A DNA stretch of 64,000 nt. Source: Neoechinorhynchus agilis (taxonomy: Eukaryota > Animalia > Acanthocephala). The stretch lies in assembly GCA_051530055.1 (NCBI GenBank), contig CM121341.1:8286784-8350783 (forward strand). The letters are read 5' to 3'. The position numbers and the translations under genes were made by a program. This document shows, piece by piece, positions 1 to 64,000 of this stretch (its first letter is position 1; every line of letters starts with the position of its first letter). The notes under the pieces were generated by a model. The model did not search any database, had not been told where the DNA came from, and was given only the letters and a program-made list of their open reading frames with translations.

Positions 1-1914
1 TCGATCATGAAAAACTTTTCGTTGCGATCAAGTACTTTGTAAGGTCCGGTGTCCGGCGCCTGTATAGGATTCCCATGCTGACCGCGTCTGGCAAAAACGA
101 ACGATGCTCTGCTGAGTGCATTCGGTACAAACGTCGTCACTTTACCATGGTTTACAACGAGTATGGGCGCAAGAGATTTAACCTTATTACGTAGCCGTTG
201 TAGATGAGTGTGAGAATCGACTCTGCTAAGTGAGGAATTAAGAAAATCGGCAGGTATGTTGATGGCACTTCCATATTCATGCTCTGCTGCCGAGGAATCG
301 AGGTCGCCTTTGGGCGCGGTGCGAATTCCTAACAAAATCCAAGGTAATTCGTCGATCCAATTGTTTCCGCAGAGGCGAGCTTTCAAAGCCGATTTCAGAT
401 GCCTGTGGAATCTTTTTACGATTCCATTGGATTGCGGATGATACGCGGTTGTGCGGTGGAGCTTCATTCCTAAATGTTCTGCGATTGTTCTCCACAGCTC
501 TGATATGAATTGTGGCCCTCGATCGGAAGTGATGTCGTTAGGAATACCGAAACGAGCTATCCATTGGCTGATAAATGCTCTTGCACACGTGACGGAGTTG
601 GTATTATTTAAAGGAATCGCCTTAGGCCATCGAGTATATCGGTATATCACGGTTAATAAATGGGTGAAACCTTGTGATGCCGGTAGCGGACCTACTAAAT
701 CTATATGAATATGATCAAATCCACGTTGCGGAGGTTCGAAAGTAGAAAGCGGTGCTCGTATGCGTCTTTGAACCTTAGCCATTGGACATCCGATGCATGA
801 CTGAACCATATCACCAATATCCTATGATAAACCAGGCCAAACGTATCTTGTTTTAACCAATTTACGGGTTGCGTTGATTCCAGGGTGGGACAGCTGGTGT
901 ACAGCCTCGAAAACTCGTTTCGTCCAAGATGATGGTACCAACGGTCTATAACGGCCAGTCGAAATGTCACACAAAACAGTTTATCCTGTGCCATTGAAAG
1001 GAATTTCTTTCAACTGCAGCGAAGTATTCGCTAAACGATATGCCTGGATGTATTGATCAGACTTTTAAACTTCTGCCATCGCTTCAAACGATATTCCTTC
1101 GGAAATACTGGCTAAATAATCAACGCGGGACAATGCATCGGTAACTTGGTTATCTTGTCCACTAATGTGTTCGATATTGGTCTTGAACTCAGATATATAA
1201 TTCAAATGTCGTTCTTGACGGGCTGACCAAGGATCCAAAACATTTGACATCGCATAAACTAAAGGTCGATGATCAGTGTAAATCGTAAACGATCTACACT
1301 CAACGCAATATCGAAAATGTCGGACAGCGAGATACATGGCCAGAAGCTTGCGATCGAAGGTGCTGTACCGTTGTTCAGGTTTACGCAGTTGTTTGTTGAA
1401 GAATGTCAGCGGCTGCCATGAATGGGACACTTTCTGCTGTAGAACAGCGCCAATAGCGAACTCGGATGCATCTGTAATGATAGAGATTGGTGCGTCGGTC
1501 ACTGAATGTGAAAGCATCGTTACGTTTGCTAGAGCTGAAGCCATTTCAACTGTCCAAGAAAAACTTCGTAGATTCGTTTTACCAGATAGCGCTTGGTAGA
1601 GCGGACGCATCAGACGGGCTGCCGAATTGATGAAATTATGATAATAATTTACCATACCAACAAATCCTTGCAAAGCTTTGGTGGATGTTGGAGGAGGGAA
1701 ACTGCGAATCGCACTTACTTTATCTGGCAATTGTACTGCACCCCGTCCATTGACACGGTGTTCTAGGAAATCGATCTGTTCTACCCCGAACTCACACTTA
1801 TCTGGGTTCAGAACGAGGCCGTACTCTCTGAGTCGATCGAACAATGTTCGTAGGTGTTTTTCTATGCTCGGATCGATTTGAACTCGCGATCAGTATATCA
1901 TCTAAGTAGACGAA
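1..1914 (-). mobile_element. Ty3/gypsy LTR-retrotransposon pol relic (C-terminal half of RT, RNase H, integrase), with stops
   Basis: Minus-strand translation gives FVYLDDILIAS at ~1914-1882, then LNPDKCEFG, TDASEFAIGAVLQQ, YTDHRPL and DALSR (ORF 1065-1844). The integrase region shows HIHIDLVGPLP, TSDRGPQF and YHPQSNG. No LTR is visible; the element runs off the window start. Confidence 0.93.
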
Positions 1915-4900
1915 TTCGTAAAAAAACAAATATACAAATACATAAGAAGTTAAAGATAGCGCCGCATATAAGCATAATCAAAACAACTGGTGCGCATAAA
2001 GTTCTAAATGCGAAACATATATACGTAGCATACCGCATTGCATAAAAACAACAACGCATGGATACATTCACGCTTGTGCAATTAAATAAACAAACAACTA
2101 ACGCTTAGATAAAATGATCTAAAAGCGCGCCCCTTTACATTTATGAAATAATAACAAATTTTATGATTTGATGTCATTATGAGAAAATGACAACAATTCG
2201 TAAAAAAACAAATATACAAATACATAAGAAGTTAAAGATAGCGCCGCATATAAGCATAATGAAAACAACTGGTGCGCATAAAGTTCTAAATGCGAAACAT
2301 ATATACGTAGCATACCGCATTGCATAAAAACAACAACGCATGGATACATTCACGCTTGTGCAATTAAATAAACAAACAACTAACGCTTAGATAAAATGAT
2401 CTAAAAAGCGCGCCCCTTTACATTTATGAAATAATAACAAATTTTATGATTTGATGTCATTATGAGAAAATGACAACAATTCGTAAAAAAACAAATATAC
2501 AAATACATAAGAAGTTAAAGATAGCGCCGCATATAAGCATAATGAAAACAACTGGTGCGCATAAAGTTCTAAATGCGAAACATATATACGTAGCATACCG
2601 CATTGCATAAAAACAACAACGCATGGATACATTCACGCTTGTGCAATTAAATAAACAAACAACTAACGCTTAGATAAAATGATCTAAAAGCGCGCCCCCT
2701 TTACATTTATGAAATAATAACAAATTTTATGATTTGATGTCATTATGAGAAAATGACAACAATTCGTAAAAAACAAATATACAAATACATAAGAAGTTAA
2801 AGATAGCGCCGCATATAAGCATAATCAAAACAACTGGTGCGCATAAAGTTCTAAATGCGAAACATATATACGTAGCATACCGCATTGCATAAAAACAACA
2901 ACGCATGGATACATTCACGCTTGTGCAATTAAATAAACAAACAACTAACGCTTAGATTAAATTATCTAAAAGCGCGCCCCTTTACATTTATGAAATAATA
3001 ACAAATTTTATGATTTGATGTCATTATGAGAAAATGACAACAATTCGTAAAAAAACAAATATACAAATACATAAGAAGTTAAAGATAGCGCCGCATATAA
3101 GCATAATGAAAACAACTGGTGCGCATAAAGTTCTAAATGCGAAACATATATACGTAGCATACCGCATTGCATAAAAACAACAACGCATGGATACATTCAC
3201 GCTTGTGCAATTAAATAAACAAACAACTAACGCTTAGATAAAATGATCTAAAAGCGCGCCCCTTTACATTTATGAAATAATAACAAATTTTATGATTTGA
3301 TGTCATTATGAGAAAATGACAACAATTCGTAAAAAAACAAATATACAAATACATAAGAAGTTAAAGATAGCGCCGCATATAAGCATAATCAAAACAACTG
3401 GTGCGCATAAAGTTCTAAATGCGAAACATATATACGTAGCATACCGCATTGCATAAAAACAACAACGCATGGATACATTTACGCTTGTGCAATTAAATAA
3501 ACAAACAACTAACGCTTAGATAAAATGATCTAAAAGCGCGCCCCTTTACATTTATGAAATAATAACAAATTTTATGATTTGATGTCATTATGAGAAAATG
3601 ACAACAATTCGTAAAAAAACAAATATACAAATACATAAGAAGTTAAAGATAGCGCCGCATATAAGCATAATCAAAACAACTGGTGCGCATAAAGTTCTAA
3701 ATGCGAAACATATATACGTAGCATACCGCATTGCATAAAAAACAACAACGCATGGATACATTCACGCTTGTGCAATTAAATAAACAAACAACTAACGCTT
3801 AGATAAAATGATCTAAAAGCGCGCCCCTTTACATTTATGAAATAATAACAAATTTTATGATTTGATGTCATTATGAGAAAATGACAACAATTCGTAAAAA
3901 AACAAATATACAAATACATAAGAAGTTAAAGATAGCGCCGCATATAAGCATAATGAAAACAACTGGTGCGCATAAAGTTCTAAATGCGAAACATATATAC
4001 GTAGCATACCGCATTGCATAAAAACAACAACGCATGGATACATTCACGCTTGTGCAATTAAATAAACAAACAACTAACGCTTAGATAAAATGATCTAAAA
4101 GCGCGCCCCTTTACATTTATGAAATAATAACAAATTTTATGATTTGATGTCATTATGAGAAAATGACAACAATTCGTAAAAAAACAAATATACAAATACA
4201 TAAGAAGTTAAAGATAGCGCCGCATATAAGCATAATCAAAACAACTGGTGCGCATAAAGTTCTAAATGCGAAACATATATACGTAGCATACCGCATTGCA
4301 TAAAAACAACAACGCATGGATACATTCACGCTTGTGCAATTAAATAAACAAACAACTAACGCTTAGATAAAATGATCTAAAAGCGCGCCCCTTTACATTT
4401 ATGAAATAATAACAAATTTTATGATTTGATGTCATTATGAGAAAATGACAACAATTCGTAAAAAAACAAATATACAAATACATAAGAAGTTAAAGATAGC
4501 GCCGCATATAAGCATAATGAAAACAACTGGTGCGCATAAAGTTCTAAATGCGAAACATATATACGTAGCATACCGCATTGCATAAAAACAACAACGCATG
4601 GATACATTCACGCTTGTGCAATTAAATAAACAAACAACTAACGCTTAGATAAAATGATCTAAAAGCGCGCCCCTTTACATTTATGAAATAATAACAAATT
4701 TTATGATTTGATGTCATTATGAGAAAATGACAACAATTCGTAAAAAAACAAATATACAAATACATAAGAAGTTAAAGATAGCGCCGCATATAAGCATAAT
4801 GAAAACAACTGGTGCGCATAAAGTTCTAAATGCGAAACATATATACGTAGCATACCGCATTGCATAAAAACAACAACGCATGGATACATTCACGCTTGTG

Positions 4901-7900
4901 CAATTAAATAAACAAACAACTAACGCTTAGATAAAATGATCTAAAAGCGCGCCCCTTTACATTTATGAAATAATAACAAATTTTATGATTTGATGTCATT
5001 ATGAGAAAATGACAACAATTCGTAAAAAAACAAATATACAAATACATAAGAAGTTAAAGATAGCGCCGCATATAAGCATAATCAAAACAACTGGTGCGCA
5101 TAAAGTTCTAAATGCGAAACATATATACGTAGCATACCGCATTGCATAAAAACAACAACGCATGGATACATTCACGCTTGTGCAATTAAATAAACAAACA
5201 ACTAACGCTTAGATAAAATGATCTAAAAGCGCGCCCCTTTACATTTATGAAATAATAACAAATTTTATGATTTGATGTCATTATGAGAAAATGACAACAA
5301 TTCGTAAAAAAACAAATATACAAATACATAAGAAGTTAAAGATAGCGCCGCATATAAGCATAATCAAAACAACTGGTGCGCATAAAGTTCTAAATGCGAA
5401 ACATATATACGTAGCATACCGCATTGCATAAAAACAACAACGCATGGATACATTCACGCTTGTGCAATTAAATAAACAAACAACTAACGCTTAGATTAAA
5501 ATTATCTAAAAGCGCGCCCCTTTACATTTATGAAATAATAACAAATTTTATGATTTGATGTCATTATGAGAAAATGACAACAATTCGTAAAAAAACAAAT
5601 ATACAAATACATAAGAAGTTAAAGATAGCGCCGCATATAAGCATAATCAAAACAACTGGTGCGCATAAAGTTCTAAATGCGAAACATATATACGTAGCAT
5701 ACCGCATTGCATAAAAAACAACAACGCATGGATACATTCACGCTTGTGCAATTAAATAAACAAACAACTAACGCTTAGATAAAATGATCTAAAAGCGCGC
5801 CCCTTTACATTTATGAAATAATAACAAATTTTATGATTTGATGTCATTATGAGAAAATGACAACAATTCGTAAAAAAACAAATATACAAATACATAAGAA
5901 GTTAAAGATAGCGCCGCATATAAGCATAATCAAAACAACTGGTGCGCATAAAGTTCTAAATGCGAAACATATATACGTAGCATACCGCATTGCATAAAAA
6001 CAACAACGCATGGATACATTCACGCTTGTGCAATTAAATAAACAAACAACTAACGCTTAGATAAAATGATCTAAAAGCGCGCCCCTTTACATTTATGAAA
6101 TAATAACAAATTTTATGATTTGATGTCATTATGAGAAAATGACAACAATTCGTAAAAAAACAAATATACAAATACATAAGAAGTTAAAGATAGCGCCGCA
6201 TATAAGCATAATGAAAACAACTGGTGCGCATAAAGTTCTAAATGCGAAACATATATACGTAGCATACCGCATTGCATAAAAACAACAACGCATGGATACA
6301 TTCACGCTTGTGCAATTAAATAAACAAACAACTAACGCTTAGATAAAATGATCTAAAAGCGCGCCCCTTTACATTTATGAAATAATAACAAATTTTATGA
6401 TTTGATGTCATTATGAGAAAATGACAACAATTCGTAAAAAAACAAATATACAAATACATAAGAAGTTAAAGATAGCGCCGCATATAAGCATAATCAAAAC
6501 AACTGGTGCGCATAAAGTTCTAAATGCGAAACATATATACGTAGCATACCGCATTGCATAAAAACAACAACGCATGGATACATTCACGCTTGTGCAATTA
6601 AATAAACAAACAACTAACGCTTAGATAAAATGATCTAAAAGCGCGCCCCTTTACATTTATGAAATAATAACAAATTTTATGATTTGATGTCATTATGAGA
6701 AAATGACAACAATTCGTAAAAAACAAATATACAAATACATAAGAAGTTAAAGATAGCGCCGCATATAAGCATAATCAAAACAACTGGTGCGCATAAAGTT
6801 CTAAATGCGAAACATATATACGTAGCATACCGCATTGCATAAAAACAACAACGCATGGATACATTCACGCTTGTGCAATTAAATAAACAAACAACTAACG
6901 CTTAGATAAAATGATCTAAAAGCGCGCCCCTTTACATTTATGAAATAATAACAAATTTTATGATTTGATGTCATTATGAGAAAATGACAACAATTCGTAA
7001 AAAAACAAATATACAAATACATAAGAAGTTAAAGATAGCGCCGCATATAAGCATAATCAAAACAACTGGTGCGCATAAAGTTCTAAATGCGAAACATATA
7101 TACGTAGCATACCGCATTGCATAAAAACAACAACGCATGGATACATTCACGCTTGTGCAATTAAATAAACAAACAACTAACGCTTAGATAAAATGATCTA
7201 AAAGCGCGCCCCTTTACATTTATGAAATAATAACAAATTTTATGATTTGATGTCATTATGAGAAAATGACAACAATTCGTAAAAAAACAAATATACAAAT
7301 ACATAAGAAGTTAAAGATAGCGCCGCATATAAGCATAATCAAAACAACTGGTGCGCATAAAGTTCTAAATGCGAAACATATATACGTAGCATACCGCATT
7401 GCATAAAAACAACAACGCATGGATACATTCACGCTTGTGCAATTAAATAAACAAACAACTAACGCTTAGATAAAATTATCTAAAAGCGCGCCCCTTTACA
7501 TTTATGAAATAATAACAAATTTTATGATTTGATGTCATTATGAGAAAATGACAACAATTCGTAAAAAAACAAATATACAAATACATAAGAAGTTAAAGAT
7601 AGCGCCGCATATAAGCATAATCAAAACAACTGGTGCGCATAAAGTTCTAAATGCGAAACATATATACGTAGCATACCGCATTGCATAAAAACAACAACGC
7701 ATGGATACATTCACGCTTGTGCAATTAAATAAACAAACAACTAACGCTTAGATAAAATGATCTAAAAGCGCGCCCCTTTACATTTATGAAATAATAACAA
7801 ATTTTTATGATTTGATGTCATTGTGAGAAAATGACAACAATTCGTAAAAAACAAATATACAAATACATAAGAAGTTAAAGATAGCCGCGAATATTAACAT

Positions 7901-9520
7901 AATGAAAACAACTGGCGTGTATAATGTTCTAAATGCGAAACATATATACGTAGCATACCGCATTGCATAAAAACAACAACGCATGGATACATTCACGCTT
8001 GTGCAATTAAATAAACAAACAACTAACGCTTAGATAAAATGATCTAAAAGCGCGCCCCTTTACATTTATGAAATAATAACAAATTTTATGATTTGATGTC
8101 ATTATGAGAAAATGACAACAATTCGTAAAAAACAAATATACAAATACATAAGAAGTTAAAGATAGCGCCGCATATAAGCATAATCAAAACAACTGGTGCG
8201 CATAAAGTTCTAAATGCGAAACATATATACGTAGCATACCGCATTGCATAAAAACAACAACGCATGGATACATTCACGCTTGTGCAATTAAATAAACAAA
8301 CAACTAACGCTTAGATTAAATTATCTAAAAGCGCGCCCCTTTACATTTATGAAATAATAACAAATTTTATGATTTGATGTCATTATGAGAAAATGACAAC
8401 AATTCGTAAAAAACAAATATACAAATACATAAGAAGTTAAAGATAGCGCCGCATATAAGCATAATGAAAATAACTGGTGCGCATAAAGTTCTAAATGCGA
8501 AACATATATACGTAGCATACCGCATTGCATAAAAACAACAACGCATGGATACATTCACGCTTGTGCAATTAAATAAACAAACAACTAACGCTTAGATAAA
8601 ATGATCTAAAAGCGCGCCCTTTACATTTATGAAATAATAACAGAATTGAAGATTTGATGTCATTATGAGAAAAGGACAACCATAAGATTGCAACATACAT
8701 GCAAATGCCTAAGAAATCAAAGATAGCGCCGCATATAAGCATAATCAAAACAACCGGAGTGTATAATGTTCTAAATGCGAAAGATATATACGTAGCATAC
8801 CGCATTGCATAAAAACAACAATGCATTGATACACTCACGCTTGTGCAATTAAATAAACAAACAACTAACGCTAAGATTAAAAAAAAAAAAAAATTTCTTT
8901 ACATTTATGAAATAATAACAAATTTTATGATTTGATGTCATTATGAGAAAATGACAACAATTCGTAAAAAACAAATATACAAATACATAAGAAGTTAAAG
9001 ATAGCGCCGCATATAAGCATAATGAAAACAACTGGTGCGCATAAAGTTCTAAATGCGAAACATATATACGTAGCATACCGCATTGCATAAAAACAACAAC
9101 GCATGGATACATTTACGCTTGTGCAATTAAATAAACAAACAACTAACGCTTAGATAAAAAATGATCTAAAAGCGCGCCCCTTTACATTTATGAAATAATA
9201 ACAAATTTTATGATTTGATGTCATTATGAGAAAATGACAACAATTCGTAAAAAACAAATATACAAATACATAAGAAGTTAAAGATAGCGCCGCATATAAG
9301 CATAATGAAAACAACTGGTGCGCATAAAGTTCTAAATGCGAAACATATATACGTAGCATACCGCATTGCATAAAAACAACAACGCATGGATATTTTTGTG
9401 CGCGTATGTAAATAAATAAACAATTACCGCTTAGATAAAATGGTCAAAAAGCGTGCCCCTTTACATTTATATAATAATAACAGAATTGATGATTTGATGT
9501 CATTATGAAAAAAGGTCAAC
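1913..9520. repeat. Tandem satellite, ~282-bp unit, ~27 copies, A-rich on the + strand
   Basis: The same unit (...AATTCGTAAAAAAACAAATATACAAATAC...AAAAGCGCGCCCCTTTACATTTATG...) recurs at 281-283-bp spacing, matching the repeated 62-63 aa pseudo-ORFs. Units are near-identical to ~7800 and more diverged from 7800 to 9520. Confidence 0.98.
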
Positions 9521-10559
9521 ACAGAGAAAACTGTAGCAGGTGAATGGAGTAGCGGCAAAAGACGTTTTACAACTTGCCCCGCTGCCTTCGAAAGTTTTTT
9601 AAAACTCATGCTCAAACCGCCTTAAAATAGCCAACGGCATTTTCACCCGAATCCTCAGGATTTAATTTCATTGCATAATATAAAAAAGAATTGTCTTTTC
9701 TTTTTAAACGCCCTCTGAGCCACCAAAAGGCAGCATCGATCGTCATTGGGCTACGACCGTTCGTCGATACTTACTGTTAGCAGAGGAAAATTCAAGTAAG
9801 CTTTGTATCCATAAAACGGTTTCCCTCCTTTTAACGTCTCTTTCCTTCCCTGCATTCAAACTTTTTCCTCTGAAACGTCGATGTCGCTTCTACGTCTCTC
9901 TCTTTTTCGATGAATGAAACCCTTGGATCCAAGAATCCGCCCAGCCGAATTGCCAGATAATCTCCTTAATTACGAACCTTTGCAACAACCGCTTTTATTT
10001 GACTATCGGTCGATGCAATTCAGTTCGCCTTGAAACATTTCGTCGTTTTAGAACGATTCACGTGGATTTTTATATTTTAGACTTTTGGGACGCTTAGGCG
10101 TCCGCTAATTTATTGTCGAGAAAACGGATTCGATTGTGATTTGGAAACAACAAAAAAAGTTCTTTGAAGAAAATGTCCAATTTTGGAATGGGTAGTGTAT
10201 AACGCGATTCTTAGAGGAAAAGGCAGTGGTGCTCTAGCTCAGAGTTTCTAGTGGACAATGAGTCGAGGAAAAGGCGTTTGACAAACATGTTGCCCGATAA
10301 TATCTAGTCCACAGGATAACGCTATAATGTTCGTATTTTAGTTGACAAACATTGAGGAAATATCGGAATTATCCGACGAAGTATCGGAAATTAGTTAATG
10401 AATTTAAACCCGAAGGTACAAAACTACCAAAAGAAAGATAAATTTAATTACTGATTACGGTACAAACCAAATGCGAAACTTGAAGACTTCTCAGATCCGA
10501 CCTATGGGAAAACTTCTTTTATTCGATAAAATCGCAAATGTAATTTACTATATCGTCAA

Positions 10560-11650
10560 TGTAAATTTTTAAGCAAGCATACATAATTTATAGTTTCTTC
10601 AACGCTCCGATTCATCGGCGTTGGACAAAATGCTAGCCGCATTGCACCGCTGCACAGCAATGCTTATTTTTTGCGCCAAGAACGACGTCGATCTTGGCTC
10701 TCCAGTCGCTGCGTAAATTCGTTTCTCCAAGTCCTTCAGGAGGACTAGTGCCGACCCTCCCAAGGTACGTTTCCACACCGAAGGGGACAAAATGGTAATT
10801 TCGGATTAGCTCCCTGTATTTTGAGCATTTCCGATCCTCTGCAGCCGTCGCCGCTCCTCCTGGACCTTTTTTCGAGTGGCTGATGTTGGAGTTTGCCAAC
10901 GTGTCCACACACGTTGCATCCCACAACAAACATTTTCCCTTCCTCCAAGGAAATACGGTCACGCCATCAGGGCGTCTTCCATCTAATCTACAAAGATTAG
11001 TGGGTTCTAGAATGTTTGGGAGGGAAAGCGTTTTTAGGGTCCTACTCGGAATGGCATTGATTTCAGCATGCCTTGGAAATCGTCCCGATGACGTCTTGCA
11101 TATGAGACCGTGTCTCTCCGAAGAGTCCACTATAGTGCCGCAGCGGCAGCGATGCGGGATGCAAATCGGTAGACCTAATCTCAAGGATACTGCGATCCTG
11201 ACGACTGAGTCAGCAAGGAGATTTCCAAGTTTACCTACAGGGAGAGCATTCAGCCACGCTCCCGGCTCCTTCGTGGAACAGGCTACCAGCCGGACCTGAG
11301 ACACCTCATCCAGAATATCTTTGAAAGAGTTGTGAATCTTCTGAACGAGAGGAATGTCCCAAGACGACTGCTTGCACTCATTTGCGGGGAGCTGGTTGAT
11401 GCTTGTTAATTGATGCTATTGAGATAATCCCGTGGCAAAGATCAAATCCTTCACTGATGTGCCAAAAATGGCATGGACATAGACTTTACTTGCCCGGCAA
11501 GGGGAAGGCAGGTAAAGCGACGTCTGAAGTGGTGCGAACTCCCAAACCACCAGCCAACCTGTGTCAGAAAATTTGACATTCAATATATGTCCCAGCTGCT
11601 TACGAATTACCCCGTCGAGCTCTCCTAACAATTTGTCTTCTCCGGAATTA
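10560..11650 (-). mobile_element. CRE-like non-LTR retrotransposon 3' fragment (RT thumb remnant, CCHC, REL endonuclease), frameshifted
   Basis: GAWLNALP...RIAVSLRLG...HRCRCG...HGLIC...RH.EIN...EPTNLCRLDGRRPDG.TVFPW.KGKCLLWDATCVDT...AEDRKCSKY...ETYLG, then FLAQKISIAVQRCNAASIL. This is the typical C-terminus of CRE-clade REL elements. Confidence 0.85.
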
Positions 11651-12054
11651 AATCGTCTTTTCAGATTTTCAAACTTAAAAATGTTTTCCGCATTATTTTC
11701 ACAATTCAGCAGAAAAATTTAATTTTCTATTTGTAATTTAATTTACAACAACCTCGTTGTCGACAAACCATTCGAAATTTTGCTCAGTTTCATTGATAAG
11801 AAAATATTCTTCACTGTGATGGTCGATACTTAATGAATCGCTCACCGTATTTACTCTTCGAGCTCTCCTTTTTCGCTTACTGAGGAAATTGTAACTTTTC
11901 ATGCATTTGATTGGGGTAAAAGAGAACCATTCTAGGTTTTTCACTTTACAATTTATATAGTTTGACCTAAGAAATGAATGACCGGCGAACAGATTATCAA
12001 TGCGACAATAGCTAAGCTTAATCGCAAGTGTAGAAAATGACGCCATTATAATAA

Positions 12055-14130
12055 CACGTTTTATTTGTTGATTTACAAGGAAGAGGACCCATGTACCTTT
12101 GGGTCCTCATAAACACACAGATATATTGATGTTTTTTGTATGCCCGTTCGGGTGGGAATATCAAGTTTTGTTATGTCGATATGTAAGGTACCGGGGAATG
12201 TGATGTCCGTTCTGTTGGGAATTGGCGGATATTGTTTGCAGGAGTGCTTCTAAGGTTGATCTTTCCTCAGAATCACTTCTGGTTATGATATCCGAGAAGA
12301 TTGGGCAGCATGGAAAATGGAGCGTAGATATAAGGAGTTGCGAGGTATAGGAGGATGAAACGAATTAGGATTACGAGTGCTGTGCTCGTGTGAAAAGGGA
12401 GCGATATGTGGAAAAAATTGTGGTGGTAGGGTTGAGAGGCGTTTTGATTGTTTTATGAAAATAGCATCAAGGCATTCGGTGAGAGGGGGAAAACCAGCTG
12501 TGCAAATTTTAGATGCTCTTTTGTGAAGAATTTCAAAACGGCGGATTAGCGATTTGGAAAGTTTGCAAAATACGGGGTAACCGTAGGTGAGGGATGGTAA
12601 GATTAAGCGGAAGTAAAATTTGTAGAGGTCGGGTGAAGGGATTCCTAAATGTCGCAGGCGTTTGAGAAGATAAAGTTTAAAAATGTTGTGCTTGAGGGAG
12701 AGAGTGATGTGCGAGTTCCATTTCAAATTTGATTGAAATTGGATACCCAGAATTCTCAGGGAGGTGACTCGTAGAATGTCATTTAGAAGCTCAGGGGATG
12801 TTGTAGATTTGCGGTAGAGAGATGGGATCATTTCGGAGCATTTAGAGAAATTGAGATGGGGTTTGTGATTGGTGCAGAAATCTTTTGTGTGTGTGATTTC
12901 TTTACAGGCTAAAAGAAAGGGAGAGATGGGGTGATGAATGGGTGATGGGGGTGATATCGTCGGCGTATAAGAAAAGCTTCGAGAAAGAGGAGAGTGGTTG
13001 AAGGTCTTCTAAGAAAATATTAAAAAGAAGTGGTGGCAATACAGCACCCTGGGATATGCCTTTGGAGAGGGATAGTCCGATAGAAGAGGTAGAACGGCTG
13101 TGAATGTATTGTTTGCGATTGTGAAGATAAGATTCGAGCCAGCGGATCTGCCACAAGTGGAAACCAAAATCGGAGCAGGCCCGGAGGAGTGAATGGTCCA
13201 CTGAGTCGAAAGCTTTAGATAAATCAAGTTGAATGAGACGGGTGACGTGGGAGGAATTATTGTCGAGGTTACGTAGAAGCGTGTCATAAATTCAAAGTAG
13301 GGTATCGCTAGCAGAAAATTCGGGTCGGAAGCGAAATTGTAGTGGCGATAACTTTTCGTGGAGAAGTGCAAGAAGGCGAGATTTAAAACATTTTTTGATG
13401 ATTTTTGAAAGAGCGGATATAATGCAGATTGGACGGAATGATTCGGCCGAAGTAGGATGCCTTTTTTTGGAGCGAGTATTACTTTGGAAGTTTTGAGGCA
13501 CGAGGGTTAGATGCCATATAAAAAGCTGCGATTTACAATGAGGATAAGAGGGTCTATTAGTTCGGGGACGATGCAACGAAGAGCCCAGTTTAGGATTTCG
13601 AATTGAGAGCACGAATTTTCAGGTAATTTCATGGGATACTTTAGTACTTGGTATTATGAAACTAAGGGGAGTATCGGCGAGTTGGCAGCAGTGATTGTAA
13701 ATTGAGTCAGGGCAGAGGTTCTGATTAATGGAATCTAGAACCTGTTTTTATTCAGTGCAGGACAAATTAGGGAAGGGAGTCGGGTGGCGTATACCAAGAG
13801 AGTCCTTGACGGGCGCCACCATGTTGAGTTGTCACCTGATCGAATTTTAGAGGAAAGGAAGTTTTTGCGGGCGATAAGCATTTTGTTAGAAAGTGCCTTT
13901 TGTAAATGGAGAGTTATTGCGATGGGCCTTAGAAGCTTGCCATTGTAGAAGTTTTAAAATAAGGGTTATCCATGGAGGGTCGCGGTTGGAGATCCTGATG
14001 AATTTCTTGGGAATTGCCGAAGCTACGGTGCCTCTTCACGGTTAAATTTTTTATAAGGTATGGAGTATTGTATGGATGGATTTCTCTTAGACTTGTCATA
14101 AAGTCCGCATCCTTAATTGTAATTCCCATC
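12055..14130 (-). mobile_element. 5'-truncated L2/CR1-type LINE (RT with YADD, 3' UTR stem-loop), degenerate
   Basis: FRPICIISALSKI, SPLQFRFRP, GISQGAVLPP, LFLYADD, LRILGIQFQSNLKWNSHI, LYLLKRLR. Homologous to the element at 58623-61200. Mirrored at 29780-31855 (+). Confidence 0.85.
12083..12108 (-). other. 3'-terminal stem-loop of the L2/CR1-type LINE
   Basis: GAGGACCCA-TGTACCTT-TGGGTCCTC forms a 9-bp stem with an 8-nt loop, just before the AATAAA end on the minus strand. A degenerate copy lies at ~59432-59458. L2-clade LINEs use a 3' stem-loop for RT recognition. Confidence 0.6.
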
Positions 14131-14499
14131 ATTCGAAATCTTTTTGAAGCCAGAGTTAAAGAAACTCAATTCAGAATTGAAATGTGATGGCATGGCCATA
14201 ATTGAACATTTGAAAAAATTAGATCTCTCTGAAACTGAAGTGGTGGCTATGGATACCCGGATTTATCGGATCGGAATACATAATCACAGAAAAAGAAGCT
14301 TCATGGCTCATCTTGAGTTTAAACGGGATCGACAACTTCACGAAAGGTCCATTAGATCGTTGGCAAGGCAATCACTAACAATACAACGGTGAAGCTGTGG
14401 CTACAGTTACTTGAAGTACGCTCGGTCATGGCAAGGGTCGATAATCGCTGTAGTTAGATATACCGGAAGCCAGACGCAGAAGTTGTTTTAAATAGCGTA

Positions 14500-14750
14500 C
14501 ATTATGATGAAAAGAACAACTATTCCAACAAGTCCTGATATTAGTTGATTCCAGAAACAAGACTGCGACTATTATTGATTTTACGATTAATTATGAAAAC
14601 GATGAAAAATTGGGAAGCGTAAACACAATGAGACAAAAAGAGACAAAATATGAACTGATAAGGAAATCAGCTGCATCAAAACACAACGTGGATGAGACAT
14701 TGCCATAATATTTCGAAAATATTAGGCTTTTAAGGATCTGATATTTTCAC
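14500..14750 (+). pseudogene. R2/NeSL/R4-type REL endonuclease fragment
   Basis: SPD-(frameshift)-ILVDSRNKTATIIDFTINYE...RQKETKYELI fits the PD...IID.TI.E...K..KY motif. Mirrored at ~29160-29410 (-). Confidence 0.5.
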
Positions 14751-15599
14751 AAGAGTAATGAAATGGAAGACATGCTGAATGCAATTAATGACTTAAAAGC
14801 TCAGGAAATTTTTAAGTTTTAAAACTCAACCTTTACACATACCTTTTGCAAGCTTCCGTCAAAAGTTTAGCTCGTGCAATAGTATCTTTAGGCGTTATTA
14901 GATAATTCCTAATCTTTTCCATCGACGGAACAATCACAGTTGACCAATTAAATGGATGTGCTAAATTGACTTTAGTCCAATAATCTACTTCGGATATTTT
15001 CTTCTCGTATCAACGTGAGACAAATCTAATCAAGTGAGGTTTAAAGAAGTGATCTAAAATTTCTTTCAAAAGATTCCATACATCGTCCAAATAGAAATGG
15101 AGATATTTCAAAAACTCTCCTGAAACCTTGTTGATTGTATATGCAAACTCAAGATCTGATTCACTTTCAATGCGTCCCATTTTAGTTTTAAGAAGACGAT
15201 GAAAATCAAGCAGATTTTTATCGGAAGATATGGGGGAGAATCGATGATGGAACAACGATGCATGCAGTTGTAAGCCGCTCGGTCCTAATTGGAAGTAATT
15301 TCATCGATGATCAAGAATTATTATTCACTCAACGACGTTATATGGAGCAGAATTAAACCGAATGTTAGCTTCAAGCATAGATGCTGATGAGTTGAATAGT
15401 AATAGCCTTTAATTGTTTCCTAAAACAAGATTACCCGCGTTTATACTAAGCCAGATTAATCACCAAAAAACTAAGGCTGAAGATATCATTCAATCCACGT
15501 AAAACACCCGACGAGAGGAATACTTTGAATGAAATAAAGACAATAATGTTCGATGAATTTATTGTGTCTTTGATTTCAATCGGGGGGGGGGAATTCCAA

Positions 15600-15890
15600 T
15601 TTATTGATAGTTTCAACCGTATTAACCTCCCCGATGACTGATTTATTTGAACGAATTTTCGTCTGCATGCATTCCCCAAGCTGGAGGCCGAAGATTCCCT
15701 ACAAACTAAGACCTGCTCAGGGGGGGTGACAGATCACCCGCGGGCCTAACAACCCCGGGCACCCGAGTTCTGCCCAAGCTACACTCACCATGTCATATTC
15801 TGGATACTTGAAGAAGTCTGCATGCAGACGAAAATTCTTACAAATAAAACAGTCATCGGGGAGGTTAATTAGGTTGCAACTATCAATAAA
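15600..15890. mobile_element. Inverted (tail-out) pair of Penelope-like pseudo-LTR 3' ends
   Basis: ~70-bp arms TTTATTGATAGTT.CAACC...GTCTGCATGCA and TGCATGCAGAC...GGTTGCAACTATCAATAAA flank a ~150-bp spacer. Each end terminates in AATAAA, and one carries a hammerhead-like motif. The same end recurs with a TSD at 61255-61303. Mirrored at 28020-28310. Confidence 0.55.
15803..15842 (+). ncRNA. Minimal type I hammerhead ribozyme-like motif (C3U variant, stem I degenerate)
   Basis: TTGAAGA-A-GTCTGC-AT-GCAGAC-GAA-AA-TT-C: core, bulged A, perfect stem II, palindromic AATT stem III, UUC cleavage triplet. The stem I strands no longer pair. Confidence 0.5.
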
Positions 15891-18800
15891 ATGAATTTAT
15901 TGGTGAAATTCGCGTGCTCGTAGTACAAAGTATGCTGACGAGCATTGATCAACACAATTTTCTATTTATTGGTTTTGCCATCCGAATTTAAATTAACTGA
16001 TTTATTTCCGATATTTCGTCTTATAATTCCGACAAAACCAAGGTTTGTCATTGATTCGCAACTAGTAAGCGAACTGCAGCGCAATCCGAATTTGAGTAAT
16101 GCCACGAGACCAGTCGTCAGATAAAATAGCGGCATGAAGTCGAGCTAAGATCAAAAAATTTCAAATAGAAAAAAAGCAAAATGTAACCTGCCCCTTCATC
16201 CGGTTTGTAGATTGCTTGTTTTGAAAATCAGCATCTTTAAAAAATCGAAACCACCTTCAAGAACAGCACATTTCTAAATTTTAGTAAACTCTTTTTTCTG
16301 AGCGAGAAACAGTTTTTATGATTAAAATTCCTAATTAAATCTAAATACATCACATAACTCATTGGTGTGATTCTTTCGTGTTTTAGTGAAATGATTGTGC
16401 ACACTAAGAAAGCATTTGACATCACTCTTTGCAGTCGTTGCTCTGAATTTTCGTTTCATTGAGCAGTGTAATTGCTTTGACCTACTTGAGGTATTCTGCG
16501 GATTTGGAGCGTGGTGAAAAGGTTGGTACTTGACGAGAGTAATGCGGCGCAGTTTGAATGGAATTCAGTTTGATATTCGACGGGAGCCATCGTCGTAACG
16601 GTTTTTTTGTCGGATCGCTGTTACATCATCGTGGGAATTGTTTTTTGACTATTTGTTCTCATTAGCATTTGCGCTTTATCTGTTTCATCCGAATCAAAGA
16701 TTCTCGTAGCTGACCTGCTTTAGGCGAAATATAGCTTCATTCTGGAGTTTTTGTTTATTTCTGCCACGCACACGCGTCTATTTCGTGTGCAGGAATTCTT
16801 GAGACTTGAACATTCGAGTTATAGTAAATAATTACGACCATAAATGATTCGCGCTTTGTGTTCGTCTTCATTGTCATTTCATAGCATCTAACTATTCTTA
16901 TTCCTAACTCCGGTTACTTCGTCCAATATTCTCATTATATTCGTTTTTGGTGCAACTTCCCAAATCTATCGGGACCATCGACCTTGGACGAATTTCTGTG
17001 ACCGCCACAATGCACCGATTGTCTGGCACTATCTTGAGCTTCTGCATCAACATCGCCTTCTAAAACTACATTCAATTGACTTTCTTAGATATAAAAGTCG
17101 TATTCAGTTGGCTCATTCCACCACTCATAAATCTCGACATGACTGTTGATTACATTATCTTCACCTTCCTTAAGGTTACTTTTTATTGTCATGGAGCTCT
17201 GCTTTCTCCGGGCTGTTAACAAACATCCTTAAGTTTCGGCTTCCTACTCCCGTTTGTATGAATGGAAGACTTCCACCTTCAGAAGTGGTCCCTTTGATTT
17301 TCTTTTACGCGATTGTGCGCCATGGCATTTGCCGATTATCAACAAAGCGCGAGCCGATTGTTACGCCCGGTGATTTCCCAATGAATTTCTTAGTCGTGTG
17401 CTCTCTCCCAGGTGCTTCAATTTCGCCAGTAGCGTCCTGGGATTGCGCCATTTTCCTAACGTCTTTATTTATTTGGTTAATAAAAGCCTTTATTTCATTG
17501 GGGTTCGAACACGTGTTTCTAACTGGATTTATTTCGTGAGCTGCGAATTGGTTTTTATAACGTTAATCCGCATGCACCTTCGTGGGATTCAGCAATCTCG
17601 TTGGACCAGTTGCTCCGGGTGTTATTTGTTGTGGGGTGAAATTTGTAATCTGATTTCCAAAATAACTGTTCACCATTGAAGCATTCACGTTGGCTGGAAA
17701 GTTTGTATTGTGTATTCCCATTCCATTATTCATTTTTGGTCGATGCGGGCCATGACCAAATTTGATGTTTAATGGTAAGTTGGGGTATAACGTTATTTTG
17801 TACTGAAATGCAAATTGTTGTCCAGGACCATTTTATTGGATGTTTCCGTGGTATATTTGTGTTCGTAGGCTCCATTGTATGTAGCTCCTCGCAAATGTCA
17901 CTTGATATCTGATTTGAGGGAGTTAATTGTATTCGTTGGGGGGATACGAATTTGGGACGAGCACGGAATGTCTCTCGTGCTTATCAGTGTAGCCTGTCGT
18001 CCTCTTGCCACATTCTTATCTGCCGGTTGAACCCGAGGTCGTTTTGTTTGGTGTTCCTTTGTGTTGTTCGGATCGTACATTAAAAAGGATGCTCTACTTA
18101 CTGTAGTGCTAACGACGCTTGCAAATTAATGCTGGTGGGATAAAGTGTTCCTTATCAAGTTCTAAAATTAAGATATCATTCAGATTTTCTGAAATGATTA
18201 GTGGCGATCACCTTCATCTGATAGATTTCTCTTCTCACGGTCATTGCTGCAAAATATGGAACGTGGACATCCACGAACTTTAACAGGAGAGCAATATGCG
18301 ATTCGCGTGAAGGCATTGATTGAAAAGGATCATCGTCAAGTAATCAAATCAATGTCTTACTTACTCACGATGGATTAGGCCTCAGTGACGTCGAATCCTT
18401 TATTGTTTGTTTTCCTCCGGAACACAGTTGAACGATCCGGAGTTTCACCTCCGACATGTTTTTTCATTCTTGGCAAAAACTCATTTGCACTGCGGCTTTT
18501 CGCGACCTCACACCGGAAAATATCGAAAAAGCGCAACCGCAACCGCAACAGTTTTACGTATAAACATCTGAGCGTATACAAAACACCTCGTGAACATTTT
18601 GCGTGGCAGCACGTAACAACAACAACGAAAAGGAACAGTTAGCATACTACTTGGTTGTTGTTTCCTTGACGCGTGCAAGTGTCTTCCGTGTATGTTATGT
18701 GACGTAATACCATTTTCACTACGTGACGTGTAGTCAACGAAAGACAGTGCACTCTTGTGTCCCATTAAGTGTATTTGTTTTGAGTTCAAAACGTAATATG

Positions 18801-19537
18801 AATACCGAGCTAAGAAATGCTTTGATTGAGCACTTAGAGGTTGTCGCCTTTCGTGTGCGGGAAATGATGGTCCTCGTTCAAGGCAAAAGTAATGAGTACC
18901 AGGCATCAGGTGTAACATCGCAAACTCCGGACCAAGTGCAAACGCCGCAAAAGGAGGACTCCGGTGATTGTGACGATGCTGAAATGCTACTGTATCTGAA
19001 GTACTTTCAAATCTTCGGGGATTAGCTGCCGGAAGCCGCGTTGCATCCAAAAAGGTCAGTAACGCATCTCCGTAAAGATGAGATAACAGTAAAAGTCCCG
19101 AGGATAAATTGTAGTCCGAGTAGCCGATCGTACACAATTTTTTTAAAATAAAGAAAAGATTTAATATTCAAGAAACAAACATTCAATCTGTCTTAGTAAT
19201 ATAAAATTTAATTAAATCGTCCCCCGGACGCTGACCGCATTTCCTCGTTGGATTGCGAGTCTTATTCTTTGGATCAGGAAAATCCTCTCGCGTCGCTCCC
19301 TTGTTTGTGCTGCAAGTCGTCGTCCGAGTTCGGCACAAGAGCTTCGTGCCGAAGATCCCAACGCCCCTTGTGTTTCCACGCCGAAAGGAAGGAAAATGTA
19401 ATTTTGTTTGAGCTCACTGTATTTCTCCGCTTTCCCCCTTTCGGCGGCACTCGCTGCTCCTCCCGTCTCCGCTATGCGCCCGACTCCTTCGAAGAACTGG
19501 CCACAAGTCTAGCTTGTGACATCTCGTCCATCTGGCC

Positions 19538-19820
19538 TTAAGGGTATATCCCAAGCAGATTGTTCGTGCGCGTTGGTTGGAGCTTGTTGCAGACCGGTCT
19601 GCGAGAGCCATGATGTGACTCCCTGTTTCAATAGTTTGCATGGCTTCGACATTCTGTTTAAGAGAATTTCCCCCTGTAATTCCTCCGTCTTGTGCATCGA
19701 GGATACGAATGCCGGAAGGGCAAAACCAGCCACACTTCGTAAGCCTAAACCTCCGTATTTGATCGGAAGGGCAGCTTGTTGCCAAGCTTCATCAGTGATG
19801 GCGCAGTTCGTTACCTTCTC
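19538..19820 (-). mobile_element. CRE-like RT-thumb fragment, inverted relative to the adjacent REL fragment
   Basis: Minus-strand VTNCAITDEAWQQAALPIKYGGLGLRS...ALPAFVSS...QSAWDIPL. Confidence 0.8.
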
Positions 19821-19825
19821 ATCCT

Positions 19826-20098
19826 TTTGACAACGAAACATTCCGGATAACTTTCTCTTTGAGATTGGGTGCTCTCATTTGCTTCCCACACGAATGTCTT
19901 TGCGGCCCCCAATTAGACCCCAAAGGATTACATGCTCTATCATGCATTCGGTCAGCCGGACGGTTACCTGGACATGCCGAAATCAACGCGATTCTGAGTA
20001 GAGCCCTGACCTCCATCAACATTCAAAACATCCTGGAGCCGAGCAATCCGTGCAGGTCTGATAGTAAGCGCCCAGATGGTGTGCCAGTCTTCCCTTTT
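19826..20098 (+). mobile_element. CRE-like CCHC/REL fragment fused to viral N
   Basis: DNETFRITFSLRLG..CFPHECLCG...GLHALSC...GHAEINAILSRAL...LEPSNPCRSDSKRPDGVPVFP, paralogous to 10633-11304. Homology stops at FP(W to F). Confidence 0.88.
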
Positions 20099-21046
20099 AG
20101 CAGAACTATCGATGAGAAACAACTACTAACTCTCGCCGCGATCGTGTTGCTTCCAATCAGATTAAAAAAGGTTCGGGACGGTGCACCCCGAGAATATGGT
20201 GCAGGCCTGATCAAGCTCTTCAGATCTATGTTGAGGGGGAACCCTTTCAACCAAACTGCTCGATTTTCTGAGGACATGGATCTTCAACCCGATGTCCTAC
20301 TCGAACGATCACCATCTGTCGACTTGATGAAGTTTGCCGCAATTATTGACTGGATGGTGATTGCATCAAGAGATGAGCGTTTGACTCCACTGAGGTTTTG
20401 CACTATATCCACACGGCTCTTTGAAATGGGTGCCCTGAGAACATTTATAGCCACCTGCGATCTACTGAAATCGAGAAAGACAGAGTTACTAGAGACTGTA
20501 GTTATCAAAGCGGCAATGATACAACTCACTGAAATTTGTAATGCTAATGGTGCAATATTGAATCTATATTCTCTACATCACTATGAGAAGTCCCTCCACC
20601 TTGTTTCCAAGACAAAGTATTCGTTTACTGCTATGCCTGAGCTGTCAACTTTGCTCATAACATTTCTAACACTCGAATCCAGGTGCTTCTACGCGAATCT
20701 GAAGAGACTCGAGTTGTTGAGCGATGCTTGCATCGCTAACGGTGTCAAAATAGCCCTTTACTACCGAATTGGGGATGACCAAATCGGACAGTACAGTTAC
20801 AGACAAGAAAACATTGCTCTACAACAAAAGGCTGAAGAAGAGACCCCTCGTGAAGCAGGTGCGAGATTTGTGAAGGAAATCATCAATCAGAAATGCAGTG
20901 TGACTCAAACAGAAAAGGACCTCCTATGCATGCAGGTAAAGAAGATTAGCCCTATTAGACCGCAATTTCTGGCTGAATATTTTCAGGAGATGTCCGTAGT
21001 ATCCAAAGAGATGGAATTAGATGATGACTTCTTTCAGGTGAATTGA
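20099..21046 (+). CDS. N: Endogenous rhabdovirus-like nucleoprotein, 5'-truncated, open frame (first ATG at 20228)
   Basis: FAAIIDWM, RFCTISTRLFEMGAL and SKTKYSFTAMPEL resemble rhabdovirus N blocks (VAAVDMF, RYGTIVSRFKDCAAL, SKSPYSSVKNP in VSV). First position in the gene order, followed by a junction motif. Confidence 0.75.
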   Translation, partial: SRTIDEKQLLTLAAIVLLPIRLKKVRDGAPREYGAGLIKLFRSMLRGNPFNQTARFSEDMDLQPDVLLERSPSVDLMKFAAIIDWMVIASRDERLTPLRFCTISTRLFEMGALRTFIATCDLLKSRKTELLETVVIKAAMIQLTEICNANGAILNLYSLHHYEKSLHLVSKTKYSFTAMPELSTLLITFLTLESRCFYANLKRLELLSDACIANGVKIALYYRIGDDQIGQYSYRQENIALQQKAEEETPREAGARFVKEIINQKCSVTQTEKDLLCMQVKKISPIRPQFLAEYFQEMSVVSKEMELDDDFFQVN

Positions 21047-21067
21047 TCTAGAATTGGAAGGGAAGAG

Positions 21068-21085
21068 GAAAAACTGACAATCATC
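21068..21085 (+). promoter_or_regulatory. Rhabdovirus gene-end/intergenic/gene-start junction (N/P)
   Basis: GAAAAA-CT-GACAATCATC, 1 nt before the P ATG. Confidence 0.85.
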
Positions 21086-21086
21086 A

Positions 21087-21833
21087 ATGCGCTCTGAAAG
21101 TACTGAAGAAAGGAAGACTATCACTCAATTTGAATTTAATGAATCCCAGATGAGTGAACTTCAGCGCTCAATGAACCAGGTGGCTTGGGGGGCTATGTTC
21201 ATGGAGGATCCGGATGAGGGAAGTATGTTGTCTACAAACATATCTCTAGACCCGTCGACTCACCACACTTTCACCCCAGGGGCACCAGCACCATCATTCC
21301 AACTACTAAGTAAAGAAGAGGGGTATCGTCAGGCATACAATCTAATTAAAATTGCTAATGAAGACATCACGAAAGCAGGACTATACTTTATCTCAACTCT
21401 GCCTGATAGTGTAATGCATTTGTGTAGACTAGCAGACCGAATGACACCTCCAGAAGATCAGTCCATGAGTCCGAGCTCCGCGGGAGAATCAGTGGTGTCT
21501 GATAAAGTGGATAGTTTTGATTATCATAAGTTTCTTTCACAATCCAAGTTGGTAAGCAATTCCAAGAAAGATGCCGTAATAGAAGCGCTATCCTATTGTA
21601 AAGCAGGTCATGTATTAATTCATTATCAATCTAATAGAGAAAAATTAGCAATTGTTGTAAAAATGTGTTTTGTGTCCTATTGTAAACAATTGGGAATTGA
21701 TAAAAAATTCACCTGGGGAATTGATGAAATACGCATTGCACAGGAGACACTCTCAAAGAAAAGAAGATTCCGAACAACATATTCAGCCCCATCTAAGTAT
21801 CAACTCTTCATCCACTTATTCTTCAATACATGA
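21087..21833 (+). CDS. P: Putative rhabdovirus-like phosphoprotein (248 aa, open)
   Basis: Second cistron, bounded by junction motifs on both sides. Acidic, Ser-rich N-terminal half. The call rests on position, not on sequence motifs. Confidence 0.65.
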   Translation: MRSESTEERKTITQFEFNESQMSELQRSMNQVAWGAMFMEDPDEGSMLSTNISLDPSTHHTFTPGAPAPSFQLLSKEEGYRQAYNLIKIANEDITKAGLYFISTLPDSVMHLCRLADRMTPPEDQSMSPSSAGESVVSDKVDSFDYHKFLSQSKLVSNSKKDAVIEALSYCKAGHVLIHYQSNREKLAIVVKMCFVSYCKQLGIDKKFTWGIDEIRIAQETLSKKRRFRTTYSAPSKYQLFIHLFFNT

Positions 21834-21836
21834 AGA

Positions 21837-21854
21837 GAAAAACTAACAACCATC
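21837..21854 (+). promoter_or_regulatory. Rhabdovirus gene junction (P/M)
   Basis: GAAAAA-CT-AACAACCATC immediately before the ATG at 21855. Confidence 0.9.
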
Positions 21855-22464
21855 ATGAGTAAACGGTTCAAGCTCAGCAGATCGATGAATTCAGAAGAAT
21901 CCAGTGAAAGTTCAACTCCTAAGGATGACGTGCTCAGAATGAGTCAAGTAGGTGACATTCGATCATTCAGCCTCTTCATCAATGTATCCGCTTGTATCAG
22001 TGGCTCGAAAAAAATCACAAAGAAAGACAAGAATCGAATCTTATACAGTTTCCTAGAAAAATATGAGGGACATGCATCTAAAATGGTCATTTCATATATA
22101 TATCGTTATCCCAAGCTCTATTTGATGCACCCGAGTCAGATGTAACAGGACGATTAGACTTAGATAAGAATTACATATTTTCAGGCTATAGTGACTATCC
22201 GATGTAATGGAAACATTCAGGACTAATGGAATATTTACTCTAGAACACCCGGATAACTGTTGTTATGTCCAATATATAATCAAGGGTCAACCATCAAGTT
22301 TTGTTGGTATCTGACTACCTACTCGATTAAACTCCTATACACTAGAAGGTCTAAGAGTTCATCTCCCGACAAGTTTCAGACCTCTGACACAAAGTGTCGT
22401 AAAAAGATTGGGTAACAAGTCCATTAATTCAAAGTTTTACTTGGATGTTAGGTATCAAAAGTGA
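21855..22464 (+). pseudogene. M: Putative rhabdovirus-like matrix gene, disrupted (about 2 frameshifts plus 1 stop)
   Basis: Third cistron, basic N-terminus (MSKRFKLSR). Reading frames 0, then 2, then 1 can be joined into ~200 aa ending at TGA 22462-22464, which overlaps the gene-end signal. Confidence 0.65.
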
Positions 22465-22480
22465 AAAACTAACAATCATC
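22463..22480 (+). promoter_or_regulatory. Rhabdovirus gene junction (M/G)
   Basis: GAAAAA-CT-AACAATCATC, 7 nt before the G ATG. Confidence 0.9.
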
Positions 22481-22487
22481 CAATATC

Positions 22488-23943
22488 ATGCAGATCCAAA
22501 TACTCTCCCTCTTCATCCCTCTGTGCCTCTCGGTCTCCAAGACATACGTCCCCACCGACATCATAGACCCCTGGGTTGTAATTGAACCATCTATGATCAG
22601 TTGCTTTACCGGACCAACCTCAATGAATTCTAATTCTACTGATATTCTTTCAAAAAATACCCAGGTGGTTAGAAAATATTTGTTAACAACAATCTGTAAA
22701 GTGAATTTGTTCGGAATGACCACTATAACTTATAATTCTATACCCCAACGATTGTACTCAGAAGAAGTTCTGAACTATACGGGAGGGAAGGTCAATCCGA
22801 GCACATATGATGCTAAATGGCCTGAACCAGATTGTGCCTATCTAAAAACCAGAGCAAATTCATCAAAAACAATTAGTTCCACTAACATCAGGTTTCCTTA
22901 TGACTTTGAACGAGAAGCCATGGTGATACCTTGGGAACAGTATACTACTTGTCCAGGAAGGATTTGCTACACAGGAGAATATAACACAGTGATTTATCGA
23001 CCTGAATATGATCAAATGTGCAGATTGTCTGCAACGATTGAAAAAATGACACTACAGAAAGGGGTGATAACAGATACATCAGGAATATCTCAAAATCTTA
23101 TTAAAGATTGTTACTTTGATTACTGCGGGAGCCCAACGCTCATCACACTGTCCGGAATTGCTTATGGCATTATAGGGAGACATAAGGTCCCAAAATGTAT
23201 CAACGTCTCATTTATCTTACCTGATCAAGAAAGAAACAATTGGAAATTGGGCATACACGATATTAAGCGGATAATAGAGCGTTTAGTGTAAAATGGCAAA
23301 AGCCATAATCGAGACTACATCTCGAGCAACTCCCTATTTATTGGCAGTGATAAGTTCATCCTCTAAGAAGCCTTATCTTGAATTCTTTAAAGTATTAAAC
23401 TCAGTAATGTATAATGCCCTTTGTAATTACACCGAAGTTAAACAGTTTTTAGATGTCAAGAACAAAATATGCATAAGAGATCATCAAGGAAGGACAATGT
23501 GTCTAAGCAACTCCACTTCAACTTTCAAGGAAGTTAACATGGACAGCATCAACTTAGAAGAATTCAAATTGGAATCAAACAGCTTTTCAAACTTGCCTAA
23601 CGGATTTTATGTACTTGCCGATGGTAAAGTAGGGAAAGCTGTGACTCATCATCATCATAACGACAAATCAGAAATAATGCAATCAAGATCTTCTCCACTT
23701 TATGAAAGAGTTATTCCGGAAGTTTATTTAAGGCCCATCTCCAAGAGAACCGTTAGAGGATTTATACTGAACCCGTTCTCTTGGTTTCAAAGATTCAAGT
23801 ATATAATTGTGGGAGTCATCATAGCTATATGTTGCTGGATAATTTTCCAAATATTCAAACTCATATCATCATTTTATTTTAAAGGAATATCCCCTATTAA
23901 AGGCCCTTCATTATTGGGGTCTTCTGTAAGACCAACCTTTTAA
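22488..23943 (+). pseudogene. G: Rhabdovirus-like glycoprotein G split by one +1 frameshift near 23286
   Basis: Signal peptide MQIQILSLFIPLCLSVS. LTTICKVNLFGMTTITY resembles VSV WVTTCDFRWYGPKYITH, and WPEPDCAY resembles FPPQSCGY. Removing one base joins the ORFs as IERL-CKMAKAI. C-terminal TM segment YIIVGVIIAICCWIIF. No junction motif lies between the two ORFs. Confidence 0.85.
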
Positions 23944-23960
23944 TCATATAAATGCAAACT

Positions 23961-23978
23961 GAAAAACTAACAATTATC
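23961..23978 (+). promoter_or_regulatory. Rhabdovirus gene junction (G/L)
   Basis: GAAAAA-CT-AACAATTATC, 1 nt before the L ATG. Confidence 0.9.
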
Positions 23979-23979
23979 C

Positions 23980-25701
23980 ATGGAGTCTGAACTAGATGAG
24001 GACTGGTATGATTACCTTGAATCCGACAACTTGTATGAATACGACCAAGATGATCATTTCCAAGCACAAAATGACATTACCAATAAAGAAAAATATAGAA
24101 CCACAGACTATTCGTTGAATTCCCCACTAATTGATGATATAATGTGTGGGGCCTACGAGCGACTGCATTCGGGTAAAGAATCTAGACCAGGAACCGTTTT
24201 GAATCACCTAATAAGATTCATGAAATCTATTGATCAACTTCCCGACGATCCCAGAAATTTTCACTTGAACTTGTTCAATTTCATCTCTACTTCAAGGATT
24301 GACACCAGGTGTAGCTATCGTGGCTTTGATGATGTGATTAATGTCCGTCCTCTTATTGTTGCAACAGAGTCCAATAGATATTTGGATGAAGTATTTTTTG
24401 CATTCTCTAAAACAAAGCTGGGCTGTCCACATGAGGAAAACATTCTTGGGCATTATAGGGGCAAATTGAATCAAATAATGGCCAATAATTGCTTCGATGT
24501 ATCATTTTACTGGAACGGGTGCCAGTACTTTCAATTTGTTGTCTACCTGATAAACAGTGTAGATGAGAGACTGAAGCGTTAAAGAATACAATAAACTCCA
24601 CTCCTAACTTAAAACTTACCATTCTTAATGATTACATTCAAAAGCTTGAAAATCCCATATTTGGAGCAACATTCACGTCTCGGGGAGTGGCATTTAATAA
24701 TAAAATCAATATTGCCTGCACTAGAGATTATATACTCTGTATTCAAGATATATTCTCATCTAGATTTTTCTGCTTGTCATCAACTATAGTTGAGAGAAAG
24801 AACATAAGGCCCCTTTTTGGATCACTTCTATCAGAAATTTATACAAGAGTGGATAAAATTTACCAAGAGCATGGTAATAGTGTTTACGGGTTTGGGAAGA
24901 TGTGGGAAGCCCTATGTTATGACTTATTGCTTAAACATGCCAATGCGTTAGATCCTCTAATAGCTTTTGAGGATTTTGGTATATTCATCAAGAATCTGAT
25001 CAGTTAACACATGAATTCGGATCTTCTGTTAAAGATGTATTAAACATCCTCCATTCAAGCGACTTATCGGTGCATGAGACAGTCTTTTTGGGAGGTTGCT
25101 TCAGGCACTGGGGACATCCTACGATTGATTACGTGAAAGGGCTCACAGCTCTTCATGAAAATGTCACGTGCAAAAAAACTGTCGATTTAGAGTACATGGA
25201 TAAATTGGCTAGTGACTTGGCACACAAATTACTCACGCATCATTACTACAGGACTCGCAGTTGGCCAGAAATTAGAAGTCTAGGAGAATTGCAGGATCTA
25301 TTAGAAAACAATGTTCAAACGGGCACATGGCCTAATAAACATATTGAACTGAAGGTGGGGGACAGATGGCACTTGATTGACTTTGAACCATTGTTTGAAG
25401 TCCCGAAAAAGATCAATCTAGCAGATATTATTGATGATAAAAGTCATTCTTTAGGAAGGAAAGATTTAGAAAGGGCTCTGAAGTTGCATAAAAACATTGG
25501 TATGATGGAAGACAGAAGGGTATTACTTAGAATGTTAAAGGAAGAAAAATTTGAATTCCTGAATTTCTTACACAAGATTGACCTCTATGGTTTTGATGAA
25601 GATGACATTGTAATCGGTTTGAGAGCTAAAGAAAGAGAAATGAAGATTCAAGGGAGATATTTCTCACTTATGTCTCCTAATATGATAATTTATTTTGTAG
25701 C
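23980..25701 (+). pseudogene. L: Rhabdovirus-like L polymerase, N-terminal ~570 codons, two frameshifts, truncated after pre-motif A
   Basis: DYSLNSPLIDD, CFRHWGHPTIDY and DDIVIGLRAKEREMKIQGRYFSLMS match rhabdovirus L (DYNLNSPLI, FRHWGHP, GLKGKERELK..GRFFSLMS). Frameshifts near 24579 and ~24975. The sequence switches to the right IR arm at 25702, and no GDN motif is present. Confidence 0.93.
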
Positions 25702-28700
25702 ATCGCCACTAATCATTTCAGAAAGTCTGAATGATATCTTGATTTTAGAACTTGATAAGGAACACTTTATCCCACCAGCATTAATTTGCAAGCGTCGTTA
25801 GCACTACAGTAAGTAGAGCATCCTTTTTAATGTACGATCCGAACAACACAAAGGAACACCAAACAAAACGACCTCGGGTTCAACCGGCAGATAAGAATGT
25901 GGCAAGAGGACGACAGGCTACACTGATAAGCACAAGAGACATTCCGTGCTCGTCCCAAATTCGTATCCGCCCAACGAATACAATTAACTGCCTCAAATCA
26001 GATATCAAGTGACATTTGCGAGGAGCTACATACAATGGAGCCTACGAACACAAATATACCACGGAAACATCCAATAAAATGGTCCTGGACAACAATTTGC
26101 ATTTCAGTACCAAATAACGTTATACCCCAACTTACCATTAAACATCAAATTTGGTCATGGCCCGCATCGACCAAAAATGAATAATGGAATGGGAATACAC
26201 AATACAAACTTTCCAGCCAACGTGAATGCTTCAATGGTGAACAGTTATTTTGGAAATCAGATTACAAATTTCACCCCACAACAAATAACACCCGGAGCAA
26301 CTGGTCCAACGAGATTGCTGAATCCCACGAAGGTGCATGCGGATTAACGTTATAAAAACCAATTCGCAGCTCACGAAATAAATCCAGTTAGAAACACGTG
26401 TTCGAACCCCAATGAAATAAAGGCTTTTATTAACCAAATAAATAAAGACGTTAGGAAAATGGCGCAATCCCAGGACGCTACTGGCGAAATTGAAGCACCT
26501 GGGAGAGAGCACACGACTAAGAAATTCATTGGGAAATCACCGGGCGTAACAATCGGCTCGCGCTTTGTTGATAATCGGCAAATGCCATGGCGCACAATCG
26601 CGTAAAAGAAAATCAAAGGGACCACTTCTGAAGGTGGAAGTCTTCCATTCATACAAACGGGAGTAGGAAGCCGAAACTTAAGGATGTTTGTTAACAGCCC
26701 GGAGAAAGCAGAGCTCCATGACAATAAAAAGTAACCTTAAGGAAGGTGAAGATAATGTAATCAACAGTCATGTCGAGATTTATGAGTGGTGGAATGAGCC
26801 AACTGAATACGACTTTTATATCTAAGAAAGTCAATTGAATGTAGTTTTAGAAGGCGATGTTGATGCAGAAGCTCAAGATAGTGCCAGACAATCGGTGCAT
26901 TGTGGCGGTCACAGAAATTCGTCCAAGGTCGATGGTCCCGATAGATTTGGGAAGTTGCACCAAAAACGAATATAATGAGAATATTGGACGAAGTAACCGG
27001 AGTTAGGAATAAGAATAGTTAGATGCTATGAAATGACAATGAAGACGAACACAAAGCGCGAATCATTTATGGTCGTAATTATTTACTATAACTCGAATGT
27101 TCAAGTCTCAAGAATTCCTGCACACGAAATAGACGCGTGTGCGTGGCAGAAATAAACAAAAACTCCAGAATGAAGCTATATTTCGCCTAAAGCAGGTCAG
27201 CTACGAGAATCTTTGATTCGGATGAAACAGATAAAGCGCAAATGCTAATGAGAACAAATAGTCAAAAAACAATTCCCACGATGATGTAACAGCGATCCGA
27301 CAAAAAAACCGTTACGACGATGGCTCCCGTCGAATATCAAACTGAATTCCATTCAAACTGCGCCGCATTACTCTCGTCAAGTACCAACCTTTTCACCACG
27401 CTCCAAATCCGCAGAATACCTCAAGTAGGTCAAAGCAATTACACTGCTCAATGAAACGAAAATTCAGAGCAACGACTGCAAAGAGTGATGTCAAATGCTT
27501 TCTTAGTGTGCACAACCATTTCACTAAAACACGAAAGAATCACACCAATGAGTTATGTGACGTATTTAGATTTAATTAGGAATTTTAATCATAAAAACTG
27601 TTTCTCGCTCAGAAAAAAGAGTTTACTAAAATTTAGAAATGTGCTGTTCTTGAAGGTGGTTTCGATTTTTTAAAGATGCTGATTTTCAAAACAAGCAATC
27701 TACAAACCGGATGAAGGGGCAGGTTACATTTTGCTTTTTTTCTATTTGAAATTTTTTGATCTTAGCTCGACTTCATGCCGCTATTTTATCTGACGACTGG
27801 TCTCGTGGCATTACTCAAATTCGGATTGCGCTGCAGTTCGCTTACTAGTTGCGAATCAATGACAAACCTTGGTTTTGTCGGAATTATAAGACGAAATATC
27901 GGAAATAAATCAGTTAATTTAAATTCGGATGGCAAAACCAATAAATAGAAAATTGTGTTGATCAATGCTCGTCAGCATACTTTGTACTACGAGCACGCGA
28001 ATTTCACCAATAAATTCATTTTATTGATAGTTGCAACCTAATTAACCTCCCCGATGACTGTTTTATTTGTAAGAATTTTCGTCTGCATGCAGACTTCTTC
28101 AAGTATCCAGAATATGACATGGTGAGTGTAGCTTGGGCAGAACTCGGGTGCCCGGGGTTGTTAGGCCCGCGGGTGATCTGTCACCCCCCCTGAGCAGGTC
28201 TTAGTTTGTAGGGAATCTTCGGCCTCCAGCTTGGGGAATGCATGCAGACGAAAATTCGTTCAAATAAATCAGTCATCGGGGAGGTTAATACGGTTGAAAC
28301 TATCAATAAATTGGAATTCCCCCCCCCCGATTGAAATCAAAGACACAATAAATTCATCGAACATTATTGTCTTTATTTCATTCAAAGTATTCCTCTCGTC
28401 GGGTGTTTTACGTGGATTGAATGATATCTTCAGCCTTAGTTTTTTGGTGATTAATCTGGCTTAGTATAAACGCGGGTAATCTTGTTTTAGGAAACAATTA
28501 AAGGCTATTACTATTCAACTCATCAGCATCTATGCTTGAAGCTAACATTCGGTTTAATTCTGCTCCATATAACGTCGTTGAGTGAATAATAATTCTTGAT
28601 CATCGATGAAATTACTTCCAATTAGGACCGAGCGGCTTACAACTGCATGCATCGTTGTTCCATCATCGATTCTCCCCCATATCTTCCGATAAAAATCTGC

Positions 28701-31700
28701 TTGATTTTCATCGTCTTCTTAAAACTAAAATGGGACGCATTGAAAGTGAATCAGATCTTGAGTTTGCATATACAATCAACAAGGTTTCAGGAGAGTTTTT
28801 GAAATATCTCCATTTCTATTTGGACGATGTATGGAATCTTTTGAAAGAAATTTTAGATCACTTCTTTAAACCTCACTTGATTAGATTTGTCTCACGTTGA
28901 TACGAGAAGAAAATATCCGAAGTAGATTATTGGACTAAAGTCAATTTAGCACATCCATTTAATTGGTCAACTGTGATTGTTCCGTCGATGGAAAAGATTA
29001 GGAATTATCTAATAACGCCTAAAGATACTATTGCACGAGCTAAACTTTTGACGGAAGCTTGCAAAAGGTATGTGTAAAGGTTGAGTTTTAAAACTTAAAA
29101 ATTTCCTGAGCTTTTAAGTCATTAATTGCATTCAGCATGTCTTCCATTTCATTACTCTTGTGAAAATATCAGATCCTTAAAAGCCTAATATTTTCGAAAT
29201 ATTATGGCAATGTCTCATCCACGTTGTGTTTTGATGCAGCTGATTTCCTTATCAGTTCATATTTTGTCTCTTTTTGTCTCATTGTGTTTACGCTTCCCAA
29301 TTTTTCATCGTTTTCATAATTAATCGTAAAATCAATAATAGTCGCAGTCTTGTTTCTGGAATCAACTAATATCAGGACTTGTTGGAATAGTTGTTCTTTT
29401 CATCATAATGTACGCTATTTAAAACAACTTCTGCGTCTGGCTTCCGGTATATCTAACTACAGCGATTATCGACCCTTGCCATGACCGAGCGTACTTCAAG
29501 TAACTGTAGCCACAGCTTCACCGTTGTATTGTTAGTGATTGCCTTGCCAACGATCTAATGGACCTTTCGTGAAGTTGTCGATCCCGTTTAAACTCAAGAT
29601 GAGCGATGAAGCTTCTTTTTCTGTGATTATGTATTCCGATCCGATAAATCCGGGTATCCATAGCCACCACTTCAGTTTCAGAGAGATCTAATTTTTTCAA
29701 ATGTTCAATTATGGCTATGCCATCACATTTCAATTCTGAATTGAGTTTCTTTAACTCTGGCTTCAAAAAGATTTCGAATGATGGGAATTACAATTAAGGA
29801 TGCGGACTTTATGACAAGTCTAAGAGAAATCCATCCATACAATACTCCATACCTTATAAAAAATTTAACCGTGAAGAGGCACCGTAGCTTCGGCAATTCC
29901 CAAGAAATTCATCAGGATCTCCAACCGCGACCCTCCATGGATAACCCTTATTTTAAAACTTCTACAATGGCAAGCTTCTAAGGCCCATCGCAATAACTCT
30001 CCATTTACAAAAGGCACTTTCTAACAAAATGCTTATCGCCCGCAAAAACTTCCTTTCCTCTAAAATTCGATCAGGTGGCAACTCAACATGGTGGCGCCCG
30101 TCAAGGACTCTCTTGGTATACGCCACCCGACTCCCTTCCCTAATTTGTCCTGCACTGAATAAAAACAGGTTCTAGATTCCATTAATCAGAACCTCTGCCC
30201 TGACTCAATTTACAATCACTGCTGCCAACTCGCCGATACTCCCCTTAGTTTACTTATACTAAGTACTAAAGTATCCCATGAAATTACCTGAAAATTCGTG
30301 CTCTCAATTCGAAATCCCAAACTGGGCTCTTCGTTGCATCGTCCTCGAACTAATAGACCCTCTTATCCTCATTGTAAATCGCAGCTTTTTATATGGCATC
30401 TAACCCTCGTGCCTCAAAACTGCCAAAGTAATACTCGTTCCAAAAAAAGGCATCCTACTTCGGCCGAATCATTCCGTCCAATCTGCATTATATCCGCTCT
30501 TTCAAAAATCATCAAAAAATGTTTTAAATCTCGCCTTCTTCCACTTCTCCACAAAAAGTTATCGCCACTACAATTTCGCTTCCGACCCGAATTTTCTGCT
30601 AGCGATACCCTACTTTGAATTTATGACACGCTTCTACGTAACCTCGACAATAATTCCTCCCACGTCACCCGTCTCATTCAACTTGATTTATCTAAAGCTT
30701 TCGACTCAGTGGACCATTCACTCCTCCGGGCCTGCTCCGATTTTGGTTTCCACTTGTGGCAGATCCGCTGGCTCGAATCTTATCTTCACAATCGCAAACA
30801 ATACATTCACAGCCGTTCTACCTCTTCTATCGGACTATCCCTCTCCAAAGGCATATCTCAGGGTGCTGTATTGCCACCACTTCTTTTTAGTATATTAATA
30901 AACGACCTCAAACCTCTTTCCTCTCGCTCTAAACTCTTCTTATACGCCGACGATATCACCCCCATCACCCATTCATCACCCCATCTCCCCCTTTCTTTTA
31001 GCCTGTAAAGAAATCACACACACAAAAGATTTCTGCACCAATCACAAACCCCATCTCAATTTCTCTAAATGCTCCGAAATGATCCCATCTCTCTACCGCA
31101 AATCCACAACATCCCCTGAGCTTCTAAATGACATTCTACGAGTCACCTCCCTGAGAATTCTGGGTATCCAATTTCAATCAAATTTGAAATGGAACTCGCA
31201 CATCACTCTCTCCCTCAAGCACAACATTTTTAAACTTTATCTTCTCAAACGCCTGCGACATTTAGGAATCCCTTCACCCGACCTCTACAAATTTTACTTC
31301 CGCTTAATCTTACCATCCCTCACCTACGGTTACCCCGTATTTTGCAAACTTTCCAAATCGCTAATCCGCCGTTTTGAAATTCTTCACAAAAGAGCATCTA
31401 AAATTTGCACAGCTGGTTTTCCCCCTCTCACCGAATGCCTTGATGCTATTTTCATAAAACAATCAAAACGCCTCTCAACCCTACCACCACAATTTTTTCC
31501 ACATATCGCTCCCTTTTCACACGAGCACAGCACTCGTAATCCTAATTCGTTTCATCCTCCTATACCTCGCAACTCCTTATATCTACGCTCCATTTTCCAT
31601 GCTGCCCAATCTTCTCGGATATCATAACCAGAAGTGATTCTGAGGAAAGATCAACCTTAGAAGCACTCCTGCAAACAATATCCGCCAATTCCCAACAGAA

Positions 31701-32958
31701 CGGACATCACATTCCCCGGTACCTTACATATCGACATAACAAAACTTGATATTCCCACCCGAACGGGCATACAAAAAATATCAATATATCTGTGTGTTTA
31801 TGAGGACCCAAAGGTACATGGGTCCTCTTCCTTGTAAATCAACAAATAAAACGTGTTATTATAATGGCGTCATTTTCTACACTTGCGATTAAGCTTAGCT
31901 ATTGTCGCATTGATAATCTGTTCGCCGGTCATTCATTTCTTAGGTCAAACTATATAAATTGTAAAGTGAAAAACCTAGAATGGTTCTCTTTTGCCCCAAT
32001 CAAATGCATGAAAAGTTACAATTTCCTCAGTAAGCGAAAAAGGAGAGCTCGAAGAGTAAATACGATGAGCGATTCATTAAGTATCGACCATCACAGTGAA
32101 GAATATTTTCTTATCAATGAAACTGAGCAAAATTTCGAATGGTTTGTCGACAACGAGGTTGTTGTAAATTAAATTACAAATAGAAAATTAAATTTTTCTG
32201 CTGAATTGTGAAAATAATGCGGAAAACATTTTTAAGTTTGAAAATCTGAAAAGACGATTTAATTCCGGAGAAGACAAATGGTTAGGAGAGCTCGACGGGG
32301 TAATTCGTAAGCAGCTGGGACATATATTGAATGTCAAATTTTCTGACACAGGTTGGCTGGTGGTTTGGGAGTTCGCACCACTTAAGACGTCGCTTTACCT
32401 GCCTTCCCCTTGCCGGGCAAGTAAAGTCTATGTCCATGCCATTTTTGGCACATCAGTGAAGGATTTGATCTTTGCCACGGGATTATCTCAATAGCATCAA
32501 TTAACAAGCATCAACCAGCTCCCCGCAAATGAGTGCAAGCAGTCGTCTTGGGACATTCCTCTCGTTCAGAAGATTCACAACTCTTTCAAAGATATTCTGG
32601 ATGAGGTGTCTCAGGTCCGGCTGGTAGCCTGTTCCACGAAGGAGCCGGGAGCGTGGCTGAATGCTCTCCCTGTAGGTAAACTTGGAAATCTCCTTGCTGA
32701 CTCAGTCGTCAGGATCGCAATATCCTTGAGATTAGGTCTACCGATTTGCATCCCGCATCGCTGCCGCTGCGGCACTATAGTGGACTCTTCGGGGAGACAC
32801 GGTCTCATATGCAAGACGTCATCGGGACGATTTCCAAGGCATGCTGAAATCAATGCCATTCCGAGTAGGACTCTAAAAACGCTTTCCCTCCAAAACATTC
32901 TAGAACCCACTAATCTTTGTAGATTAGATGGAAGACGCCCTGATGGCGTGACCGTATT
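25702..32958 (-). repeat. Right arm of 7,257-bp inverted repeat (probably the derived copy)
   Basis: Reverse complement of 10952-18208 with scattered substitutions and no net indel. Its CRE fragment (~32260-32958) is cut at RPDGVTV, whereas the left copy continues intact beyond the arm. Confidence 0.97.
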
Positions 32959-33473
32959 GCGGAAGGGTGCGCTTCGAACCCCTGGAAACTTCCCAGCAAG
33001 ACTGGGCCCTGTCCTGTCGCGTCGACTGCGGTGAACGCCCTAGCACAATGTTGAGCTTGTTTTAAGGACACAATCATGGTTGGGTTAGCGGCGAAAGTGA
33101 TCTTAAAACCTCCTGATCGACCTGTCGCTCGGTCTGTCACCAGGAGGCACCACGAGGAGGAACGGACTGGCCTCCAGTATTTCTGCTAGACTAATGTAAT
33201 GATTCAGATAGTCGTATATTTGCTTTAAAAATATCATCCCGGCACGCAAATAATTTCGTTGTTGGGTGCAACTAATTTGCTAACGGTTGAGTTTTGCGTA
33301 TAATTCGATGTCTTCGGTGATAAGTACTACTCACAATAAAAGCTTTTCTCCAGATTCTCGGCTCTGCACACGAAGCGGCATATACGATTCTTTGTTGTTA
33401 GCAAAAAGCCGGATGACTAGTCACTAAATGTAAGTCCCGTTCTATATTCAAAAAGAGAAGTACATTGGCTTGA

Positions 33474-35145
33474 ATGAATACCAACTCCGAAATAGTTACG
33501 CCTACGGATTCTACTCAAGTCGGGTGGACTTTTTGGTTAACTATATCGTGTGTGACGGTAACAATGTCCGCTTCGTTTGCATTCGGATACGGAATCGGTG
33601 CGCCTAACCTGTACACTGACTTCACTGAACCTTTCTTAAGGAGTAAATTCGGTCCATGCGATGTTCTCAATGTATATGTCCGAAGAATTTACAATTGTTC
33701 GAATCAAGAGCCAACCAGCGATACCACTACAAGCATTAAAAACGAACTTCTAAACGGCCTTCCTCAGACTATATTTATCCTCGGCTGCTTTAAATTAAAT
33801 GAATATTGATTATAATTAGCGGATATCGTTTATAAATCAATAAGCATTTCATATTGGATCTCTAACAGGCGGATACTTTTCACAGACTCAAGAAAGTGGC
33901 CATATATCGAGATTATTTACGAGAAGAAGGGCGTTTCATTTCAATTTTCCGTTTATCTATGCAAGTTCAATTCTAATGATGGCCGCTTATTTCATCAAAT
34001 CTCCATTTCTTTTTTATTTATCCCGTCTATTTCACGGATATCAAAGCGGAATGGCTTGTGCGATCGTGCCTGTTTATATAAACGAGATATCCTCAAAAAA
34101 GATCCGTGGTTCAGTTGGAGTAATGCATGAAGGCTTCATTACAATCGGTATTTTCTTGGCACAGGTAATAGCGTTCGGATTGGCAGGATATCGAACATGG
34201 GTTTATGGGATGACGGTTGTCACAATTCCGTGTTTGATCGCACATTGTATGATTCCCATTCTCCCCGATAGTCCGGAACAGCTAATCCTAGTAAAAGACA
34301 ATGATGTTGAAGGTATAAAGGCCCTTCGCAGACTCAGAGGCGTTGAAGATGTAAGTGCAGATATTGCTCTAATTCAATCTTCATCATCGAGTGAAAGTTC
34401 AAACGAAAAGGTTAAATCCATTATGGAAATGATCAATAGTACACAAACTAAATGGGCGGTCATAACTAGTCTTGCTATTTTAACAGTTCAAGCGCTTTCA
34501 GGTATCAATGCGATCTTCTTCTATTCCAGTAAAGTTTTCAAAACTGCCGGTATAAATGACGATAATCTTCCTTACGCAAATGCATCCACTGGACTTTTGA
34601 ACGTTTTGCCCACTTTAGTAGCAGTTTACTTGATTGAAAAAGCAGGTCGTAAAGCTCTTCTCATTTATCCAATGACAGGAATGCTTTTTGTGTTTGTTGG
34701 GCTCACCGCCACTATTCAACTAAATGAAAGTAGACAATCTGCAGCGCTTGGAATCGTTTCAGTTTTACTCACGTTAATATTTATATGCCTGTTTGCAGTC
34801 GGACTTGGACCAATCGGTTTCATTTACCCCAATGAAGTTATAAGACAATCGTCCCGGGATAGTGTTCTAAGAGCTGGATTATGTTTGAACTATGCCGGAA
34901 ACCTTCTTATATCCCTTTTGTTTCCTGCAATTAATGCAGTATTGAGAGGCTACTCTTTCATGCTTTTCTTCACAATTGTAGCTATGGGACTCGGTTTGCT
35001 ACTTGCAAAGATGCCAGAGACTAAAAACAAAACCGTTGAAGAAATCGAAAGGTTTTGGTTGAAGAGTAAAACGATTCCACATGAACAAACAACCCCTTTC
35101 TCTGTTTCAGCTAAACTAAGACAATCTGAAGGACCAACTGTTTAA
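33474..35145 (+). CDS. Facilitated sugar transporter (SLC2A/GLUT family, MFS), two exons, predicted intron 33784-33868
   Basis: SFAFGYGIG, SRLFHG, VPVYINEISSKKIRG, LPDSPE, QALSGINAIFFYS, EKAGRK, FAVGLGPI, PETKNKTVEEI. The exon join needs a GC donor. Confidence 0.9.
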
Positions 35146-36189
35146 TTAAAAAAATTGTTTTATGTGTATGAATAATTTTGAAATAAGTTTCGCATGAGCG
35201 CACGTACGTGCAACTACAATTCAATTTTCACAAAACAATGGTATTTGCTTCATCAAAAACACTCCGTCAGGCTCATAACAACCTATTGTTTCTCAAATCG
35301 ATTACACTTTTAACCTTAGTTCTGATCGCCTTGAATGATTTTTATTTACTATGCTTACAATCGAGTCTTCGGATAATTGTCCGAACTTTCAATGAATCCA
35401 TTTGTCCGTTTGGATTGTTTGTTACGCTCAGTCTAATGTCAACATGTATTCCTCTCTCCAAATCATCCGGATTCGATCCGACATGGAAGTTTTTGAGTGG
35501 CGTCAGCATTATAATGGAATGGCTGACTGCTATCAGGACGTGCCGATGGTCTTTATGTTATGCAGAGTCGTATCTTTTAAAGACTGGAATGTATTTAACA
35601 GTCGTTATTCATGGTGGCCAATTCGCAATTGGCTGCTTGTTCTGTGGATCGAGAAACTTTAAAAGAATGTCAAGATTCTAAGGAAAATAACGCTGAATGA
35701 TGAAAATATTGTTCATTTTTAGAAAATTATCTAATTTGTGCGAGGTGTTTTTTTAAAAGGACTTTAGGTTTTGGAATCACGTCTAATTGTTGATAAAAGA
35801 GGAAATAAAGATGACTTAGAACAATTAACTTCAGAAACATATAATTGTCAAATTTTACTCAATCAAGATTTGTAAAGTGAATGCATTTCGATGACCAATG
35901 CCGATTCACTAAAATGACATGGAAACAAAAGCAGCAACTAAAGACCAAAGAACTCACGAAATTGTGGTGCTATGATTTTGTAGGACGAAGCAAATATTTC
36001 TTCAACTATACTGCTTTGCTAAAAAAAGGATCTGAAATAAACCATCTAAACATGCAAATAATGAGAATATTTGTAACATCTTCCATTATTCTATATAAAA
36101 CCTTAAATTTTAATTCTTCTCATTGTATTTTGATAAAAAAATTAGTTTTGAATAACAACAACGGGATTTATTCGTCAAGAGTCCATTTT

Positions 36190-39100
36190 TAGATAATTGG
36201 GCTACTTATCAACCTAAATCCTGTGAGCATGAGATTACTTAGATCAGTGAGTCAAGTCGATCCATTTAAAGCTCCTTTCTGCCCAGTTAGAGGATTGTGC
36301 CCAAGGGTAAGGGAGGTCATCAAGGTTCGATAAGAAAAGGCGTTGAAAGGTTAGTAGCTGTTCGGGTGGTCGACCACGTGAGAGAAAAACTAGGCCAGCG
36401 ATTGCCCAGGAATTCCAAACAACCCGAGTGGACTTATCGTTCAGACCGAGACGATTGGCTCGTTTTGCCTTCACGCCAGCGATCTTTAGCAGGCGTTTAA
36501 GCTTTAAGAGGTCGCGGGTGGGTGAGCAATATTGGGTGAAGGTATATCCTAAAATGTTGATTGATAATCGGGCGGGAAAAATTCATAAAATGCGTTCCCC
36601 GGCGCAATTTTACCGATTCTAGACCTAAATTTTATTAATAACTGGGATTTGAGTGGATTCAGCTCGAGGTCCACGTGAGGTAGAACGTTTGATAGAAAGG
36701 ATAGGAGAGAAACCAATTTTTTTCTCGCCCTCAAATTGTTGCATTCTTCTATCATCAGCGTAGAGGGCAATAGCTTTGCAAACATTACAATTTTGAACAA
36801 TATATTTTGTTGCCAAGCGAAATAGAATTGGATACAGTGGTGAGCCTTGAAGCACGCCCTTGGTCTGATAAAATGTTCTTCGAAAAGGGTCGTCTTGGAA
36901 AAAGAAGGGATTATGTTGTGCGGATAGTTAAAAAAATTTCATTATCTTAATTATAAAATCGATATCGATGTTATCGAATGCCTTTGAAATGTCCAAAGAA
37001 GGTAGGACATTTGTTGGAGTAGAAATTATCCATTATTTCTCGGATTGCAGTTGGGTAAGAAACCATGGCAGCGCGGATCAATGCAATTGTGTTTCAATGC
37101 AAATTGCAAAATAGAACGAGCTAATGCTCTCTCGTAGATGGAGACCAGAGAGTTTTGGATTGCAATTTGTCTAACTTCGTTCGATGATCTAACCTTATGG
37201 CGCTTGTTTTTGACCAGAAAAATCCGCTTGGCTGTGTTAATAGATATCCATTCATGTGGGGGCGCACGAATCATAGCTTTTGCCAAAAGACCAATGTTGA
37301 TACTGGATAAAACATTGGTGGCCTTGAAGGAAGCAGAGGAGTGCGTAATAACATCACTGACCAATAAATCAAATCTGCGTCGCTTAATGGGTAAAAAGGT
37401 GAGGCTGGTAGAGGACAAAGAGCATCCCGAGGAGTGGTCAAGACATAGGGAAGTGACCACTGCATTGAGCCCATCTTCTTTAATCCATGCAGCAGGGGCA
37501 CTGCGCCAGGGAATAAACTTCTTTTTGGCAACGATATTCCACCAAGACAACGAGTTGGGGAGAAGCGAGCTGATATGCTTTTTATCACAATTCATTTGAA
37601 GGCGAGCTCGGCATGGATAGCACAATGCTGACCATAGTTTGGCAAGTTCAGAGTTTCCTTCATTATTGGCTCTAAAGAGTTCTCTACCGTAAAGGGAAGG
37701 AAGATTGGATTTGCCCCTGCCCCATGCTTGCTTAGTGACCGTCGATAGAAAGGAATCGCTTGAATTTGCCAGAAATTCGTTGATTTCCTTAAGAGACGGC
37801 TTACTACTGCACTCGAAGAAGAGTGATGTGGAGTTATTAAAAAGTTGGATATTGAAGGAGGATAAGATGAATGTTCGATTTAAAAGGATGTTTTTTGAGA
37901 GATGCCAGATAAGAGTGTCGTGATTAGACGTTCGAAAAAACGCCGATTGGGAGCTAACTCTTGGTTTGATAGAAGACAATTTCCTTGCTAGATACAGGTC
38001 TAATGCTGAATTGTAGTTTAGAGCAGTGAACGTCGGGAGGGAGGGTAGATAATTTCGTGTGAGTCCGATGCACGAGATATCGCGCGAATCCATTTTCCCG
38101 AGGGGTCATTGAAGTCCCCGAATAGAAAATCAATTCCAGCAAATAGTAAATTCTTGATGATTGTTTTGTTATTCTTCAGATGAATCTTCTTAGGGCGAAC
38201 GTATATATTACCTAATAAGAATTTCTTCCCATCATAACAGATGAAGAATATGGCGTAGGAGAGGGCTGATGAAGATGACAAATTGGTTAAGTCTTTTGAT
38301 ACCTTCGGGTAAGTCATAAAACGTGTGAATGCTTTTCGTTTCTTGGATAAAAACCACCTCGTAATTCTCTACTTCGGTTAAAATATTTGGAATTCCTAAG
38401 CGACCACCCGAGTTCCACTGGACTAACCTTAACTCGTTCATGAGCCGGTCTTTCTCCTTTTAATAAAATCCACTACACCCTCGGAGCACATTTGTTTCTG
38501 TTCTTCGATTATCTGCCGAACGAAGACTTCATCCATCATTTCTGTGTCCGAAGCATCAATCTCTATTGGTTCGTCCTTGTTATGGAGAAACGACCTTTTT
38601 ACGGGAGCCTGAGCAACTGCTGACGGAATCACTCGACTGAGGCTATTAGAAATAGAGGTAATAAAAACCTCAAGAAGCCTCTCCAATCGTTTTTCCATTT
38701 GCTGTATCGCGGTAGCGATTCTAAAGTCCACCATTCTCAAAATGTTTGTTGGAGAGTCGCTCGGGATCTTGTCTATATCTTTCCCCTCGTTACAGCTTGA
38801 GACGGTCTCCAAGTGAGTGCGAGAATTTGGTTGGTCTGTATTGGAATTATTTCTCAAGAAAGATAACCGAGACTAAGACGGAGCAATTTTTCGCGAAAGC
38901 GCAACGACCAATTTGTCCACAGTTTTTAATTCCTTTTGAACAATTTGAGCTACAGTGTTGTTCGCCTCAATACCCGCATTCGGTTATCTTAGATGGGCAA
39001 CGTTGAATCCAATGACCCCACTACTGACAACCTGCGCATCGAGGAAAATTGAAATCGCCCATTCTAGAGATTTCGTTGGCAACAAAAGAGATTTCCATTG

Positions 39101-39650
39101 ACTGAAAAAACACCTCTTGGATATCAGGGAATTTCTCGTCTCTATATCGGCTTTCAGGGCTGCCCTCGGAATTGGTTTACCGTTGTTTCGGGACTTCAAA
39201 AAAGATAGAATTTTGCATCCGAATTTGGATTCAAATAACCTTTTGTCATCCGATTCAATGTCCGGAGAAAGACCCGACGCAATAAAACTCGACATGTATG
39301 AAGAGTTCTCGAAGACAACACCCTGCTCGTTGAACGAATCCAAGAAAGTTTGATAGAGACGTCTGTTCGATTCATTTGTAAGGTAAACCTTGAGCTTGCC
39401 ACCAAAGTATGTGACCTTTAGGATACGTTGGATGTCGTCATTGAACGATCGGTGCCATGGAATGAGAACTTTTTTATACAAGGTTGATATAGAGATGGAA
39501 TATGGCCATCTCTTTATCGGACTCTCCAGGAAATTTAGGGTGACGGATTGTATGCTGTCTGCTTTATCGATGGGAAGAATTTGATTAGAAAGTTGGGTGG
39601 CCGTATGCCACCCTCCGCCACAACGTTTGGTTGCGAAAACATTCCAATTT
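36190..39650 (-). mobile_element. Near full-length degenerate I/Jockey-group LINE (ORF1 with CCHC knuckles; ORF2 with APE endonuclease and RT)
   Basis: ORF1 knuckle CAGCQ*WGHWIQRC at ~39040-39000. APE motifs LVQWNSGG, VVFIQET, NIYVRP, FGDFN. RT motifs CHGFLP, LQGSPL, LYADD. Many stops and frameshifts. Confidence 0.8.
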
Positions 39651-39741
39651 TGAATGTGGACCCTCGCGATAGTTTAGATCTATAAAGGGAATGGATTTTT
39701 CCAGCGGGTTTAATAAAAATACATAATTTATTCGGTTAGGT

Positions 39742-40692
39742 TCAATCGGTTTTCAAAACCGAAGCCATTTCACTTTGGTACTGATAATAAAGTAAGTCAT
39801 CAATATGAGCATAGTCCCTTAACATAAGGAGCTGACCAAGATAGCTAAAATAATATAATGCACTTTTCGTCCATCTCGAAAAAACCCACCTCCGCGCCAA
39901 CATGTTGAAGTAAACGCTGAAGATATTGTTGACGGCATGAAAATAGATGGAGGCAAAGACGATACCGAAACCGGCGCCAACGACAACTTGATCAATCGAG
40001 TGATACTCGAGATACACCCTATGAAAGGAATTCAGTATTAAAACTATTAGATTTCACTTACCGACTAAGCGAAACAATAAACGCCAATGATATAGAACAG
40101 CAATGAACTAAAATTTTGGCGAGTCGTCCACTGAGAGGATAAAAGCTGGAGTCAAGAATTGTCCTAAAAATTGAAAGATTAAAGTATGTACAACAAAATC
40201 GCGACCGCGGTACCGATATTCTATAATGAGCATAAAATAACAACAAATGAAGGACATTTGTTGTGCATGACTCGAAGGCATTCCATAATTGTAGTGATGA
40301 AGCTGCTTTGGATCTAATAGATGCAAATGTACGACGACTAAACCATAGATAGTAACAAACTTTCCGAATCAGGCCTTTCAATCCTGAAGATCAGCTTTAG
40401 ACATCGATTAAGAAATTCACACAGAAAACAACCGATAAAAAGAAATATCTGCAATGAAAAAGCAATAAAAGCCCACGATTTAAAGGATGTAAATTTACCG
40501 TCTGCATGTCGCGTCGTAGTATAACTAGAACTCCGAATGAGAATATAACGAACATTGGAAGCACTGAACAGAATGCCATGCAAAAACCAATCGGATCACC
40601 TAGTTTAGAATCAATAAAAAAAGAGAGCTTCTGCATGACTTACCAGCTCGATATTGAACATAAGTAAGGTCAAACGGTGTCCAAGCAGCCAT
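39742..40692 (-). CDS. DOLPP1: Dolichyldiphosphatase 1 (PAP2 family), ~7 exons with ~43-50-nt GT-AG introns
   Basis: Spliced reading MAAWTPFDLTYVQYRAG/DPIGFCMAFCSVLPMFVI..RRDMQT/..LKLIFRIERP../YGMPSSHAQ/..VSLSR/VYLEYHS.DQV..G/..LRDY. It is colinear with DOLPP1 and includes the PAP2 motifs RP, PSSH and SRVY..YH. Confidence 0.9.
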
Positions 40693-41869
40693 TCTCTAAA
40701 GGAAAAAATAGGTTTATAGCATCTGAATCTTTTTGATAAAAACCGAAAAATCCTCAAGAATGCCTATCGAGTCTTCAGTTTGTTAAAAAAAAGGATAGTG
40801 GAATTAATAATGACGGCTTAAAAAAGATTCGCGAAATGATGTATATGGTAATCGTTGTGGCAATTTATAAAAACTTTAGGTTAAAGTACGAATATATAAA
40901 GTTAGCGTTCATGAATTCTTAATGTTTTATAAATCGATCGAGAGTATGAATTAAATTTTTTTAGGGAATATCAAAAACAAACACGTTTACGTCAAGTTTC
41001 GTTTTCGAAAATGGATACTTGACAAAGAGGTTTTTTAATGATAAAATCTTCATTTTCGTGTGCGTTTGCCGTCTTACGCGGCTAATTCAGAAATTGTCTC
41101 TCAAGTTTGTTGTTGTTGTGTCAATTTTTGAAAACAAAACTTGATCAATAATGTGGCTAGAAAATCAAGTTTATTTCACAAGATTATAAACATGTTTATG
41201 TCAACTAAACGGACCTTAGTAATGTTCTTTATTTTGTATATGATTGAAAGTTTAAATTTGAATTACAGAACTTTATTGAGCGATTTATCTATTTGATCTC
41301 AACAAATTGATAAACTTTTAATTAAAATATACCTTTTCCATTACGTTTAGTTGATTGACATACGCAAAAATCTCACATTTTCTCGGGCTGGACGCGTGTT
41401 TAAGTATACCACTTAAACCAATTAAAAATTCATCCAATTTCATCAGTTGTAAAGAAGTTGCTCATGGACTTATTTTGGTTTGGTGATATAGAGATTGATT
41501 TATAAATTACCTTTTTCGCACGCAATATTTCGTCCGCCTCGTCGGACTTCTTTAGGTCTAAAAGGTGGATCAATAAATCAATCTCTGTATCATAAAACAA
41601 AGTGCGAATAAGACAGTTAAATAACCGGAAAAAGTCCGACGAGACGGACGAAATATTGAGATCGAGATCAATAAATCAGTCTCTATTTTTATAATCGCCA
41701 AAGAACACAAAAATAGTATCGTAAAGAAATTATTCATTATAGTTTCAGTTTCAATTAGCAATGTTTGATTCAGAAATCGATTTATATTGAAAATTTTCGG
41801 CCTTTTCGTTGACTATCTTCAGTCAATTGTTTGCTTTTTTTTGTTTTTTAAATGTGAATGCGTCCACAG

Positions 41870-42234
41870 TTGAAAAAACTTGCAAGGACGAAGGACGGAC
41901 AACGTCCTACGTTGGCAAGACGGAAAGAACATTACGTTCACGTGTGACGGAACACGTGCGTAATGCGCGCAATCCGACAGCTCCGTCATACCGGTCGACC
42001 CCATGGGCTACCCATTTCGCTACCTCTCACGTTGGTGCCAGCCCAGCCTTCGAGATTGAGGTGATGCACAAGGCATCCGATCCGGTGGATCTCTCGATTG
42101 CCGAAGCGCTATGCATTAATCGTGAGAAAGTAGTGGGATTGAGCGGGGTTACGAGCAGCAAGGACAGACACAACGAGGCAGAGGGGATGCTCAATAAGAG
42201 GGATGAGCTGACGGACAGCGTTGCCCTCCTCTGA
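41870..42234 (+). mobile_element. Penelope-like element 3' fragment (GIY-YIG endonuclease)
   Basis: SYVGKTERTLRSRVTEH...WATHF..SH...FEIEV...LSIAEAL.I...LNKRDE, followed by a hammerhead motif and AATAAA. Confidence 0.85.
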
Positions 42235-42259
42235 TTCCCTTTCAGATAACCGAAGAAAA

Positions 42260-42298
42260 GCTTCCTGACGAAGACGCAAGGCGTCGAAAATTTGAAGC
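42260..42298 (+). ncRNA. Minimal type I hammerhead ribozyme motif
   Basis: GCTTC-CTGACGA-A-GACGC-AAG-GCGTC-GAA-AA-TT-T-GAAGC: stem I GCTTC/GAAGC, intact core, stem II GACGC/GCGTC, palindromic AATT stem III. It lies in the Penelope 3' region, where such motifs are known. Confidence 0.75.
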
Positions 42299-42660
42299 AA
42301 TAAGCAAATAAAACACCCATTTTCCGTTCGATAATATATCTGGACTAAAGAAGGCCAACGAAAAGACCGAAAATTTTCAATATAAATCTATTTTTGAATA
42401 AAACTTCGCTAATTGAACCTGAAAAAATAGTATCATCAGTTTAAAGTACGTGCGAATTAATTGGGACTGGAGATCATTCGGGAAAAACGAAATCCTAATC
42501 ATAAAAAATCCAGAATTTTGGGCGAGAATTACATACTTTTAGCTTCTCGTGTAGAAAATAATCACTTTTTTTGATCTCCTCTGTACCTTCGGATATTTTC
42601 GTTTCGTTGAAAAGTTTCTGATTCTCTTTTCTGTCACAACTGCTATTGATTTTTTGTATC

Positions 42661-42808
42661 TGGCGTAAAAATTAAAAGAAGTTATTGATTACGACATTTC
42701 AGAGGCACAATCTTGCCAATAAAACACTTAAACAACCTTGATGAACGCGCACATAAGATTGTGCCTCTGAAATATCGGAATCAATAAATTCTTTTAATTT
42801 TTCCGCCA
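42661..42808. repeat. Imperfect hairpin / MITE-like inverted repeat (~54-bp arms, ~40-bp spacer)
   Basis: TGGCGTAAAAATTAAAAGAAGTTATTGATT...AGAGGCACAATCTT pairs with AAGATTGTGCCTCTGAAAT...CTTTTAATTTTTCCGCCA. Confidence 0.7.
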
Positions 42809-42868
42809 TATAAAAACATGAGCAAATCAATCTTCAAACAGTAGTTGATTATGACAGTAATCCGGATA

Positions 42869-43470
42869 GTTAACAATCGATCAATTCAAAAATGAGGCAA
42901 AATAGCGAACATTTATCCAGTAGATAAAAAAAATGGTCACAAAAATGCAGAATTTTGGGAGAGAATTACATTTAGCTTTTCGTGTTCCTTTAAATACCTT
43001 CTTTTCCCGGCAAAGTTTCTGATTCTCTCTTTTCAATCGACAGACATTGATCAGTAGAGTTTTTTGGGATAAAATCGACGTTCTGACGTACTCAAATCGG
43101 TGGTCATTTAAAAGTTAACAATCGATCAATTCAAAAATGAGGCAAAATAGCGAACATTTATCCAGTAGATCAAAAAATGGTCACTAAAATGCAGAATTTT
43201 GGGAGAGAATTACATTTAGCTTTTCGTCTTCCTTTAAATACCTTCTTTTCCCAGTAAAGTTTCTGATTCTCTCTTTTTAATCGACGGAAATTGATCAGTA
43301 GAGCTTTTTCGGATAAAATCGACGTTCTGACGTACTCAAATCGGTGGTCATTTAAAAGTTAACATTCGATCAATTCAAAAATGAGGCAAAATAGCGAACA
43401 TTTATCCGGTAGATCAAAAAATGGTCACAAAAATGCAGAATTTTGGGCGAGAATTGCATATTTTTAGTTT
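42869..43470. repeat. Direct tandem repeat, ~245-bp unit, ~2.4 copies
   Basis: GTTAACAATCGATCAATTCAAAAATGAGGC starts at 42869, 43114 and 43358. Related fragments at ~42505-42640. Confidence 0.85.
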
Positions 43471-44559
43471 TTCGTGTAGAAAATAATCACTGATCTCTAA
43501 GAAAGCAATCCGCATAAAAAAACAGTGACGTATTAAATGAACAAATTTGTGGATACGAAAGAAACGACAAAAAGATGTGACGTAGGTTCATCAAAAAATA
43601 TATGGACTAAACAGTCATTTTTCTCTCTCGTTATGAAATTCAACGATTGTGTGTGTACTTTAAAAGAAATGTTCTCGTAATTTCATTAAAACTGACCATT
43701 GATTGTTCATATTCGCGATATATGGAAAAGAGTACGTCTTTTGATGCATTGAAGATGTTCATCAAGAAAGCGATCATTAATAAGAATTTATCGATAAATC
43801 GATTTGACTCCATTGCGCAATTTTCCTTTTTCGACAATGCACCGTGGTTTTTCTCTCAAGAACACGGTGCTATGAACGGCATTGTGATTCACAATGCTGA
43901 TGACATCTTGCCCTTCACAAACACAATTCTCTTTTTTTCTCATGTGGTCGACTAAAAACAATCCTCCTAAATCCTCCTGATTTACGTCTGTGTCTTACTG
44001 GCCTCTTTTGCGCAATTCTTGTAAAAACACAAGATCCATTCTGGCGTCCCTTCCCAATTTGGTCAGGATTCCCCTACGAGATTGCGCTCCCAGACTGCTA
44101 CAATTCAAGGATCCGATCGTAGTATGCTTCTATTAGGAATAGCTAAGCCAAAGGCTCACGGCTGTCAGCGCCACCTGAGCAGTCCGTACCCACCACGGTG
44201 ATAAGCTTCGACTGACGCTTTCATTGCCTCCGGCGACAGTTTCGCTCATTTCAACGCTCAAGTCGTCGGCGAGAGCTACGATGCCCTCGCTCTTCCCCGT
44301 TGCACTGGTGGATTTTGTTGCTCCCGTTCGCTGCTGCATCATCAATTGGAGCGGCACACCGACCCCGCGTTGACAGGCTACTATCAGTAGCTGTCTGGCC
44401 GCCGGAGCTCCTTCTTTTACGTGACCGACAAGAATCAGTAACGTCAAGTCGGATCATCGTAAAAGAAAGTTAGGGACCTGAAACGGCGTTGATCACGTGA
44501 CAAAAAATATTCAATGATGTGTGACGACGTAGATCGTTTCGTTGATGACAAACTAATGG

Positions 44560-45640
44560 TACGTTTTTAAACGTTGACGAGAGAGAGGACATTCACAAGA
44601 GAGAGGAAGTAGTCGAGCGAGAGGACGTTGACGAGAGAGAGGACGTATACGAGAGAGAAGAGCATACGCTACTGGAAATGGTCTGCCATCATCTTGTATC
44701 TTCATGAGGACAGCTCCAAGGCCTTTTTCACTTCCGTCACAGCACAATCGAGTTTCTCTTTTTAGATCGAAAGTCTTAAGAACTTGAGCGTTCATCAACG
44801 ATTCCCCCACTTCTTGGAAAACTTCCTCCTGCTTCGTGCCCCACTCCCATTTTTTCCTTGTTTGTTAATCCGTGCAATTCTCGGCATTTGGATTGCAATC
44901 CTGGAATGAACATTTGCAAAAAATTTGTCGTTTCCAAAAATGTCCTGAGCTCTCCTTTTTTGCGTGGTCGAAGAAGTGCTAGAATAGCTTTGATTTTTGT
45001 TGCACTTGGTCGTACATGAACTCGGTGTAGTTCGTGGCCCAGGAATTCAATTCCCCCCTGTAAGAAGACACATTTTCTCGATTCAACTTTAATCAAACTT
45101 CCTGTAATCTGTGCAGTACCTAGGATAAATTCGAGAGATGGTCTCTTTGTGTTTTTCCAGTGATCAGTAAGTCGTCCAAGTATGCTGCAACTCCTGGAAT
45201 TGCCTGCGGCAGATCGTCCATATATTGTTGAAGGATGGTCGGTGCCAAGCTGATACCGAAAGGCAATCGCTTAAATTGGAAGAACCTTCGCGTTGTGGAT
45301 ATTGTTAAATATGGCCTTGATTCGGGACTTACAAGCAGTTACATATATGCCTCATTTAAGTTGAGGCTGGAATAAAACTCGCCACCCGCTATTTTACTCA
45401 TTTCGTTCCATGATGGTAGCGAATAACTGTAGACTCCGAGATAAGTATTGATAATGACTCTAAAATTGCCGCAAATTCTAATATCCACGTTGGCTTTGGC
45501 AATCGCAACGATCGGCGTAGCCCATTCAATCGGTACGTTTAGAACCTTCTCGAGTACGTCTGCCTCAACTTGCCGTTGTAGCTCGTGATCTAACTTTTGT
45601 TTCAACGCCAGGGAAATCTTCCTACTATTCCAACACTTGA
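44560..45640 (-). mobile_element. Ty3/gypsy pol relic (RT and start of RNase H), degenerate
   Basis: EWATPIVAIAKAN.DIRICGNF, RLPFGISLAP, AAYLDDLL, KCVFLQGGIEFLGH, CDGSEKGLGAVL...PVAYA. An ~18-bp GACGAGAGAGAGGAC minisatellite follows at 44570-44660. Confidence 0.88.
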
Positions 45641-48600
45641 GAATCGCATTTTTATTAACGATAGGCGGATTTCCACATTGTTAACCGGAGCCATCGATTT
45701 TGCAAAAATCGCTTAATTTTCCCTGTATATTTCTCATATATTCAGATCCATTTTCCAAAAAAATTATATTATCCTACTCATAAGCGATGTCTAACCAATG
45801 GAAACCTGTAAAAGCGAACAATTGAGGGAAAATTCTATTTTTGAAAACAAACCGCAATTAGCAATGAATGAGTTCGCGGCCGCAAACAACTGGCTTGGTG
45901 ATTATCTTAATGTTTTACCAATGCCGTCGATTGGTTTTAAATGGATGATCACTCCTCTGGTCTCGCTTCGGCGTTGCTTGCTCAATCTCATTGGCATGCA
46001 AATGAGATGCCAAAACGTAGACACCAAAGTAATCCACGGACTTGATTGTCCCAAAACAATACCCAGCTCAACCGGCACAACTTGGCTAATACTCTAATAC
46101 GTGGAACTTTTGCAACGGTATTGCTTCCCTCCTCGAGGGGATCAATTTTAGTAGAAATGACGGAAAAGACCCTTGGGACTTCACCTGCTCGAAAACGATG
46201 ACAACGAGCAAATCGTGCTTCGCAGTTTCAGGAGCTGGTTAAATATCATAAACAAAAAAGGAGGAATACAAATGTCTCGACGCTTCGCTCTACTTTTTCT
46301 AACCTCTTTCGCTATTGATATGACCGATTGAACTTTTTGAAACTTGAAAAGTATATTGGAACCTTCAGAACTTTATCGCAAAACTATACGTTTCACTGAA
46401 GTTGCTCATATGAAATTTGTAAAATATTCTTGGTGGTTCTTTTTCCGATTCATAAATCGTTATAGAAAAGCCTTTTAAATCTTGGGGTTAACACCCCAAA
46501 GGCAAATTTTTAAATCAAAATAATCGCACTTCCGACTAAACGAAAAAATCCCAAATAGACGACAGCTGAAAACACAATTAAAATTTTAGTATTTCCTTTT
46601 TCAGTGTATAGTTAGCAGATCTTTCAATTTTAACGTTTGCGATGAAACGCAAACATCGTTCAAAATGTCCAGAGCAGTTCAAAAGAAGTTTCAATTTGCT
46701 ACATTTGAGCATTAAATTAAAACCCTGAATACAACGAAGCGGCTCGAAATTGAGACAATTCCATTATCTTTTACGCACTCATAGAGTTTTATGCCTCAAT
46801 ATGTCTTAGGGGCCCCTTTTTGAATTGAGACTGAATCTGCTGACCATTAGTCTTCTTTGTAACCTGAAAAGCTATTAATAGGAAGAATAAAAATTTTGCG
46901 AAGTGTTTTTTCTGGCTGAATAACGAGTAATATTGTATAAGTCAGAAAATCTAGATTAGGTGATATGAAAATGTATAATCGATAAACAAAAGCGGGTTCT
47001 GACCTAAAAAATTCTACTTATTTAGGAAAAATCCCCAAGTTTATCTTGCTAGTTATCCATGAGTTCCACTTTATAAATTCCAACTTAAACCTTCGGCCCG
47101 TCCCAAGTTCGGATTGGAATAAAACAATAGAAGTAAAAACCTCAACGATGGATCCGGCGGAATCGGACAGACTTCTCAAGTACGGCCGAGTAAGTGGATG
47201 AATGCAATGCCAAGAAAGCTGGAGTTAAGATCGACCCGACATATAATTTTTTGAAATCTGTTGAAGGTTCCGGTGGATCCAGTGTCACATCCAACTTCGG
47301 TGTCACACGGAGCAATCCAGAATTGAAGATTTCTCAGGAATGGTGTCCACAACCTCTATTTTCCTAGAACAAAGGTTTCATCTTTTTAAAATCGGAAGCA
47401 GGAATGGAAAACTATCTTCGGTCACGAAGAGTTCCAACAACAAGATTATTCAATGCATTACGATAAGGGAGCAGTTTAACAACAATTATCGAATTTCAAG
47501 AAAATTGTAATGATTATATAGACAGTGCAACCGTCGGAATGAATATCCTCAACAATAAAAATAAAGAGTCAACGAGATGTCAGCTAAGTAAGAAGATATT
47601 CAAGTGTCGATGCTTCATTCGTTATATTGGTCTAATCGATAATAAACTTGGATAGAAATGGGGATTTTCGATGGATATCGATACACGGAGCAATCGACAT
47701 ATTTGTGCCACAAATTATGATTATTAACATTAAAAGAGTTTACAAGAACAAGGAATTCACAAATGATTATTTTTAACCTTTGTTAATGATCCTAGAAGAA
47801 AAATCCTACGAAATCGCTTCTGAATTAATTAATGTTCTTACGAACAAGTCGAGAATGTCGATACTCGTTCAAAGATGCATTAAAGTTAAAAACATGATTT
47901 GAAAGTCATAGCATTACTTTTTAACGCTTCCCGGACCATCGAAACACCAAAAAAGTTGCATACAGTGTCCATAATTCATATTTAAAACGCACATTAGGAG
48001 TTTCTAAACAATTTCTTAAATATGTGTGATTTCATGATGAAATCGTACGTGAATTATCGCTCAAACTCCACAAAGATAATATTTGAACTCGTCTTACGGT
48101 GAAGTGGAATTTGTGCTTGGAGGAAATATCTACCAGGTTTTAGAATTCATCAACCGAACCCATTTCCTTTGTTAAACCAGTGTTTGGAATTGATGGTTGA
48201 GTGAAACTTATTTCTTCCAATTTTAAATTAAACTTTCAGCATATAAGAAAGCCCGGTAAATCGGTTGCTGCTTAATACGGCCCGTAGATATTCAAGTGTA
48301 AAAGTAAATTTCAAAGGCCTGTGAAATATAATTAAATGGTTCTTCGCAGCATTGGTAGTAATTTTAAGTGTACTCTTTTCATTTTTATGACCTCGTTTAA
48401 CTCAAAGCTCTTTGTACATAAGAATTTTAGACTTTTCTTTGTTTAGTTAAAAGAAACATTAGGTCGAGTTTTACGACCAGTCAATTTCTTCAACAATTTT
48501 AATAATATAATCTGTTTCTATTAGGGATTCTTTAACCTAAAGTAACTTCCTTCAATCCATTTGTTTTGTTTCTTATCGTGAAATTATCTAAATATTTCAT

Positions 48601-49891
48601 ATACCGAAAAACCCAATATTTCAATTCTAAACAGAACAATTAAGCCATGAATATTAAATTTAGCATTCATTCCTGAATTTTTAGGCTGATTTCCTCTTCC
48701 AGAATCTTGGGCATCAATGCAAATTAGTTTCTGTGATCATGCCGCCAATAGAAAAATCAAGCGCACCCTCTTTTTTGAAATCTGATTGGTTAAAACTATA
48801 CGCAGCGAGCTATCACCGTCTGTACGAGTGCATCTAATTCACTTTTGACAGTGCAAGTTATTTCAATCTCTACTGCTTTTCAACTTGTGAATTAACTTAT
48901 CCCAACTGCTGTCTAACCTACGAACTAACTTTAACTAGTGCTGAAACTACGAACCTTCTTCTCAATGAACGAACTCACACTTATTTCTAGTAGGTAAGGT
49001 ATTTTTCTAAGATTTAGGTAATCCACAAATAAAGTCCACGAGGCCCACTCTCGCGTATTATAGCTTAATATGTTCATGACTCATAGATATGCCTAAAACG
49101 ATTTAACGACTTTCTAAAAGGTCCTTATTCGCTTGTTTAAAGCTTATTTATATGTATATTGGAGCTACTCGAAAATAGATGAACTCGGTCAAAAGTCTAA
49201 GCGATGCAAGTGGAAGACCTCTTGGTGCTTCCCGATTTTAGACACAAACACTAGCTTAGATAATTGAGTATGACACTGAAATTTATATTATTTCTTTAAA
49301 TGACGAGAATTTCATTTTTAAAAATCCCACCCCTTAAGAATAGCTCAATCGTGGAAGAGTGCAAGTAGCTTGTCCATTAATGCATTCGGATGTTTGTTCT
49401 TGATTACTTCCATGAAAATTTTAATTAAATAAGTCGCTGAGGATTTTTAAACATTCATTGTTTCGTAAAGTGATCTTTCGCTTCAGGATGAAGCCATCGA
49501 ATTAATTTATTCCGAAGTGAAATTTATTTTTTTCGACATATTAAAGGACCTTGTTAGCTATAATCTTAAATTTTTGCGCGATTTAAAAATCGAACATAGC
49601 TTCAGAAGCTAATTTAACGGTTCCTTTTTATATCGTGCAAGAAATCTAATTCTTCCTTTATAGCTCACTGTTTCCCATACTCATCGCCATTCATTTAAAC
49701 TCACTGAGCTGGAGTTTCGGTTCCTCATTTTAGTAATTTTCGAGGCACTTTTATGGGTCAAAACCATTAAATATTTATAATGGCCATCTTTAATTTCCTT
49801 TTTAAAAATTCAGAACGTATCTATTGCCCTATCGATCGTTCTATTGATCTTCAATTATCCTAATGTACTTTATTTTAGATTTCAACTTACA

Positions 49892-51256
49892 ATGGAGAGT
49901 CCTGACGCCTTTATTGATGCCTTTATTGACAAATTGGTGGAAACTAAGCAAACTGCGATTAGTGTCGCGGATCTCACTCCTCCGGACTTTGATCCTTCAA
50001 CAATGCTCCTCTACATGTACAAAATATGTTTAACTCACCGATTTCTAAGTTTATTCTCGGATGAAAACAACACAAAATTCACTCTGGCTTTAAATACAAA
50101 GATCACGAGATGTATGTTTTATCCCTCATGCACTCAGGATTGCAAATATATTCATGGATGCAAATACTTTTTAACAACTCTCAAAGGAGGCTGTACAAAA
50201 GGCCGAAGATGTGCATTTGACCACGATCTCAAGTCAGAACACAATCTCCAGGCAGCCAAGTTCCATGGTGCCGATAAAGTAAAAATCCGAACTCTCAAAA
50301 AGATCTTATTTATAACGGATTTTGAGACTGGTCATATGCTTAGATTGTGTGAGGGTTGTATGATGGATAAGGATTGCCAGAAAGTTCATGCTTGCTTTTA
50401 TTTTGTGGCAAGCAATAGTTGCCGATTCGGCGAAAAGTGCCACAATCTACACAGTGTGGTAAATTGGGAGAATAAAGATATTCTCAAGAAACATGGATTT
50501 GAATCGGTTTGTGATGACGATATGCTTGCTTATATGAAAGCAATCTACGGTGAACCAAGCTTTACTATCACTGAACCAACAACTCAAATTACAATGCTAT
50601 CATCAGCGAATGCTGAAAAACTAGCTCAAATGACCCAAAAGTCACTGCCTTCCTCGATTGCTCCTGAAAATCTAAAGTGCACCTTTGCTTTGCGTGTACG
50701 AATTCAGGAAATCTTTAATTCATGTCGCGCAGTGAACATGGTCAACATTCTGAGCGGGCAGTATCCCGTCATGTCAACGACTATTAGTCATCTATTTAAC
50801 GCCACAATCTCGACACCGATTACAAGAGCAACTTCCTTGCGAAGAATCGATTCTCCAGAACTAGCATCAAATTTTGCCGGAGTGGAGCACCTTCAATCGC
50901 AGTGCATATCAGAATACTGGGGATTCTATGGAATTCGATTTCAAGGAATGATTTTGCGCTTATCAATGTATGGATTTTCGCTATCAGATGAAAAATCAAT
51001 GTCAAAACAGAAGGACATGATTGCGTTCAGAGCTTCAATGGCTCATGAATACACAACCCCCGGTGATAAGGGCCAAAGACGAATGATGGTTGTGCGATGC
51101 AAATTGACAGGGCCTCCAAAAGATTTGGACTCAATGGTACCAATAGTCCAAACAAGTGATTTTTATCCGGAGTTTCTAATCACTTATGGCAAAGAAGAGG
51201 ACAAAAAGATAAACGAGGAGGACGAAGAGGACGAAGAGGAGAAGGCCACCGAGTGA
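49892..51256 (+). CDS. ZAP/PARP12-like CCCH zinc-finger protein with degenerate PARP-like domain, copy 1 (454 aa)
   Basis: Two pairs of CCCH fingers (CMFYPSCTQDCKYIH / CKYFLTTLKGGCTKGRRCAFDH; CEGCMMDKDCQKVH / CFYFVASNSCRFGEKCHNLH). C-terminal LRRID..GFYG..GF..AS.A.EY..MMVVR..G..DS..YPEFLITY. ATG at 49892 follows a TTTTAG acceptor at 49878. Confidence 0.75.
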   Translation: MESPDAFIDAFIDKLVETKQTAISVADLTPPDFDPSTMLLYMYKICLTHRFLSLFSDENNTKFTLALNTKITRCMFYPSCTQDCKYIHGCKYFLTTLKGGCTKGRRCAFDHDLKSEHNLQAAKFHGADKVKIRTLKKILFITDFETGHMLRLCEGCMMDKDCQKVHACFYFVASNSCRFGEKCHNLHSVVNWENKDILKKHGFESVCDDDMLAYMKAIYGEPSFTITEPTTQITMLSSANAEKLAQMTQKSLPSSIAPENLKCTFALRVRIQEIFNSCRAVNMVNILSGQYPVMSTTISHLFNATISTPITRATSLRRIDSPELASNFAGVEHLQSQCISEYWGFYGIRFQGMILRLSMYGFSLSDEKSMSKQKDMIAFRASMAHEYTTPGDKGQRRMMVVRCKLTGPPKDLDSMVPIVQTSDFYPEFLITYGKEEDKKINEEDEEDEEEKATE

Positions 51257-51702
51257 ATTCGGTGGATGCGCTGTATTCGTGTGCTTGGTTCAGATGAAAA
51301 GTTGTGTTTTTGTAAATGCTTAGCATTGGGTTTAAAAAATAAATGTGGCGCCTAATTGTATTTTTATGAACGGCACAGTAAATTAAAACACATCAAAAAC
51401 ATTGAATACTTCCAAAAAGAAAGAAGCAGTAATTTTTGCATGGAACACGCCCACTCGCATTGATTAGATTTTGGGAAATCACAGAATTGCAAACTTATTT
51501 AAGTTCATACGGAGCACAGCGAAATACTAATGACTTTAATAGCAATTTTAGTAATTTCGCCATGTACATTTTATAGAATAGAATTATTAAAATGCAAGGT
51601 TTCAAGTTCTCAACAAAACAAATACCAAATTAATCTTTAGCACCGAAATTAGAATAGCAATAAAATAGGGGTTTTTCTTGGATTTATTAGAACTAAGGAT
51701 TT

Positions 51703-52390
51703 TTATAAGACGATATTCTTAAATAATAAAGAAGTTTCATAAGGGATGCACTGGACTAATTGCGATACGATCTTCAGAATATTAAACTTTTGTCGTCGTA
51801 TATTTCTAATATATTCAGATCGATTTCCAAACAAAATTTTATTATCCCATTCATAAGCGATGTCCAACAAATGGAAACCTGTAAAAGCTAACAATTAATG
51901 GAAAATTGCATTTTTAAAAAAGCACCACAATTAGTAAAGAAAGAGTTCGCGGCCGCAAACAACTGGTTTGGTGATTTTCTTAACGCTTTACCAATGCCCT
52001 CGATTGGTTTTAGATGGATGATCCTCTGGTCTCGCTTCGGCGTTGCTTGCTCAATCTCATTGGCATGCAAATGAGATGCCAAAACGTAGACACCAAAGTA
52101 ATCCACGGACTTGATTGTCCCAAAACAATACCCAGCTCAACCGCCACAACTTGGCTAATACTCTAATACGTGGAACTTTTGCAACGGTATTACTTCCCTC
52201 CTCGAGGGGATCAATTTTAGTAGAAATGACGGAAAAGACCCTTGGGACTTTACCTGCTGGAAAACGATGACAACGAGCAAATCGTGCTTCGCAGTTTCAT
52301 GAGCTGGTTAAATATCATAAACAAAAAAGGAGGAATACAAATGTCTCGACGCGTCGCTCTACTTTTTCTAACCTCTTTCGCTATTGAGAT
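51703..52390 (-). pseudogene. Unidentified spliced gene or gene remnant (copies at ~45725-46320 and 58285-58622)
   Basis: Open exon-like blocks separated by short intron-like gaps (YVLASHLHANE...NQLFAAANSFF / FTGFHLLDIAYEWDNK). No family recognised. Confidence 0.3.
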
Positions 52391-55300
52391 AATTAGTATC
52401 GTCCGGCATTTTTAACAAAGGTTGGAAATTGGTTCGTCTCAACATCAAAAGCATTTTTTATCAGATAATCAGCGATTCAGAAAATGGATTTTCGAGGCAA
52501 TGGGGGATAAATATGCTCTTCCGCTCGGAACTTTTAAAACAATTTCATACCTTATAAAACGTATCAAATTTTGATCCTTCGAAGTCACGTTTTTTGAAGA
52601 CGAAAATTGATAATGATTTTAAAAGACTAAATTAAAAACGTACTGAAATAAATCAAATTAAAAACTTTACAGAACGTTTCTGTTATTCATAAGTAAATCA
52701 AGAAGGAATAAAAATAGTTTGTTTTAGTCTAGGAAAAAGGAGAAACCCTCTCATAGTGCGCTGTGTGCTTGATTTAAAAAATTAAAAAACCAAAAGATTG
52801 TTGATTCGAAACTGAGTTTGTCATGACCGATTGAACTTTTTGAAACTTGAAAAGTATATTGGAACCTTCAGAACTTTATCGCAAAACTATACGTTTCAAT
52901 GAAGTTGCTCATATGAAATTTGTAAAATATTCTTGGTGGTTCTTTTTCCGATTCATAAATCGTTATAGAAAAGCCTTTTAAATCTTGGGGTTAACACCCC
53001 AAAGGCAAATTTTTAAATCAAAATAATCGCACTTCCGACTAAACGAAAAAATCCTAAATAGACGACAGCTGAAAAAACAATTAAAATTTTAATACTTCCT
53101 TTTTCAGTGTATAGTTAGTAGATCTTTCAATTTTAACGTTTGGCGATGAAACGCAAACATCGTTCAAAATGTCCAGAGCAGTTCAAAAGAAGTTTCAATT
53201 TGCTACATTTGAGCATTAAATTAAAACCCTGAATACAACGAAGCGGCTCGAAATTGAGACAATTCCATTATCTTTTACGCACTCATAGAGTTTTATGCCT
53301 CAATATGTCTTGGGGCCCCTTTTTGAATTGAGACTGAATCTGCTGAGCATTAGTCTTCTTTGTAACCTGAAAAGCTATTAATAGGAAGAATAAAAATTTT
53401 GCGAAGTGTTTTTTCTGGCTGAATAACGAGTAATATTGTATAAGTCAGAAAATCTAGATTAGGTGATATGAAAATGTATAATCTATAAACAAAAGCGGGT
53501 TCTGACCTAAAAAATTCTACTTATTTAGGAAAAAATCCCCAAGTTTATCTTGCTAGTTATCCATGAGTTCCACTTTATAAATTCCAACTTAAACCTTCGG
53601 CCCGTCCCAAGTTCGGATTGGAATAAAACAATAGAAGTAAACCTCAACGATGGATCCGGCGGAATCGACAGACTTCTCAAGTACGGCCGAGTAAGTGGAT
53701 GAATGCAATGCCATGAAAGCTGGATTTAAGATCGACCCAACAGATAATTTTTTGAAATTGAAGGTTCCAGGATCCAGTGTCACATCCAACATCGGTGTCA
53801 CACGGAGCAATCCAGAATTGAAGATTTCTCAGGAATGGTGTCCACAACCTCTATTTTCCTAGAACAAAGGTTTCATCTTTTTAAAATCGGAAGCAGGAAT
53901 GGAAAACTATCTTCGGTCACGAAGAGTTCCAACAACAAGATTATTCAATGCATTACGATAAGGGAGCACTTTAACAACAATTATCGAATTTCAAGAAAAT
54001 TGTAATGATTATATAGACAGTGCAACCGTCGGAATGAATATCCTCAACAATAAAAATAAAGAGTCAACGAGATGTCAGCTAAGTAAGAAGATATTCAAGT
54101 GTCGATGCTTCATTCGTTATATTGGTCTAATCGATAATAAACTTGGATAGAAATGGGGATTTTCGATGGATATCGATACACGGAGCAATCGACATATTGG
54201 TGCCACAAATTATGATTATTAACATTAAAAGGGTTTACAAGAACAAGGAATTCACAAATGATTATTTTTAACCTTTGTTAATGATCCTAGAAGAAAAATC
54301 CTACGAAATCGCTTCTGAATTAATGAATGTTCTTACGAACAAGTCGAGAATGTCGATACTCGTTCAAAGATGCATTAAAGTTAAAAACATGATTTGAAAG
54401 TCATAGCATTACTTTTTAACGCTTCCCGGACCATCGAAACACCAAAAAAGTTGCATACAGTGTCCATAATTCATATTTAAAACGCACATTAGGAGTTTCT
54501 AAACAATTTCTTAAATATGTGTGATTTCATGATGAAATCGTACGTGAATTATCGCTCAAACTCCACAAAGATAATATTTGAACTCGTCTTACGGTGAAGT
54601 GGAATTTGTGCTTGGAGGAAATATCTACCAGGTTTTAGAATTCATCAACCGAACCCATTTCCTTTGTTAAACCAGTGTTTGGAATTGATGGTTGAGTGAA
54701 ACTTATTTCTTCCAATTTTAAATTAAACTTTCAGCATATAAGAAAGCCCGGTAAATCGGTTGCTGCTTAATACAGCCTGTAGATATTCAAGTGTAAAAGT
54801 AAATTTCAAAGGCCTGTGAAATATAATTAAAAGGTTCTTCGCAGCATTGGTAGTAATTTTAAGTGTACTCTTTTCATTTTTATGACCTCGTTTAACTCAA
54901 AGCTCTTTGTACATAAGAATTTTAGACTTTTCTTTGTTTAGTTAAAAGAAACATTAGGTCGAGTTTTACGACCAGTCAATTTCTTCAACAATTTTAATAA
55001 TATAATCTGTTTCTATTAGGGATTCTTTTACCTAAAGTAACTTCCTTCAATCCATTTGTTTTGTTTCTTATCGTGAAAATTATCTAAATATTTCATATAC
55101 CGAAAAACCCAATATTTCAATTCTAAACAGAACAATTAAGCCATGAATATTAAATTTAGCATTCATTCCTGAATTTTTAGGCTGAGATCCTCTTCCAGAA
55201 TCTTGGTATCACGTGCAAATTAGTTTCTGTGATCATGCCGCCAATAGAAAATCAAGCGCACCCTCTTTTTTGAAATCTGATTGGTTAAAACTATACGCAG

Positions 55301-56473
55301 CGAGCTATCACCGTCTGTACGAGTGCATCTAATTCACTTTTGACAGTGCAAGTTATTTCAATCTCTACTGCTTTTCAACTTGTGAATTAACTTATCCCAA
55401 CTGCTGTCTAACCTACGAACTAACTTTAACTAGTGCTGAAACTACGAACCTTCTTCTCAATGAACGAACTCACACTTATTTCTAGTAGGTAAGATATTTT
55501 TCTAAGATTTAGGTAATCCACAAATAAAGTCCACGATGCCCACTCTCGCGTATTATAGCTTAATATGTTCATGACTCATAGATATGCCTAAAACGATTTA
55601 ACGACTTTCTAAAAGGTCCTTATTCGCTTGTTTAAAGGTTATTTATATGTATATTGGAGCTACTCGAAAATAGATGAACTCGGTCAAAAGTCTAAGCGAT
55701 GCAAGTGGAAGACCTCTTGGTGCTTCCAGATTTTAGACACAAACACTAGCTTAGATAATTGAGTATGACACTGAAATTTATATTATTTCTTTAAATGACG
55801 AGAATTTCATTTTTAAAAATCCCACCCCTTAAGAATAGCTCAATCGTGGAAGAGTGCAAGTAGCTTGTCCATTAATGCATTCGGATGTTTGTTCTTGATT
55901 ACTTCCATGAAAATTTAATTAGGAAGTGTGATATTTCCACTCATAAAACTAGCGAACTAATTAACTTTCGCTTTTATGTAAATATTGATATTTCTCCTAC
56001 GTAATGCAGATAAGTCGCTGAGGATTTTTAAACATCCATTGTTTCTTAAAGTGATCTATCGCTTCAGGATAAAGCCATCGAATTAATTTATTCCGACGTA
56101 AAATTAAATTTTTTTCTACATATTAGAGCACCTTGTTAGCTATAATCTTAAATTTTTGCGCGATTTAAAAATCGAATATAGCTTTAGAAGTTAATTTAAC
56201 GGTTCCTTTTTATATCGTGCAAGAAATCTAATTCTTCCTTTATAGCTCACTGTTTCCCATACTTATCGCCATTCATTTAAACTCACTGAGCTGGAGTTTC
56301 GGTTCCTCATTTTAGTAATTTTCGAGGCACTTTTATGGGTCAAAACCATTAAATATTTATAATGGCCATCTTTAATTTCCTTTTTTAAAATTCAGAACGT
56401 ATCTATTGCCCTATCGATCGTTCTATTGATCTTCAATTATCCTAATGTACTTTATTTTAGATTTCAACTTACA

Positions 56474-57838
56474 ATGGAGAGTCCTGACGCCTTTATTGAT
56501 GCCTTTATTGACAAATTGGTGGAAACTAAGCAAACTGCGATTAGTGTCGCGGATCTCACTCCTCCGGACTTTGATCCTTCAACAATGCTCCTCTACATGT
56601 ACAAAATATGTTTAACTCACCGATTTCTAAGTTTATTCTCGGATGAAAACAACACAAAATTCACTCTGGCTTTAAATACAAAGATCACGAGATGTATGTT
56701 TTATCCCTCATGCAATCAGGATTGCAAATATATTCATGGATGCAAATACTTTTTAACAACTCTCAAAGGAGGCTGTACAAAAGGCCGAAGATGTGCATTT
56801 GACCACGATCTCAAGTCAGAACACAATCTCCAGGCAGCCAAGTTCCATGGTGCCGATAAAGTAAAAATCCGAACTCTCAAAAAGATCTTATTTATAACGG
56901 ATTTTGAGACTGGTCATATGCTTAGATTGTGTGAGGGTTGTATGATGGATAAGGATTGCCAGAAAGTTCATGCTTGCTTTTATTTTGTGGCAAGCAATAG
57001 TTGCCGATTCGGCGAAAAGTGCCACAATCTACACAGTGTGGTAAATTGGGAGAATAAAGATATTCTCAAGAAACATGGATTTGAATCGGTTTGTGATGAC
57101 GATATGCTTGCTTATATGAAAGCAATCTACGGTGAACCAAGCTTTACTATCACTGAACCAACAACTCAAATTACAATGCTATCATCAGCGAATGCTGAAA
57201 AACTAGCTCAAATGACCCAAAAGTCACTGCCTTCCTCGATTGCTCCTGAAAATCTAAAGTGCACCTTTGCTTTGCGTGTACGAATTCAGGAAATCTTTAA
57301 TTCATGTCGCGCAGTGAACATGGTCAACATTCTGAGCGGGCAGTATCCCGTCATGTCAACGACTATTAGTCATCTATTTAACGCCACAATCTCGGACACC
57401 GATTACAAGATAACTTCCTTGCGAAGAATCGATTCTCCAGAACTAGCATCAAATTTTGCCGGAGTGGAGCACCTTCAATCGCAGTGCATATCAGAATACT
57501 GGGGATTCTATGGAATTCGATTTCAAGGAATGATTTTGCGCCTATCAATGTATGGATTTTCGCTATCAGATGAAAAATCAATGTCAAAACAGAAGGACAT
57601 GATTGCGTTCAGAGCTTCAATGGCTCATGAATACACAACCCCCGGTGATAAGGGCCAAAGACGAATGATGGTTGTGCGATGCAAATTGACAGGGCCTCCA
57701 AAAGATTTGGACTCAATGGTACCAATAGTCCAAACAAGTGATTTTTATCCGGAGTTTCTAATCACTTATGGCAAAGAAGAGGACAAAAAGATAAACGAGG
57801 AGGACGAAGAGGACGAAGAGGAGAAGGCCACCGAGTGA
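56474..57838 (+). CDS. ZAP/PARP12-like CCCH zinc-finger protein with degenerate PARP-like domain, copy 2 (454 aa)
   Basis: Identical to copy 1 except T-to-N in the first finger and SDTDYKIT versus STPITRAT. Confidence 0.75.
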   Translation: MESPDAFIDAFIDKLVETKQTAISVADLTPPDFDPSTMLLYMYKICLTHRFLSLFSDENNTKFTLALNTKITRCMFYPSCNQDCKYIHGCKYFLTTLKGGCTKGRRCAFDHDLKSEHNLQAAKFHGADKVKIRTLKKILFITDFETGHMLRLCEGCMMDKDCQKVHACFYFVASNSCRFGEKCHNLHSVVNWENKDILKKHGFESVCDDDMLAYMKAIYGEPSFTITEPTTQITMLSSANAEKLAQMTQKSLPSSIAPENLKCTFALRVRIQEIFNSCRAVNMVNILSGQYPVMSTTISHLFNATISDTDYKITSLRRIDSPELASNFAGVEHLQSQCISEYWGFYGIRFQGMILRLSMYGFSLSDEKSMSKQKDMIAFRASMAHEYTTPGDKGQRRMMVVRCKLTGPPKDLDSMVPIVQTSDFYPEFLITYGKEEDKKINEEDEEDEEEKATE

Positions 57839-58622
57839 ATTCGGTGGATGCGCTGTATTCGTGTGCTTGGTTCAGATGAAAAGTTGTGTTTTTGTAAATG
57901 CTTAGCATTGGGTTTAAAAAATAAATGTGGCGCCTAATTGTATTTTTATGAACGGCACAGTAAATTAAAACACATCAAAAACATTGAATACTTCCAAAAA
58001 GAAAGAAGCAGTAATTTTTGCATGGAACACGCCCACTCGCATTGATTAGATTTTGGGAAATCACAGAATTGCAAACTTATTTAAGTTCATACGGAGCACA
58101 GCGAAATACTAATGACTTTAATAGCAATTTTAGTAATTTCGCCATGTACATTTTATAGAATAGAATTATTAAAATGCAAGGTTTCAAGTTCTCAACAAAA
58201 CAAATACCAAATTAATCTTTAGCACCGAAATTAGAATAGCAATAAAATAGAGGTTTTTCTTGGATTTATTAGAACTAAGGATTTTTATAAGACGATATTC
58301 TTAAATAATAAAGAAGTTTCATAAGGGATGCACTGGACTAATTGCGATACGATCTTCAGAATATTAAACTTCTGTCGTCGTATATTTCTAATATATTCAG
58401 ATCGATTTCCAAACAAAATTTTATTATCCCATTCATAAGCGATGTCCAACAAATGGAAACCTGTAAAAGCTAACAATTAATGGAAAATTGCATTTTTAAA
58501 AAAGCACCACAATTAGTAAAGAAAGAGTTCGCGGCCGCAAACAACTGGTTTGGTGATTTTCTTAACGCTTTACCAATGCCGTCGATTGGTTTTAGATGGA
58601 TGATCCTCTGGTCTCGCTTCGG

Positions 58623-61200
58623 GATGTCAGTTCGGGTGGGAATGTTGGTGTTTACTGTTTGTAGGAGAATTGGCTAGGCGGGATCTTTTTTCGGTTCATT
58701 TCAAGTTATTATTTCCGGGAGTATTAAGTAATATATGAAGGAATCGGAGGTAGGAGAGAAAGGTGCGAGATAGGGGGAGGATGAAGGGAACTTTGATTGC
58801 GAGTGTTGTGCTCGTATTAAAATTTTAATAAAATTACGTAAAAAATTGTCGTGGTAGGGTTGAGACTCGTTTTGATTGTTCGCCGAAAATTTTATAAAGC
58901 ATTTGACGAGCGGGGCAAAATCAACTGTGCGAATTTTAGATGCTCTTCTATGAAACGTTTCAAGGTAACGGATTTATGATTTGGATAGGTTGCAGAAGAC
59001 TGGAATAAAGCTGTAGGAAAATTTGGAGAGATCGGGCGAAATGTTCCTTAATGGCGGAGGCGATTGTGTGTAAAGTGCGAGTCCCATTTTAGGTTAGATT
59101 GAAATTGGAGGCCCAGAATATTAAGGGAGGTGACTCGTTGGATGTCATTTGGAAGATCGGGATCGGACGTGGGATTGTAGGAGAATGAGGGGATCATTTC
59201 GAAGTATTTAGAGAATTCATGTTCAGTTGGTGCAGAAATTTTTGATAAGAAGATGGAAAGGTGGGGTGGTGAATAGGTGATGAGGGTGATGTCGTCGGCA
59301 TATAGTAAAAGTTTAGAGTTAGATGAGAGAGGCTTAAGCTCGTTTAAGAAAGTATTAAAAAAAGGAGGTGATTCGATGGCACCATGAAGTACGCCTTTAT
59401 CAGCACGTTTTTATTGATGTACAAAGAAGAAAAGGAACCTTGTGCCTTTGGGTCCTCCTCATAAACACTCGAGTTTTGATTGGAAAATGAAACTGACTAT
59501 TGATTTTGGAGTGGATTACGAGTTCGGGAGGTGGGAATATCCGGTCGGAAGGTCCGTTTTGGTGGGTTATTGGTGATTATTGTTCTGCTGGAGTGCTTGT
59601 GAAGTTGGTATTTCCTCAGGTTCATTTCAAGTTATGATATCCGAAAAGATTGGGAAGCATGGAAAAAGGAGAAGGGAGCGATGTGTTGTAAAAATTGTAG
59701 TGGTAGGGTTGATAGGCATTTTGTTTGTTGTATGAAAATAGTATCAAGGCATTCGGTGCGAGAGGGAAAATCAGCTGTGCAAATTTATGTTGAAAATAAT
59801 GATAATATCAGAGAATTGACAGAATTGTCAGCTGTCGAATTGATAATTTTGGGTAGAGTCAAAGTTGGGGCAATGGCTGTAATTTGAATCCTGGTCGGGA
59901 AACTCTGGAGAGTTATTGCGATGGGCCTTAGAAGCTTGCTTTTGAAGAAGTTTCAAGATAGTGATTATCCCTTGTGGGTCGCAGCTGGAGATCCTAATGA
60001 ATTTCATGATTATTTTCGGACTTAAGGAATATTTTATGATTGAAGTTGGGGAGGACATGACCATGAAAGGGTAATTTGTGTTGTCAGAGTGGAGGGTGCG
60101 AATCATAGAATTGAAAAATTTAATAAAATTTTAGATGTTCTGACACTCTTTATCCCAGACGAGCAAGCGAGGTGATTTTTTGCCTTCAATGTGGGGTTGA
60201 GGGTATGATAAGGGCCGAAGAATGGTCAGAGTTTGCGGGGAAGGAGTTTAGAAGCGGATGAGCAGCTGTCGATGTTGGTGAATAATTTGTCGAAGTGAGC
60301 TTCACGATGTGTTGGGAAGTCAATTAGTTGACGCAACTCGAAGAAGGGTAACAGAGAAAATAGTTTAATGAATTCCCTTGCAATTGGGAAATGGTGTGAA
60401 TTTGTGGAGGGAATCAAGCTGACGTAAAGAGGACTTAGACCAAAAGGAAGGAGGGCGGTAGGCGCCAGTTGTTAGATGCTTCATAACCATTTTTATTATT
60501 TCTTATGAACCGCACCCTCACTCCACACCACGCACACACAAATAGCACCGATCGATATTCGTTAATACGCAACACCAGTAATTGTGAATTCTCTAAGGCC
60601 ATTTCTTGGAGGAGCTGAGAAATGGACTGAGATGAATTCTAGATCGGGGTTTTGCAGAGAGCCTTTGAGAGATGAAGGGTGGGGTATTTCCCCTTGGACG
60701 GTCGTCGCTTTACGTATGGAAGGAAGGATACCCGGGAAAGGTGGCTGAATTGCCGTTGACCTACGTTTCAGCTAAGATTATTACGTCGGCTGTTGAATTA
60801 GATGAAATGAGTGATATTTCTTCAAGTTTAGTGAGGAGACTTCGAATATTAGGATAGAGTACTAAAGAAAAGGGAATTTCGATCTGGTTATCTTGGGGCT
60901 CGAAATGATGGAGATTGCGGTTGCTTTGGTCGTCATGGATGAGAAATAAAGAAAGGAAACGATACAAGTTGTCGATATCAAAGAATTGATTATTCAAGAG
61001 AGAAGTCTGAAACTAAATCGAGAATTTGTGTTGGGATGAGTGATTGGCAGTATGAGGAATGAGTTTTGAGCTGAGAATTTGGATCCGCCACGATCGGATG
61101 TGGAAGGACTTCAAGATTATCCTTTGTGGTTTTTCGGGCGCTCATGAGGTTGCACGTAGTTAAGGAAGTTGAGGAGTAGCTTACTCTTCGAGTTTTTTAT
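58623..61200 (-). mobile_element. Two fused or internally deleted L2/CR1-type LINE copies (APE and RT fragments)
   Basis: NIRSLLTKLEEI..ADVIILAET, LIDFPTH..HFDKLFTN, LLLYADDITL. A second 3' end with AATAAA lies at ~59410. Homologous to 12055-14130. Confidence 0.82.
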
Positions 61201-61242
61201 GTGAAAGATGTTTTAGAGTGTTCATTAATAGTGAAGGATTAT

Positions 61243-61315
61243 ACTAGGTAGATTTATTGATAGTTGCAACCTTATTAACCTCCCCGATGACTATGCAGAC
61301 CACACTAGGTAGATT
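61243..61315 (-). mobile_element. 49-bp Penelope-like 3'-end insertion (61255-61303) flanked by a 12-bp target-site duplication
   Basis: ACTAGGTAGATT at 61243-61254 and 61304-61315. The insert matches the 15600/15890 termini. Confidence 0.7.
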
Positions 61316-61579
61316 CAAAAAGGAAATTGTGAAGTTAGCAGCTCCTGTTTCATGTTTAGGAATATAGAGGATATGAATGCTTACGGTGGAAGCTTTGTCA
61401 ATATATCCTTAACTGTGCTCATCGCTTCAATCAATTAACGCTTTACAGTATCAGTAACTCGCTCAAAGCACTTCTTTAGTGGTACATTGAGAAAAGTTGA
61501 ATACTTAGCCGAGTCTCGTTCATTGTTTATTGATTTGTTTGTTAAAATTGATAGAGGCAACCGGAGACTCAAGAGCAGG

Positions 61580-63230
61580 CGTATTCCTTCGACAAAATAT
61601 CTCGCTGGCAGTACAATGAGGCAATGCTGCCAGCGTGATGGCGACGGTCGAGGAAGGACAAAAGCTGGAATTTGGCGGGAGGTGGTGAGTGTGCTTCAAA
61701 CAGATTGTTTGAATTGTTAAAAATATATTATGTTTAGAACAGAAGATGAGAGAGTAACATATCTTTAAGATAAAAAAGATTGATCTAATAATAAAGCACA
61801 AAACGTGCAATCACCATCGTCCGCAAAATTGGAGCTTCGCTCCTTCCTCGGCTGTCAGCAGCATTGCCTCGTTGTACTGCGAGCGAGATATTTTGCCGCG
61901 TCGCCCGTCGTTTTTCTCAATTTCTTCGAGAGATCCTGGAGCAGAGTGAGTGTCGAGCAGCAAAGTGCTTCATTCGTCTCTCCTTGTGAATCCCTATATT
62001 TTCGTACCTTCCTCTCTTCCGCTGCACCTCCATCGATTTCGAGAGAGCAGGGAATGCTGCTTACTGCGAGGGTGTCCACAGACGTTGCGTCCCAGAGAAA
62101 GCATTTGCTCTCGCGCCACGGAAAGATCGAAATTCCGTCAGGTCGACGACCGGGGTATTCAAACATTCATCACTCTATCGCAAAGCTTTACATTTAAAAA
62201 AAAGGAAATACACAAATAAACGACAGCTAAAACCCAAATTACAAATTTATTATTTCCTTTTTCAGTGTATAGCTAGTAGATCTTTCAATTTTAACGTTTG
62301 GCGATAAAACGCAAATATCGTTCAAAATGTCCGGAGCAGTTCAAAAGAGGTTTTTGAATGAACGCATTCATGTAGATTTCGCTTATTTATTAAAGAAATA
62401 TTTTAATCAATTTTCACGATCGGTAATAGATAACAATTATTGAAACCGTTCTCGCTCGCGTAGAGATCACTGCACCCGCCCTTTTAAATTTTGTGTTCGA
62501 GATAAAAAAAGGGTCAAATAATACGCTAAAAAGTGCAATCACCACCGTCCGCAAAATTGGAGCTTCTCTCCTTCCTCGGCTGTCAGCAGCATTGCCGCGT
62601 TGTACTGCGAGCGAGATATTTTGCCGCGTCGCCCGTCGTTTTTCTCAATTTCTTCGAGAGATCCTGGAGCAGAGTGAGTGTCGAGCAGCAAAGTGCTTCA
62701 TTCGTCTCTCCTTGTGAATCCCTATATTTTCGTACCTTCCTCTCTTCCGCTGCACCTCCTTTTTCAGTGTATAGCTAGTAGATCTTTCAATTTTAACGTT
62801 TGGCGATAAAACGCAAATATCGTTCAAAATGTCCGGAGCAGTTCAAAAGAGGTTTTTGAATGAACGCATTCATGTAGATTTCGCTTATTTATTAAAGAAA
62901 TATTTTAATCAATTTTCACGATCGGTAATAGATAACAATTATTGAAACCGTTCTCGCTCGCGTAGAGATCACTGCACCCGCCCTTTTAAATTTTGTGTTC
63001 GAGATAAAAAAAGGGTCAAATAATACGCTAAAAAGTGCAATCACCACCGTCCGCAAAATTGGAGCTTCTCTCCTTCCTCGGCTGTCAGCAGCATTGCCGC
63101 GTTGTACTGCGAGCGAGATATTTTGTCGCAGGAACCACTTCCGAGAAACGACTTTTCGTTCGATTTTAAAGCGTCCAAAGACGCAGCTCGACAAATTTTG
63201 GGACACGACAAGATGTGGCGTCAAGTCGTA
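61580..63230 (-). mobile_element. Cluster of CRE-like 3' fragments with nested local duplications (502-bp and 728-bp offsets, one inverted diverged copy)
   Basis: GRRPDGISIFPWRESKCFLWDATSVDTLA...AAEERKVRKY and NISLAVQRGNAA. Repeated blocks at ~61807, ~62534 and ~63037; inverted copy at ~61580-61675. Confidence 0.8.
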
Positions 63231-63385
63231 CGCTCGTCGCGAGAGAAGTTGAAAAATAAGCTTATACTACTACTCCGAACTGAAAACTTCTTCATGAATG
63301 ACGTAAACTTGGGTTTTTGAGCGTTCTTTCGTGTTTTTTCCATCAGGTCTCCAATCTCTGAAGAAATTGTTTTCATCCGAAAAAG

Positions 63386-64000
63386 ATGGATTTTCCTCGG
63401 GGCGTTGATGTGCTGCATGGACGTGGTCATTTGAAGCGTAAATCGAGCTTAAAGCAGCTGAGGATTCAAAAAAGACTTAAATTTCAAGTGGACGACGTTA
63501 TTCGTCCGAGTCTTTTAACAGTTCGTGATTTCACCAAGGATTGTTTATGTTTAGCGTCAATAATGCGTATTTATAAGAATCGTCTTCGACTAAGTCTCCC
63601 ACACCACCAATTCGCTTATGCTTACGTTCAAGAAGCAACATCTCTATTCAGAGTTGGCCAGTATGTCTCATGTGCCATCAGCAAGCCAGCTAAAGGTAAT
63701 CGTCGGACTAAATGGCACCAAGTTAGCATTTTTCCGAGAGATGTTAATCGGTTCGTTGGCCGAGTCCAACCCGGCACGGTTTTTAGTGGCGTTGTAACCG
63801 CCCTTGAAGATCATGGATTCACTGTTGACCTTGGAATCAATGAATACGTTGGGTTTATCAATAAAAAACGGTCCATTAAAGAGTTCGGACGTCTTTTGAG
63901 TATTGGTTCTTATGTTCTTGGAGTGACTACGAACGTTGTTGGACGGGTTGTCACTCTTCAAAGTCCATCGGTCGCCTTGAATGCGACGTTGAACGGAGAA
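63386..64000 (+). CDS. PDCD11: RRP5/PDCD11 rRNA-biogenesis S1-repeat protein, 5' portion (runs off the window; absent from the ORF track because it has no stop)
   Basis: Open frame of 205 codons from ATG 63386: MDFPRG...LTVRDF...LRLSLP...LFRVGQYVSCAI...VSIFPRDVN...PGTVFSGVVTALEDHGFTVDLGI..VGFI. This is colinear with the RRP5 N-terminus (FPRG, LF.VGQ, EDHG..VD.G). Confidence 0.85.
   Translation, partial: MDFPRGVDVLHGRGHLKRKSSLKQLRIQKRLKFQVDDVIRPSLLTVRDFTKDCLCLASIMRIYKNRLRLSLPHHQFAYAYVQEATSLFRVGQYVSCAISKPAKGNRRTKWHQVSIFPRDVNRFVGRVQPGTVFSGVVTALEDHGFTVDLGINEYVGFINKKRSIKEFGRLLSIGSYVLGVTTNVVGRVVTLQSPSVALNATLNGE

Follow-up and report, generated by a model that had tools for sequence, protein, structure and literature searches.

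Two tandem copies of a compact PARP12/ZAP-like gene with a degenerate, putatively inactive ART domain in the acanthocephalan Neoechinorhynchus agilis

Antiviral defence in Acanthocephala is, to my knowledge, largely undescribed. Two open reading frames within a 64,000-nucleotide stretch of Neoechinorhynchus agilis chromosome CM121341.1 (NCBI GCA_051530055.1), hereafter the window, raise the question of whether this phylum has a counterpart of the vertebrate RNA-binding protein ZAP. The genes are not mentioned in the N. agilis genome/transcriptome paper, and the paralogues are annotated merely as hypothetical proteins. A sequence-only reading had proposed a duplicated ZAP-like gene whose PARP domain lost catalysis in convergence with vertebrate ZAP. 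The explanation favoured here, which I give about an even chance, is that a genuine protein-coding gene was recently duplicated in tandem in the window and that it belongs to a small, lineage-restricted offshoot of the PARP12/ZAP family in which RNA-binding fingers are combined with a dead ART domain as the effector module, likely directed against non-self or parasitic RNA.

The locus and its tandem copies

Both ORFs are intact, start with ATG and encode proteins identical at 447 of 454 residues (Table 1). The product of copy 1 is identical to database protein P0001 from the same chromosome, and the GenBank model for copy 2 (KAL7675712.1) has an extra short upstream exon that extends it to 468 aa. 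At the DNA level, the copies differ by one non-synonymous change (T81N, within finger 1), one synonymous change (L357), and a patch of six residues (aa 308-313), of which the copy 1 version is derived, because that of copy 2 is also found in a third paralogue located 230 kb away on the same chromosome. A dS of 0.004 between the two copies confirmed that the duplication is recent. That both frames are open, as the sequence-only reading had emphasised, is correct but carries no weight at a divergence of only 0.3%, and constraint is better judged from the third paralogue. Repeats and transposons abound at the locus, and a rhabdovirus-like endogenous element lies in the same genome region.

Table 1. 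Features of the two gene copies, in window positions
Feature	Positions	Strand	Copy 2 equivalent	Basis or remark
Tandem segmental duplication with both genes	45725..58622	.		units 45725-51797, 51798-58379, partial 58380-58622
Copy 1 coding sequence	49892..51256	+		single coding exon, 454 aa plus stop; ORF list
Copy 2 coding sequence	56474..57838	+		454 aa plus stop
ZAP-like N-terminal RNA-binding domain, aa 10-205	49919..50506	+	56501-57088	phmmer vs PDB 6l1w; Pfam PF25261
Fingers 1 and 2, aa 74-111	50111..50224	+	56693-56806	ligand pattern
Fingers 3 and 4, aa 153-187	50348..50452	+	56930-57034	ligand pattern
Linker, aa 223-289	50558..50758	+	57140-57340	no WWE, no fifth finger
Degenerate PARP/ART domain, aa 294-434	50771..51193	+	57353-57775	hhalign, PDB profile search, AlphaFold/Foldseek
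6-aa patch, copy 1 only	50813..50830	+		TPITRA for DTDYKI; 1-base loss, compensating change 16 nt on
Tyr346 codon, catalytic His position	50927..50929	+	57509-57511	GFYG for LFHG; hhalign, alignment
Met376 codon, second triad Tyr position	51017..51019	+	57599-57601	DMIA for SYFA; hhalign and MAFFT
Acidic low-complexity C-terminal tail, aa 434-454	51191..51253	+	57773-57835	missing from the P. laevis orthologue

Alternatively, the two copies may be the haplotypes of a single heterozygous locus that were set in tandem by the assembler, which would make the duplication an artefact. The repeat units (~6.5 kb) differ by 1-2% and by a handful of indels (88-435 bp), no more than heterozygosity can produce in a wild outbred parasite, and the compensated frameshift patch of copy 1 might stem from two consensus errors. 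However, the repeat contains no Ns and its junction no gaps, it comprises 2.04 units with a clean partial third unit of 243 bp, as unequal crossing-over predicts, and identity along the unit varies from 93.6% to 99.1%. The distinct third paralogue (dS 0.07) additionally shows that this is a genuine multi-copy family, and an assembly artefact was consequently considered unlikely.

RNA-binding module and linker

Residues 10-205 aligned over the full length of the solved ZAP N-terminal domain (PDB 6l1w, chain 9-210; phmmer E 3.3e-7), and the Pfam model PF25261 (zf-CCCH_PARP12) scored 33.1 and 32.3 bits, above its cut-off of 27. By these comparisons, the N-terminal domain is composed of a predicted winged-helix-like head and four CCCH fingers. 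The head is covered by the ZAP alignment, which starts at residue 10 of the worm protein versus 9 of ZAP, and the head models PF24356 and PF18606 gave no Pfam match at E<=10. All 16 zinc ligands are present, in line with the claimed arrangement of four fingers in two pairs: C74-x5-C80-x3-C84-x3-H88 and C90-x10-C101-x5-C107-x3-H111 for fingers 1 and 2, C153-x2-C156-x5-C162-x3-H166 and C168-x8-C177-x5-C183-x3-H187 for fingers 3 and 4, the latter two being conserved also in genomic DNA of Pomphorhynchus laevis. Every one of 170 HMMER matches was made through the N-terminal domain, and these included named PARP12-like or ZAP-like proteins of molluscs, a barnacle, a cnidarian, and vertebrates. Tristetraprolin-type fingers gave weak matches in Pfam and the PDB.

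The residues that I take to form the CpG pocket of ZAP in finger 2 are K107, Y108, and F144. In the phmmer alignment, K107-Y108 lie opposite A108-F109 of the worm protein, so that Lys would be replaced by Ala and Tyr by Phe, an assignment that is not confident, and around F144 a length difference of two residues means that no equivalent can be assigned. CpG observed/expected was ~1.04 in the window, i.e. there was no CpG depletion; CpG-based discrimination of self and non-self as in ZAP is therefore unlikely to carry over, and its logic probably does not apply to the worm protein.

The two WWE domains expected between fingers and PARP domain were not found: Pfam gave no match at E<=10, hhalign against the WWE alignments of relatives returned probabilities of 0.1-0.2%, and the ~65-aa linker is too short to hold them. 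The earlier statement that WWE modules are missing was thus upheld, while the description of fingers and PARP domain as directly joined was only partly accurate, as finger 4 and the ART core lie ~100 residues apart, a distance filled by the end of the ZAP-like N-terminal domain and by the linker. Between paralogues, this linker evolves neutrally (dN/dS 1.13).

A degenerate ART domain and the loss of its catalytic residues

Of the two HMMER searches originally suggested, the one for CCCH fingers succeeded with zf-CCCH_PARP12, but the one for a PARP catalytic domain did not, the Pfam model PF00644 giving no match at E<=10. A profile of the worm family nevertheless aligned with PARP12-type catalytic domains in hhalign (probability 98.05%, 142 columns, E 1.4e-13; 2.6e-13 in a second comparison), and in an independent PDB search with the C-terminal profile all 11 matches were PARP folds, led by 4x52, the C-terminal domain of ZAP (E 0.0027). 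An AlphaFold model (pLDDT 68.9, pTM 0.70) had low-confidence stretches at aa 240-260 and 352-372, and its top 50 Foldseek matches were all PARP ART domains, including PARP10/14/12/15 and ZC3HAV1 2x5y (E 1e-8 to 1e-6), with TM-scores of only 0.53-0.62 and an rmsd of 6-7 A; the model leans towards this fold because its input alignment contained PARP domains. The sequence-only reading stood or fell with an ART fold at the C-terminus, and all three approaches point to one: by sequence profile and model, the domain is a real but degenerate ART fold.

In the NAD+-binding H-Y-I/E triad, His and Tyr are both replaced. Tyr346 occupies the catalytic His position, as had been read from the motif; the second Tyr is lost as well, yet the residue in its place is Met376 rather than the proposed Ala (Ala378), on which hhalign and MAFFT agree. 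The third triad position is V416 according to MAFFT and falls within a deletion according to hhalign. Furthermore, the equivalent of Ser904 is A384, and ~35 residues of the beta-sheet/loop region (the VLVG...RPP...YDSCVD segment) are deleted. Judged by these residues, the PARP domain is almost certainly catalytically inactive. The vertebrate ZAP triad, Y-Y-V, is inactive too. It is highly improbable, and the least probable of the alternatives considered, that the domain remains an ADP-ribosyltransferase working through a non-canonical active site: G347, the Gly that follows the His position, and Y387, the Tyr907 equivalent, have been retained and constraint acts on the core strands (dN/dS 0.33), but three key residues are replaced, the deletion takes out the conserved RPP and YDSCVD stretches, and ZAP, with milder changes, is already termed catalytically inactive in titles and abstracts of the literature.

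A further claim was that the catalytic His had been lost in convergence with vertebrate ZAP. Among 22 relatives surveyed, 17 had the canonical H-Y-I triad and five lacked the His, and His-to-Tyr occurred in 4/22 PARP12-like proteins; this recurrence means that there is no striking convergence. Independence of the loss was supported by the origin of ZAP in a split from PARP12 that took place inside the vertebrates (PMC8102003). The sequence-only reading had also counted on orthologues not retaining the His: the only orthologue found, that of P. laevis (23% identity), has Val at this position, which makes the loss an old event, separate from that in vertebrate ZAP; of the two species, His-to-Tyr is specific to N. 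agilis. The architecture is common to Eoacanthocephala and Palaeacanthocephala.

Selection was evaluated against the third paralogue, which gave a dN/dS of 0.37-0.40 (p about 0.002-0.004) based on only ~47 substitutions, with values of 0.32 for the N-terminal domain and 0.33 for the ART domain. A dN/dS of about 0.4 argues against the copies being decaying duplicates on their way to pseudogenes with no present function. The heavily eroded ART, the frameshifted patch of copy 1, and the repeat- and transposon-rich surroundings would suit such decay, but all three paralogues keep full frames of 451-454 codons with dN/dS significantly below 1, the frameshift is restored within 16 nt, the zinc ligands are intact, and another acanthocephalan class has the same architecture. 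Decay is therefore quite improbable, more so than an assembly artefact.

Possible function and comparison with known systems

On the sequence evidence, the gene is a stripped-down variant of the PARP12/ZAP family that has lost the two WWE domains together with the fifth finger and whose ART domain has shrunk. Its CCCH fingers would bind single-stranded RNA, whereas the dead ART domain would ADP-ribosylate nothing and, by analogy with ZAP-L, may act as a structural or protein-docking effector that recruits factors for RNA decay or translation repression. Two reports (PMC8568172; bioRxiv 10.1101/2021.06.22.449398) indicate that the inactive PARP domain of ZAP-L contributes effector functions. 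The most likely targets would be non-self or parasitic RNAs of viruses and retrotransposons, with CpG-dependent recognition being unlikely.

Many CCCH-finger proteins are regulators of endogenous mRNA. The same molecule could accordingly exert ordinary post-transcriptional control over the worm's own mRNAs, e.g. in germline or development, with fingers binding endogenous transcripts and the pseudo-ART as a scaffold, which I consider possible but clearly less probable than the favoured explanation. The weak tristetraprolin-type matches fit this, as do the purifying selection in both folded domains (dN/dS ~0.3; restriction factors are typically under positive selection) and the lack of CpG depletion in the host, which removes the known self/non-self cue of ZAP. 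On the other hand, recent expansion to three paralogues and lineage-restricted, rapid divergence (23% vs P. laevis) are more typical of defence genes, and the closest characterised relatives, ZAP and PARP12, are antiviral or interferon-linked (PMC8102003; PMC11784840).

The gene is at most a candidate antiviral effector. A broader and more speculative idea, slightly less probable again than endogenous regulation, is that Acanthocephala, perhaps Syndermata, independently evolved a minimal ZAP analogue, a four-finger RNA sensor with a non-catalytic ART effector that relies on a non-CpG cue to restrict RNA viruses or retrotransposons and expands by tandem duplication under host-parasite conflict. 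If functional, this would be the smallest natural PARP12/ZAP-family architecture still pairing RNA-binding fingers with an ART fold and, for Acanthocephala, the first RNA-binding gene to be a candidate for a role in innate immunity. It would show which ART parts persist once catalysis, WWE domains, and PAR-binding are dispensable, and serve as a natural deletion experiment for the effector role of the dead PARP domain of ZAP-L. The gene adds a neglected phylum to the repeated, independent inactivation of PARPs in the PARP12/ZAP family, although as a mere regulator of endogenous mRNA it would be an ordinary lineage-specific family member.

The long isoform of vertebrate ZAP (ZC3HAV1/PARP13) resembles the worm protein in its N-terminal domain, which aligns full-length through the four fingers and the head predicted for the worm, and in a non-catalytic ART fold, predicted for the worm, with Tyr at the His position; its PARP-like domain also tops the PDB matches of the worm C-terminal profile. 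In contrast, the worm protein lacks the fifth finger, WWE1, WWE2, and the CaaX box, ends in an acidic tail instead, has a far more eroded ART (Met for the second Tyr, ~35 aa deleted), is found in a host whose DNA is not CpG-suppressed, and originated independently, given the ZAP-PARP12 split inside vertebrates (PMC8102003). Interferon control and the cofactors TRIM25 and KHNYN belong to the vertebrate system. By sequence, the worm protein is placed outside the vertebrate ZAP orthologue group, its nearest relatives being the P. laevis protein and invertebrate PARP12-like proteins.

PARP12 and its invertebrate relatives (molluscs, cnidarians, barnacle) are the closest in sequence for both worm domains, but the worm protein, about half as long, has neither the WWE domains nor the H-Y-I triad of the canonical members. 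TASOR of the HUSH complex, as described in PMC7532188, likewise has an ART fold that has lost NAD+-binding residues and is used structurally or for assembly in the silencing of parasitic nucleic acids; only the fold is common, without sequence relationship, and TASOR lacks CCCH fingers and works on chromatin. ZAP-S and ZC3HAV1L are similarly compact and built on the same four-finger RNA-binding module, but they consist of the N-terminal domain without a PARP-like domain, whereas the worm protein keeps a constrained pseudo-ART.

Tandem gene copies and a distant paralogue

Neoechinorhynchus agilis, a member of the Eoacanthocephala (Acanthocephala), is a thorny-headed worm found in fish. The window holds two intact ZAP-like reading frames, copy 1 and copy 2, whose products share 447/454 residues, and the interval 49892-57838 in which the sequence-only reading had placed a duplicated gene runs from the ATG of copy 1 through the stop of copy 2. 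The copy 1 protein has an exact match in GCA_051530055.1 on chromosome CM121341.1 (a 19.4-Mb record), and the N. agilis members of its 90% cluster are annotated as hypothetical proteins only. Both genes lie within a tandem repeat (6.5 kb, 2.04 units) that is free of Ns and has a unit-to-unit identity of 93.6%-99.1% along its length, with two larger indels.

Four events in all distinguish the DNA of copies 1 and 2. These include one non-synonymous change within finger 1 (T81N), one synonymous change (L357), and a 1-base indel with a compensating change 16 nt on that sets TPITRA against DTDYKI at residues 308-313, within the region of the first helix of the C-terminal PARP-like (ART) domain. TPITRA in copy 1 is the derived state, because DTDYKI is common to copy 2 and a third paralogue; the frameshifted patch could be real, or it could be a pair of consensus errors.

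The third paralogue (KAL7675761.1, 451 aa) belongs to the same 90% cluster and lies ~230 kb further along the chromosome. A sugar-transporter (MFS) gene is found upstream of both loci (33976-35145 in the window, and within CM121341.1:8559325-8576680 for the paralogue), pointing to an older and larger segmental duplication behind them. Between the two loci, the gene and ~0.9 kb upstream are the only alignable part (96-97%), and this limited shared stretch together with the common sugar-transporter neighbour led to the rejection of a transposon- or virus-borne gene. A retrogene was likewise considered, as the coding sequence is single-exon in N. agilis while its orthologue in Pomphorhynchus laevis has at least 7 coding exons across 9.6 kb (WNNJ02001212.1), but intronlessness is not special here because the neighbouring ARS2 and sugar-transporter genes are also nearly intron-free.

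Coordinates of the ZAP-like genes, their zinc ligands (residue numbers) and other features of the window
Feature	Position	Strand	Remarks
Copy 1 ORF, ATG to stop	49892-51256		454 codons
Copy 2 ORF, ATG to stop	56474-57838		454 codons
Compensated frameshift, copy 1	50813-50830		1 base lost after codon 307, frame back 16 nt later; DTDYKI to TPITRA
Tandem repeat units	45725-51797; 51798-58379		then 243-bp partial unit
Finger 1 ligands	C74/C80/C84/H88
Finger 2 ligands	C90/C101/C107/H111
Finger 3 ligands	C153/C156/C162/H166
Finger 4 ligands	C168/C177/C183/H187
AT-rich satellite array	1913-9521		27 copies, 282-bp unit, 97% matches
Reverse-transcriptase fragment	1065-1844	-
Inverted-repeat arms	10952-18208; 25702-32958		99.3% identical
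ORF of non-LTR retrotransposon-like family	12283-12831; 31079-31627	-; +
Rhabdovirus-like element	19859-25801	+	between arms of 7.3-kb inverted repeat
Its nucleocapsid ORF	19859-21046		weak match, Rhabdo_ncap E 0.009
Its glycoprotein ORF	22488-23291		weak fusion-domain match, E 0.0055
Its L polymerase fragment	25070-25801		clear match, Mononeg_RNA_pol E 5.6e-53
GIY-YIG (Penelope-like) ORF	41809-42234
502/728-bp repeats	61800-63129		mobile-element pieces

Domain composition of the protein

The four CCCH fingers proposed from the sequence are borne out: every zinc ligand is kept, and the Pfam model zf-CCCH_PARP12 scores 33.1 bits against a curated cut-off of 27. In a PDB sequence search, residues 10-205 align to residues 9-210 of the ZAP N-terminal RNA-binding domain (6l1w, E 3.3e-7), with further ZAP N-terminal matches to 6uei and 3u9g. 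A word-indexed homologue search with the full protein returned the self-match alone, and HMMER, run exhaustively over 1.84 billion representatives, yielded 170 proteins at E<=0.001, all via the N-terminal domain. The named matches were PARP12-like or ZAP-like proteins from molluscs (Ylistrum, Pomacea, Babylonia), a barnacle, a hydrozoan, fish and a mammal.

For the ZAP-like N-terminal domain, one of the strongest matches was XP_043230772.1 of the barnacle Amphibalanus amphitrite (E 2.9e-20). Arthropods have been described as being without ZAP/PARP12 homologues (PMC8102003); judging by this protein sequence, a crustacean appears to carry at least the finger module. Four further top matches on ENA metagenome contigs (P0002, P0006, P0007, P0011) are 1400-1800 aa long, with 6-8 repeated ZAP-type finger-module matches.

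The Pfam PARP model did not match the C-terminal half even at E<=10, the same HMMER scan gave no match to residues 346-454, and phmmer of this half against 150 of the HMMER matches gave nothing significant. Two matches cover it in part or in full: a 502-aa hypothetical protein of P. laevis aligned over residues 35-433 (BLASTP E 4e-31, 23% identity), and a 250-aa MetaClust fragment, P0008, which stops just short of the catalytic His position. A word-indexed search with the C-terminal family alignment recovered P0008 alone, and two scans of metagenome contigs, with P0008 and then with the family alignment, meant to complete the fragment and read that position, gave no match at all. The weak phmmer matches, which cluster within the final 20 residues of PARP12-like proteins (DFYPEFLITY versus QVYPEYLIxY), led to four tests of the ART fold.

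I found that an hhalign comparison of the worm-family C-terminal alignment with a profile built from 19 PARP catalytic domains of the HMMER matches themselves, Pfam-confirmed examples among them, gave 98.05% probability (E 1.4e-13, 142 columns), spanning positions 5-181 of the 183-column profile, with local runs in agreement. Searching PDB sequences with the worm profile, and thus using no hand-made PARP alignment, returned 11 matches at E<=10, PARP folds in all 11; the best was the human ZAP C-terminal PARP-like domain (4x52, E 0.0027), followed by PARP15. An AlphaFold model of residues 240-440 built with a 24-sequence alignment reached pLDDT 68.9 and pTM 0.70 (core blocks 80-88), and the best 50 Foldseek matches listed for it in the PDB were PARP ART domains only (PARP10, 14, 12, 15, tankyrases and ZC3HAV1 2x5y; E 1.6e-8 to 2e-6, TM-scores 0.5-0.62), with the caveat that the input alignment held PARP domains and biased model and Foldseek result towards that fold. 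The hhalign and PDB profile tests are free of this bias. AlphaFold on the full protein as a single sequence was uninformative (pLDDT 35.7). The PARP-like assignment made by eye holds in the four tests. The absence of WWE modules was also confirmed: alignments of WWE1 and WWE2 from relatives reached a probability of 0.1-0.2% against the worm protein (hhalign), and the stretch between the ZAP-like N-terminal domain and the ART core is only ~65 residues long.

Active site and selective constraint

Both hhalign and MAFFT align GFYG to the canonical LFHG, placing Tyr346 at the catalytic His position exactly as first read. The second triad Tyr is lost too, but its replacement is Met376 and not the Ala originally proposed, since both methods align D-M-I-A to S-Y-F-A. 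They further agree on Ala384 as the Ser904-equivalent, and on retention of the Gly that follows the His position and of the Tyr907-equivalent, Y387. The third triad position is Val416 by MAFFT and a gap by hhalign, and ~35 residues corresponding to VLVG..G...RPP.....YDSCVD of canonical domains are deleted. Given these residues and established knowledge of the PARP triad, the ART domain is probably catalytically dead. The sequence-only reading took orthologues that retain His as counter-evidence; the P. laevis protein has Val at the site (TFVG), so this counter-evidence is not seen.

This loss is independent of that in vertebrate ZAP, since the separation of ZAP from PARP12 took place inside the vertebrates (PMC8102003). 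The convergence suspected at the outset thus stands, but it is not unusual: among 22 PARP domains surveyed in the top 150 relatives, 17 have the H-Y-I triad and 5 are also without the His, with Tyr in 4 (the second domain of a fish protein, reading Y-Y-V; one PARP12-like protein from the gastropod Babylonia; two unnamed sequences) and Lys in 1 (hydrozoan). With ~130 alignable residues at 23-35% identity, a formal phylogeny would lack resolution.

Copies 1 and 2 are too alike to judge constraint (dS 0.004). Against the third paralogue they show 19-20 synonymous and 28-29 non-synonymous differences (dN/dS 0.37-0.40), an excess of synonymous change (binomial p 0.001-0.004). Small regional counts put dN/dS at 0.32 (N-terminal domain), 0.33 (ART-like domain) and 1.13 (linker). 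The P. laevis gene has the same architecture, which has thus been kept across two acanthocephalan classes. Its GenBank model KAI0986454.1 leaves out ~22 residues completing finger 4 (CPFLHTVATRENRNALK...), and appears mis-spliced because the genomic DNA encodes them (14064-14252 of the P. laevis locus, L003).

Genomic surroundings and comparison with ZAP

The rhabdovirus-like endogenous element is partial and broken. The N-terminus of its nucleocapsid ORF resembles retrotransposon sequence, its glycoprotein gene appears split because a separate ORF (23293-23943) comes after the first, and its L polymerase fragment spans only profile positions 332-547 of 1068, ending at the repeat arm. Its CpG observed/expected ratio is 0.60, against ~1.04 for the window. 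Strong GC skew at 58.6-61.5 kb (+0.3 to +0.58 on the + strand) is due to copies, in antisense orientation, of a single non-LTR retrotransposon-like repeat family that is also present within the inverted-repeat arms (12000-14000 / 30000-32000). An Rfam scan of the window returned zero RNA genes.

The protein thus pairs a four-finger domain of ZAP/PARP12 type, its ligands intact, with a constrained ART fold without the NAD+-binding residues, which supports a compact pseudo-PARP CCCH protein with independent loss of catalysis. It would be expected to bind single-stranded RNA, perhaps of viral or transposon origin, and the ART remnant may serve in docking or as an effector module without catalysis, a role reported for the inactive PARP domain of ZAP-L (PMC8568172; bioRxiv 10.1101/2021.06.22.449398). 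The antiviral role first suggested is an analogy; the N. agilis genome/transcriptome paper and one supplement mention neither the gene and its locus tags nor PARP, CCCH or antiviral. CpG targeting by ZAP is linked to CpG-suppressed genomes (PMC8102003), whereas the N. agilis window is not suppressed (observed/expected 1.04, satellite excluded); CpG content would therefore be no mark of non-self in this worm, which would speak against a literal ZAP mechanism. The gene is a new architectural variant of the known PARP12/ZAP family, in a poorly studied phylum.
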